This document shows, one piece after another, positions 1-64,000 of a stretch of 64,000 bases of DNA (within the stretch, counting starts at the first letter, position 1; each line of letters begins with the position of its first letter). The notes under the pieces were generated by a model. That model saw nothing but the letters and a program-made list of their open reading frames with translations, ran no database searches and was not told where the DNA came from. The DNA is from Nitrospinaceae bacterium (GTDB lineage Bacteria; Nitrospinota; Nitrospinia; Nitrospinales; Nitrospinaceae): positions 2,592,001 to 2,656,000 of the forward strand of contig OZ245011.1 of assembly GCA_965223665.1 (NCBI GenBank), read 5' to 3'. A program made the position numbers and the translations under genes.

Positions 1-47
1 ACTAAGAAAATTAATTGAACTAGCAAAATAAATAATCTCGTGCTCAT
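1..47 (-). CDS. 5' end of a probable secreted protein running off the left edge
   Basis: Minus-strand ATG at 47 preceded by GGAGAG RBS; reads MSTRLFILLVQLIFL (signal-peptide-like); not in the ORF track because truncated. Confidence 0.55.
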   Translation of the reverse strand, partial: MSTRLFILLVQLIFL

Positions 48-203
48 AATTATCTCTCCATATGTCAAATAAACCAGGGAATCTTTTTATTGGCCGAAAG
101 CTAAGTTTATAGATTGATATACGTTTCCCACCTTTAAAATCTTTAAAAAATCCAATATCAAATCCCTACTCATACCTTTAAATTTTTCCAAAAATTGGAA
201 CAC

Positions 204-240
204 GCTAAAAGGAAACCTCATTTTGGGGTTTCCTTTTAGC
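204..240. terminator. Stem-loop, probable intrinsic terminator after the 164-aa gene
   Basis: Perfect 14-bp inverted repeat gctaaaaggaaacc / ggtttccttttagc, about 60 bp past the stop codon at 303. Confidence 0.6.
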
Positions 241-302
241 TTTTAAAGATAAAGAACAAAAACAATTAATTTTAAAAAAAATATAAGTCAATATTTACTG
301 TT

Positions 303-797
303 TTATTCCATAGTCACAGAACCTACGCTTGCTTCGCTCCCTTGACCAATTGCTATATTGGCTGATTCTTTTACATCAGACTTATTAATTACTCTACCCT
401 TAACGGAAGAATTTTTCATGGTAACGCTCCCCATGTTTGCTGTTGCATTTTTTCCGACCGCAATGTTGGCTGATTTATCTACATTAGATCTATTAATTAC
501 TTTTCCTTTTACAGAAGAGTCTTCTAAGGTGACGCTACCCATGTTTGCTTTGGCATTTTTTCCAATTGCCATATTAGCTGATTTCTTAACATTGGATTTA
601 TTGATTACTTTCCCTTTTACATTAGAGTTTTTTAGAGATATACCACCCATTCGAGCCTTTGCATTTTTCCCTACAGCTATGTTAGTCGATTTTTTTACTT
701 TTGATTTGTTTAATAGCTTTCCTTTAACTTCTGAATCCGCATAGGCAGTTGAAATACCAAAAAGACAAAATATTAAAATTATTGTAAAATTTTTCAT
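303..797 (-). CDS. Secreted protein made of four 36-aa repeats (predicted beta-solenoid / amyloid-like)
   Basis: RBS GGGGGA; signal peptide ending AYA; mature part 144 aa = 4x36, consensus SxVKGKVINKSxVxKSANxAxGKNAxANMGSVTxxx; no Pro, Cys or aromatic residues. Confidence 0.85.
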   Translation of the reverse strand: MKNFTIILIFCLFGISTAYADSEVKGKLLNKSKVKKSTNIAVGKNAKARMGGISLKNSNVKGKVINKSNVKKSANMAIGKNAKANMGSVTLEDSSVKGKVINRSNVDKSANIAVGKNATANMGSVTMKNSSVKGRVINKSDVKESANIAIGQGSEASVGSVTME

Positions 798-1009
798 TTG
801 AGTCCCCCTATTAAAAATTAGACATATAAAGTTGGATTACATTAAACTTCGCCATTTTTAAATTAAAACTAATATCCCTCTTTAAATAAAAAAGAACCAT
901 AAGGAATCTAAAAATTTATTTTTCTATTTATAAAAGCTTGCCCATATCATTCAGAAATTATTAAAATTACCAAATGCAAGTCAGAAAAATCAGAAGATTC
1001 CTCAAAACG

Positions 1010-3058
1010 CTATTTAAAAACAATGGAATTTTTGTTGGAAGTTTTTCCTCCCACGGCAATATTGGTATTTTGACCAAAACTAAATAGAGATAAGTCCACA
1101 TCATTTATAATCAAACCAGATCCAGAAGAAGTACCAACGTTCCCACCTACATTGCGGTTTTTTATAACTACAGAACCTGAGTTTGCCTCACTGCCAGATC
1201 CTGCCGCTACATTTGTTACTAACGCGCCTTTTGCTCTATTAAAGATGTCGCCATCGAAGCTTCCATTTTCAAGAACCACAGACCCAAGGTTTGCTTTTGT
1301 ATTTCTACCAACAGCAATATTGGTTGCTATTCCTGCCCCTACGTTATTTACAATATTACCTTTCATAGAACTATTTTTCATACTTACAGAAGCTGTATTC
1401 GCCTCAGAATTACTTCCAACAGCAGCATTTGTTATTATTCCACCAACCGCGGTATTAGTGACACTTCCTTTTTTACTGCTGTTCTCCATATTTACGGAAC
1501 CTGTATTCGCCTTGCTATTACTTCCGATGGCAGCGTTTGTGATTATTCCTCCTGCAGCAGTATTCACTGTCGTGCCGGAGTTTTTGCTGTTCTCCATATT
1601 TACGGAACCTGTATTCGCCTTGCTATTACTTCCGATGGCAGCGTTTGTGATTATTCCTCCTGCAGCAGTATTCACTGTCGTGCCGGAGTTTTTACTGTTC
1701 TCCATATTCATGGAACCTGTATTCGCCTTGCTATTACTTCCGATGGCAGCGTTTGTGATTATTCCTCCTGCAGCAGTATTCACTGTCGTGCCGGAGTTTT
1801 TACTGTTCTCCATATTCATGGAACCTGTATTCGCCTTGCTATTACTTCCGATGGCAGCGTTTGTGATTATTCCTCCTGCAGCAGTATTCACTGTCGTGCC
1901 GGAGTTTTTGCTGTTCTCCATATTTACGGAACCTGTATTCGCCTTGCTATTACTTCCGATGGCAGCGTTTGTGATTATTCCTCCTGCAGCAGTATTCACT
2001 GTCGTGCCGGAGTTTTTACTGTTCTCCATATTCATGGAACCTGTATTCGCCTTGCTATTACTTCCGATGGCAGCGTTTGTTAAAGTCTGACCTGCGGCAG
2101 TATTTATGGAAGTACCGGAGTTTTTGCTGTTCTCCATATTCTTGGAACCTGTATTCGCCTTGCTATTACTTCCGATGGCAGCGTTTGTTAAAGTCTGACC
2201 TGCGGCAGTATTTATGGAAGTACCGGAGTTTTTGCTGTTCTCCATATTTACGGAACCTGTATTCGCCTTGCTATTACTTCCGATGGCAGCGTTTGTTAAA
2301 ATCTGACCTGCGGCAGTATTTATGGAAGTACCGGAGTTTTTGCTGTTCTCCATATTCTTGGAACCTGTATTCGCCTTGCTATTACTTCCGATGGCAGCGT
2401 TTGTTAAAGTCTGACCTGCGGCAGTATTTATGGAAGTACCGGAGTTTTTGCTGTTCTCCATATTCTTGGAACCTGTATTCGCCTTGCTATTACTTCCGAT
2501 GGCAGCGTTTGTTAAAGTCTGACCTGCGGCAGTATTTATGGAAGTACCGGAGTTTTTGCTGTTCTCCAAATCTAGGGAAGCTGTATTTGCTTTACTTTTA
2601 TTTCCTATAGCAATATTTGAAAGCATTTTCGAACTTGAGTTATTAACAACATCTCCTTTAACCTTACTTCCCGTCAGATTTACCGAATTTAAATTTGCTT
2701 TATTTTTGCTTCCAATCGCCAAGTTAACCTTATTCTTTCCTGTCGAAAAATTCAAAAGATTTCCATCTACTTCGCTTTTCTTTGAGCTTACAGAACCAAA
2801 GTTAGATTCATTATTCTTTCCAACAGCCAAATTGGCATTATTACTGCTCGAATCCTTATTAAGAATAAGTCCACTAGCCTTAGTATCCTTTAAATTTATC
2901 GACCCAAGGTTTGCTTTATTTTCTTTTCCAACAGAGATATTTGCAGAGTTTCTGGTTTTATTTAAGTTTATTACGGAACTTTTTACTTCCGATTCCGAAA
3001 AAACTAAAGAGGGATAAATAAATAAAAAGCCTACTATCCAAATAATTTTTTTGTTCAT
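1010..3058 (-). CDS. Large secreted protein with about 17 copies of the same 36-aa repeat
   Basis: RBS GGGAGG; signal peptide then ESEVK; 4 degenerate + 10 near-identical + 3 degenerate units (SKNSGTTVNTAAGGIITNAAIGSNSKANTGSVNMEN). Confidence 0.85.
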   Translation of the reverse strand: MNKKIIWIVGFLFIYPSLVFSESEVKSSVINLNKTRNSANISVGKENKANLGSINLKDTKASGLILNKDSSSNNANLAVGKNNESNFGSVSSKKSEVDGNLLNFSTGKNKVNLAIGSKNKANLNSVNLTGSKVKGDVVNNSSSKMLSNIAIGNKSKANTASLDLENSKNSGTSINTAAGQTLTNAAIGSNSKANTGSKNMENSKNSGTSINTAAGQTLTNAAIGSNSKANTGSKNMENSKNSGTSINTAAGQILTNAAIGSNSKANTGSVNMENSKNSGTSINTAAGQTLTNAAIGSNSKANTGSKNMENSKNSGTSINTAAGQTLTNAAIGSNSKANTGSMNMENSKNSGTTVNTAAGGIITNAAIGSNSKANTGSVNMENSKNSGTTVNTAAGGIITNAAIGSNSKANTGSMNMENSKNSGTTVNTAAGGIITNAAIGSNSKANTGSMNMENSKNSGTTVNTAAGGIITNAAIGSNSKANTGSVNMENSKNSGTTVNTAAGGIITNAAIGSNSKANTGSVNMENSSKKGSVTNTAVGGIITNAAVGSNSEANTASVSMKNSSMKGNIVNNVGAGIATNIAVGRNTKANLGSVVLENGSFDGDIFNRAKGALVTNVAAGSGSEANSGSVVIKNRNVGGNVGTSSGSGLIINDVDLSLFSFGQNTNIAVGGKTSNKNSIVFK
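1478..2568. repeat. Intragenic tandem array, 10 x 108 bp
   Basis: gaacctgtattcgccttgc recurs at 1497, 1605, 1713, 1821, 1929, 2037, 2145, 2253, 2361 and 2469 (period 108). Confidence 0.97.
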
Positions 3059-3840
3059 TACGCTCGGAGCCTCCCTTGTTGAGAGAGTATTTTTAAAATA
3101 ATTTTAAAGAAAAGGTATTTATGTAATTTTGGGAAAATACATTTAATTAACCAACGTCAAGGATGTTGAATTAATTTAATTACTACTTTTAGTTTTTATT
3201 ACTCAAACATTAAAAAAATCGGAAAACACCTTATTTTACTGTGTCACCATTAATTATAACTTTATAAGGATAATATAATTTGATAAATCTTGCTATTTAT
3301 ATAGGAATAAGTCAAACAATTTTTGAGACCAAAGTTATACCCTGAAGATTAGTTTTGGGAAAAATTGCCTATCAAGAAGGAACCCAAGGCACTCTGAAAG
3401 GGGTAACCTTATAACGAATTGATCTTATTATACTATTGTAAAGTATTAAAACAATTAGATTTAAAGACAAAACTTGGTAATAAAATAGGAGATATATTCA
3501 TTGGAGCTTGTTCGATACCAGGTTGGGGTTTATTGTTTTTAGCAATTTTCTCTTTTCTTACCAAGGTGAACCCTGGTCAAATCCCCTATTGAGAAAATTT
3601 TTACTATTGACACATAGTTTTAAAAATTAATTTCCTATTTAGCTGGCTCATCAAATAGCTGAGAATTTTTCACTACAAAAAATTGGTTGGAATATTTATT
3701 CTTACTCTAATTTAATCTTTTTAAGATAAGCGGGAAAAGTAGAATGCCATTATATTATCTAAAGAGGGTAAATTATGATTAATCAAAAAAACTTTTGGAA
3801 AAAATTGCCAAATAACAGATAAGATTTAATAGAGAAATAA

Positions 3841-4260
3841 ATGTTAAATTTTTTAATAGTTAAAAGCAGAATTAAGCTGTTTATTTTCCTTATTTTGTTA
3901 ACACCAAATGCTGTTTTACTCTGTTTAGTCCACCCTGCCATGGCTAAAAATATTTTGGTCAATCCTCCTTTTTCAGGTTCAAAATATGAGGTAGAAGCAG
4001 TAGAAGCTAATGCTTTTTCTTCAGGTCAGGTAATAGTCAATGGTAGAGTAAAAAATACCGATTTAATGCCTGTAAAAGGCTACGTGGTAATTTATTTTTT
4101 AGGTGAAGGAGAAGACTTATTACAAATCCGTGAAACAGAAGTTAATAACAAGAAAGAAATTGGTCCTGGATTGACTGGGAATTTTAAAATTATTACTCAA
4201 ATAGAAAACCAAAAAAACTTAAAGAGAGTTTATGTCGAATTTTTTAAATTACCACCTTAA
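3841..4260 (+). CDS. Exported protein, FxLYD/DUF3426-like Ig-fold domain
   Basis: N-terminal hydrophobic segment ending AMA; VIVNGRVKN...VVIYFL...IGPG.TGNFKI pattern. Confidence 0.55.
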   Translation: MLNFLIVKSRIKLFIFLILLTPNAVLLCLVHPAMAKNILVNPPFSGSKYEVEAVEANAFSSGQVIVNGRVKNTDLMPVKGYVVIYFLGEGEDLLQIRETEVNNKKEIGPGLTGNFKIITQIENQKNLKRVYVEFFKLPP

Positions 4261-4594
4261 AAATAAAAAAACTATTCAAGCCAAATTATGGTATGAGAAC
4301 TACTTTTCACAAAACTTTCTAATTAAGGTTTTAAATTTATTAGCGTAAATATGATTTAGGTAAATTTCTATACTAAAAACTTAAAATAATATAATCATTT
4401 ACCATTTTTTTTATTCTTATTATTTGTCCAAAACATGTAATATTTTTAATCAAAATAATTAATTTTTATTACATTTTATCCGAAATTTTATGAAGAATAA
4501 CTTGATCACCATATCTCCCGGGTCATAAAATGAAAAATTATTCCAAAATCCTTTTTGAGATAATCCAAAGTTATTAAAACAAAATTTAAAAGTT

Positions 4595-5758
4595 ATGCAA
4601 TTAATAAAAATGCCTATATATAAAAACGTAGCGCGACTTTTAATTTATTTTGCCTTAACATCGATATTCTATTCCTTTCACATGGCTGAGGGATTTGAAC
4701 AAAACACACCTCCCCTTAGGAAAAATGTTGAGTTGATACTAAAGTCAATTCACCATCAAAATCAACTTGAAGGAAAAAAAGTTACAGCTTTTTATATTTA
4801 TGAAAGAAACTCTAAAAAATCTTGCTCTCTCTCTAATACTCTGACAGATATAATTCAAGATGTTCTTCATAGCGTTAGAGAGTATGTTAAATTCACTATC
4901 CTTACCCGGGATGAAATTGATATTATTGAGCAAGAAACTTTAATAAAGGCCGGTGGTGGTATCGATTCGGAAGATACCTCCTACGATCCAATTTCTCTTC
5001 TAGGTTCGGCAGATGTGATAATTTCCGCGACTTATCAAAATTTTAACAATAATTCTTTTAACGTTGCACTAAAAGCCATAAAAATAGAGGAAAATGGAGC
5101 AAAACAATTAGCATTTAAGAAAGTGCTGTTAAAAAAAAATGGCTTGAGTAATGAGGATCTAAAATGTCTTACATCAACCGGAAAAAGCAATGACTCTACA
5201 GATATTTCCGCAAAGTTTACTTTTTTAAATGATAATAACTTACGATTGGAGTCGGGGGCAAGGGTCACAAAAGGGGAGCGTTACCATATTTTACTTGAAG
5301 TAACTCAAACCTCTTGGGTCTATACTTTTGGTATTGATGGGAGTTCAATATTATCGCCAATTTTCCCACATTATAAAATAATTTATAGCAATCCCCTTAA
5401 ACCAGGAAAAACCTATCAACTTCCGGGCTCGGGACAACAATATCGTTTTGATGACACAAAAGGGGAAGAGACATTTTATACATTGATTTCAAATAAACCT
5501 CTAGACCGCCTGGAAAAGTTGCTCACTCTTGCTTCTAAGGAAAAAGTAACAATCACCAAAAAAGAATTGTTTGGGAAACATATGGTACAAAGTTTAGATT
5601 ATTCTGTATCAGAGGCAAGGAAAGAATTGCATAAATATGGGCGGGGGATAATTATTGAAAATATTGATACCAACAATAATAAAGCTAATAATGTATTTGA
5701 ACACTTGGAGTCAGATACTGGTTTAATCATCAGGAAATTAGAGTTTGATCACTATTAA
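4595..5758 (+). CDS. Exported protein: CsgG/FlgO-like N-terminal domain + DUF4384-like C-terminal domain
   Basis: Signal-like N-terminus; ILTRDEIDIIEQE...LLGSADVIISATY resembles the CsgG/TolB_N fold; WVYTFGIDGSS...PIFP...LKPGKTYQLP...GEETFY resembles DUF4384. Confidence 0.55.
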   Translation: MQLIKMPIYKNVARLLIYFALTSIFYSFHMAEGFEQNTPPLRKNVELILKSIHHQNQLEGKKVTAFYIYERNSKKSCSLSNTLTDIIQDVLHSVREYVKFTILTRDEIDIIEQETLIKAGGGIDSEDTSYDPISLLGSADVIISATYQNFNNNSFNVALKAIKIEENGAKQLAFKKVLLKKNGLSNEDLKCLTSTGKSNDSTDISAKFTFLNDNNLRLESGARVTKGERYHILLEVTQTSWVYTFGIDGSSILSPIFPHYKIIYSNPLKPGKTYQLPGSGQQYRFDDTKGEETFYTLISNKPLDRLEKLLTLASKEKVTITKKELFGKHMVQSLDYSVSEARKELHKYGRGIIIENIDTNNNKANNVFEHLESDTGLIIRKLEFDHY

Positions 5759-5902
5759 TTTTAAAATTCAACATTTTTCCATAATACCTTTTTCCCACCA
5801 AAGAATTTTGATTAACCTGTTTACTTGGATTTCATTGGGAAAAAAATATTTAATTTTTTTGAATATAAATCAAGAGACCAATCTCAAATATGAAAAACTA
5901 CA

Positions 5903-7051
5903 ATGAGAACTCTAGGATTATTATTCTTTTCGATGTTTTTTGTTTCAACATTGAACATTTCCACGGCGAAAGCCCAAAATAAAGAATGGATCACGATTGA
6001 AGGAATTGCTCCACTTGGCCCAGACTCTGAGAATTTGGCATTAAGAGATGCAATGCGAAAAGCAATTCAGCAAGTTCTTGGTGTAATGGTTGAGTCGCAA
6101 ACATTGGTAGAAAACTTCCAAGTAATATCCGATAAAATACTCACAGCCAGCCAAGGTTATGTTTCAGATTATAAAATAGTTTCTAGCGGACTTGAACCAT
6201 CTAAAGAAGTATATAAAGTAATTATACAAGCAAAAGTAAAGCGCAAAGCTATCTTAGATGATATCAGAGGATTAAAAATATTTATCAATACTAAACTAGA
6301 TAATAAGCATCTGATGATTATTTATCATAAAAGATCTAATGGGTTGGACCGCAAAAATAAGGCTGTAAAAAGTGCTCAAAATTCCATTCGAAACTATTTT
6401 TTAAAAAAACAGTTTCGTGTTTTCAACGAGGATGCAGTAACCCCAATATACGAAAAAATTAAAGAATTAGGCGAGGACTTTTCAGATAAAAAATTAAACC
6501 AATTGGCCATTAATCAGGATGCTGAATTATTAATAAAATTCAGCCTAAGTAGTAGAACAAAACCTGGCCCAACTTTTTCAATTGTTATTGCAACAGTAAC
6601 AACAAAAGTTTTTAATCCTTCAACTGGAAAAATACTTGGTTCTTCAGAAAAAAGCACAAAACAAATTTATCCATCTAACAATAATTTAGCATTTGAGGAA
6701 GCTCTAATAAAAGCTTCAGTTCAAGCAGCTAAGTCGACATCATCCTCAATTGTAGAAATGATACTAACTAATTTATCTATTTCGGATACAAAAGAATTCC
6801 TAATTATTTTTAAAAATTTTGAAGAAAAAGAGATGGACCAAATTTATTCACTTGTAAAATCGATTGGCTTTCGAAAATTTCGAGAACTAAGGTTTGAGCC
6901 TTATTTTTTAGAATTGGAAATATTCGAAGACATTGAAAGCACATCAAACATCAGACGAATTTTAAAAAATGCTCTAGAAAATAAAGGGCTTTTACTAGAA
7001 ACCCTAGAAACATCTGGAAACCGTATTATTTTTAAACGAAAAAAAAGCTGA
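5903..7051 (+). CDS. Exported protein with FlgT N-terminal (LPP20-like) domain and alpha/beta middle domain
   Basis: Signal peptide (AKA); ITIEGIA...ALRDAMRKAIQQVLGVMVESQTLVENFQVISDKILTASQGYV typical of FlgT_N-like proteins. Confidence 0.6.
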   Translation: MRTLGLLFFSMFFVSTLNISTAKAQNKEWITIEGIAPLGPDSENLALRDAMRKAIQQVLGVMVESQTLVENFQVISDKILTASQGYVSDYKIVSSGLEPSKEVYKVIIQAKVKRKAILDDIRGLKIFINTKLDNKHLMIIYHKRSNGLDRKNKAVKSAQNSIRNYFLKKQFRVFNEDAVTPIYEKIKELGEDFSDKKLNQLAINQDAELLIKFSLSSRTKPGPTFSIVIATVTTKVFNPSTGKILGSSEKSTKQIYPSNNNLAFEEALIKASVQAAKSTSSSIVEMILTNLSISDTKEFLIIFKNFEEKEMDQIYSLVKSIGFRKFRELRFEPYFLELEIFEDIESTSNIRRILKNALENKGLLLETLETSGNRIIFKRKKS

Positions 7052-7643
7052 CCATTATCTAATCTTAAATATATACAGTCCCTATGATTTACGAAAACTT
7101 TAAGCAAAGAAAGGGATCCGGCAATACCACTTGGTCTTTGTTAAATGGATTCAATCAAAAACCCATATACAAATTTTAAACAAACTATTCAATGACCTTC
7201 TCCCCGAAACCTTTACGGGTTAGACGGTTATTCAGTCAAAGTCATAATTCAACCAAAAACAATTGCAGCTTAAAATTTACACTGGTACATATAAGAGACG
7301 GATAAATTTCTGCTGGATCAGATTTTTAAGTTTGATTGGAATCCGCAGGTCTTGCCAACGATCTATTTATCAGTAACCCTTCCTTGAGTGTTGCATTTTT
7401 AACACCCACTTATCGAGGGTTCGAGGGGACAACCAGAAAAAATGGTTGATTTTTAAAGGGTTAAAATGGGTCCTAGGTTCCAAGAACCATGCAAGACACC
7501 GAAAATAAACACTCCACCGTTTATTAACGGACGATCGGTCATTATTCCATGTTGAATAACTAGACAATTTCATTTAATAAAGGGTTGCCCCACTAGATTT
7601 AGTTTTTAGCGAAACTGAAAAGGCATTCAAGGGAGGAAAATCA

Positions 7644-9230
7644 TTGGCTTCAAAGCGTCTCATCAGTGGAGATATCCCCGTTATTGATCTTTTTGCCGGT
7701 CCGGGTGGACTGGGGGAAGGATTCAGTCAGTTCCGTATCCCGAATAAACAACCATTCAAAATAGCGCTCTCCATTGAGAAAGATCCAATTGCTCACAGTA
7801 CGCTTGAACTCCGTAGCTTTTTTCGTCAGTTCATCAGAAACGGAGTGCCTGAAGACTATTACCGTTTTCTGAGAGGTGAACTGACCAGAAAAGAGCTATT
7901 TGACCGATTCCCGATTGAAGCTTCTGATTCAAAAAGAGAAGCATGGCATGCCACATTGGGAGAAACACCCCAGAAGGAAATCAGTCAGCGCATAAAGGCC
8001 GCGGTTGGAGATAAAAAGCTCTGGGTTCTTACCGGTGGCCCGCCCTGCCAAGCATATTCACTGGTGGGCCGATCCCGTAAGGGCGGAATAGATTCGAAAG
8101 ATAAAAATGTCAGACTCTATATTGAATATCTTAAGATTATCAGTCAGTTTTCTCCGCCTGTTTTCATCATGGAAAATGTTAAGGGTCTCCTTTCTTCAAA
8201 ACTGGGAAACCATAAAATTTTTGATCAAATACGATCCCAGCTTGAAAACCCGGATTCCATTACAGAAGTAAGACACTCTCGGAAATCCCACCGGGCTGGG
8301 CATATTCCAACATACAGGATTTTTTCCTTGGTTCATGAACCCCGGGGAATAGATTTCTGGGGAAATCCCGTATATGAAAGCACAGATTATGTTATCAGGT
8401 GTGAAAATTTTGGAATTCCACAGGCACGACACAGAATAATATTAATGGGAATCCGTGAAGACTTGGATCGTACCCCCATTCCACTCAGGAAAAAGGATTC
8501 CTTCGTTACAGTTAAGGAAGCTCTTAGGGGTCTACCCAAGATTCGCAGTGGCCTGTCGAAATCTGAAGACAGTTCCAAGCTCTGGAAAAATCTATTGAAA
8601 AGTGCATCCGGACAATTCTGGGTCTCTCAGATAAAAAGAAAACATCCAGAAGTTTACAAGAACGTCATAAAGGTCCTTGACCAGTTATCTTCCCCACTGA
8701 AAAACCGTGGTGGTGAATTTATTCCCTGGCAGATCACTAATAGTAAAGACTTTCTCCTGAATTGGCTTGAAGACAGTCAAATTGGTGGAGTCTGCAACCA
8801 CACCTCCAGGGGACATATGGAGGAAGACCTGTATCGATATCTTTTTGCCGCCTGTTATGCCAAGGTCTTCAGAGAATCACCCAAGCTTGGCGATTTTCCC
8901 GAAATTCTTCTCCCAAAACATAACAATGTACCTAGAGCCGTGAAGGGTTCCCTATTTTCAGATCGCTTCAGAGTTCAGATCTCGAACAAACCAGCCACTA
9001 CCATCACAAGTCATATCTCAAAGGATGGTCATTATTATATACACTATGATCCTCAGCAGTGCCGCAGTCTAACAGTCAGAGAAGCAGCAAGACTCCAGAC
9101 CTTTCCTGACAATTACTTTTTTTGTGGACCCCGTACAGCACAATATACCCAAGTAGGAAATGCTGTGCCCCCCTATCTGGCACTGCAGATTGCTGAAACC
9201 GTATTTAATGTGCTTAACCAAGATGAGTAA
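7644..9230 (+). CDS. dcm: DNA (cytosine-5) methyltransferase, long form
   Basis: TTG start with GGGAGG RBS; motifs DLFAGPGG, GGPPCQ, ENVKG, QARHR, RSLTVREAARLQTFPD, GNAVP. Confidence 0.95.
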   Translation: MASKRLISGDIPVIDLFAGPGGLGEGFSQFRIPNKQPFKIALSIEKDPIAHSTLELRSFFRQFIRNGVPEDYYRFLRGELTRKELFDRFPIEASDSKREAWHATLGETPQKEISQRIKAAVGDKKLWVLTGGPPCQAYSLVGRSRKGGIDSKDKNVRLYIEYLKIISQFSPPVFIMENVKGLLSSKLGNHKIFDQIRSQLENPDSITEVRHSRKSHRAGHIPTYRIFSLVHEPRGIDFWGNPVYESTDYVIRCENFGIPQARHRIILMGIREDLDRTPIPLRKKDSFVTVKEALRGLPKIRSGLSKSEDSSKLWKNLLKSASGQFWVSQIKRKHPEVYKNVIKVLDQLSSPLKNRGGEFIPWQITNSKDFLLNWLEDSQIGGVCNHTSRGHMEEDLYRYLFAACYAKVFRESPKLGDFPEILLPKHNNVPRAVKGSLFSDRFRVQISNKPATTITSHISKDGHYYIHYDPQQCRSLTVREAARLQTFPDNYFFCGPRTAQYTQVGNAVPPYLALQIAETVFNVLNQDE

Positions 9231-9643
9231 TGGCCGATCAAATCTCACCCGAGCACAGAAGTTGGAACATGTCCCGAATCAGGGGCAAAGATACAAAACC
9301 CGAAAAGATTGTACGCTCAATACTTCATAAATCGGGTTACCGTTTCAGACTCCACCGTAAAGACCTTCCAGGAAAACCTGACATTGTTCTTCCCAAATAC
9401 AACACAATAATATTTGTCCATGGCTGTTTCTGGCACCGTCACAAGAACTGTCGTTTTGCTTATACTCCCAAATCCAGAAAGGAGTTCTGGAATGCAAAGT
9501 TCAGAGATAACAAAAGAAGAGACAAAAAGAACCAAAAAAAATTGAAAAATCTTAATTGGAGGGTAATCACAATCTGGGAATGCCAAACCCGAAATCTTGA
9601 ACTAATCAGGAAAATAATTAAAAAAAACCTAGAAGGCACCTAA
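9230..9643 (+). CDS. vsr: Very short patch repair endonuclease Vsr
   Basis: RSWNMSRIRGKDTKPE, LPGKPDIV, FVHGCFWH; TAATG coupling with dcm. Confidence 0.95.
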   Translation: MADQISPEHRSWNMSRIRGKDTKPEKIVRSILHKSGYRFRLHRKDLPGKPDIVLPKYNTIIFVHGCFWHRHKNCRFAYTPKSRKEFWNAKFRDNKRRDKKNQKKLKNLNWRVITIWECQTRNLELIRKIIKKNLEGT

Positions 9644-9726
9644 TGTATTTGGGACTTCATTTAAATCCATCACAACCAATATCACAATTATGAGTGTTCA
9701 TTCCTTGTCCGATTTTAATAGAGTTC

Positions 9727-10554
9727 TCACCAAGTTTTTTTCCAAGAGACATTAAGGTCGGAAGATACTTTGCGTACTGTTTCCTTAGGTTTAAAATCGG
9801 AAAATACTTTGTCTATGGTTTCCTTAAGATCGGTTTCAGGCAAACATTCAAAACTTATGACTGGCGCCCAGGCTCTGATTCTTTTAAAGGTTTCACGATG
9901 AACGGGTTCCATTTTCTCACGTCCTATTTTCTCTGATGTGCTCTTCCAGCCCAGCGCCAAGGCTCTTGCAACCTTAGGACTGGAAGAAATTCCCGGTCTC
10001 TCAAAAATGGCAACCTGAGCATCTTCTGTAAGCACTCTTAATAATTCAAGATCCTTATCATTACCACCATCAGCTGTCATAAGAAATCCCCTTCGCCATA
10101 ACCTCTGAAAGGTATTTCTGGTTCCTCCAAAAAAGCGGCTCTTTCTATCATCAATGTTGTCATCATGTCTTTTTTTAAGAGGAAATCTCCATCGGCAGAG
10201 ATTGGGAAGGAGAACAAGGGTAAAAAACATCCAAGTTTCATTCCTCAGGGCTTCGCCCACCGGCATACTTGAATTTTTAACAAGATAAGCTGCGCATTTT
10301 GTATCAAAGTCCGTCAACTGTTTTTTGGAGACTTCTCCCGGGTATCCATTTTGAGTTGCCAGTTTAGAAATGCCATCCTGAATTGTTTTAAGCACATCGA
10401 TATTCACTTTGGTGCCACCCGTTTCAGAATAAAAAGCAAAGTCACAGGTGAAACCTGAAATTTTCTCCAGCTGAGGTATGCTTTTATCCCTTATTTCAGC
10501 CCATATTTTTTCTGCATGAACTTTATTTATTCGAGGGAAAAGATATCGCGGCAT
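9727..10554 (-). CDS. DUF6339-like protein (ORF track start 10572)
   Basis: EALRNETWMFFTL...RWRF...RNTFQRLWRRG resembles my recollection of DUF6339; ATG at 10554 directly follows the upstream stop. Confidence 0.55.
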   Translation of the reverse strand: MPRYLFPRINKVHAEKIWAEIRDKSIPQLEKISGFTCDFAFYSETGGTKVNIDVLKTIQDGISKLATQNGYPGEVSKKQLTDFDTKCAAYLVKNSSMPVGEALRNETWMFFTLVLLPNLCRWRFPLKKRHDDNIDDRKSRFFGGTRNTFQRLWRRGFLMTADGGNDKDLELLRVLTEDAQVAIFERPGISSSPKVARALALGWKSTSEKIGREKMEPVHRETFKRIRAWAPVISFECLPETDLKETIDKVFSDFKPKETVRKVSSDLNVSWKKTW

Positions 10555-10555
10555 G

Positions 10556-11464
10556 TTATTCATTTCCCTCAAAAAAAGTTGATTGAATTATCGACTCCAT
10601 CTCAGAGGGGTTATTTTTTTTGCGGGCACGGAGATCATTAAAATTAAAATCCCCAAATGTAACGCTGAGCCATTCCTTTATCATGTAACCCAGAGTTCCA
10701 CTCTCATATTCACTAAGTTGATTGTAATCAATGTCCTCTAGGTCAATAGTCCGCAAACATACCTGCCTGACAATATCGGATACCATAAGAGAAATTAATA
10801 ATGGATCATTGCTTCTAATTTTCTCAATAAAATTCTTGTTCCCGGAATTAACATACAGCGTGACATTGCCAAGAAAAGACTGTTCAAGAGCATCCGGATC
10901 CCAGCTGAGATACCAGAGACCAGAAGATGAATCCTTAGGAAACCCCTCATTAAAGTCTATTGCAACCATTGGAAACCGGCCAAGCGTTCCTTCAAGGGGG
11001 ATCTGAAATAAATCCTCCCAGAGCCTGCTTCCCTTATGTTTGGCAACAAAAGCCTTTTTGGGTTTCAAAGTTGAATTCAGAAAAATTATCGTCTCCAATA
11101 CAAGCTTGGATGCCAGACGGGAGCTATCCAGTTCTATCTGAATCGTTTCACTCCACAACCCTTTTGCAGGCAACTGGAATAATCTTACCGGATGCTTGTA
11201 GCTGTTACCTTCGGCGCCACTTATAGGAATAACGGCCAGAATGAGGTTCTCTGCTGAATACTCATGACCTGTTTCTCTAAGAACCCGGTTGATATCTATA
11301 TTAAATTCTCTTTCCAAGGTTAGATTCAGATTATAGTCCCAACCGGGTATTCCCTCCTTCACTTTTAAAGGGCTGCCATCAGCCTGTTTCAAAACCCATG
11401 GTTTACAAAGAACTGAATCTTGATCAGACACTGTTTGGTAGGGAAAAGCTATTTCTTCTCTCAC
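10556..11464 (-). CDS. Uncharacterised protein of the Z1 operon
   Basis: 302-aa ORF, GTGA overlap with the upstream gene; no motif recognised. Confidence 0.75.
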   Translation of the reverse strand: MREEIAFPYQTVSDQDSVLCKPWVLKQADGSPLKVKEGIPGWDYNLNLTLEREFNIDINRVLRETGHEYSAENLILAVIPISGAEGNSYKHPVRLFQLPAKGLWSETIQIELDSSRLASKLVLETIIFLNSTLKPKKAFVAKHKGSRLWEDLFQIPLEGTLGRFPMVAIDFNEGFPKDSSSGLWYLSWDPDALEQSFLGNVTLYVNSGNKNFIEKIRSNDPLLISLMVSDIVRQVCLRTIDLEDIDYNQLSEYESGTLGYMIKEWLSVTFGDFNFNDLRARKKNNPSEMESIIQSTFFEGNE

Positions 11465-13323
11465 TTGGAAACCTCCTCAAGAAAGGCCTTAAGTGATACT
11501 GCAACATATCCTGGAATGGAGACTAGTACGGATAACATCTCCTCACCCGTAGTCTCTATTAGAAGCAACTCCGTATTTCCAATTTCCCTATCACTGGAAT
11601 CACGCCATTCGAGAACTTCAGGCTTCTTCCCTCCAGGCAATTCAGAAATGGTTCCCCCACCATCAATAACCACTTCGGGTTTAACCCTAATAATTATTTT
11701 CTTACCTTTTGGCCCCTTCAACCTGATATCGAATCTGGCACATGGCATACCTTTTTTCACTGTATGGCATTTAAATTTAGGCTTTTCCAATCTGAACGGC
11801 TTTTGCCTTCCACCTCTAGATCCAGTTCTTTCCCTCCCCCGGGTCACTCCTCCCAGTCTGCTCCCTGCAAGACCTGAAATCATGCTTCCTACCGCATCTG
11901 CAACACTTCCAATGGATTCACCGTTTTTATCCCCCCCAATCTTTGGTTCTGGAGAATGGAAGGCAATCATTGCTTCCCTGATTCTCTTGAGAGCAACCTT
12001 GACAAAGGTTTTTTTTCTGCTTTTCGCAGGAAGATAATCTGGTATCCAGTCATCATGAGCAGGGGGTTCCGCTTCTGCAAATGCCCTTTCAACTTGGTGG
12101 TCTGAGTCAACAATAAAAACACCTGCCCATTCGACATCGTCAATACCCATGGATTCTCCCTCAAGGTATTTTAGAACAAGTTCTGCAGGTCGCATCAGAG
12201 CCACATGCTGGCTTTTGGAAGGAATAATATTCTCACTAGACTGCAATGCAGGATTTCTCAGGGATCTGAGATTTTTTACAGTTGAAAGTTTTCCAAGTAT
12301 TTTTTTGGGACTTTTACATTCAATTTTTAGGTTGGTGCTACTGTCAGCTTTAAGGTTGCGCATCGCCTCCGAGAAGAGATCAATCGGGGAACAGTCTTCG
12401 GGTTTTGGCAAAGAGCACTCTTCTCTCTCTATCTCAAGAGAAAATTTCATGGAAGCCGGACAGGAGTCATATTCAATCATTTTGGGCCAGAAATTCCAGA
12501 GAAGTATTTCGGCCAGCCTAGCCTTCATTTCCTTCCTTGAGTTTTCATCAATATCCGGGGCAAGTATCATAATGGAGGTACCGAATTCTTCCTCCCTCCT
12601 ATCAGGAAAACCGAGCGCCGAGGCCAAACCAGCCGCATCATCGGAAGTAACCGGTTCAACAACCTCTCCACCATTTCGAACTCCCCACCAGTGCCTTCCG
12701 GTAAATCTTTTCCCGCCATCATCACCTATAGAATCATATCTGTGACCAATTTTGCATGCCATCAGTCTTCGTACGACTTCATTCCTGCATTTTGCCAAGG
12801 TATCAACAATGATCGTATGACATCGACTAAAGGAATAAAGACAGGATTTGCCATATCCATAAGTTCCTCCACCTTGAAAGGTATCTCTTGGCGTTCCTAT
12901 ATTCCTCAGAAAATCCACAAAATCTGGAGCCTCGCCCTTTTCCGGAATTTCATCTGGATGGGTAGGTCCACCCAGACCACAGGTACCAAAATCACAAATC
13001 TCAAAAACACTGAAATTCTCTCCTTCAGCCAGCAAATCCTGAATTCTTCGGTATTCTTCACCATCAGGTTCGTCAGGGAGATCAGGAAATATGTTCTCAG
13101 CCAAAATGTTCTTTTCCTGGGGCAAAAGGGTTCTGAGTCGAATACGGTATTCCGGTATCTTCCCCTCCTCTCTTGCATCCCATGAATTCTGAACTGTTTC
13201 ACGAATTACAGTCTGGAGCTGGTCAAGATTAGGAGCTCCCAAAAGTTTGGATACCCCATCCGCAGAAATATTCCCGTACCTTGAATAAGGTTCGGAGTCT
13301 CTGACCAAAGTTGTTAATATCAT
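11461..13323 (-). CDS. GHKL (MORC/MutL/HSP90-like) ATPase domain protein
   Basis: RETVQNSWDA (ExxxNxxD), DFGTCGL, GGTYGYGK, GTSIMI; ATGA overlap with the upstream gene. Confidence 0.8.
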   Translation of the reverse strand: MILTTLVRDSEPYSRYGNISADGVSKLLGAPNLDQLQTVIRETVQNSWDAREEGKIPEYRIRLRTLLPQEKNILAENIFPDLPDEPDGEEYRRIQDLLAEGENFSVFEICDFGTCGLGGPTHPDEIPEKGEAPDFVDFLRNIGTPRDTFQGGGTYGYGKSCLYSFSRCHTIIVDTLAKCRNEVVRRLMACKIGHRYDSIGDDGGKRFTGRHWWGVRNGGEVVEPVTSDDAAGLASALGFPDRREEEFGTSIMILAPDIDENSRKEMKARLAEILLWNFWPKMIEYDSCPASMKFSLEIEREECSLPKPEDCSPIDLFSEAMRNLKADSSTNLKIECKSPKKILGKLSTVKNLRSLRNPALQSSENIIPSKSQHVALMRPAELVLKYLEGESMGIDDVEWAGVFIVDSDHQVERAFAEAEPPAHDDWIPDYLPAKSRKKTFVKVALKRIREAMIAFHSPEPKIGGDKNGESIGSVADAVGSMISGLAGSRLGGVTRGRERTGSRGGRQKPFRLEKPKFKCHTVKKGMPCARFDIRLKGPKGKKIIIRVKPEVVIDGGGTISELPGGKKPEVLEWRDSSDREIGNTELLLIETTGEEMLSVLVSIPGYVAVSLKAFLEEVSK

Positions 13324-14324
13324 TTTACATATTCCTTGAAAACTTCCTGAATCGATTCTTCAACAGCAAATTCTCTAGCAACAGAAAGGTCAAGCATATA
13401 CCGGATATGAGAAATTCCTTCCTTTGGATTCCCCTCTCGAAATGCGTTTATAGTCAGCTTAGGAAAGGAATCTGAAATCTGGTAGGTCATAATTTGATAA
13501 AGGTTAAATCTATACTTTTTCCAGATCTCCTTGTCCTCCTTCAGATATCCCCCCATGCCAATTAATTCTTCAAATCTTTCAGGACGGCCGGCTTTTTCCA
13601 GCAGCTCTTCCGCGATGGAGGGAACATCCAGATTGCCCACTGGGTTTGACTCAAAAATATGATGAACAAGATAAAGACTACCTCCGTTCGGAGGTTCAAG
13701 CTGATCCAGAGAGGTTATTTCTATTACCGGTTTCTGCGTACGTACCGATGCCTTGGATTCCAAAGCTGTTTGCCCAGACGTGAAGTCATGTCTTCCCCCT
13801 TCCGGTCCCAACCAAGTCTTCCATGCGTCTGCCCTGTACCCCATAAGTTGACGCAGAAGCATCAGCTCTCCGAGAAGACCTGTAACCTTTTCCCGCGTTA
13901 TTTCCAATCTGGATATCTTCAGCAAATTGCGGAATTCCTTTAGGCTCTCCTCCACCGCTTTTAAGGGTATTTCCCTTTCGTTCACTCTTCGCAAAATGTC
14001 GGAAACAACTTCTCCAAAGACCGCTTCTAAGTTGTTCTCAAGACATACCAGATCCAGGAATCTTGTATTCTTCCCGCCGACCAGATAACTTTTATCTTGG
14101 ATATCAAGAGATTTTCCTCCAAGCTCTTTATTTATTCTATCCCTTGGATCGATTGGAACGAGGAGGCGCGCTTCTCCTGATCCACCAAGAGCCAGACGGA
14201 GGGGACCAAATCTGGTTTTCGCTTCCAGCGGACTGGTTGCAAAACCAACTGTGGTATCGGACACCCCAGTTTCTGTTCTGAGGTGAGTCCACCTTAGAAC
14301 CGGATCAATTTTACTGTTCTCCAT
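13320..14324 (-). CDS. PD-(D/E)XK nuclease-family protein (DUF4420-like)
   Basis: GLLGELMLL...WLGPEGGRHDF...ALESKAS...IEITSLDQL; usual partner of Z1 proteins. Confidence 0.8.
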   Translation of the reverse strand: MENSKIDPVLRWTHLRTETGVSDTTVGFATSPLEAKTRFGPLRLALGGSGEARLLVPIDPRDRINKELGGKSLDIQDKSYLVGGKNTRFLDLVCLENNLEAVFGEVVSDILRRVNEREIPLKAVEESLKEFRNLLKISRLEITREKVTGLLGELMLLRQLMGYRADAWKTWLGPEGGRHDFTSGQTALESKASVRTQKPVIEITSLDQLEPPNGGSLYLVHHIFESNPVGNLDVPSIAEELLEKAGRPERFEELIGMGGYLKEDKEIWKKYRFNLYQIMTYQISDSFPKLTINAFREGNPKEGISHIRYMLDLSVAREFAVEESIQEVFKEYVK

Positions 14325-16926
14325 TTATATCCTCAGGAATATCTGGTTCCTCATAATCCTGTTCCGGAAGAGGAACCTGAACATAGATTTGTGTATCATC
14401 GGTTGCCTTGGGAAATACAAAGCCTAAACCAAGAACATCCGTCATGGCATTAAGAGGTTCGCGGTTCTTTGATGACACAGGTGTTGATTCAGAGTTTATC
14501 GGATAAAAAATCAACAAAGGCTTTTTCCCAATCTTATTTTCCCTTTCATTTCTCAATTCGGCCCAACCCTTTTCGGAAACTTTAATGTTATCGTCAACAT
14601 CGATAAAAACATCAGCTTTGGACATGAGAGCTTTGATGTCAGCATCGTTTTCCAGTCCCCCGTCCTTTAACCGGGACCGGACAATTGTTCTTACTTTTCC
14701 TAAAGATCCTAAATTCTCTTGACTCTGAGCACCGGAAGACGGCTGAAGAACTCCTAAATTCCAGAATTTAAGATCACCAGCTGTTTGGCGGTTCTGGTCT
14801 TCGATATAATTTATAAGTGATACTTTATTCAATGCATTATGGGTCTCGTGTACTTCGTATGATTCAATAAAATTCAGAATCAAGCCAACTGGAACATTCA
14901 GAAATACAGGACCTCTTCCAAAGTCGGAGGAATTTATTCCTTTTGACTTTACAGAATTGATCAATTCAGAACCAGCCTTCCAGTTTTTATCCAGCCATCC
15001 CCCATCCTTCTCTTTGAATCGAAAAGTCTGAACATGAGAATCAGAATAAGAAACAGAGACGGCCTGAGCTGCCATCATTTTAGTCCTAGCCGTAATGGCC
15101 AGCCCCGGAAGCTGCCGGATCCTGACAGCAAATTGCATTGGAGTGAGTTTATCCCTAGCATAAATCTCTATATCCTGTCGGATTTCTGCTTCAACTGTGG
15201 CCAGATCATGAAATGCATTTCTCATATCTCTGGTCATCCAGATTCTTGGAAGATCTTCAAATTTGTTTCGGTATCCGAACCACCGCCCCATCTGCATTAT
15301 CGAATCGTACTGTGTGGATGTCCTCATGAAAAAACTTACAATCAGACCCTCAATTGTCAGTCCTCTGGCAAGAACATTACCCCCTACGACAATATAACGC
15401 CTTGTCCTGCTGCTGAAATCAAGCCTTTCTTCGCTTTCACTGTTTTCAACCACCACTTCAATCTGACCCACTGTTTCAGGCACATGATTCCATAGATCAT
15501 CAAATTCGACCGTCCTGTTCCCAAAACTTTCTGCAGGTACGCAATTCCTTTCCTCATCCCATAATTGCTTTAATTCTTTAAAAATCTTTTGATCGTTTCC
15601 AATGAGTTTATTTTGAACCCATTCTAGAAACTCTTCAATGCGTTGCTGTGCACTGAAATGAGGTTCCTTATAAATCGTCGTATGTATCAGCATTGACGAA
15701 TGGCAGTTTTCATCTCCTCTAACCTTTCGCACCGCCGTGGCCAAGATGAAATATAATAAGGATTTCCGGAGAGTGCTGGTAATTTCGAACGAAAAACTAT
15801 CTCTGTCTTTTTTCTTCTGGGGCCTTAATAATGGTGATTCCTCGTCAGGAATGAGGCGGATCATGTCAAGACCCTCCTCTTCAGGATGAACTTCGTCCCC
15901 CTCAAGAATATCTCTTCCAAACAGGCTTTCCGCGCCAAAATATTCCTCAGGTTTTTCCAGGGAATAGATAAAATCTTTCGGATAAAGATCATCAGGGTGT
16001 TCTGGGTTTGCAAGAACCGGGTTAATGAGAATATTTGCAAAAGGAGTTGCTGTATACCCTATATAGGCAACTCTTGGCAGAAGCTTCAGCAAGGTTCGTA
16101 CACTCTCATTTATGGCACTCATTTCTTCAGCGAATTTCGCACTGTTGACACTTGCCTGGTCACATTCATCATCAATTACCATGAAGGGGCAACTTTTCAA
16201 TATGGCAGGAGGAGTACTTTTTAAAACACCTATCAGCCTTGAAAGGATATGTTTATTCTTTTTAATAACAGCGATATTTCTCTGATCAGGGCTGAATGAT
16301 GGAAAGCTTGATAACCTGAGATTAAAGTCTGTTCCGATATTTGTCCATTTCTGCCACTTGGCCGGATTCCTTTTTACAAGATCGTTCTCAAATCTTTCCT
16401 GAGTCTGATTTCTCAGTGCATCAGTAAGGCCTGATAGCACAATGAAAAACCTGAAACTGGCATCTGCAGCTTTTGCCATAACAGCTGTCATATTTGCAGT
16501 CTTTCCACTTTGAACATATCCAACAACCAGACCTTTTGTCTTGAATTCGTTCAAACCGGGATTATCCAGATGCTGGATAATACTTGTTGAGGATCTGTTG
16601 ATTTTCCTAACTGTAAAATCACGCCATTCTTTGTCCTCCAAAAGATATTTTTTCAGAGCCGGCCAGAAAATGTCTGAATCCTTTGGACCAAAGTACCATT
16701 CCTTTCTGTCCTCTAGGATCGCAAATCCACCTTCACTGATATATTCAACAGGAATATCCCTTAATTCCTGGTAAGCCTTCTCCATGTATTCTTTATTTTC
16801 ATTATAAAAATCGAAATCCTTTGCCTGGTTTACACACTCTTGGTAGGCCTTATCAAGGGTATAGCCGTTTGCTATGACCTTTTCGGATATTATTCCTTTG
16901 AATTTTTTAACTTTGGATCCATCCAT
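14311..16926 (-). CDS. Z1-domain SF2 helicase-like protein
   Basis: GYVQSGKT, IDDECD, YTATP, SMLIHT, LARGLTIEGL, QMGRWFGYR. Confidence 0.9.
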   Translation of the reverse strand: MDGSKVKKFKGIISEKVIANGYTLDKAYQECVNQAKDFDFYNENKEYMEKAYQELRDIPVEYISEGGFAILEDRKEWYFGPKDSDIFWPALKKYLLEDKEWRDFTVRKINRSSTSIIQHLDNPGLNEFKTKGLVVGYVQSGKTANMTAVMAKAADASFRFFIVLSGLTDALRNQTQERFENDLVKRNPAKWQKWTNIGTDFNLRLSSFPSFSPDQRNIAVIKKNKHILSRLIGVLKSTPPAILKSCPFMVIDDECDQASVNSAKFAEEMSAINESVRTLLKLLPRVAYIGYTATPFANILINPVLANPEHPDDLYPKDFIYSLEKPEEYFGAESLFGRDILEGDEVHPEEEGLDMIRLIPDEESPLLRPQKKKDRDSFSFEITSTLRKSLLYFILATAVRKVRGDENCHSSMLIHTTIYKEPHFSAQQRIEEFLEWVQNKLIGNDQKIFKELKQLWDEERNCVPAESFGNRTVEFDDLWNHVPETVGQIEVVVENSESEERLDFSSRTRRYIVVGGNVLARGLTIEGLIVSFFMRTSTQYDSIMQMGRWFGYRNKFEDLPRIWMTRDMRNAFHDLATVEAEIRQDIEIYARDKLTPMQFAVRIRQLPGLAITARTKMMAAQAVSVSYSDSHVQTFRFKEKDGGWLDKNWKAGSELINSVKSKGINSSDFGRGPVFLNVPVGLILNFIESYEVHETHNALNKVSLINYIEDQNRQTAGDLKFWNLGVLQPSSGAQSQENLGSLGKVRTIVRSRLKDGGLENDADIKALMSKADVFIDVDDNIKVSEKGWAELRNERENKIGKKPLLIFYPINSESTPVSSKNREPLNAMTDVLGLGFVFPKATDDTQIYVQVPLPEQDYEEPDIPEDINGEQ

Positions 16927-16975
16927 TTGTTCTGTTTTTCCTGAAAATCAGTATTTCGCTGGCAAGAAATAATTA

Positions 16976-18184
16976 TCAAGATTCAATTTTCACTTTAATT
17001 GACTCAACCCATTTGTCCAAGCGATTTCCTTTATTATTCCCACCAAGTTCATTAGAAATTAATATTTTCGCGATGTCACCTCCAGATATTAATAAAATTG
17101 GATGTCTATCCTCATGGATTTCTTTCTGAACCTGCTCATTAAAATAAGATGTAGTTAAGAAGATACCTAAATCTCTATGCTTTAATCGAGATATCAACCT
17201 CGACATCGGCTTTACCCCTATACCGGCTTTCCATTTCTTAACTTCTCCGATCACCTCCAGAAAAATTTCAGTTCCGGGTAACCCTAATTTAAAGAACCCT
17301 ACTATGTCCCTTCCACGGTCTTTAGAGCGAGGTGTTGTATCTAAATTCACAAAGTTATTGTTCAACATTTGCAGAATTTCTTTACAGGCAACTTCAAATT
17401 CATAGGGGGTTAAAAACGACAATGACTTCAAGACCTTTTTTTCTTGTTCTGTTTGAGGAAGTTGTTCGTTTTTTGTGCGTGGCAAAAATGTATTCTGGCA
17501 CTGGATAGTTTTATAGCTTCCCTTCTTGACCCAGTTTTTCCATGCTTTGGGACAATGAACCGAATAAGTGGGCAGAACTCCGGAAACCAAATCATCAAGC
17601 CAAGGCCAAGGAACAATTTCTTCGGCTAAAATACTGAAAACAGCTTTGTAGTTTTGAAATCTCTTTTTCTTAGCAACTCTCCAAACGGCTGTTAAATCTT
17701 CCAAACTTGAAAAACCTGTACCCCCTGGAGCAGCTAAGCCCAAAAATTTCATGCTGCTTAACTTCTTCTCTTTTAAATTTTCAAAACAGAGAAAAGGAGG
17801 AATATTTTTCTTTTTGCCTTCATGCATATCGTTGTAAACTGCTGCTAAAAGCTTATTTCCCCCTATATGGGTTTTGTGAATAGGATTACCAGGCTCTCTG
17901 TTATCACCCCAATACGTAAATATTCCTGTTGACAAATCAATTGAATCGGGCCATTCGTTTTCTTTAAAGTTTGTAATAAGCAATACAAAAGCTGCGTTCT
18001 GGATTCCAGTTGGTCCCTTAATTTTACTTTTGAAGCGAAACCCCCCTACATTTTGAATTCCCTTATTATCATCAAAAAACCTGAACATTTTGTTGAACTG
18101 GTCTTTTGGGTTTTTCCAATTATTTCTATCGTTTCTGAACTTGGCATCCAAAAACAGCGGCGGTCTATCAAATTTAGAGAGCAT
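16976..18184 (-). CDS. AspBHI/MspJI-family modified-cytosine-dependent restriction endonuclease (SRA-like + Mrr catalytic domain)
   Basis: GIQNVGGFR, EWPDSID, FTYWGDNREPG, GGNKLL; catalytic D-x20-E-V-K; SRLISRLKHRDLGIFLTTSYF. Confidence 0.85.
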   Translation of the reverse strand: MLSKFDRPPLFLDAKFRNDRNNWKNPKDQFNKMFRFFDDNKGIQNVGGFRFKSKIKGPTGIQNAAFVLLITNFKENEWPDSIDLSTGIFTYWGDNREPGNPIHKTHIGGNKLLAAVYNDMHEGKKKNIPPFLCFENLKEKKLSSMKFLGLAAPGGTGFSSLEDLTAVWRVAKKKRFQNYKAVFSILAEEIVPWPWLDDLVSGVLPTYSVHCPKAWKNWVKKGSYKTIQCQNTFLPRTKNEQLPQTEQEKKVLKSLSFLTPYEFEVACKEILQMLNNNFVNLDTTPRSKDRGRDIVGFFKLGLPGTEIFLEVIGEVKKWKAGIGVKPMSRLISRLKHRDLGIFLTTSYFNEQVQKEIHEDRHPILLISGGDIAKILISNELGGNNKGNRLDKWVESIKVKIES

Positions 18185-18348
18185 GTCTGTTTCTCATAAT
18201 TGTCTTCAAAATTCGCAACATAGGTTTTCAGATTTAGCGAACCTAACAAATATTGACATTTTCGGCAAGTTTAAATAAAGTCGAAGCACCTAACTAAGCG
18301 TAGCGGAATTCTTACCATAAAAGGACTATCCTTAAAATCTTTCTTATT

Positions 18349-18756
18349 TTGCAGGTAAACTTTACAAATATTCTCCACCAAACTTGCGTGGTTGTTGTCT
18401 CTAGTTTGAATCCATATATAAACAAAATTAATTTAAATAATTCAAACATTAGAGGTTTAAAATTACCGGCTGCCTACCTTCAAAATATCAACACGCAAGA
18501 AGTAAACCTTGAAGAAGCCGATCTAGAAAGGGCTGACTTAAGTAAAGCTAACTTGAAAGGAACTAATCTGAGTAACGCCGAACTGCTAGGGGCTGACCTT
18601 AGAGGAGCAAAGAATTTAACCTATCTACAACTAACAAAGGCCAAAATATATAAAAACACACAACTCCCCGATTATATCGATCCAAACCAATTGACCTTTG
18701 AGGATGAAAAGAAAGAACCCGAGGAAAACAAAAAACAAGAACCGAAGCCCTTTTAA
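18349..18756 (+). pseudogene. Pentapeptide-repeat protein C-terminal part, probably truncated
   Basis: ADLER-ADLSK-ANLKG-TNLSN-AELLG-ADLRG then typical AKNLT...TQLPDY tail; TTG start with no clear RBS. Confidence 0.5.
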
Positions 18757-18841
18757 ACCATAAACCGAAGTGATTGATCTTTAATTGTGTAAGCCAAAGC
18801 GATTTAATACTCAAAATTTTTTTAATCCCTTCCCAATTTTC

Positions 18842-19837
18842 TCACCTGATAATAAATTTCAAAGCCTTACCTGGAGGTTTGGGATAATGATAAATTCCCT
18901 TTTCACGATAGCTTCTGCTTTGAACCACATTTTTGAACTCGGAATAGAACTCATTTTTAGTCATTTGAAAAGTTCCCTCAGGACAAATTATTCTAAAACT
19001 TTCCTCGGCATTAAGAGATTCTATAACTTTTGCCAAAAAGCTGAGGCGGCTAAACTCATAAACCTTCAAAGATTTTTCTTTATTAGAAGTTTTATTTTTT
19101 GTTTTCACCTTGGATGAAGTCTTTATAAAGTCGAAAGATTTATTGTTAATGGTTCCGTTATTGCACAGTTGAAATATCTTCTGATAATTTTTTATGTGTC
19201 CATCCCCTTCCAAGCGTGCATTAGGCTGGTAAACCCAATTCGATTTTGATAATAATTCAGAAGAAAAAAATTGTGAAATTTCATTCCAAACGGTTTTACC
19301 AATTACTACAATTCGTTCAGGTTTTGACTTTTCAATAACATTTTTAACATAGCCATTCCATGAACAACAAAGCGCTTGTTTTACTTTTATAGGTCTAGGT
19401 TTTGAACCGCCAGGAATGTAAAGACCACAAATACTGGCATCCACTAACCAAATACCCCTTTCTTTCATTTGTTGAAGTATTTTAAGTTTATTATTAAAAT
19501 CCTTTATGAACTCAAAATCTTGATGAGATTCGATCCAATTTAGCGTGCTATAAAATATCCTCCAAAACTGACGAGTTTCTCTGTAATTTATACAATAAAC
19601 AAAACGCACAAAGTTTGAAGGATAATTGGGTAGAATTGAATCTAATTTATTTTTTCTTCGCGAATAATCTTCTGAAGTTGTATATACATGACTCTCAGCT
19701 AATAAAAGGGTTTTAACGACTTTTGGTTTCCAATACTGCCTATATTCTTCAACGGTTTTAATAACCTCTAAAGGTTCCTTGTAATCAGGCCCCAATATTT
19801 CCATAATTTTTATATAGCAATTCTCCAAATCACTCAT
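18842..19837 (-). CDS. Uracil-DNA-glycosylase-fold-like protein with extra C-terminal domain
   Basis: YWKPKVVKTLLLAESH, GIWLVDAS, PERIVVIGKTV, YQP resemble the UDG superfamily layout; Lys-rich linker then about 70-aa extra domain. Confidence 0.55.
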   Translation of the reverse strand: MSDLENCYIKIMEILGPDYKEPLEVIKTVEEYRQYWKPKVVKTLLLAESHVYTTSEDYSRRKNKLDSILPNYPSNFVRFVYCINYRETRQFWRIFYSTLNWIESHQDFEFIKDFNNKLKILQQMKERGIWLVDASICGLYIPGGSKPRPIKVKQALCCSWNGYVKNVIEKSKPERIVVIGKTVWNEISQFFSSELLSKSNWVYQPNARLEGDGHIKNYQKIFQLCNNGTINNKSFDFIKTSSKVKTKNKTSNKEKSLKVYEFSRLSFLAKVIESLNAEESFRIICPEGTFQMTKNEFYSEFKNVVQSRSYREKGIYHYPKPPGKALKFIIR

Positions 19838-20170
19838 AAATATTAAAAATCTAAAAATAAAAATGGTTAGTTATAAAATCCAATGATTAAATTATCTCTA
19901 ATTCTTATACCATTTTATTGTTTAAGAGTTTAGAGGAAGAAATTGGCAGGATTAGCAAGATTAGCAGTCTAACATTTAAAGTTTTGTTATTTGGAATTGT
20001 GAAGGGAGAAAAAATCAAATTCTAGCAGGCAAATAAATTCCCACCACTCCCATTGGTTGGTTTCTTGACAAGCTTGAGGAAAATTGACTAACTTTTAATT
20101 CTCTTGCCTATTAGACGCCTATTAATAAAAATAGGGACTTCAGGAAAACCTTATAACTTATTGTTTTTAT

Positions 20171-20217
20171 TGATGAGCCGTCAAGAAATCGAACCCTCAA
20201 CCTACTGATTAAGAGTC
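20171..20217 (-). pseudogene. Degenerate 3' half of tRNA-Lys(CTT), att-like relic
   Basis: Reverse complement GACTCTTAATCAGTAGGTTGAGGGTTCGATTTCTTGACGGCTCATCA: anticodon loop CT-CTT-AA, GGTTCGA T-loop, damaged CCA; no D-arm or 5' half upstream. Confidence 0.75.
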
Positions 20218-20329
20218 TTTGGCTTTTAGTTGCTTAAATGAAAACTACATTTATTTGATAAAAAAGTGATAATTTAAATTTTTTCCACGATACACAACAA
20301 AGCTACCCCTATTAACTTATTGATTTTAT

Positions 20330-20406
<77 letters not shown>

Positions 20407-20551
20407 AAAATGTTAGGATTTTCTTTGTGGGCATTTCGAAGGCAAGCTTCACGACTTTATCACTTTTTCAAAATACTATAACAGAAACTTTTGCGGTTTG
20501 GTGCATTTACTTTTCATCTCTCCCAATAGACTGAAGTTACCTAAACCGGAT

Positions 20552-21589
20552 TTATCTTTGAAACCTTTGCCCTGAAGGATGGTTGGATCCATGAATAAGG
20601 CTGTGGCAATTCAAGCAAGATTTTCCGCCAATATAAGAACTGCGGTTTCTTAATTGCTGCCCTTCATAAAGATCACTAACATGAAAAACATCCATATGAC
20701 ATTGTTGACAAAGATAAGGAACTTTTCCTTTTAAAAGCGGACGAAAATTTGATCCGTGAGGGTCATGACAGGTTGCACAGTTTTCCAAGGCTGGGGGATG
20801 TTGCCATAAAAACGGACCTCTCTTTTCCTGATGGCATATGAAACAGGTTTCGTTAATGGTGGATCGTTTCAACAGACTTGGACCAAAGCCTCCGTGAGGA
20901 TTATGGCAGGAACCACAATCCTGTTTGCCTTCTTTTAAGGGCATATGAGATGTTCGGAACATTTTTGCTCTTACATTTCTGTGACAAGAAAAGCAGCTTC
21001 GCTTTGGATCTTCCGTAATTAACAATTTTCGTTTTCCTCTTTTATTCATCACATAATGACAATTGTCACAACTGACCTCCATCATTTGATGAGAACTTCC
21101 TTTCCAAGACATCAATTTTGAGTTTTCGTGACATTGTAAACAGATTGCATTTTTTTTTATGGGCTCTATTGATGAAAAAGAAACTACAAATTTTGCTCCT
21201 GTTTTTTTTGTGACAGAAGGCAATCGTTTTTTAATAGAAGCTATTTCGTTTAAATGTTTACTCATCGGACCATGACAGGTTTCACAAATGGTAGCTAAAT
21301 TTTTCCCATATTTTCTAACCAGCCATTTGGCGTGCTTGGTTCGTCCAAACGCCTTAATATAATCTTTGTGACATAACAAACATTCAGTCTGGTCATTTGA
21401 ATCGCTTTTTTGAGGAATAGGAGCAACCCCTTTGAGGTTGGGATTAATTTTTTCCCAATTTATTGTTTTTTCGGCATGAAGCGGTGATGAAATCGTAACA
21501 TTTAGGGCAACTAATATAAAAAAAGTATGCGTAAAAATTTTCAAATTAATTTCCTTAAAGTAAGGTAGGAGAAAAAAGTTTTTACCCAA
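20552..21589 (-). CDS. mtrA: Decaheme c-type cytochrome, DmsE/MtrA/PioA family
   Basis: Ten CxxCH motifs; KRGPFLWQHPP, CHDPHGS and C-terminal IHGSNHPSGQRFQR; signal peptide. Confidence 0.9.
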   Translation of the reverse strand: MGKNFFLLPYFKEINLKIFTHTFFILVALNVTISSPLHAEKTINWEKINPNLKGVAPIPQKSDSNDQTECLLCHKDYIKAFGRTKHAKWLVRKYGKNLATICETCHGPMSKHLNEIASIKKRLPSVTKKTGAKFVVSFSSIEPIKKNAICLQCHENSKLMSWKGSSHQMMEVSCDNCHYVMNKRGKRKLLITEDPKRSCFSCHRNVRAKMFRTSHMPLKEGKQDCGSCHNPHGGFGPSLLKRSTINETCFICHQEKRGPFLWQHPPALENCATCHDPHGSNFRPLLKGKVPYLCQQCHMDVFHVSDLYEGQQLRNRSSYIGGKSCLNCHSLIHGSNHPSGQRFQR

Positions 21590-21604
21590 AGTTTATTTTA
21601 AGTA

Positions 21605-22024
21605 TTAATTTTTTACTTTTATTAATACTTTATCCATTATTGGCGGATTATAAGGAACATGGTTTCCATATGAAAAAAGTGCAATTATTACGTGATTTCC
21701 AGGTTCCATTTTTAATTTTACACAGGTTTGTGCTTTAGATAAATGAATGGCCTCCTTACGCTTTAAAGGTTTACTTAAATCTGCAGGCAAGGAACTAAAT
21801 AATATATGATGATGGCCAAATCCTTCTCTTGTTCCATTATCTGCTGGTTCAAGAATTAATCCTTTCACCCCCATACAAAGTTTAAAAGGGTTAGTCACTT
21901 CTGCCCCACTTTCAGGCAGAGTGATAATGACTTGCCTTTCCCCAGCCCGTCCTAGACCTAAAAAAAGAAAGAAATAAAGTGGCCATATAAAATAATTTAT
22001 TTTCAAAAAAAATTTAAAAGACAT
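21605..22024 (-). CDS. DUF4399-like exported protein
   Basis: GAEVTNPFKLCMGVKG...GHHHIL...IHLSKAQT...PGNH...NHVP. Confidence 0.65.
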   Translation of the reverse strand: MSFKFFLKINYFIWPLYFFLFLGLGRAGERQVIITLPESGAEVTNPFKLCMGVKGLILEPADNGTREGFGHHHILFSSLPADLSKPLKRKEAIHLSKAQTCVKLKMEPGNHVIIALFSYGNHVPYNPPIMDKVLIKVKN

Positions 22025-22046
22025 TTCATCAATTTTAAATCAAAAA

Positions 22047-24032
22047 TTAAGTATACTTTTTTGAATTTACAAAACCATTAATAATCTCAAGAAAATTAGC
22101 AATTTCTATAGGCTTAGTGATATAAGCTTCAAAACCGGCGCTCATGGCTTTTTTTATATCGCTTTCCATAGCATCGGCACTAATGGCAATGACTGGTATG
22201 TGTTTAGTCTTCTCAATTGATCTTAATATCTTTAATGCTTCAATTCCATCTAGTTCCGGAAGGTTAATGTCCATTAAAATCAAATCAGGTTGATGAGTTT
22301 TGGCCAATTCAATTCCTAATTTTGCCTGAGGAGCAGAAAGCAAGTTTATTGATTCGTGAACTGATAAAATATCTTCAACCAAACTTAAATTGAGGGGATT
22401 ATCCTCAACATATAAAATTTGAAAATGGTCTGCAGAAGTAAAATGTTCTTTTTCCTCTTTCTTAAAATCGGGTTCCTTATCAAGTAAAAAATCACCTTTC
22501 ACAAGATTCAGTTCAATGAAAAACGTGGTACCTTTATCCTGATCACTTTGAAAGAATATTTCACCTTCCATTAAGTTCACTAATCTTCTTGAGATCGCTA
22601 GACCAATTCCCGTCCCATCAATCTCAGTATTTTCCCAATCCAACCTCTCAAAAGGTTGAAAAATTCTTGACTGCTGCTCAGGAGAAATTCCTATTCCAGT
22701 ATCCTCCATTTTAATACAAACCTTATTGGCACCCTTTTTTTCATAAGAAATTCTCACCAATCCATTTTCAGTATTGTATTTTATCGCATTTGTAATCAAA
22801 TTAAGTAATACTTGGCGGAGCCTCAGCTTATCGGCAAGAATAATGACGGGTGCATTTCCTTTACAATTATCAATAATCCTAACGGAATGCTCTTGGGCCA
22901 TAGGCTGGAGAAGTCCAATTAATTCATCTTTTAAATCAATAAAATTTACCTGCTCTAATAGCAAACCAATTTTTCCTGATTCAATTGAAGACAAATCTAA
23001 TATTTCGTTAATTAAAGCTAATAGATGATTCCCAGCAATTCGAATTTGTTTTAAGTTTTGCTCAAAATTGGCGATTTTATTCTTTTGAACTTGCATTTCC
23101 ATTAATTGACTAAAACCCAAAATTGCATTCATGGGGGTTCTCAGTTCGTGACTCATTCTGGATAAAAATTCACTTTTTGCCTGGTTCGCTTTTACAGCTT
23201 CCTCTTTCGCATATTCTAAATCCTGAGTTCTTTCTTTAACACGATTTTCTAGTTCTAAATTTAGATTAGTCATTGCCAAATTTTGTTTTTGTATTTGTGT
23301 AAGCATTTGGTTATAGCGATCGATCAAAACTCCTAATTCATCTTCACTTTGCTTTTGTGCCCGGAGCCTATAATCTCGTTTTAAAGCAACATGATTTGAG
23401 ACATCTGCCAAGTGTCTTATAGGTCTGGAAATATGATTGGAAAGAAAAATGGCAAGAAAAATTCCAATTAATAAAACCACAGATGCAAAAACAATGGATT
23501 CAGTTTGGTTCAACAAAATTTCACGATTTAACGACTCTAATGATAACCCTATAATCACCTTTCCTTTATGAATAGATTCTTGTTGAATTTGATCAAATGC
23601 TTCAATGTCCTGTGACAAAAAAAGTACCTCATCAATTAAAAAGGAACCTGTTTTTTGTAATAATATTTTTTGATCCCATTTACTTTCTTTTTTGGGGTCC
23701 AGGGTGGCAACAACCTCACTTTTTGAATCGTATATAGAAAGAAAAACCAATCGTTCATCCTGTTTCAACCAGTTGATGGTGTTTCTAATATATTCAAAAT
23801 CAAAATTCTTGAATCCAAATGCTGTAGTTTCGGAAACCACTTTTGCCATATTTTTAATTTCACTTTGGGCTGACTTTAATGCAAAGTTTTTATTCTCATT
23901 AACGGAGAACATTATGATTACAACTGAAACCACTGAAAGCACCAGCACAAAGCTTACTAGAATTTTTGTACGAATTGGGAGTTTTGAAAAAATGTTCTTC
24001 ATTTGAAAATTCAAAGCTTTATTAATCTCCAA
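22047..24032 (-). CDS. Membrane hybrid sensor histidine kinase (periplasmic sensor, HAMP, HisKA, HATPase, REC)
   Basis: Two TM segments, [45 protein letters not shown]...LMDINLP; alternative ATG at 24002. Confidence 0.93.
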
Positions 24033-26337
24033 TCCTATAAATAAAATACAACATAGCTAAATGTGCCTCATAATCTTGAATCGCTCGACTCAACAATAAG
24101 ACTCTTCCACCTGCTGGGGAACCTAGAAGAATATCAAGGGGTTCAAATTGGTTTAAAGCAAAATCATTATTCTCAAAGTTCTCATATAAATAGGATAAAC
24201 CCACTAAAAACTTCTTAGTAATTTTATATTCACTTTTAGTGGTAAAACTATGCAAAGTCGTTTTTAAATTGGGCAAACCTTGTGGGCTTGATAAAGCAGA
24301 CCCTGCAATAAAATTAAAACCTGAATTACTACTTGTAAAGGTATATTCTAAATCCCAAGTCAATCTATTTTTTAAAAATGAAAAATGTGCTCCGCTTCCT
24401 GCTGTATAAGACTTATCATTAGTCTCTAATTGCCAATTGAAATTTGGATTGGATCTTGACCCTGGAATCCCAAAGTTATGAGCTCTCCCCATTTGTTCTT
24501 TTTTCCAATTGTTAAAGGTGAAAAACGCAAAAAATGAACCTTGCTCCTGGAAAGCGTAATTCACATCTATTGTTATTGCTTGATTTAAAGCGTCTCTTAA
24601 TCCTAAAACACCATCAGTAAAGTTATCTATATGCAATTGGTAATTCAAACCAAATACTAGAAACTCTGTGGCCATTAAGGATAAGTTCCAACCAAATTTA
24701 TAACGATCTCGGTCAGCAATATCAAACCTTCTAAGGTCTGGAAGTTTTGCAAGCAATACCGCAGTTGGAGAAGTTAAAAATGCAGAAGTATGCCGACTAT
24801 TAGTTACCTGGGTGGCATCATATGCACTACCCGATTTCGTTGAAAATGATAAGCTAAGGTTGGTGGTAATATGAGATAAATAATTTGAAAACATGCTAAT
24901 TTTAAAAATATTTTCAATGGTATCTTCCACAGCGCGAAAACTTCGATCGTATATCTCTAACTCATAACCTAATTTCAGGCTGGTTGCGCGAAATAGTTTA
25001 TAAGTACCTTCCAGTTGAATTTGGTCTTGAATATATTCATAGGGAAGATTAAAAAGTGCGGCATCGTCTGCAGGTAGCACTTGGGCACCGGTATCATTGA
25101 TCACGGGCATAAATAATGTTTTAGGAGTTTTATTGATTGTCTGGTAATGCCGAAATTTTGCTTTTAAGTTTATTTTCGAATTTAACCTAGAATTGGCTTG
25201 AAGAGTAAAATGCAGGATATGCATTTTTGCTTCCGCAGTATTTCTGGGTAGCAAATTGGTATTTGTGGTTAAAGAATAAGGCAATAATTCTTCATCCTGA
25301 TACGAAAAACTATATTCGGCTGTCGCAGAAATTCGAGTTGTAGGTGAAAGGTTGACTCCCCCAGTAAAACTCAATCTATGAAATTGATGATCCGGCTCTC
25401 TAGAAACACGTCCTTGAAATGGCAAAGCACCTACCGTAAAGGGAGAGACACGGTCAAAAAAACCTACCGTGCCCGCATAAGGGCTCTCGAATAATACGGA
25501 TTCTTTACGATTGTCATTTAATGACAAAAGATAATCTACTTGCAATTGAACTTTTTTCCCAGAATAAGCAAATGAAGCAAGCATTTCGTTGGTAACTTGA
25601 TCAACGGGTACAGGAAGAATCGTGGAATGAGGATTTGCAGGATGATTACCTACCACCCCACCTAAAGATTGAATTCCATCTTTGTTGATCCGTTTATATT
25701 CTACTGTCCAAGATTTTTTCCCAAAGATTTTTGAAAAACCAAACCTGGTTGTATTTCTGTCATCTATTTGTAAATCTAAATTATTTGAATTAGAAATTAC
25801 ATTAGGAACCGCTGGGACAGTAATCGTTGCCGGAGTTATGGTTAACTTAGCTAAGGCAGGGTTAATTGAAAGTTGCGCACTTCCTCCCCCGGTAAATGGA
25901 GTCAAGTTTTGACTAAATAATAAATGAGGGTTTTGATCATACTCAGCATATATTGTGTAATTACTGGTTTGACCTGCTTCTAAAAACAAATTTCTATTAT
26001 CCAACCCTAAATTATCCACCCAAAAATTTAAATAATAGGTCTGATAAATATAACTTAGTTCTGCTTCACCAATTGGATACCCTCCATTGTCATCAATACC
26101 CGTATATTCCCCAAACTTAAACGTTTCTCGACTCAGGGTCGCTGAGCCAGCACCAAGTTTCACATTTCCTGATAGTCCCTCATTTACAAGACCTTCTTTG
26201 CCTTGTGGAGATTTAATCTCGTTACCAACAATTTCATATACTTCTTCTTCCAGTTTTTCCTCAGAAAACGAAACCTTCGTTAGGCTAAACCCAAAAAAGT
26301 GACTAAAAATAAAAAGAATAAAAAGTTTTTTAAACAT
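24022..26337 (-). CDS. mtrB: MtrB/PioB-family decaheme-associated outer-membrane beta-barrel
   Basis: Signal peptide, [31 protein letters not shown], amphipathic beta strands; linked decaheme gene. Confidence 0.8.
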
Positions 26338-26747
26338 TTAGGGGAGCGCTAAAAAATTAATCACTCATGTAGACAAGTTATTAAAAAATGCGTAGTTACA
26401 ACAGAAACCATTGAAATATAATTTAATTTGTGGTTTTAGAAAATAGAAAAAAGGAGCATTAATAAGAAGAATGTACTATCGGAATCTACAAGATCAAAAA
26501 AAGGAAAAAACTTAACTTTATAATCAAAGACAATCTCCATAAAATCAACCAAAAAAAGGTATCTTAATCTAAAACCCAATTCTTAATTTTTAGAGTAAGG
26601 CATTTTAAAGAGTTGAGTAATATTTAAATAGCTTTTTAATCAAATAAAATGCCTTTAGAATCAACAATTTATCCGATTTCCGATTTAATGAACCTGGATA
26701 GAAACGAACCAAAAATACAGTTTTTTATTGAAGTAATTTTGCGAACT

Positions 26748-29700
26748 TTAGGAATTTTTCTGTCTAAAAATATAATGTCTGTTAGCTAAAAGGGGGTGGG
26801 AAAACTTGGTGAACTCACCATTAGACCAATGAATTTCTACTTCCTTAATAGATTCATAAGCTCCTAAGCCAAAATGAACCCGTGATCCATCAAAGGAACG
26901 GAATCCTCCACTGGCTTTTACCTCGCGAAATTGATGCCGTTTCCAATCGGGTCCGTAACGAATAATTATTCGACACCCAATGCAAAATCGATTACCGGTT
27001 TCTTGTTTTAAATCAAAGGTAATGCTATTTCCTTTGCTTTCATTATTTCTATAGAATTTGAATGGGCCATAGAGAGTATTTGCAATAATATCTAAATCCC
27101 CATCATTATCGAAATCTAAATATGTATAAGAGGAACTATGGTCCAAATCTTCTAAACCAAATTCTTTTTGAGAGGGCTTAAATCCTTTTCCTTTTTGATT
27201 ATGAAAAAAGTTGTTTGAAGCAAATTCTTGGGTTATTAATACTCCATTTACAACATACAAATCCTGCCATTCATCATTATCTAAATCAGCAAACTTAGCA
27301 TTCCAACTCCATTCAGCAGTTTGGGCATTCGTATTTTCAGAAATATCTTCCCAAACATTGTTCCCTTTCCCTTTTAAAAGAATATTTGTCAGCGAACGAA
27401 AAGGAATTTCTTCCTTTCTATCAAACTCCAAAAATTTTGCTTCAAAATACATCTTACAAAGCGTTTGGCTCAATGGATGACTTTTACTTAATTTTTCGCA
27501 TAAATTAGGCTTATCTTTCTTTATAGCCAGTAAAGCCATACGGGTAGCCATACAATTCCCGACTTTTTCACGAGTTCCCAATTGATCACATCTTTCGGAA
27601 GTGTCTTGCCTTTCTGGATTAAGTAAAGTCACTAACTTTATAAGGTCGTGACACATATTCGATTCAATTGCACTTACCCCAGGCTTGCAAAAATTTCTAC
27701 CCACTTCCTTCATTCCTTGACCAAAAATATTAGATACGACATCAATTCCTCTGCTAAAACCAATATTAGCCAAATAAATATCAGGGATTAAATCATTATC
27801 AATATCACCGGTATCCATGCTCATGGTGTTCTCAGTGGTGATAGGTATAATATTTTCCTGTTTTAAAATTTTCTGAAAATTCCCTTCTCCTTGGCCCCAA
27901 TAATAAGTATCTGCCACACGATAATCATTTCCAATCAATAAGTCTAATTTCGAATCAAGATTAATATCAGAAAGAAGTGAGGTTTGCGTTTGGCCTGGAA
28001 TGCCTGGCAAGTTTTTTAATTCAAATTGAAGTTGCTTATTCAAGACTAATTGATTTTGAGATTGCTCAAGAGGAGTTCTTGTTAGAACTCCTAAAAAATA
28101 GTTGCCATTTACTATATCTAAATAGCCATCCCCATCTATATCGCCAAAAGAAACTGAATTGGTAATCAGCGCAGATTTATTCGGAACAATTAATCTTTTA
28201 GGAAAAGGTTCCCGATCTGAAGATTGAATCCATAAAAAATTTCCATTATTAAAGGTCGTTGAGAATATATCCAAAACTCCATCATTGTTCATATCCACCA
28301 AGGCTACATTCATTGCTTCATTTCCTGAAAAAGTTCCTGAAAAAGTGTCTAACTTTTGGAATTTCTGTCCATTAATATTTTGGTATATTTCAATTCCTTT
28401 ATCCGTTGCAATGGCGATATCGACCCAGCCATCTCCCGTGAAATCTCCAGAAGCAATCCCTCGTCCAAAAAAGAATGGGTCAAAAAAATTAACTGAAGAT
28501 AACTTGTTAAAGTATTCAATTCCTAACTCCAGACCAAGTATTCTAGTGAAGGGTAATTCCGATGCACTAAAACTCCTTTTATTATGTGCAAAATATTCTA
28601 TTGACAAATCATTTGCGTCATACAACAGTTTTGGTTTTACCGGGGTGGTTGAAAAGAAATTTATAACTGTAGGGTTCGGGTAAGAAGTTTCTTCCTTTTC
28701 AAAATCAGTAGAATGTAATTCATTGTCTGAATGCTTCACAAAAGTTTCATAGCTCTCCAACCATCGAACGAATTGATAATCAGAGTAAGCATTAGCCACA
28801 TATCCTAAACCCATTCCAAAAAAAGCAACTATAAGGTAAAGCTGTATTGCAATTTTTAAGGAGAATGTTCTATAGACTACCAACGCTGAATAAATGCTAA
28901 AAGTTCCTAAGGTAAATAATAAAGTCATAATGAAACCTTCAGCAAGACCTGAAACTTTTAATGCTTGAGCAAGCATAATGTCAAAAGCAATAGGTAAGGG
29001 TAAAAAAGTTCCAAGGAAAGAAATAAAACCCAATGTTTTCCAGGTTACGGGCATCCCAATAAATTTTTCAAAGCTCCAAACATGACTGGCTAGTGCTCCC
29101 AGAAATCCAGCCAGAAGCATGAAGGGGACAGTTCTAATTACTATGTATTTAAAGTTTTGAAAATAATCTTTACACGATCCAATTACAGATTCTACCCAAG
29201 ATTCCTTACCGGGTAAAATATCGCATTGAATTGCAGAAGGAGTTTTCTCTAATACTTCCTTTTTGGTTTTTAAATCAGCTTTTGATATTAAAGGGACTAT
29301 CAATAAAACCAAAACTAAGGTTGAACCCACTTTTAACAAAGCCATATAAAAAGGAAAGATGGTAAACACCATAGTAAGAATAACAATATTGAGTGTGGGG
29401 GAACTAAACATTACAGCTAATGCTGTTTCCATTTTACTTCCAGCTTCGTAAATTCCCTTTGCAATGGGGGCAACACAATTTACACAAACTCCTAAGGGAG
29501 TTCCGACTAACATTCCCATCAAACTATTTTTTAACCGGTGCTCTGAAGATTTTTGGGGCAAATAACTTAAAAGAGTCAAAAATCCTCCGGCCAAAACTAA
29601 ACCAAAGGCCATTCCTCTCCAATTACTTTCATACCAATTTAATGTGGAAATGAAAACTCTTTCATAAGAAGAAGCATTTTCACTGGGCTGGAAATGAGGC

Positions 29701-29864
29701 TGGTGAGAAAGTTGGTCTTCAAAAGCCTCCATTCCAGACATTGCAGCTTTACTATCCAAGGCAGGGTATCTAGAAACTAGCCAGAATCCAAGGGATACAA
29801 AAACAATGAATACAAGTAATACAAGAGCTCTTTGCTTCTTTTCCATATTGTCCAGACAAATCAA
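26748..29864 (-). CDS. Fusion: ArsP/DUF318-like permease + FG-GAP/VCBS repeats + ASPIC/UnbV (CRTAC1-like)
   Basis: Multi-TM N-terminus with GTPLGVCVNCVAP and SSPTLN; DxxxDGxxD repeats; C-terminal VHFGLG...VEIHWSNG. Confidence 0.8.
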   Translation of the reverse strand: MICLDNMEKKQRALVLLVFIVFVSLGFWLVSRYPALDSKAAMSGMEAFEDQLSHQPHFQPSENASSYERVFISTLNWYESNWRGMAFGLVLAGGFLTLLSYLPQKSSEHRLKNSLMGMLVGTPLGVCVNCVAPIAKGIYEAGSKMETALAVMFSSPTLNIVILTMVFTIFPFYMALLKVGSTLVLVLLIVPLISKADLKTKKEVLEKTPSAIQCDILPGKESWVESVIGSCKDYFQNFKYIVIRTVPFMLLAGFLGALASHVWSFEKFIGMPVTWKTLGFISFLGTFLPLPIAFDIMLAQALKVSGLAEGFIMTLLFTLGTFSIYSALVVYRTFSLKIAIQLYLIVAFFGMGLGYVANAYSDYQFVRWLESYETFVKHSDNELHSTDFEKEETSYPNPTVINFFSTTPVKPKLLYDANDLSIEYFAHNKRSFSASELPFTRILGLELGIEYFNKLSSVNFFDPFFFGRGIASGDFTGDGWVDIAIATDKGIEIYQNINGQKFQKLDTFSGTFSGNEAMNVALVDMNNDGVLDIFSTTFNNGNFLWIQSSDREPFPKRLIVPNKSALITNSVSFGDIDGDGYLDIVNGNYFLGVLTRTPLEQSQNQLVLNKQLQFELKNLPGIPGQTQTSLLSDINLDSKLDLLIGNDYRVADTYYWGQGEGNFQKILKQENIIPITTENTMSMDTGDIDNDLIPDIYLANIGFSRGIDVVSNIFGQGMKEVGRNFCKPGVSAIESNMCHDLIKLVTLLNPERQDTSERCDQLGTREKVGNCMATRMALLAIKKDKPNLCEKLSKSHPLSQTLCKMYFEAKFLEFDRKEEIPFRSLTNILLKGKGNNVWEDISENTNAQTAEWSWNAKFADLDNDEWQDLYVVNGVLITQEFASNNFFHNQKGKGFKPSQKEFGLEDLDHSSSYTYLDFDNDGDLDIIANTLYGPFKFYRNNESKGNSITFDLKQETGNRFCIGCRIIIRYGPDWKRHQFREVKASGGFRSFDGSRVHFGLGAYESIKEVEIHWSNGEFTKFSHPLLANRHYIFRQKNS

Positions 29865-30131
29865 TGCATCAATTCATAATTGGGAAAAAGTCACTTAAAT
29901 TACCATTATCAATCGATAAGTTTCAAAATTTTTTTTCTACTTTAAACATTGATTTTCTGGCATTTAAAAGGAACGAATCAAAACCTTAGCTAATAAAAAT
30001 TAATTCACTCCTTGAGAGAGACAATTAAAATTTTATTTCGCTTTGAAGGAATAGTATTTATAAAATGAAAAATTCCCTTATACTTAAAATATTACCATTC
30101 AATTCTATTTTTTCATTTCGGAGAATATTTT

Positions 30132-31310
30132 TTGGAAACCCCTTGTCTTAATTTACTGCTTTTTTCAAACTCAACGGACAAATCAGACTTAAATCAAATT
30201 TTTTCCGAAAACTCTCAACCAAATTTCAATTTATTTTTTAAAAGTTGTCAGAATGAAAAAGAAGTAGAAATTGAGTTAGGCAAAACTTCTTATGATTTTT
30301 TGATTTTAAAATACAACCCAAACAACATTTCCTGTCAAAAATTTATTGAAAAAATTAAAAATGACTTTTCTTCCATTTTAATAATTTATCTAATTCCGGA
30401 TGATTTGAAAATTGAACAGCTAGAAAAAGTTGATGAATCCATTGAAGTAATTCAACAATCTTCTTTAAAAAAAGGTTCTCTTGAAAAAACCCTTTGGACC
30501 TTAGTAAGGAGAAAAAAGAATTTATTGAAGTTCAAAAAATTAAAAGATTCTTTTTCTAAAATAAAAAAACGCTTTGCAGCCAAACATCAAGTCTTAGTGA
30601 AATCTAATGATTATAAAGATTTACTTCTTTCCATGGGAATTCATGATATTCGAAATCCATTAGGTGCTTTAATGGGTTATACAGAAATATTGATAAATGA
30701 TCGTGAAATGATCGATCCTTCTGAAATGGAAGAAATTACTCAAGTTATGAACATAACCTGCAAGCAATTAGAAAATCTATTAGAAGATCTCTCAATGCTT
30801 TTTTTCCTTGAAAATGGAAAAATAAAACTGAACAAGACTAAAAATTCCCTAAAAGACCTTATCGAAGATCGTATTCATACCAATAAACAAGAGGCTGAGA
30901 AAAAAAATATAAAAATACTTTCAGAATATGAAAATGTGCCTAATGTTTACTTTGACTTTCAGCAAATTTCCGAGGTTTTCAATAATTTATTAAGCAACGC
31001 TATAAAATGGTCTCCTAAAAACTCAAAAATTTTTATTGAATTAAATTTAGAAGATGAATGGGCAAAAATCAGTGTAAAAGATCAAGGCCCAGGTCTTACC
31101 AAGCTAGACCAAGAAAATGTGTTTGTTCCTTTTTCTAAACTTAAAAACAAACCTCAAGGAGATGACATAGGAAGCCAACTTGGGTTGGCCATAAATAAAA
31201 AAGTTATGGATTTGCATAATGGAACTATCATGGTTAAGGGAATGCCTAATGAAGGGGCTACCTTTATCTTTGGTTTGCCCTTAGAAAACAATAGACTTTC
31301 TTCAAAATAA
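30132..31310 (+). CDS. Cytoplasmic histidine kinase with degenerate receiver-like N-terminus
   Basis: IHDIRNPLG, NLLSNAIKWS, DQGPG, LGLAI; N-terminal alpha/beta region lacks the REC aspartates. Confidence 0.85.
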   Translation: METPCLNLLLFSNSTDKSDLNQIFSENSQPNFNLFFKSCQNEKEVEIELGKTSYDFLILKYNPNNISCQKFIEKIKNDFSSILIIYLIPDDLKIEQLEKVDESIEVIQQSSLKKGSLEKTLWTLVRRKKNLLKFKKLKDSFSKIKKRFAAKHQVLVKSNDYKDLLLSMGIHDIRNPLGALMGYTEILINDREMIDPSEMEEITQVMNITCKQLENLLEDLSMLFFLENGKIKLNKTKNSLKDLIEDRIHTNKQEAEKKNIKILSEYENVPNVYFDFQQISEVFNNLLSNAIKWSPKNSKIFIELNLEDEWAKISVKDQGPGLTKLDQENVFVPFSKLKNKPQGDDIGSQLGLAINKKVMDLHNGTIMVKGMPNEGATFIFGLPLENNRLSSK

Positions 31311-31430
31311 TTTTTCCATAATTAATTTATCCCTTCACGATTTTCTCTCTATTCAAAAATTATTGTTTTTGATATAAAGTGAGACCCACTATCAGTAAAT
31401 ATTAATTTCTAATTATTTAATTGGGGAAAA

Positions 31431-31658
31431 ATGGATACTATGCGTAAAGACAGGTTTAACATTGAAATGGAAGATATTGATGCTTTCTCTTTGGAGCGCT
31501 CTCAGGATTGCCAGGAATGGGAGGATGTTTCAAAAGAGGATGTGAATGAAATTCTAGATAAGGTTTCTGAAGAAAAAGCAAAAACATTTCTTGGTGTAAT
31601 TAGAAATGGAAGTATGTGCCAATTAGGCGGCTTTTTTTATCGAATTATTCCAGATTGA
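31431..31658 (+). CDS. Small acidic hypothetical protein
   Basis: GGGG RBS, ATG, 12 bp upstream of trmL. Confidence 0.7.
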   Translation: MDTMRKDRFNIEMEDIDAFSLERSQDCQEWEDVSKEDVNEILDKVSEEKAKTFLGVIRNGSMCQLGGFFYRIIPD

Positions 31659-31670
31659 TTTTTCCCCATT

Positions 31671-32135
31671 ATGCCGCATAAGCTAAATATTGTACTAATT
31701 GAACCCCAAATACCTTCCAATACCGGATCGATTGGAAGACTTTGTTTAGCTACTAACTCTACTCTTCATTTAGTAGAACCTCTAGGTTTTGAAATTACTG
31801 ATAGTAGATTAAAAAGAGCTGGGTTGGATTATTGGCAACATTTAAATTTAAAAATTTATCCTGACTGGAAAACGTTTTTAAATTCTCTTTCCCCAGATAC
31901 TCACAAAGTGTTTTTTTCCAAAAAGGCAAAGCCTTTATACTCTGATTTTACATTTAAAGAAGGAAGCTATTTAATTTTTGGAAAGGAAACTACCGGCTTA
32001 CCCCAACCAATGTTCGAAAAATTTCCTAACGAAATTGTTAGGATTCCTCAATACGATACGCGGGTCAGATCATTAAATTTATCTAATGTTGTTTCGATTG
32101 CAGTTTATGAAGCCTTAAGACAATTGGGATTGTAG
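31671..32135 (+). CDS. trmL: tRNA (cytidine/uridine(34)-2'-O)-methyltransferase
   Basis: PQIPSNTGSIGRLC, LKRAGLDYW, FGKETTGL, RSLNLSN (SPOUT family). Confidence 0.93.
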   Translation: MPHKLNIVLIEPQIPSNTGSIGRLCLATNSTLHLVEPLGFEITDSRLKRAGLDYWQHLNLKIYPDWKTFLNSLSPDTHKVFFSKKAKPLYSDFTFKEGSYLIFGKETTGLPQPMFEKFPNEIVRIPQYDTRVRSLNLSNVVSIAVYEALRQLGL

Positions 32136-32137
32136 TA

Positions 32138-33124
32138 TTAAGGCTCTTGAAAATTGACTCGCAATAAAATCTTTTCTCCATTTACATCAAATGGAACAAA
32201 AAATTGAGGACCAACACTTTCTGAAACCTCATCCCACTCAACCTCTCCCATTTTAGCTTTAGGCAAGCCTAATTGAAAATTTAACCCTGTCCCATTTAAA
32301 TGATTCGATGATTCATTGGAATGCACCAGTTTAAAAATTTCATTAGAATATTCTGCAATTTTTACTTTGACTATCCCGCCAATTATATTTCCCAATTCTT
32401 CCACGACCCCACAAATCATTGAAAGATCAATCTCCCCAAAAATCATTTCATAAATAGTACAAGCCACATTTTTCGGAAAATATAAAAAGATGAGTAATCT
32501 AACTTTATGCTCTTCATCTGTAAGATCGATTAGTGAACTAAAGTCCCCTTTCGCGTCACATTTCTCAATGGCTTCACCAGGATCTGCGGAAATCATATAT
32601 TGACCAAAAGATTCAACGGCTGATTCCACAAACGCAGAAATGATTTTCCCATCCACAGAACCTTGGTCATTTGTCTGAACAGGTGGTGAAGACTTTTCAT
32701 GCTTCTGTTCAAAACAAATAAATCCATTATTTTGACTTAAACCTTCAATTGCTTTTGCAAGCTCATCTTTTAAGAACGGTTTTCCTAGATATCCATTAGC
32801 TCCAAAATTATTAAACCTATCAATTAATAAGGGATATTTTTCACCACTTATTATTAACAATTTGGCATTACGGTTTTTTTCATTATCATGACTTCTAATT
32901 TTTCCAATCAGATTCTCTGTACTCACAAACTTTAAATGAATACTTGTCGTTATCAAATCAAACTCACGCAAATCTAACATCATTAATGCTTGTTGACCAT
33001 CTGTAGCCAAACAAATATTTTTTGTATCAAAACCAATTCCCATCAGAAATTGTTTGATTAAAAGTGTCATACTATTGGAATTGTCAATAACCAAAACTTT
33101 CCATTCTTCGTAGCTCTTGCTCAT
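32138..33124 (-). CDS. Atypical receiver domain fused to CheX/CheC-like phosphatase domain
   Basis: VLVIDNS...GYLGKPF; C-terminal EELGNIIGG (ExxN) and GLP. Confidence 0.7.
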   Translation of the reverse strand: MSKSYEEWKVLVIDNSNSMTLLIKQFLMGIGFDTKNICLATDGQQALMMLDLREFDLITTSIHLKFVSTENLIGKIRSHDNEKNRNAKLLIISGEKYPLLIDRFNNFGANGYLGKPFLKDELAKAIEGLSQNNGFICFEQKHEKSSPPVQTNDQGSVDGKIISAFVESAVESFGQYMISADPGEAIEKCDAKGDFSSLIDLTDEEHKVRLLIFLYFPKNVACTIYEMIFGEIDLSMICGVVEELGNIIGGIVKVKIAEYSNEIFKLVHSNESSNHLNGTGLNFQLGLPKAKMGEVEWDEVSESVGPQFFVPFDVNGEKILLRVNFQEP

Positions 33125-33300
33125 AACTTCCTGAATTATAAAGAGTTAACGTAAAATTAAAGTGGGGTAATTAAAAAATATTAATCCTCACTTAAGAGTT
33201 TTTTAATTTTAAAAAATTAAACTGGGTACACAAGTAATAGGCTTTAGGTTTCAGGATAACATAAGAAAGTTGTCTTTCAACTACAGGAGAGGAAAACAAA

Positions 33301-33774
33301 ATGAATAAAAAACTTAACAAATTAGGATTAATGCTAAAGACCAACGTTTTATTTTCTTTTATGGTGCTAACCCTCGGAATGGTTGTACTTCCAGCTTTTA
33401 GTCAAGCTGCTGGAACATGCCCCCAACCTAGAAAAACCAAATCCGCTCCCGCAAACTTGCAAAAAATGGCAATTCCAGCCAGTGCAGATGCAGCAGCAGG
33501 AAAAAAAATATTTGAAAAAACTTCAAAACCCTTGGCTTGCAAAATGTGTCATGGAGAAAAAGGAGATGGTAATGGAAAACTTGGGAAAGCCTTAAAGCCT
33601 TCTCCACGAAATTTCACATGTGAAGCAACAATGAAGAATGTTTCTGCGGGTCAAATGTTTTGGATTATTAAAAATGGTTCCAAGGGAACCGGTATGGTTG
33701 CCCATGGTAAAACCCTGAAAGATCCTGATATTTGGAATGTTGTGAAATATATCCGTACAGATTTGATGAAATAA
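33301..33774 (+). CDS. Periplasmic monoheme cytochrome c
   Basis: Signal peptide, CKMCHGEKGDG, PRNFT, GTGM distal Met. Confidence 0.9.
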   Translation: MNKKLNKLGLMLKTNVLFSFMVLTLGMVVLPAFSQAAGTCPQPRKTKSAPANLQKMAIPASADAAAGKKIFEKTSKPLACKMCHGEKGDGNGKLGKALKPSPRNFTCEATMKNVSAGQMFWIIKNGSKGTGMVAHGKTLKDPDIWNVVKYIRTDLMK

Positions 33775-33828
33775 TTTTAAGTTTGGATATCTCTATTTCC
33801 AATTTGAAAGAAGAAAGGGAGGAATACC

Positions 33829-34635
33829 ATGAAAAAACACATTTTAAAAACATTCACTTTATTTTCCATAATGTTATTGGCTGCACTGCCCGTTTATGCC
33901 AAAAAGAGTAAATACGAAGTTATTAAAGTTGAAAACGGTGGGACTTTAACAGGGATAGTAAAATTTAAAGGAGAAGTACCTCCCCCTATACTTGAGGATT
34001 TAAAAAAAGGGAAAAATTCCGAGTTTTGTTCGACTCACCCTGACGCAGGGAAGGATGGAATCCGACCCCGAACTAAAATTTCTGTAACAAATGGAAATCT
34101 TGAAGGAGCAGTGGTTCTTATAGAAACCCTTAATAAAGGAAAAGATTGGAATAACGAGCCAATTAATTTCGATTTTAAAAATTGCGATATTTTTCCAAAA
34201 GTAACAGTAGTACGAAAAACACCTAAAGGAATGAAGGAAGGTCTTGTACTAATTAAAAACCATGACCCGGATATCCTGCATAATCCTCACGGATATTCCA
34301 AAGTAGGTGCAAATGCTAAAACTCTTTTTAATAAACCCCTTCCAAGCAAAGGGGACGTTGCAGATGTCACAAAAAGTTTAAAAAGGTTTAAAGCAAAAAA
34401 AGACAAACATTTTTTCCTGCAATGTGATCAACACAATTTTATGGAAGCTGATGCTCGAATTGTTTATAACCCATATTATTCTGTCACAGGGAAAGATGGA
34501 GTTTTTAATTTAGATCAAATTCCTGCAGGTAACTATAAAATTACGGCTTGGCATCCTTATCTAGGCCAAGTAACTCAGGAAGTCGAAGTTCCAGCAGGTG
34601 GAAACTCAAAAGTTACGTTTGAGCTTTCAAAATAA
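33829..34635 (+). CDS. Exported cupredoxin-like / carboxypeptidase-regulatory-like domain protein
   Basis: Signal peptide; GGTLTGIVKF, LHNPH, CDQHNFM, IPAGNYKITAWHP. Confidence 0.7.
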   Translation: MKKHILKTFTLFSIMLLAALPVYAKKSKYEVIKVENGGTLTGIVKFKGEVPPPILEDLKKGKNSEFCSTHPDAGKDGIRPRTKISVTNGNLEGAVVLIETLNKGKDWNNEPINFDFKNCDIFPKVTVVRKTPKGMKEGLVLIKNHDPDILHNPHGYSKVGANAKTLFNKPLPSKGDVADVTKSLKRFKAKKDKHFFLQCDQHNFMEADARIVYNPYYSVTGKDGVFNLDQIPAGNYKITAWHPYLGQVTQEVEVPAGGNSKVTFELSK

Positions 34636-34658
34636 AAGCCTAACCTCCCATTAGGTCG

Positions 34659-34690
34659 GCGTCGGAGTGAAAACTCCGACGCTTTTTTTT
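34659..34690 (+). terminator. Rho-independent terminator
   Basis: gcgtcggagt-gaaa-actccgacgc followed by T8. Confidence 0.93.
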
Positions 34691-34790
34691 ACAAAATAAC
34701 TTCCCTATCCCTCTCGCAGGAATCTTATTGAATTCCTTAATTTTTAAATGTATAAACGAAACTTATGTCAATCCCTCGGGATGGGAGATT

Positions 34791-36374
34791 ATGGCTCAAA
34801 AGTTTTTAAGTAAAATTGGAACCTTAGTATTTTCTTTATTGGGAGTTGCCGTATTATTTTTTTCTTCCTGCCAAGAATCAAAAGAAACTCCCAAACCAAC
34901 TTCCAATTCAAAACAAATCCACCAAGCTCAAGACTTATTTCTTAATTTCATCAAAGAAGGCAATATTAAAAAGATTCAACAGGCATTAAACTCTGATCCT
35001 CCACTTAATCAAAATACATTAAACGAAAGCCTCCTCCTATCACTGGATTCCAATCAAACCGATACTGCAAACTTATTGTTAGATCATAAAGCTGATCCCA
35101 ATGCAAAAGATGAAGAAGGATTTACAGCTCTGATGGAGGCAGCCTTACATGGTGATTTAAAAATGGTTCAACGGTTACTTCAATTAGGTGCAGACATAAA
35201 AGCTATAGATAATGAAGGGAGAACGTTATTAATGTGTGCAGCTTCCGGAGGAAACCTTGAGATAGTCAATATCCTTCTCGAAAAAGGAGTAGATGTTAAT
35301 ACTCAAGATCAATATGGTTTTACAAGCTTAATGTGGGCTTCGGCTGCCAATCAATTTGCTATTGTAGATACATTGATTAACCATAATACGAAAATACAAA
35401 TTAAAAGTAACAATGGCTATACAGCATTATGGCTGGCCGCCATCCGGGGAAATAAAAAAATCGTTAATTTACTCTTAGAAAAAGGTGCTAAGGCTGATAT
35501 CCAAAATCAAGATGGGTTGTCTTTATTAATGGATCTTGCAGTAGGCGGCGAAGTTGAAATTGTAAAATCTTTACTGGAACATGGTGCAGATGCAAATTCT
35601 AAAGATAATTTTGGCCGCACTCCACTCATTGACATCGCTTATCGCGGAGAAATTGATAGAGTTAAATTACTTCTTGAATATGGTGCAGATGTAAATGAAA
35701 AGGATGGAGAAGGATTAACCGCTTTAATGGCTGCTGTAGGTAGAGGAAATAGTGAAATTGTAAAGCTTTTGCTGGACAAAAAATCTGATCCCAACGCAAA
35801 AGACCAATTAGGAAGAACCCCGTTAATGGATGCAGTGCAAGGAGGGCAATTTGAAATTGCCCAATTGCTTTTACAATACAAAGCAGATGTTAATGTTAAA
35901 GATCAAAATGACATCACTCCCTTAAAAGTAGCCGCAGCTAGAGGGAATTTAAATATAGTTAAATTGCTATTAGACCATGGTGCAATGTATCAATCTTCCA
36001 AAGCAGAAGGTTTTACCGCTCTCACCAGTGCTGCCTTTGGTGGAAATCCTGACGTCGTTCAACTCTTTCTGAATAAAGGTGTGGATATCAATGAAAAAGA
36101 CAACCGTGGTTTAACCCCATTAATTAGCGCATCGTTTGGTAACAATTTAGACATTGTAAAAATGTTATTGGATAAAAAAGCGGAAGTCAACGCAACAACT
36201 AATAACGGTTGGACTGCTCTTATGAGCGCTGCTTTTAGTGGAAACGAAAAAATTGTAAAGTTATTACTTCAGAACGGCGCTGACGTAAAAGCAAAAACGC
36301 AAGATGGATGGGATGCAAAAAAAAGTGCTGAAATGGGTGGACATAAAAAAATCTTGCAACTTCTAAAAGGCTAA
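34791..36374 (+). CDS. Ankyrin-repeat lipoprotein (ORF track start 34728)
   Basis: GGGAG RBS before ATG 34791; lipobox-like FSSC; 12 clear ankyrin repeats plus degenerate ends. Confidence 0.9.
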   Translation: MAQKFLSKIGTLVFSLLGVAVLFFSSCQESKETPKPTSNSKQIHQAQDLFLNFIKEGNIKKIQQALNSDPPLNQNTLNESLLLSLDSNQTDTANLLLDHKADPNAKDEEGFTALMEAALHGDLKMVQRLLQLGADIKAIDNEGRTLLMCAASGGNLEIVNILLEKGVDVNTQDQYGFTSLMWASAANQFAIVDTLINHNTKIQIKSNNGYTALWLAAIRGNKKIVNLLLEKGAKADIQNQDGLSLLMDLAVGGEVEIVKSLLEHGADANSKDNFGRTPLIDIAYRGEIDRVKLLLEYGADVNEKDGEGLTALMAAVGRGNSEIVKLLLDKKSDPNAKDQLGRTPLMDAVQGGQFEIAQLLLQYKADVNVKDQNDITPLKVAAARGNLNIVKLLLDHGAMYQSSKAEGFTALTSAAFGGNPDVVQLFLNKGVDINEKDNRGLTPLISASFGNNLDIVKMLLDKKAEVNATTNNGWTALMSAAFSGNEKIVKLLLQNGADVKAKTQDGWDAKKSAEMGGHKKILQLLKG

Positions 36375-36437
36375 TGACAACATTTAAAACTTTTTTAAAC
36401 AAGTTATTCCAAAAATATTATTGGTAAAAAAATTAAA

Positions 36438-37493
36438 CTAACTCAACAACACCTGATTTTTACCATTTGATTTAGCTCTTAATAAAGCAGCATCGGCTCT
36501 TTTGAATAGAGACAATTCGTTATCGCCTTCTTTAATTTCAGCTATCCCAACACTCACTGTAATTTGGACACGTTTTTCCTTATCCGCATAAACATCATTC
36601 ACTAAATGAGTGCGAACATTATCAATGCGAGCACGAAACCTTTCAGCAACGGCTTGAGCATCTTTTATTTTGGCCTTATTGAAAATTACCGCAAACTCCT
36701 CCCCTCCATATCGAAACACAACATCATTTTCTCTTATTGAAGATCGAATTATATTGGCAATAGAAATCAAAGCATTGTCTCCAGCATCGTGACCATACTT
36801 ATCATTAATGCTCTTAAAATTATCAATATCAATAACTCCAAGGCAAGCAGGTTCCTTTAATCTATTGAAGTGGTTGACCATTTGAGATATTTTCATATCA
36901 TATGCTGCTCGGTTTAATACTTTTGTCAGCGCATCAATAATTACCCTCGCCTCAGATTCCTTTAAACGTTTATTAAGTTCCTCACTTAGTTTCTGGGATT
37001 TTATTAATTGATTTTGAACAGTAGCAAACCCTTGCTTTACGGATCTGGTTTTTTCCAATATTTTCTTTTTAAGTGCCCGGATATCTTTTAAGTCGTCGGT
37101 TTGCTCCATTTCCTGAATAAACCCGTCAAGTTCATTATCAAATGCTCCTGTAGGTTGAGCAATTTCTTTAATACTTACTGTCAATTCACGTACTACATCA
37201 ACCAAGTTTTCTTTTTCTAAGAGACGGAAATCATCTTCTATTTTCTTGTTATCAAAATATTCAGAGACTTCTTTATGCAAACCGGTGGGTTCTTTTTCCT
37301 CAAGAGTTTTCTCAATGACTCGGTTTAATTCTCCTAACTTTCCTGAAAGGCTTTGCTTCTCTCCTAAAAGCTGGATTATACCGTTTGTAAAAGCAATAAC
37401 TATTCGGGACAAACGCTCGACATAGTCCACCGAAACCAATTGACCGCCGGGCAATTTGATTTTGTCATTCATTGTTTGAACTTCTCTAACCAT
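36438..37493 (-). CDS. Diguanylate cyclase (GGDEF) with coiled-coil N-terminus
   Basis: DALTKVLNR, DIDNFKSINDKYGH, RYGGEEF. Confidence 0.93.
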   Translation of the reverse strand: MVREVQTMNDKIKLPGGQLVSVDYVERLSRIVIAFTNGIIQLLGEKQSLSGKLGELNRVIEKTLEEKEPTGLHKEVSEYFDNKKIEDDFRLLEKENLVDVVRELTVSIKEIAQPTGAFDNELDGFIQEMEQTDDLKDIRALKKKILEKTRSVKQGFATVQNQLIKSQKLSEELNKRLKESEARVIIDALTKVLNRAAYDMKISQMVNHFNRLKEPACLGVIDIDNFKSINDKYGHDAGDNALISIANIIRSSIRENDVVFRYGGEEFAVIFNKAKIKDAQAVAERFRARIDNVRTHLVNDVYADKEKRVQITVSVGIAEIKEGDNELSLFKRADAALLRAKSNGKNQVLLS

Positions 37494-37584
37494 TTAATTT
37501 TATAAAAGTTATTTTAAAAGGGTCTTTAAAATTGTAACAAAATTTGGGGAGAGGCGGAATATTTCTAATATTAATTTTTGGGGG

Positions 37585-38313
37585 TTACTTCATCGAACTC
37601 TGGGCACAACGAAAACCAAAGTTAGAATTTCTCACATCCGGCGCTGACCAATACCGAGTTACAGAGGTAATATGTTTAATACTGGAATACCAAGATCCTC
37701 CTCTTAAAACCTTATCTTGGCCATTTTCAGGACCTTTTGGGTTTTTTAAGGGGCTCTTTTCATAATACTTTCTATCATACCAATCAGCATTCCATTCCCA
37801 AACATTTCCGGCCATATCATAAAGTCCAAATGAATTTGGAAGTTTTTTGGCAACAGGATGAGTTTGGTCATCTGCATTATCATCAAACCAGGCGTAATCA
37901 CCAGGTTCATTTTTTCCCCAATAGTGCAGAGTCACCGAACCTCCTCGAATAGCCTTTTCCCATTCGGCTTCCGTGGGTAGACGCTTTCCTATTTTTGAAC
38001 AATAAGCTTTTGCTTCAAACCAGGTAACTTGATCAACCGGTAAATCAGGGTTTTGAAATTTTGATGGATTGTCCTTCATTATTTTTACATATTCCGCTTG
38101 GGTCACTTCATGTATATCAATAAAATAGGAATCTAAAAATACATTATGAGGAGTTTTATTGCTAACTCCTTCCCACCCCATAATAAATTCTCCTGAGGGT
38201 ATTTTAACCATGTTGTCTGGGGTAGCCGACCAAGATACCCCTAAATTAAAGAAAAAGATGAAAAAGAAAATAACTGAAAACTTTTTCACTGTATTAAAAA
38301 AAAATAAATTCAT
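37585..38313 (-). CDS. FGE-sulfatase (SUMF1/EgtB/PvdO) domain protein
   Basis: RLPTEAEWEKA, GLYDMAGNVWEW, RGGSW, GFRCA; signal peptide. Confidence 0.9.
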   Translation of the reverse strand: MNLFFFNTVKKFSVIFFFIFFFNLGVSWSATPDNMVKIPSGEFIMGWEGVSNKTPHNVFLDSYFIDIHEVTQAEYVKIMKDNPSKFQNPDLPVDQVTWFEAKAYCSKIGKRLPTEAEWEKAIRGGSVTLHYWGKNEPGDYAWFDDNADDQTHPVAKKLPNSFGLYDMAGNVWEWNADWYDRKYYEKSPLKNPKGPENGQDKVLRGGSWYSSIKHITSVTRYWSAPDVRNSNFGFRCAQSSMK

Positions 38314-38436
38314 GACTTACTTATCCAATCCTTCTTAGAGGTCAATTTAAATTGAAAAAATCTTGGCCTAATTTTGATGAAAGCTATAATATCATAGTCT
38401 TTTAAAAATAATACTCACTCAAATTATGGAAACACA

Positions 38437-38817
38437 TTGAGCTTTTGGAATTTATTCAAAAATAAAAAATTAAAAGAACTTGAAGAAGCTGTTAGTAAAA
38501 ATCCACTGGACCCAAAAGTCCATTTTGAATTAGGAAATGAACTGGAACTTGCCGGGAAGTATCAGGAAGCGATCAAATCGTTTAAAGAAACCATTCGATT
38601 GCACCCTACATCTGCCGAGGCCCATTTTAATTTAGGGATACTTTTTGCCCAATTAGAGGATGGAAGAGAAGCCATTAAACACATGGTACAAGCGGGAAAT
38701 TTATTTTCCCAAAGAAAGAATACCTCTGACCAGGAAAAAGCCAGGAAAAAACTCCGTGAACTTCACAATAAGTTCCCTGAGGCTTTAAAAAAAAATGAAC
38801 CGAAAAATTCCCCCTAA
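38437..38817 (+). CDS. TPR repeat protein
   Basis: VHFELGNEL..., AEAHFNLGILF. Confidence 0.8.
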   Translation: MSFWNLFKNKKLKELEEAVSKNPLDPKVHFELGNELELAGKYQEAIKSFKETIRLHPTSAEAHFNLGILFAQLEDGREAIKHMVQAGNLFSQRKNTSDQEKARKKLRELHNKFPEALKKNEPKNSP

Positions 38818-38954
38818 AAATCCCGAAAATTCAATTCCTCACCAATTCAAGTTCTTAATTTAAGATTTATTTTTTTAAAATCAATTTTTTGAACTAAACT
38901 GTAAACCTGATAAACTTTTATTCAACAAATAATAATTTTGTCTAAAGTAAAAGA

Positions 38955-40490
38955 ATGAATGTTTGCCTAATTGAGCCTTCTAAGTTTGTTTCTTTAACAA
39001 ATTTTGTTTCAACTATTAGTATGCCACCCATTGGCCTGGCCTATATTGCATCCGCAGTCCGGGAAGCCGGGCACAAGGTAACGGTGATAGATAGCCCTGG
39101 TTCAGCTCCTCGAAAATATACTCCTTTTCGCGAAGTTAGGCTTCGTGGTTTATCTAATTCTGAAATTATTGAAAGAATTCCTAAAGATTGTCAGGTCATT
39201 GGACTAAGCTGCATGTTCACCTCAAATTGGGTTTATGTTAGAGAATTAATCAGAGAAATTCGTAATAATTTTCCAGATCAAAAACTAATTATGGGAGGGG
39301 AACATGTCACAGGATTTCCTGAGTTTTCATTACAACAGGCTCCTCTAGACTTGGTCATAATGGGTGAAGGAGAAGAAACAATTGTTAAAGTTCTCAGTTG
39401 TTGGGAACAAAACAATCCAGTAGATGATTTAAAGGGAATTGCTTTTAGAAAACCCGATGGGAAAGTTCAAATAAATTCTCGTCATGACAGAATTAAGGAA
39501 ATTGACGAAATACCCTGGCCTGCTTGGGACTTATTCGATATTGATTCTTACAACGAAGTAAACCAACCTCATGGTTCCTCCCAAGGAAAATTTATGCCAA
39601 TGCTAGCGACAAGAGGTTGCCCTTTCCAATGCACCTTTTGCACTAGTCCAAATATGTGGACTACAGCTTGGATTCCAAGAAACCATAAGTTAGTAGTTGA
39701 TGAAATGGAACATTACTATCAAAAATATGGAGTCACTGATTTCCAATTTGAAGATCTCACTGCAATCGTCAGAAAAGATTGGATCCAAAACTTTTGTGAC
39801 GAAATAATTGATAGGAAGCTTAACTTTACTTTTCAAATGCCCTCTGGAACACGTAGTGAATCCATAGATTTTGAAGTCGCCAAAAAACTTAAAGCCGCTG
39901 GGTGTCATGAGTTTGCGTTTGCGCCTGAATCGGGAGATCCTAAAGTCCTTAAAGCCATTAAAAAGAAGGTTGACCTTCCCGCTATGTACAAAGCAGCAGA
40001 TGCTGCTCTCAAAGCGGGTATCAATGTGGGATGTTTTTTTATAATTGGTTTTCCTGAGGATACCTATAGGAGTGTGATAAAAACTTTTGGAGCTATGATA
40101 AAGTGTGCTTGGAAAGGTTTCACGAATGTAAATCTTAACGGCTACTCTCCACAACCCAATACGGAATCTTTTAATTCTCTCCAAAAAGATGGAGTCATCA
40201 GAAATTTAGACGACAATTATTTAATGAGTTTATTTACTTTCCAGGATTTTGGGGCAAAAAAAACTTCCTACAACAAAAAGTTTGGGGACCGCGAACTTTC
40301 TTTTTTGGTTATTTTCGGGCAAAGCTTGTTCTACATTTTTTACTTTATTAGAAAACCCAAACGCATTTTCCTATTAATTCGCGATCTTTTTTCAGAATCT
40401 TCCAGTAATAAAAGTAATAAAATGGCAAAGTCTGCATTAAAAGATGCTTTTACAATTATCAAAGCCAGGTTAATGAAACCAATCTCATAA
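38955..40490 (+). CDS. Cobalamin-binding radical SAM enzyme
   Basis: PPIGLAYIAS, MGGEHVT, GEGE, TRGCPFQCTFC (CxxxCxxC). Confidence 0.9.
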   Translation: MNVCLIEPSKFVSLTNFVSTISMPPIGLAYIASAVREAGHKVTVIDSPGSAPRKYTPFREVRLRGLSNSEIIERIPKDCQVIGLSCMFTSNWVYVRELIREIRNNFPDQKLIMGGEHVTGFPEFSLQQAPLDLVIMGEGEETIVKVLSCWEQNNPVDDLKGIAFRKPDGKVQINSRHDRIKEIDEIPWPAWDLFDIDSYNEVNQPHGSSQGKFMPMLATRGCPFQCTFCTSPNMWTTAWIPRNHKLVVDEMEHYYQKYGVTDFQFEDLTAIVRKDWIQNFCDEIIDRKLNFTFQMPSGTRSESIDFEVAKKLKAAGCHEFAFAPESGDPKVLKAIKKKVDLPAMYKAADAALKAGINVGCFFIIGFPEDTYRSVIKTFGAMIKCAWKGFTNVNLNGYSPQPNTESFNSLQKDGVIRNLDDNYLMSLFTFQDFGAKKTSYNKKFGDRELSFLVIFGQSLFYIFYFIRKPKRIFLLIRDLFSESSSNKSNKMAKSALKDAFTIIKARLMKPIS

Positions 40491-40509
40491 AAGTTTCATA
40501 AAGAAATAA

Positions 40510-41190
40510 TTACTTTTTAGCGACTAAAAATGACTGTTTTCCCATAATCTGCCAGGCAAGAGGAAACTTAAGATAAAGCTTAACCAATAAAGGGTGCTGA
40601 GGAATTTTGCTTTTGGTGGTAAAGGGTAAAAACCGGTCAATCACCTTTTCAATTGAAAAACTTTTTGCTTCTAAGCCTTCTATAAGACTTTTTTCAGTTA
40701 AAGGGACGTGATGATCAAAAAAATCCCAATATTCAAATTTACAATAACGTATATTTGGTTGCAGAATTAAAAATTTTCCCCCTGGTCTTAGCAAGCGGTG
40801 TACCTCTCCAAAGGTTTGGAATACTTCCTCCTTATTTTTCAAATGCTCTAAAAAATTACTGCAAAATACAATGTCCAGGGATTGTTCTGGTAAAACTGAA
40901 ATATCTGTAGATCCCAAGTGATATACTTTGACATCCGGTTCAGCAAAATGGGGAGTGTCCTTATTTAAATCTATTGCAAATTTATTTTTACACTTTATAT
41001 TGTTGATGAAATCGCAGTATCCAGCTCCTAAATCCAACACGTCGCTGTCAAGGGGAACGAATTGTTGAAAAAAGTCCGGACATAATACTTGCCAAATTTT
41101 GGTTTTAGCAGAAACTTCTTTATTGCTAAATCGACCTTGATATATTTTTTCTAAAGTTGAATTTAATTGATCTTTTTCTAAATTCTTCAT
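40510..41190 (-). CDS. Class I SAM-dependent methyltransferase
   Basis: VLDLGAG, SNFLEHL, LLRPGG. Confidence 0.88.
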   Translation of the reverse strand: MKNLEKDQLNSTLEKIYQGRFSNKEVSAKTKIWQVLCPDFFQQFVPLDSDVLDLGAGYCDFINNIKCKNKFAIDLNKDTPHFAEPDVKVYHLGSTDISVLPEQSLDIVFCSNFLEHLKNKEEVFQTFGEVHRLLRPGGKFLILQPNIRYCKFEYWDFFDHHVPLTEKSLIEGLEAKSFSIEKVIDRFLPFTTKSKIPQHPLLVKLYLKFPLAWQIMGKQSFLVAKK

Positions 41191-41272
41191 TTTTCAATTT
41201 CTAATTTTTAAAATTTATTTTTGAATCAAGTTTAAACTAAAAATTGTTTAATTAAAATTTTAAATAAAAATT

Positions 41273-42793
41273 ATGGATTTACCACCTTCTTTAAAAAGAA
41301 AAGAAAATATAAAAACCCGTTATTGGGAAGAAATTGATTACTTTATTGAAATCAGAAAACAGTGGCGCGCTCAGATGGTGCGCCATTTATTTCACCTTAT
41401 TCCAGGTGAAAACATTTTAGAAATTGGATGTGCAAAAGGACAATGGACTCGGGTCCTGGAAACATCTACTGAAGGAAAAAATCCCATTACTGCGGCCACC
41501 TTCGACTCAGGTTACCACGCTCACCTGCAATCTCAAAACTTTCCAAAGAATGTAGAAACATTACATTTAGAAAAATTTCCCGGAGCTTTAGACGGACGAC
41601 AATTCGATTTTATTGTTGGTTGGCATATGCTTCCTCGAGAAGGTTATTCAAAATTTTTATTTGATTTAAAAAAACTATTGAAACCTGGCGGCCAAATTCT
41701 TTTGTTTGAGCCGAACCCATGGAATCCTTATTTTCAGCTTAGACGATTAGCAAACAAACTAATATTCAGGAAGTCCAAAAAGGAAAAACCTTATTTTAAT
41801 AGAATTCAAATGCTATCAATTCTGTCTGAAATTGGTTACACCAAGGTCAAAATACTTCCTTATGATTTCCTTTTTCCTCCCCTACCCAAGGCCCTGCTTT
41901 GGCCTATGCAAAATTTAAGTCTGATTTTTGAAAATACACCTTATTTAAGAAACTTTGCAGGAGACCTTTTTCTTTGGGCCCAAAATCCACCACCGGTTGA
42001 GTGGAAACGGCCTAGGGCCAACCTGGCTTTTCATTCCGCGCTACACAATAAAGTTTCAGTAGTAGTACCCTGCCATAACGAAGAGGCTAATATTAAACCT
42101 CTGGTAGAAAGCTTAAGAGGATTTTACAACGACTATATTTACGAAATTATTTTAGTGGATGACAACAGTCGAGACAAAACCGCTGAGATAGGTGAACAAT
42201 TGGGACAAACTGATCCAAGAATTCGAGTGGTTCGACGCAGTATGCCAAATGGAGTGGGTCGCGCACTTCGTGATGGGTTTGCCTCGGCAAAAGGTGATTA
42301 TGTATTGTCTATGGATTGCGACTTTCAACACATTCTTCCCGAAATGACTGGGTTATTTGCTGCCATAAATGAAGGGGCTGATATTGCCATAGGAAGTAGA
42401 TTTTCCAGAAAAAGCGTTCTACTTAACTACCCATTTACCAAAATTATTGCCAATAGAGGATTTCATATCCTCGCTCGGTTATTATTAAAAAAACCTTTTC
42501 GTGATGTTACAAATAATCTTAAGTTAATGAAAAAAGAAGTAGCAAAAGATATCGAAATTGAATCCAATGATTTTGCAGCAAATGCCGAAACCGGTTTAAA
42601 ACCCATTTTATTAGGATATAAAGCCCAAGAAGTTCCAATCTCCTGGATCAATCGGTCCATCGATATGGGATTCTCAAGTTTTAATCTAGTTAAAACTGGA
42701 CCAAATTACTTTTTTGTCTTTTTTAAATTATTTTGGAGGCAATTTCGAGGTAAAAGCATCAAATTAAAAACAGCACAGGTTAATATGGATTAA
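41273..42793 (+). CDS. Methyltransferase-glycosyltransferase family 2 fusion
   Basis: ILEIGCAKG, LLKPGG; SVVVPCHNEE, VDDNSRD, MDCDFQH, GSRF. Confidence 0.85.
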   Translation: MDLPPSLKRKENIKTRYWEEIDYFIEIRKQWRAQMVRHLFHLIPGENILEIGCAKGQWTRVLETSTEGKNPITAATFDSGYHAHLQSQNFPKNVETLHLEKFPGALDGRQFDFIVGWHMLPREGYSKFLFDLKKLLKPGGQILLFEPNPWNPYFQLRRLANKLIFRKSKKEKPYFNRIQMLSILSEIGYTKVKILPYDFLFPPLPKALLWPMQNLSLIFENTPYLRNFAGDLFLWAQNPPPVEWKRPRANLAFHSALHNKVSVVVPCHNEEANIKPLVESLRGFYNDYIYEIILVDDNSRDKTAEIGEQLGQTDPRIRVVRRSMPNGVGRALRDGFASAKGDYVLSMDCDFQHILPEMTGLFAAINEGADIAIGSRFSRKSVLLNYPFTKIIANRGFHILARLLLKKPFRDVTNNLKLMKKEVAKDIEIESNDFAANAETGLKPILLGYKAQEVPISWINRSIDMGFSSFNLVKTGPNYFFVFFKLFWRQFRGKSIKLKTAQVNMD

Positions 42794-42947
42794 ATTCCTC
42801 CCTCCCCCACTAAAAAAATCTTTTTTTAATCTACCTAATTACAGACTTTATTTTTTTAAAAAAAAATAATTGCAAACAAATTCTAGATCAAACCCTGGAA
42901 ATGCCTTAACCTATTAATTATTCAATATTAAAATAAAGGACAAAAAC

Positions 42948-43328
42948 TTGCCGTTTCCAAAAGTTCTAGTAGTTGATGACGAAGAAAAGATGTGTTACAC
43001 ACTTAAAAAATTGCTAGAACTCAGTAAATATCAAGCAGAAGTCGCCCATGATGGACACCAGGCTATTGAAAAACTTAAAAGCTTCGAGCCTCATTGCGTC
43101 TTACTGGATCTAAGAATGCCTAACATGAATGGCATAGATGTTCTCAAAGAAATTAAATCTCTCCAGCCTGAAACAGCAGTCATTATGACAACTGCGTTTA
43201 TAACCGAAGAAGCCCAAAATGAATGTCTTTCCGCGGGAGCTAATGACTATTTAACAAAACCTATCAACTTTCAAACTCTATTAGAGAAAATTGGAGGTTT
43301 AGTAAAGTCAGTTCAAAAGGTATCCTAA
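42948..43328 (+). CDS. Single-domain response regulator
   Basis: VLVVDDE, LLDLRMP, YLTKP. Confidence 0.92.
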   Translation: MPFPKVLVVDDEEKMCYTLKKLLELSKYQAEVAHDGHQAIEKLKSFEPHCVLLDLRMPNMNGIDVLKEIKSLQPETAVIMTTAFITEEAQNECLSAGANDYLTKPINFQTLLEKIGGLVKSVQKVS

Positions 43329-43576
43329 AATAAATTTGTGCCCTTACCCTCTTTCCCTTTTTTATCTTTAACTAATCTATAGACGAAAAAAATCCCGTAG
43401 GGTATCATTAACCAAAAGACCAAGACCCCCCACATCAATCCACTCTCGCCATATTGAATTTTCAAGGAACTAATGGGTTGCCAAATAGTCCAAAAAATAT
43501 AAATTGCAAAAATGAACCCTATATATATTAATAGCCTACTCCGCTTATTTTTACCGATTGGACTATTCTTGCTCAT
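43325..43576 (-). CDS. Possible small two-TM membrane protein (ORF track start 43621)
   Basis: Two hydrophobic helices with basic flanks; overlaps the 5' end of the opposite-strand gene. Confidence 0.4.
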   Translation of the reverse strand: MSKNSPIGKNKRSRLLIYIGFIFAIYIFWTIWQPISSLKIQYGESGLMWGVLVFWLMIPYGIFFVYRLVKDKKGKEGKGTNLF

Positions 43577-44135
43577 AATAATATTTGGGTTTCCCTTTTG
43601 TAAAACGCAGATTTTTGCCAAAACATTAGAAGATTACTACGATAATGGCAAAATTCATTTAAAAAAAAACGTGGATGACAACAATCTCCTTCATGGATGG
43701 ACACAAGAATATTATAAATCAGGTAATTTGAAATCAGAGCGAATGTATGAACATGGGTATCTACATGGAAACAGCCGACTATATTATCCAACAGGGGAAT
43801 TGATGACCGAATGGGTTTATAAATTCGGAAAACGTAACGGCATTAGCTTGGGTTACTATAAATCAGGGACTCTTAAGGACAAAGGATTCTATAAAGAAGA
43901 CCTCTTAAATGGGAAGGTAAAAATGTTTTATCCAAATGGAAAAATTAAAAGTGAATTGAATTTTGTTAATGACAGGCAGGAAGGAAAGGGAACAACTTTT
44001 TATCCCAATGGAAATATTCAATTTGTTTATTTCTACAATAAAGGCCAATTAATTTATCGAGAATCATACAATGAAAAGGGAAGACTTATTAAAAAACAAG
44101 AATATCGCAAACCATCAAGATTCCCCCTGAACTGA
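43512..44135 (+). CDS. MORN-variant repeat (YwqK-like) exported protein
   Basis: Repeated YYxxGxLK...G units after a hydrophobic N-terminus. Confidence 0.8.
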   Translation: MNPIYINSLLRLFLPIGLFLLIIIFGFPFCKTQIFAKTLEDYYDNGKIHLKKNVDDNNLLHGWTQEYYKSGNLKSERMYEHGYLHGNSRLYYPTGELMTEWVYKFGKRNGISLGYYKSGTLKDKGFYKEDLLNGKVKMFYPNGKIKSELNFVNDRQEGKGTTFYPNGNIQFVYFYNKGQLIYRESYNEKGRLIKKQEYRKPSRFPLN

Positions 44136-44258
44136 TTTTCCTTACATTTTTAGAATCGAGAAATATTTAACTCTACTAAAATAAGTACTAATTTAGTTTC
44201 ACCTTTTTAACCCATAAAGTTTCACCTGAATCCTTATTCGAGATATAATGGGATTTGA

Positions 44259-45557
44259 ATGAAAACCAAACTATCAAAACCAACTATCGAAAAACCATCT
44301 CCACTAAAAGCTGTATTGGTAGGGATTACAAATAATAGCAGTCCCATATTATCCTCTTCTCCCTTAAGCGAATTAGCTGGATTGGCAACCACTGCCCACT
44401 ATGAACCAGTTGGATTTTTGGTGCAAAGGTTGATTAAGGTCAATCCAAAGACCTATATAGGAAGCGGAAAAGTCCAGGAACTAATTCAGGCAGTAAAATA
44501 CCACAATGCAGACGCCGTAATATTTGACGAAAACTTGTCACCGGGGCAAACCAGGAATTTAGAAAAAGTATTAAGTTGTCCTGTCGTGGACAGGTCATGG
44601 ATTATTTTAGAAATCTTTAGCGATCATGCGCGTACTCGAGAAGCCAAAATCCAGGTACAACTTGCTCGTCTTAAATATTCCTTACCTCGCCTCACCAAAA
44701 TGTGGACTCATCTTTCACGACAACGAGGGGGCATAGGAATGCGGGATGTAGGGGAAACCCAAATCCAATTGGACCGTCGAATTATCCGTGATCAAATTTC
44801 TAAACTGGAGAAAAAATTAAAAAGAATCCATAAAGAGAAGCAAACTCAAAGAAAATCACGCCAGGGGGTTTACCAAGTTGCTCTTGTCGGGTACACGAAC
44901 GTAGGTAAATCCACCCTAATGAATTGCCTTACTGGTGCCTCTACCCTAGTAGAAGATAAACTATTTGCAACTCTCGACTCAACAATTCGAAAAGTAAAAA
45001 AGAACTTTCCCTATCCTATATTGCTTGCAGATACGGTGGGCCTCATTAATAAACTTCCCCACGACTTAGTGGCTTCATTTAAAAGCACTCTAGATGAAGT
45101 TAGAGATGCTAACCTATTGCTGCACGTGGTAGACATAAGTCACCCCGATTTCTTGCAACAAATGCATACGGCCGAGCAATTATTAAGAGATTTAGGAGTT
45201 GAAAACACCCCCAAAATTTTGGTCTTTAATAAAATGGATGATATGAAAGATCGTACGAATTTACAAAAAATAAAATATGATTTTCCTAATGCGGTATTTA
45301 TTTCCTGTAAGAAAAAACAAGGGCTCGACAAACTTCGCAAAGAGATAATAGGTCAATATGAAAAAAACCTATTACCCTATAAAGTCATCTTGAAATACGA
45401 TCAATCCAATTTAATTCCAACAATAAGACAGCACGCTCTAATAATCAAAGAAAAGTATAATCAAGATACTTTAACATTAGAGCTTAGAGTTTACCCAAGT
45501 CACCAATCCCAGCTCCAGGAAATTTTAAATGGCAAATTTTCCTTGGTAGCCTCTTAG
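44259..45557 (+). CDS. hflX: GTPase HflX
   Basis: GYTNVGKST, DKLFATLD, DTVG, NKMD; HLSRQRGGIG. Confidence 0.95.
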   Translation: MKTKLSKPTIEKPSPLKAVLVGITNNSSPILSSSPLSELAGLATTAHYEPVGFLVQRLIKVNPKTYIGSGKVQELIQAVKYHNADAVIFDENLSPGQTRNLEKVLSCPVVDRSWIILEIFSDHARTREAKIQVQLARLKYSLPRLTKMWTHLSRQRGGIGMRDVGETQIQLDRRIIRDQISKLEKKLKRIHKEKQTQRKSRQGVYQVALVGYTNVGKSTLMNCLTGASTLVEDKLFATLDSTIRKVKKNFPYPILLADTVGLINKLPHDLVASFKSTLDEVRDANLLLHVVDISHPDFLQQMHTAEQLLRDLGVENTPKILVFNKMDDMKDRTNLQKIKYDFPNAVFISCKKKQGLDKLRKEIIGQYEKNLLPYKVILKYDQSNLIPTIRQHALIIKEKYNQDTLTLELRVYPSHQSQLQEILNGKFSLVAS

Positions 45558-45571
45558 ATTCTATTTTAAAC

Positions 45572-45880
45572 TTATTTCTTGGCTATTTCTGTGGCTATGT
45601 ACAATCCTTTATCTGTAACCACATACTTACCTGAAACCGTATCCCCTTTTTTAATTTCCGCAATTCCTGAATAGCCAGTAAGTTTTGATTGGTCATTGAT
45701 AATGACCGTGAAGCGTTTCTTATTTACGGGATCTTTAATTGCCACTTTGTTTTTCTTTGCCAATACTTTTTTCACACTGCCAGAAAATGAAACATCTTCC
45801 CCCGAAAAGGCTTGACCACTCAAAAAACTAAAAATTAAAATTGCCATTCCCACAACATATAGTAAAGACTTTATACGCAT
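45572..45880 (-). CDS. Small exported protein, possibly OB-fold
   Basis: Signal peptide, GGAG RBS, IKKGDTV pattern. Confidence 0.7.
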   Translation of the reverse strand: MRIKSLLYVVGMAILIFSFLSGQAFSGEDVSFSGSVKKVLAKKNKVAIKDPVNKKRFTVIINDQSKLTGYSGIAEIKKGDTVSGKYVVTDKGLYIATEIAKK

Positions 45881-45901
45881 TATTACGTCTCCTTAGTAGT
45901 T

Positions 45902-48082
45902 TTAGACTACGATGAGGTTCGCCTGATTAACCGCCAGTTTCTTTTTGCCCACTCCTTTAAAAAACACAACCAGTTTTAAATTTTCCTCACGCCCCTCTCG
46001 ATTGACCACAACTCCAGAACCAAACTTGGGATGCAAAACTTTTGTTCCGACAACATACTCTCCTTGCTCATAGGAAGGATCAGCGGATTCTGGAATCGAG
46101 AGAGTATTAGATTCTCGATATCGGTTAACAGATGGGGCCACTGTTTCATAACTATTTTCTTTTTGAAGAATCTCTCCGGGGATAGAGGATAAAAAATCTG
46201 AAGGCTGATAATTATAAGTATTTCCATAAATATGACGTCGCCGCGCGTTGCTGATCATCAATCTCTGCTTGGCTCTTGTTATTCCAACATAACAAAGCCG
46301 CCTTTCTTCTTCATATTCTTCGTTATTTGAAAGGGAACTTGCATGTGGCAGCAACCCGTTCTCTGCTCCAATGATAAATACACCCTCAAATTCAAGCCCC
46401 TTGCAAGTGTGAAGCGTCATCAAATGCAAAATACCTTGAGAATCGTCAATCGAATCCTGGTCTGATACTAATGCAGCTGTATCTAAAAAATCCTGTAAAT
46501 TCCCCTTTTGTTCCGTTTCAACAAATTGCTCCACTGCAGTATAAAGTTCATTTAAATTTTCTAAACGACTTCTGCTTTCTACTGTATTTTCCTTTTCTAG
46601 CATATTGCCATAACCACTAAGCTCAATGACCTCTCGTACAAAATCCACCGGAGACTCTTCTTCATATACTCTGTGGAGGTGATCCCAAATATTAAGGAAG
46701 TGAGCTATTTTGGCTACTGCTCCAGATTTTACAATACCTTCATTTCCGGCTTGTCGAAATGCCTCCAATAGAGAAATATTATGTGAATCACTAAAAGCTT
46801 CAACTTTTTCAACTGTTGTTTTTCCTATCCCACGGGTCGGCAAATTTATAATGCGTTTGAGTGAAACTGAGTCTACCGGATTGATCACTATCCGCATATA
46901 TGACAAAATATCTTTAATTTCTTTTCTTTCATAAAAACGCAATCCCCCAATAACCTTATATGGGACACCCGCCTGGCGTAATTGATCCTCTAAAACTCGC
47001 GACTGTGCATTAGTCCGATACAATATAGATACATCATCATAAGACCATCCCCCCTCCGCAACCCACTCTTGGGCACAATCACATACACGACGTGCTTCAT
47101 CTACTTCATCTTGAGCTCTGTAATATTTAATAAGCGGACCTTTTTCATTTTCTGTCCAAAGCGTTTTATCCTTACGAAATTCATTCTCCCTAACCACTGC
47201 CCCCGCAGCCTGTAAAATATTTTGGGTAGAGCGATAGTTTTGCTCCAGCTTTACAACACAAGTGTTAGGGTAGTCTTTTTCAAAATTAAGAATGTTTTCT
47301 ATATTCGCCCCACGCCAACTATAAATACTTTGATCATCATCTCCGACCACACATACGTTTTGATGATTCCGAGAAAGCAGGCGGACTAAATGATATTGCG
47401 TCAAATTAGTGTCCTGAAACTCATCAACTAAAATATATTGATATTTGTTATTGTAATAATCGCAAACCTGCGGCTTTTCCCTAAATAGTTTCACAGATAA
47501 CATTAAAAGATCATCAAAATCCAAAGCATTATTTGACCGCAGTGTTTGCTGATAAAAAGGATAAACATAGGCTGCTTTCATTCGATGACTGTAAGACATT
47601 GCATCAATATCAATATCTTCTGGCAACAAATAGTCGTTTTTAAACCCACTAATACAATTCAGGATAGATTTTGGAGGAAAGGCTTCTTCATTTACCTGAG
47701 CGGTTTTCATACACTTCTTAACCAAAGATAATTGGTCTTGGGCATCATATATAACAAAATCATTCGTAAACCCTAATTCATGAATATGCTTCCTTAGTAA
47801 TGCCAAACAAAACGAATGAAATGTACTGATCCAAGGCAAGGTTTCTAAAAAATTCAACTTATCATAAACACGCTGTTTCATTTCTTTTGCAGCTTTATTT
47901 GTAAAAGTGATTGCCAAAATACTTTCAGGGGAAACATTTTTCTCCTGAATTCCATAAATGATGCGTGAAGTGATCACACGCGTTTTTCCCGAACCAGCTC
48001 CAGCAACCACCAATGTAGGACCATCGAAATGACTTACCGCTTTTAATTGTTGAGGGTTCAATTCGTCCAAAAACATCAGCAA
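45902..48082 (-). CDS. pcrA: ATP-dependent DNA helicase PcrA/UvrD
   Basis: AGAGSGKT, VDEFQD, VGDDDQSIY, NYRST, EERRLCYVGITRA, C-terminal HPKFGSG. Confidence 0.95.
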   Translation of the reverse strand: MLMFLDELNPQQLKAVSHFDGPTLVVAGAGSGKTRVITSRIIYGIQEKNVSPESILAITFTNKAAKEMKQRVYDKLNFLETLPWISTFHSFCLALLRKHIHELGFTNDFVIYDAQDQLSLVKKCMKTAQVNEEAFPPKSILNCISGFKNDYLLPEDIDIDAMSYSHRMKAAYVYPFYQQTLRSNNALDFDDLLMLSVKLFREKPQVCDYYNNKYQYILVDEFQDTNLTQYHLVRLLSRNHQNVCVVGDDDQSIYSWRGANIENILNFEKDYPNTCVVKLEQNYRSTQNILQAAGAVVRENEFRKDKTLWTENEKGPLIKYYRAQDEVDEARRVCDCAQEWVAEGGWSYDDVSILYRTNAQSRVLEDQLRQAGVPYKVIGGLRFYERKEIKDILSYMRIVINPVDSVSLKRIINLPTRGIGKTTVEKVEAFSDSHNISLLEAFRQAGNEGIVKSGAVAKIAHFLNIWDHLHRVYEEESPVDFVREVIELSGYGNMLEKENTVESRSRLENLNELYTAVEQFVETEQKGNLQDFLDTAALVSDQDSIDDSQGILHLMTLHTCKGLEFEGVFIIGAENGLLPHASSLSNNEEYEEERRLCYVGITRAKQRLMISNARRRHIYGNTYNYQPSDFLSSIPGEILQKENSYETVAPSVNRYRESNTLSIPESADPSYEQGEYVVGTKVLHPKFGSGVVVNREGREENLKLVVFFKGVGKKKLAVNQANLIVV

Positions 48083-48089
48083 ATCCTTT

Positions 48090-49202
48090 TCAAGGCTTAG
48101 GTAGATTAGAGGAATGTTCTGAAACTTTCACTAAAGTCACCTCCAACTCAATTTCCTTACCTTTCCTAAAAATCTTAATAGGAACCGCCTGATTGGAGGG
48201 AGTATGAGCACAAATCATAGGTAACTCACGGGAAGTGGCAATGGGGGTTCCATTAAATTCTGTGACCACATCCCCTTCTTTTAAACCGGCTTTTTGAGCT
48301 GGGCTATCTTTTACAATTTGAACAATATAAGCTCCATGGGCAATAGGAAGTTTCAGCAATTCTTTAATGTCTATTGTAATTTCACGAATCACTACACCCA
48401 GCCAACTTCGTTCGACTTTCCCTTTTTTCTTGAGTTCGGGAAGCACCTTTTTTACCAAGTCAATCGGAAGTGAAAAACCTAGTCCCTGGCCGCGGGAAAG
48501 TACCATGGTATTAATTCCCACAACCTCACCCCGTGTGTTTATTAAGGGACCTCCACTATTACCTGGGTTGATTGGAGCATCAATTTGAATAAAATCATCA
48601 AAATTGCTATATCCTAATGACCGTTTTTTTGCAGAAACAATTCCTACTGTAACCGTCTGCTCCAATCCAAAAGGACTTCCAATCGCCATTACCCACTCTC
48701 CTATCTTTAGTTTTGAAGAGTGGCCCAGAGGCAAAACCGGTAGAGGCTCTTTAGTATCGATTTTTATCAGTCCAATATCCATCGCTTCATCAATGCCGAT
48801 GACTTTAGCTCGATAAAGTTGACCATCTTTTAATCCCACTTGAATGACATCTGAGCCAGAAATAACATGGGCATTGGTTAAAATATAGCCTTCATAATTA
48901 AAAATAAAACCAGAGCCTTCTCCACGGGCTCGAAATCCGTCTTCCCGAGAACCGTTTCGAGAGGAAGGAAAATCGTCCGATGGATAATCCGGATAAGATT
49001 GAATGGGGATTTTTTCTAAAGCTCGAATATTGACTACAGAGGGACTTAGTTTTTCTACTAAATTACTAAAAAGAGACAACCTTAAATCCTCATCTGGAAG
49101 AACAGGTTTGTTTGTATTTTCGGTCCAAAAATCCGAAACAGCTATGGAAGGCATAACTAAATTCAAAATTCCAATTAACATTAAAAATCTAATTTGTTTC
49201 AT
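48090..49202 (-). CDS. htrA: HtrA/DegP-family serine protease, one PDZ domain
   Basis: GSGFI, TNAHV, INPGNSGGPL, PDZ SPAQKAGL. Confidence 0.92.
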   Translation of the reverse strand: MKQIRFLMLIGILNLVMPSIAVSDFWTENTNKPVLPDEDLRLSLFSNLVEKLSPSVVNIRALEKIPIQSYPDYPSDDFPSSRNGSREDGFRARGEGSGFIFNYEGYILTNAHVISGSDVIQVGLKDGQLYRAKVIGIDEAMDIGLIKIDTKEPLPVLPLGHSSKLKIGEWVMAIGSPFGLEQTVTVGIVSAKKRSLGYSNFDDFIQIDAPINPGNSGGPLINTRGEVVGINTMVLSRGQGLGFSLPIDLVKKVLPELKKKGKVERSWLGVVIREITIDIKELLKLPIAHGAYIVQIVKDSPAQKAGLKEGDVVTEFNGTPIATSRELPMICAHTPSNQAVPIKIFRKGKEIELEVTLVKVSEHSSNLPKP

Positions 49203-49327
49203 GGACTAAAAACTTTTCAAATTAATTGATGAAATTAATAAAAAGCTCTACACCTATTAAAGCCTTGCCAGCTTACCATTTTCTTAGTGAATAATTCCAC
49301 AGGGAGAGGAGTCAACTTTACTAAGTA

Positions 49328-50278
49328 TTAAACCAAATGTTCCCAAACCACACTGGCTAATGCTTCAATGAATAGCGGAGAAGTATTGAGAGATTCTGTG
49401 CGATAGAGATGAAGACCCCTTTCCTCAGCATATTTTTTAAAAGCAATATCAATGTCATATAAAATTTCAATATGATCACAAACAAAACCCACAGGGACTA
49501 CCAGGGCCGCTTTTCCTCCCTGCTCTACAATTGTATCAATGGTATCTTCTACGGTGGGTTCCAACCAGGGAACCGGAATCATACCCTGACTTTGATAGGC
49601 TTGATGCCAGTTAGAAATAGAAATACGGTTTAAAATCCCATGCATTGTTTTTTCATATTCCGTCACATAAGGATCTTTATCAAATTCAACCGAGCCTGAG
49701 GGAATACTGTGTACAGTAAAAATTGTATGGAATTCGGAGTGACCATCGGACCGCAACTTATCAGCTGCAGCTTGATAACGATCTACAAAAGCATCAATTA
49801 ATACCGGAGCATTCGGCCAACGTGTAATGAACCGAATTTCCATATCTCCTACATTACATAAGCCCAATGCCTCGTTAAAAGCTTTCAAATAACGTTCCGT
49901 ACTCCATTTGCTGTATTGAGGCGCCAAACAAATTACTACCAACCGTTGAATGCCGTCCTCCTTAACCTGCCGAACCGCATCTCGTATATAGGGACTCCAA
50001 TTACGCATCCCTAAATAAATTTTAAATTCGTCACCCTCACTTTCTTGATTCAAAAATTTTTCTAGTTCTTTTGCCACTTCCTGGGTGATTTCTAATAAAG
50101 GAGAACTTCCTCCAATAAGTTCATACCTTGAGGCAACTTCTTGAATGACTTCTGGTGATGATGGAGTACCACCACGGATATTTTTTAAAAATTCAGGAAT
50201 ATCACGAATGCGATTAGGTGCCCCGTGAGCAATAAGAATTACTCCGGTTTTACATTTTAGTTGAGAAGAATTATCCAT
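49328..50278 (-). CDS. hemH: Ferrochelatase (ORF track start 50317)
   Basis: IGGSSPL, TVHSIP, AYQS, WLEP, GFVCDHIEILYDID; overlaps hemE stop. Confidence 0.93.
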   Translation of the reverse strand: MDNSSQLKCKTGVILIAHGAPNRIRDIPEFLKNIRGGTPSSPEVIQEVASRYELIGGSSPLLEITQEVAKELEKFLNQESEGDEFKIYLGMRNWSPYIRDAVRQVKEDGIQRLVVICLAPQYSKWSTERYLKAFNEALGLCNVGDMEIRFITRWPNAPVLIDAFVDRYQAAADKLRSDGHSEFHTIFTVHSIPSGSVEFDKDPYVTEYEKTMHGILNRISISNWHQAYQSQGMIPVPWLEPTVEDTIDTIVEQGGKAALVVPVGFVCDHIEILYDIDIAFKKYAEERGLHLYRTESLNTSPLFIEALASVVWEHLV

Positions 50279-51320
50279 AATTATATTCGTGCACGATGTC
50301 GACCACAGCCTTGACATGATCTACTGGAGTATGTTGCAAAATTCCATGACCTAAATTGAAAATGTGTCCAGGTCTTCCCTGAGCCCGTTTCAATATGTCT
50401 AGAACTCGGTCTTTGATTACAGGTATCGGCGCAAATAGTATATTTGGATCCAAGTTGCCTTGAATAGGAGTATCGTGACCTACTTGGTTCCAGGCATCAT
50501 CTAAGTCGATCCGCCAATCGAATCCAAATACATCACCACCCGATTGACGAACTATTGGTAACATCGAAGAAGTTCCGGTACTAAAGTTAATTACAGGCAC
50601 ACCGGTATCTTTGAGCCCGGCAAAAACTTTTTTGGAATACGGCTGAATGTATTTTTTATAATCACTCGGACTCATGCAACCGACCCAACTATCAAAAACC
50701 TGCAAAGCCTGAGCCCCGGAACGAACTTGCATCTTCATATAATCCACTAATACTTTCACAACCTTTTCCATAAGTAGGCCCCAGGTTTCCGGTTCCTCAT
50801 ACATCATTCGTTTAGTGATGGTGAAATCTTTGGCTTTACCTCCACCGCCACCTTCTACCATATAACTGCATAGCGTGAATGGTGCAGCAGCAAAACCCAC
50901 TAAGGGCATTTTGTTTGAAATTTCTGCGCGCACCAGCTTGATTGCTTCACCCACATACCCCAACTGTTCATCGGGATCCACAGGTTTAAGAGCTTCTACT
51001 TCTTTGTGTGTGCGAACCGGACGAGGTATAGAAGGGCCATCACCCACTATAAATTCCAAACCGGTGCCCATCGGTTCTAAAGGCAATAAAATGTCGGCAA
51101 AAATTATCGCAGCATCAACACCCAGAACATCTAACGGCTGCATAGTTACTTCCGCTGCCAATTCAGGAGTTTGGCACATCTCTAGAAAAGAATACTTTTC
51201 CTTCATATCGCGGTACACCTTCATGTACCGACCCGCCTGTCGCATAAACCAAACCGGGGTTGCGTCCACAGGTTCCCCGCGACAGGCCTTTAAAAACCGA
51301 AAATCACCGTTCGTTGTCAT
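50271..51320 (-). CDS. hemE: Uroporphyrinogen decarboxylase
   Basis: PVWFMRQAGRY, FADIL, QGNLDP, HIFNLGHG. Confidence 0.96.
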   Translation of the reverse strand: MTTNGDFRFLKACRGEPVDATPVWFMRQAGRYMKVYRDMKEKYSFLEMCQTPELAAEVTMQPLDVLGVDAAIIFADILLPLEPMGTGLEFIVGDGPSIPRPVRTHKEVEALKPVDPDEQLGYVGEAIKLVRAEISNKMPLVGFAAAPFTLCSYMVEGGGGGKAKDFTITKRMMYEEPETWGLLMEKVVKVLVDYMKMQVRSGAQALQVFDSWVGCMSPSDYKKYIQPYSKKVFAGLKDTGVPVINFSTGTSSMLPIVRQSGGDVFGFDWRIDLDDAWNQVGHDTPIQGNLDPNILFAPIPVIKDRVLDILKRAQGRPGHIFNLGHGILQHTPVDHVKAVVDIVHEYNYG

Positions 51321-51496
51321 ATCCGCTCACATTTCGAAGTTAAAACCCATGATTATATGCCCTTACTCACCCCAAGATCAAACCGAATTTGGATAAATAC
51401 TCTACTTGAAAATGGAAATTCCGAATTACCTGATTAAAAAGACTAAATCAATCAAAAATTAACCACCAATGGCACTTACGTTCCCCAAATTAGTTT

Positions 51497-52627
51497 TTAT
51501 TCGGTTTTACAAGATATTTGAATTTCCTCCAATACCCAAGGATTTGTCTCGTTTGGAAGGTGGTTACGAAAAATCGTATTTGCTTCTTTACCAAGGATTT
51601 GAGTTAAAGCCCAAACTGCATGTGCTCGGATAAGGGGTTCTTCATCCCTCAGGGCTTTAGTTAAAACAGGAACTGCTTCTAAGTCTCCTGAGTTTCCTAA
51701 TGCCACTGCCACATTTCGTAACAATCCTCTCCGTTTGATCCTTTTTATGGGGCTTTTGCGAAACCTTTCGCGAAATCCAACATCATCCAATTGCATGAGT
51801 TCAATGAGCAAGCGCGTTCCTTGTTTTTCCTGAAAAGCAGAATCTTCAGTGGGAACTGCGAAGGAATTCCAAGGGCACACAATTTGGCAATCATCACATC
51901 CATAAATACGGTTGCCTATGGGTTTCCGAAACTCCCTGGGAATTGGCCCTTTTAACTCAATGGTTAAATACGAAATACAACGGCGAGAGTCCAATACATA
52001 GGGAGCCACTATGGCTTGTGTCGGACAGATTTCAATACAACTGATACAAGTCCCACAATGGTCCACTCCGGGATCTGAGATAGGTAATTCCGCATCCGTC
52101 AATATCACTGCCAAAAAGTACCAGGAGCCTACACCTTCCGTCAGCAAATTAGTGTGTTTGCCTATCCAGCCTAAACCCGCTTGTTGTGCTAGTGGCTTTT
52201 CTAAAATAGGTCCCGTATCGACATAGCTTTTACTTTGGCATCCTGGAAATAATTCTGACAATGTATTTTCCAATTCTTTTAACCGCGGTTTAATAACATC
52301 ATGGTAATCCTGATTCAGTGCGTAATGGGAAATGTCTCCGGTTTGGGAATCTTCTAAAAACTCCAACCCTCGCGGTTGGGTAAAATAATTGGTTCTCAAA
52401 CATAGGACACTCTTCACTCCAGGTAAGACTTGATTAAGGTCTAAACGCTTATCTCTCCAACGCTTCATATATGCCATCTCGCCATTAAACCCTTGTTCTA
52501 ACCATTGCTCAAATTTGTTTCTAACCAAATCCAGTTTGGGTTCAGCTACTCCAATATCATCAAATTTCAATGACTCCGCTTTTTCAATCAATAACTGTAA
52601 TTTATTGTTTTCAGCAAAACCAATCAT
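51497..52627 (-). CDS. queG: Epoxyqueuosine reductase
   Basis: DYH, VDTGPILEK, CGTCISCIEICPT, RCISYLTIE, GCDDCQIVCPWN, C-terminal HEAT repeats. Confidence 0.95.
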   Translation of the reverse strand: MIGFAENNKLQLLIEKAESLKFDDIGVAEPKLDLVRNKFEQWLEQGFNGEMAYMKRWRDKRLDLNQVLPGVKSVLCLRTNYFTQPRGLEFLEDSQTGDISHYALNQDYHDVIKPRLKELENTLSELFPGCQSKSYVDTGPILEKPLAQQAGLGWIGKHTNLLTEGVGSWYFLAVILTDAELPISDPGVDHCGTCISCIEICPTQAIVAPYVLDSRRCISYLTIELKGPIPREFRKPIGNRIYGCDDCQIVCPWNSFAVPTEDSAFQEKQGTRLLIELMQLDDVGFRERFRKSPIKRIKRRGLLRNVAVALGNSGDLEAVPVLTKALRDEEPLIRAHAVWALTQILGKEANTIFRNHLPNETNPWVLEEIQISCKTE

Positions 52628-52700
52628 CGTTCAATTTCCATTGCTTGCTATGCAGGATTTTGTTATTCTCGAATTCACCATTCTAAATAAGGCAAATTCA

Positions 52701-53636
52701 ATGAATTCTACCGGCTTCATTTATCATCCAACATATCTCGAACACGATACCGGCTCGCATCCTGAAAATTCTGGTCGATTAAAGGCGATCATGCAAAAAC
52801 TTGATGGATCGGACCTTTACTCTCAACTTACTATAAAAGAGCCCCGTAAAGCGACTCCTGAAGAAATAGCTTTCAACCACCAATCGGAATATGTCGCAGC
52901 AGTCGATAAAGCCTGCCGAGAAGGAATCACCCGATTGGACGCAGACACTGTCGTTTGCGACAAATCTTATGAAGCAGCCCTGCTATCCGCTGGTGCAGGA
53001 CTAACTGCTGTGGACTTAGTGGTTGATGGCGATTGCAGCAACGCATTCGCCGCCGTAAGACCCCCCGGGCATCATGCCGAAAATAATTATGCCATGGGTT
53101 TTTGCTTGTTTAACAACGTGGCCATTGCAGCTGAATATGCTATCAAGAATAAGGGATTGAACCGAGTATTTATTTTTGATTGGGATGTACACCATGGCAA
53201 TGGAACCCAAAACTCTTTTTATTCTGACTCAAGGGTATTTTACAGCAGTACGCATCAATATCCATTTTATCCCGGTACCGGTGCTGAAGGAGAAACTGGG
53301 ACCGGTGATGGATTAGGGTCCACTCTAAACTTTCCCATGAGAGCTGATTCCAATGATAAAGATTATCTGCCTGTGATTAAGGATAAATTGATTCCGGCAA
53401 TGTTTAGCTTTAAACCTGACCTCATTATAATTTCCGCCGGATTCGATGCTCACCAGAATGATCCCCTTGCCAATATCAATATCACTACTGAATGTTATGG
53501 TGAAATGACCCAACTTATAAAATCTGCCGCCCAGGAAATTTGTCAAGGCCGGTTAATTTCCATGCTGGAGGGAGGCTATGATTACGATGCCCTGTCTGAC
53601 TCTGTTTACGCTCATTTGCAAAATTTGTTAAAATAA
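52701..53636 (+). CDS. Histone deacetylase-family amidohydrolase (ORF track start 52515)
   Basis: HPEN..R, RPPGHHA, DWDVHHGNGT, SAGFDAH, LEGGY. Confidence 0.93.
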   Translation: MNSTGFIYHPTYLEHDTGSHPENSGRLKAIMQKLDGSDLYSQLTIKEPRKATPEEIAFNHQSEYVAAVDKACREGITRLDADTVVCDKSYEAALLSAGAGLTAVDLVVDGDCSNAFAAVRPPGHHAENNYAMGFCLFNNVAIAAEYAIKNKGLNRVFIFDWDVHHGNGTQNSFYSDSRVFYSSTHQYPFYPGTGAEGETGTGDGLGSTLNFPMRADSNDKDYLPVIKDKLIPAMFSFKPDLIIISAGFDAHQNDPLANINITTECYGEMTQLIKSAAQEICQGRLISMLEGGYDYDALSDSVYAHLQNLLK

Positions 53637-53668
53637 CTGCAAATTAACTTTAATGATAAACTTGAACT

Positions 53669-56143
53669 ATGCTTCAACAGTATATCCGCCAGTTTACAGA
53701 TAAGGTAATCGAGGCATTAAATGTGGGCACCATGGAAATGGTGAACCTTCGCCAAACCCTCCTCACCCCTGAATTCATTCTTATTGGCATTTTAGAACAA
53801 CAAGATTCACAAATTGTTAAATTGTTTGATACTTATTATCGAGAAGAAAAAGGCTTGGGAAGAAAGGTTCTGGACCGGTTGTTTGAAATTCAAAATCCGG
53901 AAGCCCAAACCAAAGAACACATGATCCAACACATTCAATTGGCAAAAGAAACAGAAAACCTGTTTGAAATTGCAATGGATGAGGCTAAAAAATTGGGCGA
54001 CCGATTTATTAGTGTAGGGGCCATGTTTCTGGCAATGTTCGATAAACGCACGGGGCAAGTTTCTGAAGTTCTCAATGATTTTGGACTCAAATACAATAAA
54101 GTAAAGGAAGATCTTGAAATCATGCGAGGAGGGATTTCCATTTCGGAAAAAAATGCGGAGGGAAAGTTAGATGTTTTAAGCCAATATACTACTGATCTTA
54201 CTGACATGGCCCGAAGGGGAGACTTAGACCCTGTAATTGGTCGTGAAAAAGAAATCAATCGAATCATTCAAATTCTTTCGCGACGCAAAAAAAACAATCC
54301 CGTTTTAATTGGCGAGCCCGGCGTGGGTAAAACAGTAATCGTTGAAGGCTTGGCTCAAAAAATTGTAAAAGCAGAAGTCCCTCATTCCTTGATGAACAAA
54401 AGAGTTAAAGTTTTAGAGATGTCTGAAATTATTGCCGGAGCCAAAATGCGCGGAGAATTTGAAGAACGCATGAAAGCAGTAAAAGATGAAATTGCCGCGG
54501 CCCATGGAAGTATTATTTTATTTATTGATGAACTACATACCATTGTTACCGCTGGTGCAGGCGCAGGGGGAGTAGACGCCTCCAATATGCTAAAGGCTGC
54601 TTTAGCTAAAGGACAGTTGCAATGTATTGGTGCCACTACATTGGATGATTACAAAAAAAGTATCGAAGAAGATAAAGCGTTAGCTCGTAGGTTTCAACCC
54701 ATCTTAGTTAACGAACCTTCTGTAGATTTAACAGTTTCTATGCTAGAAGCCCTTAAAAATAAATATGAGAAACACCATTCCATAACTTTTGATGAAGATG
54801 CATTAGTAGCCGCGGCAAAGCTATCTGAAAAACATATTTATGATCGAGCGTTGCCTGATAAAGCCGTCGACCTTTTAGATGAAGCAGGAGCCCAAAAACA
54901 TTTAGCTTTGATTTATGTTCCACCGGAGGTCCAACAATTAGAAAAAGACCGCAACCAAGTTTTGCAAAAACAAAAAGAGGCGTTCGATTCACAAAATTTT
55001 CAAAAAGTAGCTGAGCTACGGCAAGAAATTTTGGAAATTGACAATAAACTCCATAAAGAAAAAGAAGCATGGAATAAACAATTAAAAAGTGTGGATCATT
55101 CTGTCACGGTCGATGATATTGCCAACGTAGTTGCTACATGGACCGGAATTCCAGTTAATAAAATCCGGGAAACAGAAACTGCGAAACTTGTACATATGGA
55201 AGAAAATTTACATAAACGAGTGATTGGCCAAGATAACGCAATTATTGCCATCAGCAACGCCATACGCCGCAACCGAGCAGGTTTAAAAGAAAAAAACAGG
55301 CCCATTGGGTCCTTTCTGTTTTTAGGACCAACGGGAGTGGGGAAAACAGAATTGGCAAAAGCCCTAGCAGAATTTCTTTTAGATGATGAAAATCGATTGA
55401 TTCGCTTGGATATGTCTGAATATATGGAAAAGCATTCTGTTTCAAAAATCATTGGATCCCCACCGGGTTATGTTGGATACGACGAAGGAGGGCAACTTAC
55501 GGAAAAAGTCCGACGCCATCCATACTCGGTAATTCTGTTAGATGAATTAGAAAAAGCGCATCCTGACGTATTTAATATTTTATTACAATTACTCGATGAT
55601 GGAAGACTGACAGATGCTCATGGTCGGGTTACCAGCTTTAAAAATGCAATTATCATTGGCACTTCCAACATTGGAACTCAATCTATTACTACAGGGAAAA
55701 CTAAGGGGATAGGATTTGCGCAAACCGATGACAAAGAGAGAGATTATAATCAAGTGCGGTCCATGGTTTTAAATGAAGTACAAAAGTTGTTCAAACCGGA
55801 GTTCATCAATCGTTTAGATGATTTAATCGTTTTCCATAAATTAGAACCGGAGCAAATTAAAGAAATTGCCGTCCTTATGTTGAACAATTTGAATAAACGG
55901 CTGAAAGAAAGCAATATGGAATTAGAAGCCACTGAGGCGGTTAAGGTCCAATTGGCAAAAGACGGTTTCAGCGAAATGTATGGCGCACGCCCTCTGCGCC
56001 GATTAATTGAGGAAAAAATTGAGAATGCACTTTCGATGAAAATTATCAATGGGGAAGTAAATCCAGGTGAAAAAATTCTGGTAGATTACAGAAATGATGA
56101 GTACGTTTTTACATCGCGTACCCTCGCCCCTGAAAAGAGTTAA
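53669..56143 (+). CDS. clpC: ATP-dependent Clp protease ATPase subunit, ClpC-like
   Basis: Two AAA+ modules (GEPGVGKT, GPTGVGKT), short UVR-like coiled coil, IGF loop, GARPLRR. Confidence 0.88.
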   Translation: MLQQYIRQFTDKVIEALNVGTMEMVNLRQTLLTPEFILIGILEQQDSQIVKLFDTYYREEKGLGRKVLDRLFEIQNPEAQTKEHMIQHIQLAKETENLFEIAMDEAKKLGDRFISVGAMFLAMFDKRTGQVSEVLNDFGLKYNKVKEDLEIMRGGISISEKNAEGKLDVLSQYTTDLTDMARRGDLDPVIGREKEINRIIQILSRRKKNNPVLIGEPGVGKTVIVEGLAQKIVKAEVPHSLMNKRVKVLEMSEIIAGAKMRGEFEERMKAVKDEIAAAHGSIILFIDELHTIVTAGAGAGGVDASNMLKAALAKGQLQCIGATTLDDYKKSIEEDKALARRFQPILVNEPSVDLTVSMLEALKNKYEKHHSITFDEDALVAAAKLSEKHIYDRALPDKAVDLLDEAGAQKHLALIYVPPEVQQLEKDRNQVLQKQKEAFDSQNFQKVAELRQEILEIDNKLHKEKEAWNKQLKSVDHSVTVDDIANVVATWTGIPVNKIRETETAKLVHMEENLHKRVIGQDNAIIAISNAIRRNRAGLKEKNRPIGSFLFLGPTGVGKTELAKALAEFLLDDENRLIRLDMSEYMEKHSVSKIIGSPPGYVGYDEGGQLTEKVRRHPYSVILLDELEKAHPDVFNILLQLLDDGRLTDAHGRVTSFKNAIIIGTSNIGTQSITTGKTKGIGFAQTDDKERDYNQVRSMVLNEVQKLFKPEFINRLDDLIVFHKLEPEQIKEIAVLMLNNLNKRLKESNMELEATEAVKVQLAKDGFSEMYGARPLRRLIEEKIENALSMKIINGEVNPGEKILVDYRNDEYVFTSRTLAPEKS

Positions 56144-56147
56144 CATT

Positions 56148-56666
56148 GTGGAAAATCCCCCAGAAAAATGGGTCCATTTAGCTATATTAATTAGCTTGGG
56201 AGTTGTCTTACATAGAGTAGAAGCCTTTCTTCCCTTACCTTCCCCTTGGGTAAAATTGGGTTTGGCTAATATTATGTCTCTCGTAGCATTAGCATTATAT
56301 GGCTTCCAGGCAGCGCTTTTAGTTACAATTTGGCGCGTAGTGTTAGGAGGGATTTTGGGAGGAACTTTTTTAAGCCCGACATTTTTTTTGAGTATAGGAG
56401 GAGGATTGGCTGCCGTTGTTATGATGGCACTTGTATTTCGATTGGGTTACGGAAGATTAAGTTTAATCGGCGTTAGTGTTGCCGCAGCATATGCTCATAC
56501 AATTGCAATTTTCTTTCTGGTATTTTTCTTTTTTATTTATCAAAAAACTTTTCTAAATTTACTTCCCCTTTTTCTAACCTTATCTCTGGTTTCTGGAATT
56601 TTAACCGGTATCCTTGCCAACCATGTCACGCAAGGGTTACGAGAAGAAGGTTTTTTACTTAAATAA
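56148..56666 (+). CDS. Gx transporter / heptaprenyl-diphosphate-synthase component I family membrane protein (ORF track start 56094)
   Basis: PSPWVKLGLANI, SLIGVSV..A..H; GTG just after the clpC stop. Confidence 0.8.
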   Translation: MENPPEKWVHLAILISLGVVLHRVEAFLPLPSPWVKLGLANIMSLVALALYGFQAALLVTIWRVVLGGILGGTFLSPTFFLSIGGGLAAVVMMALVFRLGYGRLSLIGVSVAAAYAHTIAIFFLVFFFFIYQKTFLNLLPLFLTLSLVSGILTGILANHVTQGLREEGFLLK

Positions 56667-56799
56667 CTCTATCAAAAAGAGCTCAAAATTCTCTAGTTCT
56701 CATTTTGACTTATTTTTCCCATTCATTTAGACTTAAATAATACTTCTAATTAATCCAGAATAAATTCCTTTTAAGACAATAAATCAGAAAAATAATACT

Positions 56800-57483
56800 G
56801 TGAAACTATCAATAGTAATTCCAATTTATAATGAAAAGGCTACACTCCCTACCCTGCTCGAAAGAGTAGAAGCCGTCAATTATGAAAAAGAAATTATACT
56901 GGTTGATGATTATTCTACTGATGGAACAAGAGAATTAGTTAAGGAATATGAAGGCAAAGAAGGCTTTATAGTAGCTTTTCATCCTAATAATATGGGGAAA
57001 GGAGCTGCACTGCGTACCGGATTTTCCAAAGTTAGTGGGGATATTGTTGTCATCCAGGATGCAGATTTAGAGTATAATCCTCAAGAATATTCCAAACTAT
57101 TAGAGCCAATTTTGGATGGACGTGCGGATGTAGTTTATGGTTCCCGTTTTTTAGGAGGTCCGCATCGAGTATTATTTTTCTGGCATTATTTAGGAAACAG
57201 AGTATTGACAACTTTTTCAAATATCTTCACTAATTTAAATTTAACTGATATGGAAACCTGCTATAAAGTATTCACAAAGAATGTTCTTAGTTCAATTACT
57301 GTCAAATGTGATCGCTTTGGTTTTGAACCAGAATTTACTAGCAAAGTTGCCAAAAGAAAATTCAGAATTTACGAGGTCCCTATTTCATACAGCGGTCGAG
57401 ATTATACCGAAGGAAAAAAAATTGGTTGGAAAGACGGAGTGGCAGCTCTCTGGTTTATTATTAAATTTCGCTTAGTGGATTAA
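56800..57483 (+). CDS. Glycosyltransferase family 2 (polyprenol-phosphate glycosyltransferase-like)
   Basis: [33 protein letters not shown]. Confidence 0.92.
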
Positions 57484-57486
57484 ATT

Positions 57487-58845
57487 CTACCCGTATTTAG
57501 GTATCTTCCCCGATTTTAATTCCTCCTCAAACCTCCCTGTTTCTCTTGCCAATAAACGACTAAGGCCAATTAGACCAATTAAATTGGGAACAGCCATACA
57601 GGCGTTCATCACATCTGAAAAATTCCAGACAATTTCTAATTTCAAAATTGAACCCAAAAATACAACCCCTATCCATAATACTCTATAAAATAAAATCCAT
57701 CTTTCTCCTGCTATATATTCAAAACATTTTTCTCCGTAATAGCACCAGCCCAAAATTGTTGAAAAAGCAAAAGTAATAACGCCTAAAGTTACAAGCCAAA
57801 GACCCCAATCTCCAAACAATCCTTTCTGAAAAGCAACTATGGTCAAAGCAACACCAGTTTCTCCCGTAGTCCAAGATTGCGTAACAGCAAGCACCAAACC
57901 AGTGAGCGTACAAACAATAATGGTATCCAGAAAAGTTCCTGTCATTGAGACTAATGCTTGCTTAGCAGGTTGATTCGTCTTTGCTGCTGCCGCCGCAATT
58001 GGTGCCGATCCTAAACCTGATTCATTTGAAAAAAGACCCCTGGCAACACCAAAACGTATAGCTTGAGCTAAAGTTGCGCCTGCAAAACCCCCTGCGGCAG
58101 CTGTTCCGTTAAAAGCACTTTTACAAATTAAAACCAGACCTTGAGGAATTTGATCGATAAATTTAACAATTATATACATACAGGCCGCAAAATATATCAC
58201 CACCATAATGGGAACAAAAAAAGAAACAACGTCTGATATTCTTTTTACTCCCCCCAAAACCACTAATCCTGTTGCCCCCGCTAATAAGAATCCTAAATAT
58301 ACTTTATCAATGTCCCAAACTTTGACCACCGCTGCAGCAGTGGTATTCGCTTGCACCATATTCCCGATTCCAAAAGCTGCTAATGAACCAAAAAGCGCAA
58401 AGAGCAATCCGAGCCATTTCCAACCTAATCCAGATTCCAAATAGTACATGGGCCCACCCGAAAATTCTCCTTTACGATTTTTTTGGCGAAACCTTACTGC
58501 TAAAAAAGCTTCAGCGTATTTAGTCGCCATTCCAAATAAAGCTGTAATCCACATCCAAAAAACCGCTCCCGGGCCCCCCAAAGCCACTGCGGTACTGACT
58601 CCTGCAATATTGCCTACACCAATAGTGGCTGCCAAAGCAATCATCAACGCCCCAAAATGAGAAATATCTCCTTCACCTTTTCGATCTTTAGAGAAAGTTA
58701 ACCGCAAACCATAAAATAAAAGCCTAAATTGGATTCCCCGTAATTGAATAGTGAGCAATATTCCCGTGCCCAAAAGAAGGGCTAATAACCAAGGACCCCA
58801 AACGATACTGCTAAGATCGGCTAAAAATTGATTTATAGCTTTCAT
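57487..58845 (-). CDS. alsT: Sodium:alanine symporter (AGCS family)
   Basis: GVGNIAGV, GGPGAVFWMW, GGPMYY, RGLFSNESGLGS. Confidence 0.92.
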   Translation of the reverse strand: MKAINQFLADLSSIVWGPWLLALLLGTGILLTIQLRGIQFRLLFYGLRLTFSKDRKGEGDISHFGALMIALAATIGVGNIAGVSTAVALGGPGAVFWMWITALFGMATKYAEAFLAVRFRQKNRKGEFSGGPMYYLESGLGWKWLGLLFALFGSLAAFGIGNMVQANTTAAAVVKVWDIDKVYLGFLLAGATGLVVLGGVKRISDVVSFFVPIMVVIYFAACMYIIVKFIDQIPQGLVLICKSAFNGTAAAGGFAGATLAQAIRFGVARGLFSNESGLGSAPIAAAAAKTNQPAKQALVSMTGTFLDTIIVCTLTGLVLAVTQSWTTGETGVALTIVAFQKGLFGDWGLWLVTLGVITFAFSTILGWCYYGEKCFEYIAGERWILFYRVLWIGVVFLGSILKLEIVWNFSDVMNACMAVPNLIGLIGLSRLLARETGRFEEELKSGKIPKYG

Positions 58846-58907
58846 AATTTGGGAAAATTATTTGGTAGGTTTAATGGGGTAAGTCAAACAAACAATATTA
58901 AAACTGT

Positions 58908-58930
58908 AAAAAGAGTCCTCGGACTCTTTT
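58908..58930 (-). terminator. Probable intrinsic terminator
   Basis: aaaagagtcc-tc-ggactctttt inverted repeat with T-tracts on both strands, 11 bp past the stop at 58942. Confidence 0.65.
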
Positions 58931-58941
58931 CCATGGCTAAT

Positions 58942-59781
58942 CTAATATGAAGAGCCTTCCGTTTTCAAACGTTGATTTCTTTTTGCGGAATCAAGAGAAT
59001 CAGAGGAATTAGAATACTTTTTTTCTAAAGCTTGTTTTTCGTTTTTTTTATTTTTTTCCACTTTTTCTTTCTCGTTCTTTTCTTTTTCAGCTTTTTCTTT
59101 CTTAGCTAATTCCTTTTTTTCTTTGTCTTTTTCTAAAGCCTTCTCCAGTTTACTAATTAATCCTTGCTGGGTTTTCGCTTCACCTCTCACCCGGTTAAAC
59201 ATCGCTACCAAGTGTGTTTTTAACCCTAGACCTACCGACTTTGCCTGTTTATCTTTTTGGATACTTTGATTTAGAAAGTTTTTAGTTTCTAATAACTCAG
59301 GAACTTTTGAAGAAGCAAGATCCGACGCTAATTTTTCTTTTGCAGGTAATCCGCCTTGAATAGAGGTAACTAATCTTCGTCCGTTCGTAAAATTATAAAC
59401 AACATCGTCAAAGGCTTTAACTCTTAACACATTATTTTTCAAATTTGTTATAGAGCGTTGGACAAGGGCTTCATCTTTTTTGGAAAATCCATCATCTAAA
59501 GGTTTTTCAGGAGTTTGTGACTCAGTCGAATTTGAATCTTCTTTAGATTCTGGTTTTTTTAATTTTGGATCAGAAAAACCTCGCAAAGGCTTCATACTAG
59601 GCCCACTCCGGTATTTTATCGGAATGTTGCTTTCATTATTGGTGTAATGGACCTTTCCTTGATCATCCACATATTTATAAACTTTTGCACACACTCCATA
59701 AGGGTGAGAAAAAAATAGCCCAAAAATCATTAAAAAAACACAATTTAACTTAATTGAAAAACTTTTTACTTGCATGTTCAT
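58942..59781 (-). CDS. DUF4124-like exported protein with Lys/Glu-rich tail
   Basis: Signal, KVYKYVDDQGKVHYTN...IP.KYR. Confidence 0.75.
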   Translation of the reverse strand: MNMQVKSFSIKLNCVFLMIFGLFFSHPYGVCAKVYKYVDDQGKVHYTNNESNIPIKYRSGPSMKPLRGFSDPKLKKPESKEDSNSTESQTPEKPLDDGFSKKDEALVQRSITNLKNNVLRVKAFDDVVYNFTNGRRLVTSIQGGLPAKEKLASDLASSKVPELLETKNFLNQSIQKDKQAKSVGLGLKTHLVAMFNRVRGEAKTQQGLISKLEKALEKDKEKKELAKKEKAEKEKNEKEKVEKNKKNEKQALEKKYSNSSDSLDSAKRNQRLKTEGSSY

Positions 59782-59888
59782 GATTCTCGAAAATTGATTA
59801 AAAGTTTTCCCCCTTTAGAATTATAACAACCGAAAGAAGTCTCTGCTATAATTTAATTAAAAGTTCAACTTATAAGAGAGTTCCTAAT

Positions 59889-60437
59889 ATGACTTTAAGT
59901 CCCCTAAAGTTTATTGATGAAAATGCTTTCTTTTTAGGAAACCAAGATCGCGTTGTCGGTTTTTTTCTTTATGATACTTACAATAAAGAGGTCGCCAAGG
60001 TAAAAGGTCTCATGGTAGATTTGGATTATCATAGGCCACAGTATTTGGTTATAGAACTAGGAGGATTTTTATCCACAGAAGGTAAAATCATTTTATTTCC
60101 CAAAGAACTTTATCAACCAGCAGGCCTTGGAAAAGTTGTTACGGATTGGACGCGGGAATCTATTCAGCAGGCTCCCTCTGTTGAAAACCTGGCAACACTC
60201 TCTCGGGAAGAGGAACAATTAATTTTAAGCTATTTTGATATAAAACCCTATTGGGAAACAAACATAGAAAAAGAAAAACCCAAACTTCCAAAAAATAATG
60301 ATGTGTTTGATAACGATTTAGAGGAATATAAACAAAAAATGGTTACTGACACTTTTGGAAAAACATGGAAAGATACCGGCAGAGAAATTCCAAATTTAAC
60401 CCTGGATCGAAAACCCCCTATCCCACCCAATAAATAA
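59889..60437 (+). CDS. PRC-barrel domain protein
   Basis: VAKVKGLMVD...YLVIELGGFL...ILFP...APS...YFDIKPYW. Confidence 0.7.
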   Translation: MTLSPLKFIDENAFFLGNQDRVVGFFLYDTYNKEVAKVKGLMVDLDYHRPQYLVIELGGFLSTEGKIILFPKELYQPAGLGKVVTDWTRESIQQAPSVENLATLSREEEQLILSYFDIKPYWETNIEKEKPKLPKNNDVFDNDLEEYKQKMVTDTFGKTWKDTGREIPNLTLDRKPPIPPNK

Positions 60438-60441
60438 TCTC

Positions 60442-61539
60442 TCAATTTTTGGTTTTATCCTTACTATTTACTCGCTCAAGCAACCTGTCCACTGCTTCCA
60501 CTACATCGATTACACTGATATCTTCAATACAAAATGGTTTATTGTGGGAAGAAGGCTCACATTCCTTAAAAAAATTGTGCCGACAAGGAGAACATGGAAA
60601 ATTCTTAGTTACAATTTCTTTCTTTTCTTCGGAAATACATGGGTCCGTCGTTAAGCGATTACCTGGTCCAAAAATGGCTACAATGGGTGTGTCTACTAAC
60701 GAGGCTAAATTCATTATTCCGCTGTCATTCGCTACCAGAAGTTTACAGTTTTTTAAAATTCCTAACACAACCTGTAGGTTTAATCCTGTCAACGAAGTTA
60801 CATGGGACAGCGGACAAAAATCTTTAACTTTATTGATTAAGGATTCTTCAGCCTTACTTCCTAGCAAAATAATTTTGGCTCTTTTTTCTTTTATCAATCG
60901 TTGACATAGAATCCCAAAGCGCTCTACATGCCAACGCTTTTCAGGTTTAGAGGCCCCTGGCTGAACTGCAATAACTAAGTCACTAGATTTTATTCCCATT
61001 TGAGACAACATTTCGAATTGCGCTCTTTTTTCATTTTCTCCAACCAATTCTTTAAACTTTTTTTCAATATGGGTAATACCCAAAGGAGATAAAAGATGAA
61101 AATAATAGTCTATTCCGTGAATTTTTTTGGAATCCATTACAGCTGGTATCGGATCAGTTAGCCAAGTACTTCTTCCATCAGTGTTATACCCGATCCGTAC
61201 TTTTGGCTTGGCAATATAAGTCAAGACGGCGCTTCTCAATGAATTAGGCAAAACAATTCCCAGGTCAAACCTATATTTTCTCAAAGTCCATGCAAATCGT
61301 AATGATGCAAACCACTCATTTTTTTTAAATGGAATTTTAATTACAGAATCAATATCTGGATGATTCAAAAGGAACTCATTAGATGGAGCCCGGACCACTA
61401 CGGTAATTCTTGATTGGGGATAATTTAGACGTAAAGCCTGAATTGTTGGAAGAGCAAAAACAACATCACCAATCCAATTTGGCATCCAAACTAAAATATG
61501 ATTAATCGGTGTTTCTTTTAAATAGGTGGAGGGCTGCAT
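60442..61539 (-). CDS. waaF: LPS heptosyltransferase II (GT9)
   Basis: PNWIGDVV, PNSLRSA, PGAS..EKRW, NDSG, AIFGP, CSPC. Confidence 0.85.
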   Translation of the reverse strand: MQPSTYLKETPINHILVWMPNWIGDVVFALPTIQALRLNYPQSRITVVVRAPSNEFLLNHPDIDSVIKIPFKKNEWFASLRFAWTLRKYRFDLGIVLPNSLRSAVLTYIAKPKVRIGYNTDGRSTWLTDPIPAVMDSKKIHGIDYYFHLLSPLGITHIEKKFKELVGENEKRAQFEMLSQMGIKSSDLVIAVQPGASKPEKRWHVERFGILCQRLIKEKRAKIILLGSKAEESLINKVKDFCPLSHVTSLTGLNLQVVLGILKNCKLLVANDSGIMNLASLVDTPIVAIFGPGNRLTTDPCISEEKKEIVTKNFPCSPCRHNFFKECEPSSHNKPFCIEDISVIDVVEAVDRLLERVNSKDKTKN

Positions 61540-61556
61540 AGCTTTAAAGGATCGGG

Positions 61557-62810
61557 TTAGTGAACTCGTTTAATATTTGCCCCTAATTTAGATAATTTTT
61601 TCTCCATTTTTTCATAACCTCGGTCAATATGATAAACACGGGAAATAACCGTTTCACCCTGCGCAGCTAATCCCGCTAAGACCAAAGATGCACTGGCCCT
61701 GAGATCAGTAGCCATAACCGGAGCCCCATTTAATTGGTTCACTCCTCTCACAATTGCCGTGTGACCATCTATAAGAATATCTGCCCCCAATCGTTTCAGT
61801 TCTGCCGCATGCATAAAACGATTTTCAAAAACCGTTTCCGAGATAATACTTTGTCCTTTTGCCAAACACATCAATGCCATAAATTGAGCTTGGACATCCG
61901 TTGCAAAACCAGGATAGGGTTGAGTTTTGATATTTACCGAGTTTAAAGTTCCCAACCCTCGGACTTTGACAGAATTTCCCTCTTCTTTTATATCGACTCC
62001 AGCCTCACGGAGCTTTAAAATTACCGGTTCCATATGAGAGGGAATACAATTGATTAATTCAATATCGCCTTGTGTTATTGCACCGGCAATCATATACGAA
62101 GCGGCTTCAATTCTATCCGGAAAAATTCCACATTGAATAGGCTTTAAGGAAGGTACTCCCTGGATAATAATCATGTCTGTTCCCCCACCTTCAATTTTGG
62201 CACCAGCAGCGTTTAATATATCTGCTAAAAACTCTACCTCTGGTTCTTTGGCCACATTTTCCAAAACCGTTTCCCCCTCAGCTAATACTGCCGCCATCAT
62301 AACATTCATGGTTCCTGTGACCGTAACAGTGTCAAAATAAAAATGGGTCCCTTTTAAATATTTTGCCGTACCACGGACATAGCCGCCCTCCAATTCAATA
62401 TTCGCTCCTAGCGCTTGCAACCCTTTAATATGAAGATCAATTGGACGTGCTCCAATAGCACAACCCCCGGGCAAGGACACTTCCGCTTTACCCAATCTGG
62501 CCAATAAGGGTCCCAAAACTAAGCAAGAAGCCCTCATGGTCGAAACTAAATCATACCTGGCACAATGTTTGTTAATTGAAGTCGTATCTAAAATAACTTG
62601 ATTATTTTTTATTTCGCTTACATCGGCTCCTAAATCCTTAACCAGTGCTACCATTGTAGAAACATCACGGACATTAGGAAGGTTATGAATTTTATTTTCA
62701 CCCTGCGTAAGTAAGGTGGCTGCTAAAACAGGTAAAACTGCATTTTTCGCACCACTCAAATGAACCTGACCTTTTAAGGGATACCCACCTTGAATAACAA
62801 TTTTATCCAA
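61557..62810 (-). CDS. murA: UDP-N-acetylglucosamine 1-carboxyvinyltransferase
   Basis: SGAKNA, LPGGCAIGARPIDLH, PGFATD, TDLRAS, HIDRGY. Confidence 0.97.
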   Translation of the reverse strand: MDKIVIQGGYPLKGQVHLSGAKNAVLPVLAATLLTQGENKIHNLPNVRDVSTMVALVKDLGADVSEIKNNQVILDTTSINKHCARYDLVSTMRASCLVLGPLLARLGKAEVSLPGGCAIGARPIDLHIKGLQALGANIELEGGYVRGTAKYLKGTHFYFDTVTVTGTMNVMMAAVLAEGETVLENVAKEPEVEFLADILNAAGAKIEGGGTDMIIIQGVPSLKPIQCGIFPDRIEAASYMIAGAITQGDIELINCIPSHMEPVILKLREAGVDIKEEGNSVKVRGLGTLNSVNIKTQPYPGFATDVQAQFMALMCLAKGQSIISETVFENRFMHAAELKRLGADILIDGHTAIVRGVNQLNGAPVMATDLRASASLVLAGLAAQGETVISRVYHIDRGYEKMEKKLSKLGANIKRVH

Positions 62811-62814
62811 AAAA

Positions 62815-63705
62815 CTATCTCCTAAATGAAGAAACTATCCTGTCACATCCACTATAATCTTTAATTACCTGTGGTTTTTCAAAATTACTATTAAGCTCTA
62901 GTAAATGAGCAACCGTCTGACCTTGTTCATCTCCTACTTCAACAATTAAAGCTCCTCCTGGGCTAAGGAAATTAGGAGAATTTGAAATGATTTGGTAATA
63001 AAAATCCAATCCATTTTTCCCTCCATCTAAGGCCAATAACGGTTCCCAATCAGAAACATCTGGCATTAACTTTAAAATATTTTTTGATGGAATATATGGG
63101 GGATTCGTCAGAATAAAATCAAAGGAATCGTCATCAATAAATTCCCAATCACCCAGAATATCTCCGAGAATAAATTTAATTTGAGGAACATTGTGGTTGA
63201 AAGCATTTTGTTGGGCAACTTTTAATGCTTTTTTTGAGATATCAACTGCGAACACATTACTGTTAGGAATTTCTTTGGCAACTGTTATAGCGAGAATACC
63301 CGATCCAGTTCCCAAATCCAGAATCTTGAGGACCTTTGTTTTCTTTGTTTCATTGAGTATTTTAAAAAAATGCTCAATTAAAATCTCCGTTTCTGGGCGA
63401 GGAATAAGTACGGAAGGGTTTACTTCAAAATCCATGGACCAAAACTCTCTTTTTCCTAAAATATACGCCATAGGTTCCCTTGCTTTTCGGCGCTCTATCA
63501 AACTTTTTATATTTTCGAAGGCATCAATACTTATTTGACCCTCCTTTTGAAGCCAAAGTTTTTGTCGAGGAATTTTTAAAGTGTGAGCTAAAAGTAATTC
63601 TGATTCTAACTCTGGATTATCGACTCCATGTTTTGCAAGTTCTTGTCGACAAAATTTAAATACATTATTTAGAAAAACTGCATTTTTATCTAAAAATATA
63701 TCCAT
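62815..63705 (-). CDS. prmC: Release factor glutamine methyltransferase
   Basis: VLIPRPETE, LDLGTGSG, NPPYI, ALDGG; downstream of prfA. Confidence 0.95.
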   Translation of the reverse strand: MDIFLDKNAVFLNNVFKFCRQELAKHGVDNPELESELLLAHTLKIPRQKLWLQKEGQISIDAFENIKSLIERRKAREPMAYILGKREFWSMDFEVNPSVLIPRPETEILIEHFFKILNETKKTKVLKILDLGTGSGILAITVAKEIPNSNVFAVDISKKALKVAQQNAFNHNVPQIKFILGDILGDWEFIDDDSFDFILTNPPYIPSKNILKLMPDVSDWEPLLALDGGKNGLDFYYQIISNSPNFLSPGGALIVEVGDEQGQTVAHLLELNSNFEKPQVIKDYSGCDRIVSSFRR

Positions 63706-63723
63706 GATAAAAAAGGGTTGTAT

Positions 63724-64000
63724 TTAGTTGGAGCTCGCTTTTAACGACTCGGCTTGAAAATGCAATAAAAGTTTTTCGAGCAATTCATCCAGATCTCCCT
63801 CCAATACCGTGGTCAATTTGTGTAAAGTCAAGCCTATGCGATGATCTGTAATCCTTTCTTGCGGAAAATTGTAGGTTCGAATTCTTTCACTTCGGTCTCC
63901 ACTCCCAACTTGCTGTTTACGGTCTTTTGCCATAGCCTCTTGTTGTTTTCGCTGTTCTTCATCATAAAGCCTTGCTCGGAGAACTTTCATAGCTCGATCT
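63724..64000 (-). CDS. prfA: Peptide chain release factor 1, C-terminal part (runs off the right edge)
   Basis: [23 protein letters not shown]. Confidence 0.93.

Follow-up and report, generated by a model that had tools for sequence, protein, structure and literature searches.

The window, by which is meant the whole 64,000-nucleotide stretch of Nitrospinaceae DNA analysed here, probably carries a seven-gene restriction-modification-type cassette that is built on 5-methylcytosine and belongs with the 'Type I' candidate, an unnamed defence system predicted by Miller, Stern and Burstein (2022), and with the paraMORC-type systems of Iyer, Abhiman and Aravind (2008). A methylase and a Vsr endonuclease are encoded on the plus strand and face an operon of five genes on the minus strand; the function is most likely the ATP-driven restriction of unmethylated DNA. 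The genes of the locus are as follows.

7644..9230, plus strand: C-5 cytosine DNA methyltransferase (dcm), 528 aa from a TTG start; Pfam DNA_methylase 2.9e-47
9230..9643, plus strand: Vsr very-short-patch T:G mismatch endonuclease; Pfam Vsr 2.2e-30, TIGR00632 6e-44
9727-10554, minus strand: operon gene 5, DUF6339 protein, 275 aa from the ATG at 10554; Pfam DUF6339 7.1e-9
10556-11464, minus strand: operon gene 4, 302-aa protein of no known family; open reading frame and conserved synteny
11461-13323, minus strand: operon gene 3, divergent GHKL (paraMORC-type) ATPase, 620 aa; motifs and predicted fold
13320-14324, minus strand: operon gene 2, DUF4420 PD-(D/E)XK nuclease, 334 aa; Pfam DUF4420 2.6e-43
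14311-16926, minus strand: operon gene 1, DEAD-Z1 superfamily-2 helicase-like motor, 871 aa; Pfam Z1 1.4e-68
16976-18184, minus strand: AspBHI-like gene, 49 nt upstream of the Z1 gene

The five minus-strand genes overlap or abut from 9727 to 16926, as an earlier note on this DNA had described. When read directly, the junctions consist of a 14-nt overlap between Z1 and DUF4420, an ATGA overlap between DUF4420 and GHKL, a GTGA overlap between GHKL and the 302-aa gene, and an abutting TAAcATG between the latter and the DUF6339 gene, whose frame is open as far up as a TTG at 10572 (9727-10572, 281 aa). The coordinates and junctions likewise bear out the convergence with dcm-vsr, since the stops of vsr (9643) and the DUF6339 gene (9727) face each other across a gap of 84 nt. 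The methylase and vsr genes are themselves coupled through a TAATG overlap, and the true start of dcm may lie a few codons inside the TTG-initiated frame.

Across the 80 related loci, selected as the best from 482 relatives in a set of 185,579 species genomes, the order Z1, DUF4420, GHKL, 302-aa and DUF6339 is kept in 77-78, so that the five genes form one conserved unit. The Z1, DUF4420 and 302-aa genes are each present in 78 of the 80 and the DUF6339 gene in 77, and in most of 75 loci the last two genes overlap by 4 nt, so that their coupling is conserved too. The related loci are distributed over Pseudomonadota, Acidobacteriota, Cyanobacteriota, Actinomycetes, Planctomycetota, Nitrospinota and others. 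It is very improbable that the AspBHI-like gene forms a sixth member of the operon, in which case the system would read both methylated and unmethylated DNA. The gene does share the strand of the operon and lies close upstream of Z1, with a second case in locus L073, but it is found in just one of the 80 related loci, and promoter-like sites separate it from Z1, albeit no more of them than in shuffled controls.

The methylase contains motifs I, IV (PPCQ), VI (ENV), VIII, IX and X together with a long variable region (approximately residues 260-478), and also scores against TIGR00675 dcm (6.1e-40) and PADLOC DrmMII (4.4e-94). Its catalytic motifs, as well as those of the Z1, DUF4420 and GHKL proteins, are read as intact from the sequence. 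A C-5 methylase adjoins the five-gene block in 71 of the 80 loci, and the nine that lack a complete methylase gene are all on contigs cut within about 3.3 kb of a block end; hence a methylase is present wherever the locus is uncut near the block (71 of 71). With Vsr found in 65 of the 80, the link of the five genes to this pair, which the earlier note had drawn, is systematic, and a HhH-GPD glycosylase takes the place of Vsr in L053 and L083. Among the 71 related loci with a methylase call, 63 have the long subfamily to which the methylase of the window belongs (64 of 72 with the window included). The other eight carry a methylase of another subfamily, and in five of these it is accompanied by its own EcoRII-C nuclease, such that the methylase there may belong to a neighbouring system, a point that tells against a single seven-gene system.

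The motor protein of the operon has a Walker A motif (GYVQSGKT, 136-143), a Walker B motif (DDECD, 251-255) and a QMGRWFGYR motif (545-553). H415 and H423 are conserved with a spacing of 8, which is that of the H/H motif of H.CglI. The DUF4420 protein of the window retains E153, D180 and E189-x-K191, residues shared by at least 95% of 79 sequences. The CglI/NgoAVII systems use an m5C methylase. Their motor has been described by Toliusis et al. (2018, PMC5861437) as a DEAD-Z1 protein that translocates along dsDNA and is required for cleavage by CglI, and it shares with the protein of the window the Walker A, the DDExD Walker B, the H/H motif and motif VI, as well as a separate nuclease subunit. 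Whilst the nuclease in the same account belongs to the PLD family, carries a B3 DNA-reading domain and forms part of an R2H2 complex, the window encodes a PD-(D/E)XK nuclease, three further subunits and no recognised reading domain; Pfam detects neither a PLD nor a B3 domain in the operon.

The first two genes also resemble the Mza system (mzaABCDE), in which a Z1 helicase is followed by a DUF4420 nuclease and is accompanied by a GHKL-superfamily ATPase. The Z1 protein matches the PADLOC MzaC model at 8e-80 and the DUF4420 protein matches MzaD at 1.3e-10. Identity with Mza was nevertheless rejected, as the NCBIfam scores of 346.6 bits for MzaC and 72.8 bits for MzaD are far under the equivalog cut-offs of 1500 and 420. 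Moreover, the 620-aa protein matches no MzaB model in PADLOC or NCBIfam, and no AIPR protein was detected among the window ORFs scanned (at least 100-120 aa). In Mza the MutL-like MzaB is encoded upstream of Z1 and the AIPR protein MzaE downstream, whereas here the ATPase follows the nuclease, AIPR and MzaA are missing, and a methylase and Vsr are present. The distinction from Mza made in the earlier note is thus upheld. In PADLOC-DB v2.0.0 no named system is matched in full; matches are to MzaC, MzaD, Helicase_II and, in part, PDC-M33A, with none for the 302-aa and DUF6339 proteins.

The 620-aa protein has no match in Pfam or NCBIfam, and its PADLOC match to PDC-M33A (2.2e-11) covers the N-terminus only. 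The GHKL motifs are, however, evident: E42, N46, D49, D111, G116, G119 and G152-K159 are invariant and G151 nearly so, all being conserved in at least 95% of 80 sequences. An AF2 model (mean pLDDT 80.5) gave 226 Foldseek matches to the PDB at E ≤ 1e-3, including Topo VI-B (1.2e-9), TRAP1/Hsp90 and GyrB, with alignments of about 480-770 columns to Topo VI-B, TRAP1 and GyrB, in all of which a GHKL domain is combined with a transducer. According to this model, and as a new result of the present analysis, the protein adopts a GHKL ATPase fold, in which the GHKL domain leads into a middle domain resembling a transducer and the C-terminus forms a beta domain. A further motif, E419-P-P-A-H423-D-D-W, is conserved, with E419xxxH423 found in at least 95% of 80 sequences.

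The 302-aa protein matched nothing in Pfam, NCBIfam, PADLOC or PDB sequences. Its AF2 model (pLDDT 89.6) consists of an N-terminal beta-sandwich and a C-terminal helical bundle, for which Foldseek returned weak beta-sandwich matches only (best 5.7e-4, TM 0.21-0.26 on the query). The DUF6339 protein contains a conserved arginine-rich block, GGxRNxFQRLWxRG, and its family comprises 1444 representatives at E ≤ 1e-3 among 1.84 billion. These two proteins are predicted to bind each other, which is also new here. The modelled complex scored 0.87, 0.87 and 0.88 against a best control of 0.00, the pLDDT of the partners was at least 82 and the runs share at least 70% of contacts. The mark used for such scores is passed by 116 of 157 solved complexes and 2 of 215 mismatched pairs, counts that are only a rough guide here because the analysis used its own alignments. 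The proposal in the earlier note that one of the two acts as a specificity subunit finds no support: the correlations (rho) of the DUF6339 and 302-aa proteins with the methylase are 0.10 and 0.19, and a single methylase swap between the close relatives L024 and L055 leaves all five proteins 70-84% identical. No recognisable sequence-reading domain was found in any subunit, which weighs against the restriction reading.

The five module proteins co-evolve tightly (rho 0.52-0.89), and the methylase-Vsr pair reshuffles against them (rho 0.10-0.19), a pattern brought out by the present analysis; Vsr and the methylase follow each other at a rho of 0.62, a value reached by 0 of 500 permutations. The pair is a separate transcription unit that, among the related loci, may lie on either side of the block and in either orientation. 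These observations count against the preferred reading and would suit a methylation-independent, Mza-like defence in which the five genes alone sense infection and then cut DNA or kill the cell, with dcm-vsr as a separate element that shares the same islands. Such an arrangement would also fit with the motor and nuclease as the closest relatives of MzaC and MzaD, with the EcoRII-C partner of the methylase in five loci, and with plasmid copies in Rhizobium and Agrobacterium that have no annotated methylase within 8 kb in a gene table that is incomplete. It appears unlikely, though, given the absence of AIPR and MzaB and the C-5 methylase beside the block in every uncut locus. The linkage, moreover, is constant across phyla and domains, which is hard to obtain from island sharing alone, and it extends to three of four distant loci (L050, L083, L085 and L086) where a GHKL-X-DUF6339 trio is found without Z1 or DUF4420. 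In these three a C-5 methylase adjoins the trio, namely in Cyanobium (L050) and on haloarchaeal plasmids (L083 and L086), with none annotated in the poorly annotated L085.

The earlier note had taken the locus for a distinct machine, but this kind of system has been seen before. In section 11 and Supplementary Table 11 of Miller et al. (Nat Commun, PMC9523054) the 'Type I' candidate is listed as Z1, a 704-aa MORC-like protein (HHpred not significant), DUF4420, DUF6339, a 310-aa protein with no domain and a cytosine methylase, 'strongly associated with DNA repair endonucleases'. The cassette of the window matches it gene for gene, by domain names and sizes rather than by sequences. The Pfam matches listed above cover the Z1, DUF4420 and methylase genes that Miller et al. 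take as the core, the three further genes have their counterparts in the GHKL-fold, DUF6339 and domainless 302-aa proteins, and the methylase and repair endonuclease association are common to both. The sizes (Miller/window) are 925/871 aa for Z1, 704/620 for the MORC-like protein, 298/334 for DUF4420, 231/275 for DUF6339 and 310/302 for the domainless protein.

The general class was described still earlier, in the account of paraMORC-type restriction-modification operons by Iyer et al. (PMC2292703). Common features are an SFII helicase with a DThhQXuRhFG motif (D541...QMGRWFG in the window), an E-D-ExK restriction endonuclease-fold protein, a GHKL ATPase that replaces MORC, and a cytosine methylase together with Vsr. 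The 620-aa protein has GHKL ATP-binding motifs followed by an S5/transducer-like domain, and the operon gene set is present. By comparison with the text, E419xxxH423 fits the ExxxH late in S5 that is given for paraMORC2, a candidate assignment. The two small proteins of the window are not mentioned in the passages of that text on these operons. A variant is provided by the Corynebacterium diphtheriae BH8 island (CDBH8_0988-0994; Puigbo et al. 2017, PMC5379612), which corresponds to L009 here and combines a Z1 helicase and DUF4420 with three unclassified proteins; the methylase of the island is Dcm-like and fused to an HTH, and an EcoRII-like nuclease is also encoded. L011 has a methylase fused to an HTH of a different family and L053 an EcoRII-C partner with no HTH match, while the window differs from the island in its long methylase subfamily and lack of an EcoRII-like gene. 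A literature search found no experimental test or defence phenotype of this system, and paraMORC defence is still termed 'proposed' in a preprint of October 2026.

The cassette is horizontally acquired and sits in a mobile or island context. Between 7 and 18 kb the GC content is 0.40-0.44, compared with values mostly of 0.28-0.35 on either side, and a tRNA-Arg gene, a sign of an island, is found at 20330-20406. Recombinases, transposases or other restriction/defence genes neighbour 10 of 15 sampled loci, and copies occur on three plasmids, one of them conjugative. No match to the system was found in phage genomes, which counts against the preferred reading. The mobile context, plasmid carriage and varied chromosomal insertion sites would also be expected of a selfish addiction module, in which the same enzymes act by post-segregational killing once a cell has lost the cassette, with defence as a by-product. 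Many type II restriction-modification systems are known to behave in this way. As the main role it is distinctly unlikely here, although the sequence data do not separate it from defence and the two roles are compatible.

A strand-directed DNA repair or maintenance function tied to 5-methylcytosine, with the GHKL, Z1 and PD-(D/E)XK proteins as analogues of MutL, UvrD and MutH acting alongside Vsr, is highly unlikely. The parts list does parallel these enzymes, nearly all loci have either Vsr or an HhH-GPD glycosylase, and Iyer et al. remark on both the parallel and a MutL-Vsr interaction (PMC2292703). The distribution, however, is sporadic (482 relatives in 185,579 species genomes), the island is GC-deviant with copies on plasmids and recombinase, transposase and restriction/defence genes adjoining it, and the genome of the window has a normal UvrD of its own (45905-48082).

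The reading of the cassette that fares best, as in the earlier note, remains a restriction-like function in which methylation marks self. The Dcm-type methylase would mark the host's own DNA and Vsr would repair the T:G mismatches that result from deamination of 5-methylcytosine, with the convergent operon as the restriction side and any anti-phage effect as a possible outcome. The DEAD-Z1 motor may spend ATP moving along double-stranded DNA, like the H subunit of CglI, and the DUF4420 nuclease is the probable cutter. The paraMORC-type ATPase may dimerise on ATP, serving as a MutL-like clamp or licensing switch, whilst the putative 302-aa/DUF6339 heterodimer could link the machine to DNA or to its methylation state. 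Finally, the presence of the GHKL-X-DUF6339 trio beside C-5 methylases without Z1 or DUF4420 is a new observation, and the data point to the trio as a unit of its own, a grouping that differs from the core of Z1, DUF4420 and methylase identified by Miller et al. for the 'Type I' system.

The cassette is compact, occupying some 9.3 kb of the window (7644–16926), and its catalytic motifs are all intact. It consists of a minus-strand operon of five genes, referred to here as the module, and a convergent dcm–vsr pair, which is separated from the operon by a gap of 84 nt. The cassette and two features beside it are laid out as follows.

14311–16926, minus strand: Z1, open reading frame with matches in Pfam, PADLOC and NCBIfam
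13320–14324, minus strand: DUF4420, open reading frame with matches in Pfam, PADLOC and NCBIfam
11461–13323, minus strand: GHKL protein (620 aa), open reading frame assigned from motifs and AF2/Foldseek
10556–11464, minus strand: 302-aa protein, open reading frame
9727–10554 (alternative TTG start at 10572), minus strand: DUF6339, open reading frame with a domain library match
7644–9230: dcm, C-5 methylase, from domain libraries (Pfam, PADLOC, NCBIfam)
9230–9643: vsr, Vsr, from domain libraries (Pfam, PADLOC, NCBIfam)
16976–18184, minus strand: AspBHI-like methyl-directed nuclease (RE_AspBHI_N 1.2e-52, Mrr_cat; PADLOC mREase_II 6.3e-103)
20330–20406: tRNA-Arg (TCT), approximately 2 kb beyond the island

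Gene calling placed the five reading frames exactly where the earlier note had put them, and the junctions read from the sequence are also those it described: Z1 runs 14 nt into DUF4420, DUF4420 meets the 620-aa gene at ATGA, the 620-aa gene meets the 302-aa gene at GTGA, and TAAcATG joins the last of these to DUF6339. The dcm and vsr genes overlap at TAATG. The identities proposed for Z1, DUF4420, DUF6339, the C-5 methylase and Vsr were upheld by Pfam, PADLOC and NCBIfam. A promoter and terminator scan did not rise above shuffled sequence (21 sites against a mean of 24.7; 10 against 12.7).

The 620-aa protein has a single library match, a partial one to PDC-M33A (2.2e-11), and had been called a GHKL ATPase from sequence. 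This identity is right, because the GHKL motifs are conserved and the predicted fold matches known members of the superfamily. Residues E42, N46, D49, D111, G116, G119 and G152–K159 are invariant in one homologue alignment, with G151 nearly so, and the same residues, G151 included, are conserved in at least 95% of the 80 sequences of a second alignment. The AF2 model (pLDDT 80.5) gave 226 Foldseek matches against the PDB at E≤1e-3, among them Topo VI-B (1.2e-9), TRAP1/Hsp90 and GyrB. The alignment profile found nothing meaningful among PDB sequences, and Pfam at E≤5 on 20 homologues returned one weak HATPase_c match (1/20, at 0.018). The protein collection holds at least 2522 homologues, most of them unnamed or labelled ‘hypothetical’ or ‘ATP-binding’.

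Much of this architecture has precedents. The portion available of Iyer, Abhiman and Aravind 2008 (PMC2292703) describes restriction-modification operons with a distinct SFII helicase carrying a DThhQXuRhFG motif, an RE-fold E-D-ExK protein, cytosine methylases, Vsr and either MORC or the displaced GHKL families paraMORC2–5. The counterparts in the window are the Z1 helicase with D541...QMGRWFG, the DUF4420 residues E153, D180 and E189-x-K191, the methylase and Vsr, whilst the ExxxH motif given in that portion for paraMORC2 is present as E419–H423 in the 620-aa protein. The Z1 protein also shares its Walker A, DDExD Walker B, H/H spacing and motif VI with the DEAD-Z1 H subunit of CglI, which excerpts of Toliusis et al. 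2018 (PMC5861437) present as an ATP-driven motor required for cleavage. By domains and protein sizes, the cassette corresponds to the one predicted as a defence system, the unnamed ‘Type I’, by Miller, Stern and Burstein 2022 (PMC9523054), a prediction that in the text available is free of experiment and new to PADLOC and DefenseFinder. The proposal of a distinct defence system therefore stands insofar as the module is a conserved unit and is not Mza, but not insofar as it was held to be previously unseen, given the prediction in the available part of PMC9523054. The feature is real and well conserved and has already been predicted in print without a name, with some new anatomy added here. In its accessible part, a preprint of October 2026 (10.64898/2026.09.30.754977) calls a defence role for paraMORC “proposed”, and the published literature yielded no experimental study of this five-gene system.

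Three known systems were weighed and set aside. The anti-phage system Mza (mzaABCDE) was rejected because the window scores fall below the model cut-offs (MzaC 346.6 bits against 1500; MzaD 72.8 against 420), the window ATPase matches none of the MzaB models, no AIPR domain occurs in any window ORF scanned and the gene order is different; the contrast with Mza drawn in the earlier note, on AIPR and gene order, thus holds. A TCS-like HEF_HK/Response_reg_2 system, as described in the part of PMC8011034 available, was dropped since the window proteins match neither domain, and the paraMORC3/Shedu protein VcSduA, from the available part of PMC12137116, was rejected since the window is without the DUF4263 fusion.

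Among 185,579 species genomes, a profile detected 482 GHKL-encoding loci. The best 80 of these, numbered with an L prefix, were scored by tblastn with the window proteins, which found Z1, DUF4420 and the 302-aa protein in 78/80 loci each, DUF6339 in 77/80, a window-type dcm in 66/80 and vsr in 65/80. The matched genes always stand in the same order, and the synteny search called for from sequence alone found the five-gene order kept in 77–78/80. The close coupling of the 302-aa and DUF6339 genes is also kept: in the majority of 75 loci the two overlap by 4 nt. DUF4420 is absent between Z1 and the GHKL gene in L075 and in two rhizobial plasmids (L082 from Rhizobium and L084 from Agrobacterium), and approximately 2.4 kb upstream of DUF4420 in L059 (L059:1-2458) holds no Z1 by tblastn; L059 may be a disrupted copy. 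With at least 2522 GHKL homologues, 482 loci and 1444 DUF6339 representatives, the system is widespread.

The module is constantly linked to genes of C-5 methylation. When the 80 loci were searched with the window dcm and four additional methylases as queries, 71/80 proved to have a complete C-5 methylase gene, and the nine loci without one (L008, L014, L031, L035, L036, L039, L040, L059 and L079) all lie on contigs that end within approximately 3.3 kb of one block end, L014 retaining a partial dcm at its contig end. The methylase–Vsr pair occurs on either flank of the block and in either orientation. Eight loci have a methylase of another subfamily, seven of the eight belonging to one family, and five of these eight (L009, L011, L015, L024 and L053) also encode an EcoRII-C nuclease. 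Since this nuclease adjoins the second-subfamily methylase, which is fused to an HTH or DNA_meth_N domain in all but L053, where no extra domain was seen, a complete EcoRII-type system abuts the five-gene block. The arrangement is as in the C. diphtheriae BH8 island, where the part available of Puigbo et al. 2017 (PMC5379612) records Z1, DUF4420, three unclassified proteins, an HTH-Dcm and an EcoRII-like gene. Where Vsr is absent in L053 (16468-17136) and in the haloarchaeal plasmid L083 (2879-3514), an HhH-GPD glycosylase adjoins the methylase and is likely to be an alternative T:G mismatch repair enzyme.

Co-evolution was followed in 51 loci in which the seven genes are all complete and the methylase is of the window type (1275 pairs), using the Spearman rho of pairwise identities; as related sequences share history, the pattern is described and not proven. 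Rho is 0.79–0.89 among Z1, DUF4420, GHKL and the 302-aa protein and 0.52–0.59 for DUF6339 against those four. Methylase and Vsr reach 0.62, a value attained in 0/500 permutations, and the methylase against any module protein gives 0.10–0.19, attained in 5 to 51 of 500. This pattern fits the varying position of the methylase and a swap between L024 and L055, which are 70–84% identical in all five module proteins, no single one being out of line in divergence, and have methylases from unrelated subfamilies. It had been suggested that DUF6339 or the 302-aa protein is the specificity subunit; with such low rho values and no module protein diverging out of line between L024 and L055, covariation with the methylase in the 51-locus set picked out no specificity subunit, and the suggestion finds no support. 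Specificity could reside in the methylase itself, in a target common to the methylases or in the reading of methylation state. The reshuffling of the methylase against the module makes the site of target specificity a concrete and testable question.

Of the five module proteins, three are covered neither by NCBIfam nor by the PADLOC model of any named system, and two of these three also fall outside every Pfam family. The AF2 model of the 302-aa protein (pLDDT 89.6) has an N-terminal β-sandwich and a C-terminal helical bundle, for which Foldseek gave weak, generic β-sandwich matches (best 5.7e-4, TM 0.21–0.26 on the query) that suggest no enzyme. Alignment profiles of this protein and DUF6339 found nothing meaningful among PDB sequences, single-sequence queries with Z1 and DUF4420 found nothing there, and in the ESM Atlas the 302-aa protein drew only clusters without names, whilst DUF6339 drew nothing. 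A heterodimer of the 302-aa protein and DUF6339 is predicted, with complex scores of 0.87/0.87/0.88 against 0.00 for the best control, partner pLDDT of at least 82 and agreement between runs in at least 70% of contacts. This mark is reached by 116/157 solved complexes and 2/215 mismatched pairs, counts that apply only approximately, since alignments made for this analysis were used; the scores express the confidence of a model and do not measure binding. The predicted interface takes in, on the 302-aa side, the conserved residues P8, D43, G83-T84-G85, L117 and S118 and, on the DUF6339 side, some of that protein's conserved block, an invariant arginine-rich stretch in the alignment. Segments within this interface are 302-aa residues 83–90 and 115–118 and DUF6339 residues 99–103 and 192–193. 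The DUF6339 family comprises 1444 representatives at E≤1e-3, mostly of approximately 250 aa. A Pfam scan of 15 longer members found a further domain at the C-terminal end in 6/15 (Sigma54_DBD, Mrr_N, Ada_Zn_binding, DUF4268, ADP_ribosyl_GH and DUF3320), a weak, sub-threshold DUF7706 match in a seventh (P0147) and nothing besides DUF6339 in the remaining 8/15. Some of the extended members may be gene-calling run-ons; the attached domains give a weak hint that DUF6339 works on DNA.

The last three genes also occur as a trio without Z1 and DUF4420. In a Cyanobium genome bin (L050), a second, diverged trio lies on the opposite strand, in the same direction as the methylase, and encodes a 673-aa GHKL paralogue (family HMM 9.8e-18), a 345-aa protein and DUF6339 (Pfam 2.4e-17). 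Two diverged trios surround a single C-5 methylase in L050 (14190-19989) and in the Halorussus plasmid L086 (74-11513), where one dcm has a trio on each flank. In L083, two uncharacterised proteins (257 and 508 aa) precede GHKL (629 aa), a 356-aa protein and DUF6339, with a C-5 methylase and HhH-GPD glycosylase approximately 4.4 kb upstream. The GHKL match recurs on the haloarchaeal plasmid L085 together with the two downstream genes, and the poor annotation of that plasmid shows no methylase. Family HMMs detect the trio GHKL (5e-37 to 3e-17) and DUF6339 (4e-9 to 1e-4) but, at E≤10, neither Z1 nor DUF4420 in the surrounding genes; the middle gene of the haloarchaeal and second Cyanobium trios, also undetected by the 302-aa family HMM at E≤10, is equivalent to the 302-aa gene by position and size only. 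These few cases suggest two sub-modules, GHKL-X-DUF6339 being linked to the methylase and Z1-DUF4420 being an exchangeable pair of motor and nuclease. From bacteria to haloarchaea the trio adjoins C-5 methylases and T:G-mismatch repair genes, and its partners vary between Z1 with DUF4420 and the unrelated 257-aa and 508-aa proteins. It is conceivable, if rather doubtful, that the trio and not Z1 with DUF4420 is the conserved heart, reading cytosine-methylation state or working through the methylase to license the attached effector. As methylase–Vsr cassettes, unrelated subfamilies included, have been swapped under a near-unchanged module, the trio may read methylation and not a fixed sequence. 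If true, prokaryotic immunity would have in this trio a MutL/MORC-like reader of an epigenetic mark.

The cassette is mobile, and the motifs of its methylase, Vsr, motor, nuclease and GHKL ATPase are intact. GC content in the window is 0.40–0.44 at 7–18 kb (7000–18000) against mostly 0.28–0.35 in the flanks. No integrase was found, and a search for island-end repeats gave only one weak pair, direct and imperfect (25 nt, 84% identity; 3405–3429 and 20147–20171), whose copies are 16.7 kb apart and bracket the island region. Among 103 flanking ORFs from 15 loci, every third of 45 with full flanks, mobile-element or defence genes lie within 6 kb in 10/15 (counting the L007 transposases), including serine and tyrosine recombinases, transposases, primases, a reverse transcriptase, NgoMIV, GmrSD_N, an IrrE-like peptidase and phage genes; the other 5/15 have housekeeping neighbours only. 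By tblastn the GHKL gene is on six plasmid records and in no phage records, and the three full-length plasmid copies are annotated as “Z1 domain-containing”, “PD-(D/E)XK motif protein”, “hypothetical”, “hypothetical” and “DUF6339 family protein”. On L082 and L084 the block is preceded by a Gabija-like pair (AAA_15/OLD-TOPRIM and a UvrD-like helicase) and followed by an SNF2 helicase with an EcoRII-N domain gene, and these flanks therefore constitute a dense defence island.

The AspBHI-like gene of the window shares the strand of Z1 and lies only 49 nt upstream of it, a pairing seen in 1/80 related loci (L073). Since such an enzyme is 5-methylcytosine-dependent and lies beside a Dcm-type methylase, the host methylase sites must escape it. 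Pentapeptide-repeat proteins, which can mimic DNA, adjoin the island in the window (18349–18756, plus strand; Pentapeptide 1.1e-27) and the cassette in L009 (15359-16837; Pentapeptide_3 4.5e-16), two cases in all. The rest of the window is ordinary chromosome, with an MtrB/PioB porin, multihaem cytochromes, UvrD, a ClpB-like gene and haem biosynthesis genes. A minus-strand cluster at 20552–26337, with a multihaem cytochrome (Paired_CXXCH_1 1.6e-31), a hybrid histidine kinase and the MtrB/PioB-type outer-membrane porin (1e-102), suggests an extracellular electron-transfer locus of the host chromosome. At 34728–36371 (plus strand) a 548-aa protein is almost wholly ankyrin repeats (Ank_2 8.6e-133), which is unusual for a bacterium.

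The best explanation, and in our judgement probably the correct one, is a horizontally acquired 5-methylcytosine restriction-modification-type cassette, with the five-gene operon as its restriction side. The roles of the subunits are proposed far more tentatively, largely from their families. The methylase would mark self DNA and Vsr would limit C-to-T mutation, whilst the DEAD-Z1 motor would translocate along DNA, as in CglI, and DUF4420 would cut. The GHKL ATPase may dimerise on ATP and clamp or loop DNA, licensing cleavage much as MutL does for MutH, UvrD and Vsr, and the 302-aa/DUF6339 heterodimer might, as a guess, couple the GHKL ATPase to DNA or to its methylation state. The eukaryotic MORC chromatin ATPases, which are methylation-responsive, presumably descend from prokaryotic MORC and paraMORC proteins, and a tractable bacterial system could reveal the coupling between a GHKL ATPase and a methylation mark.
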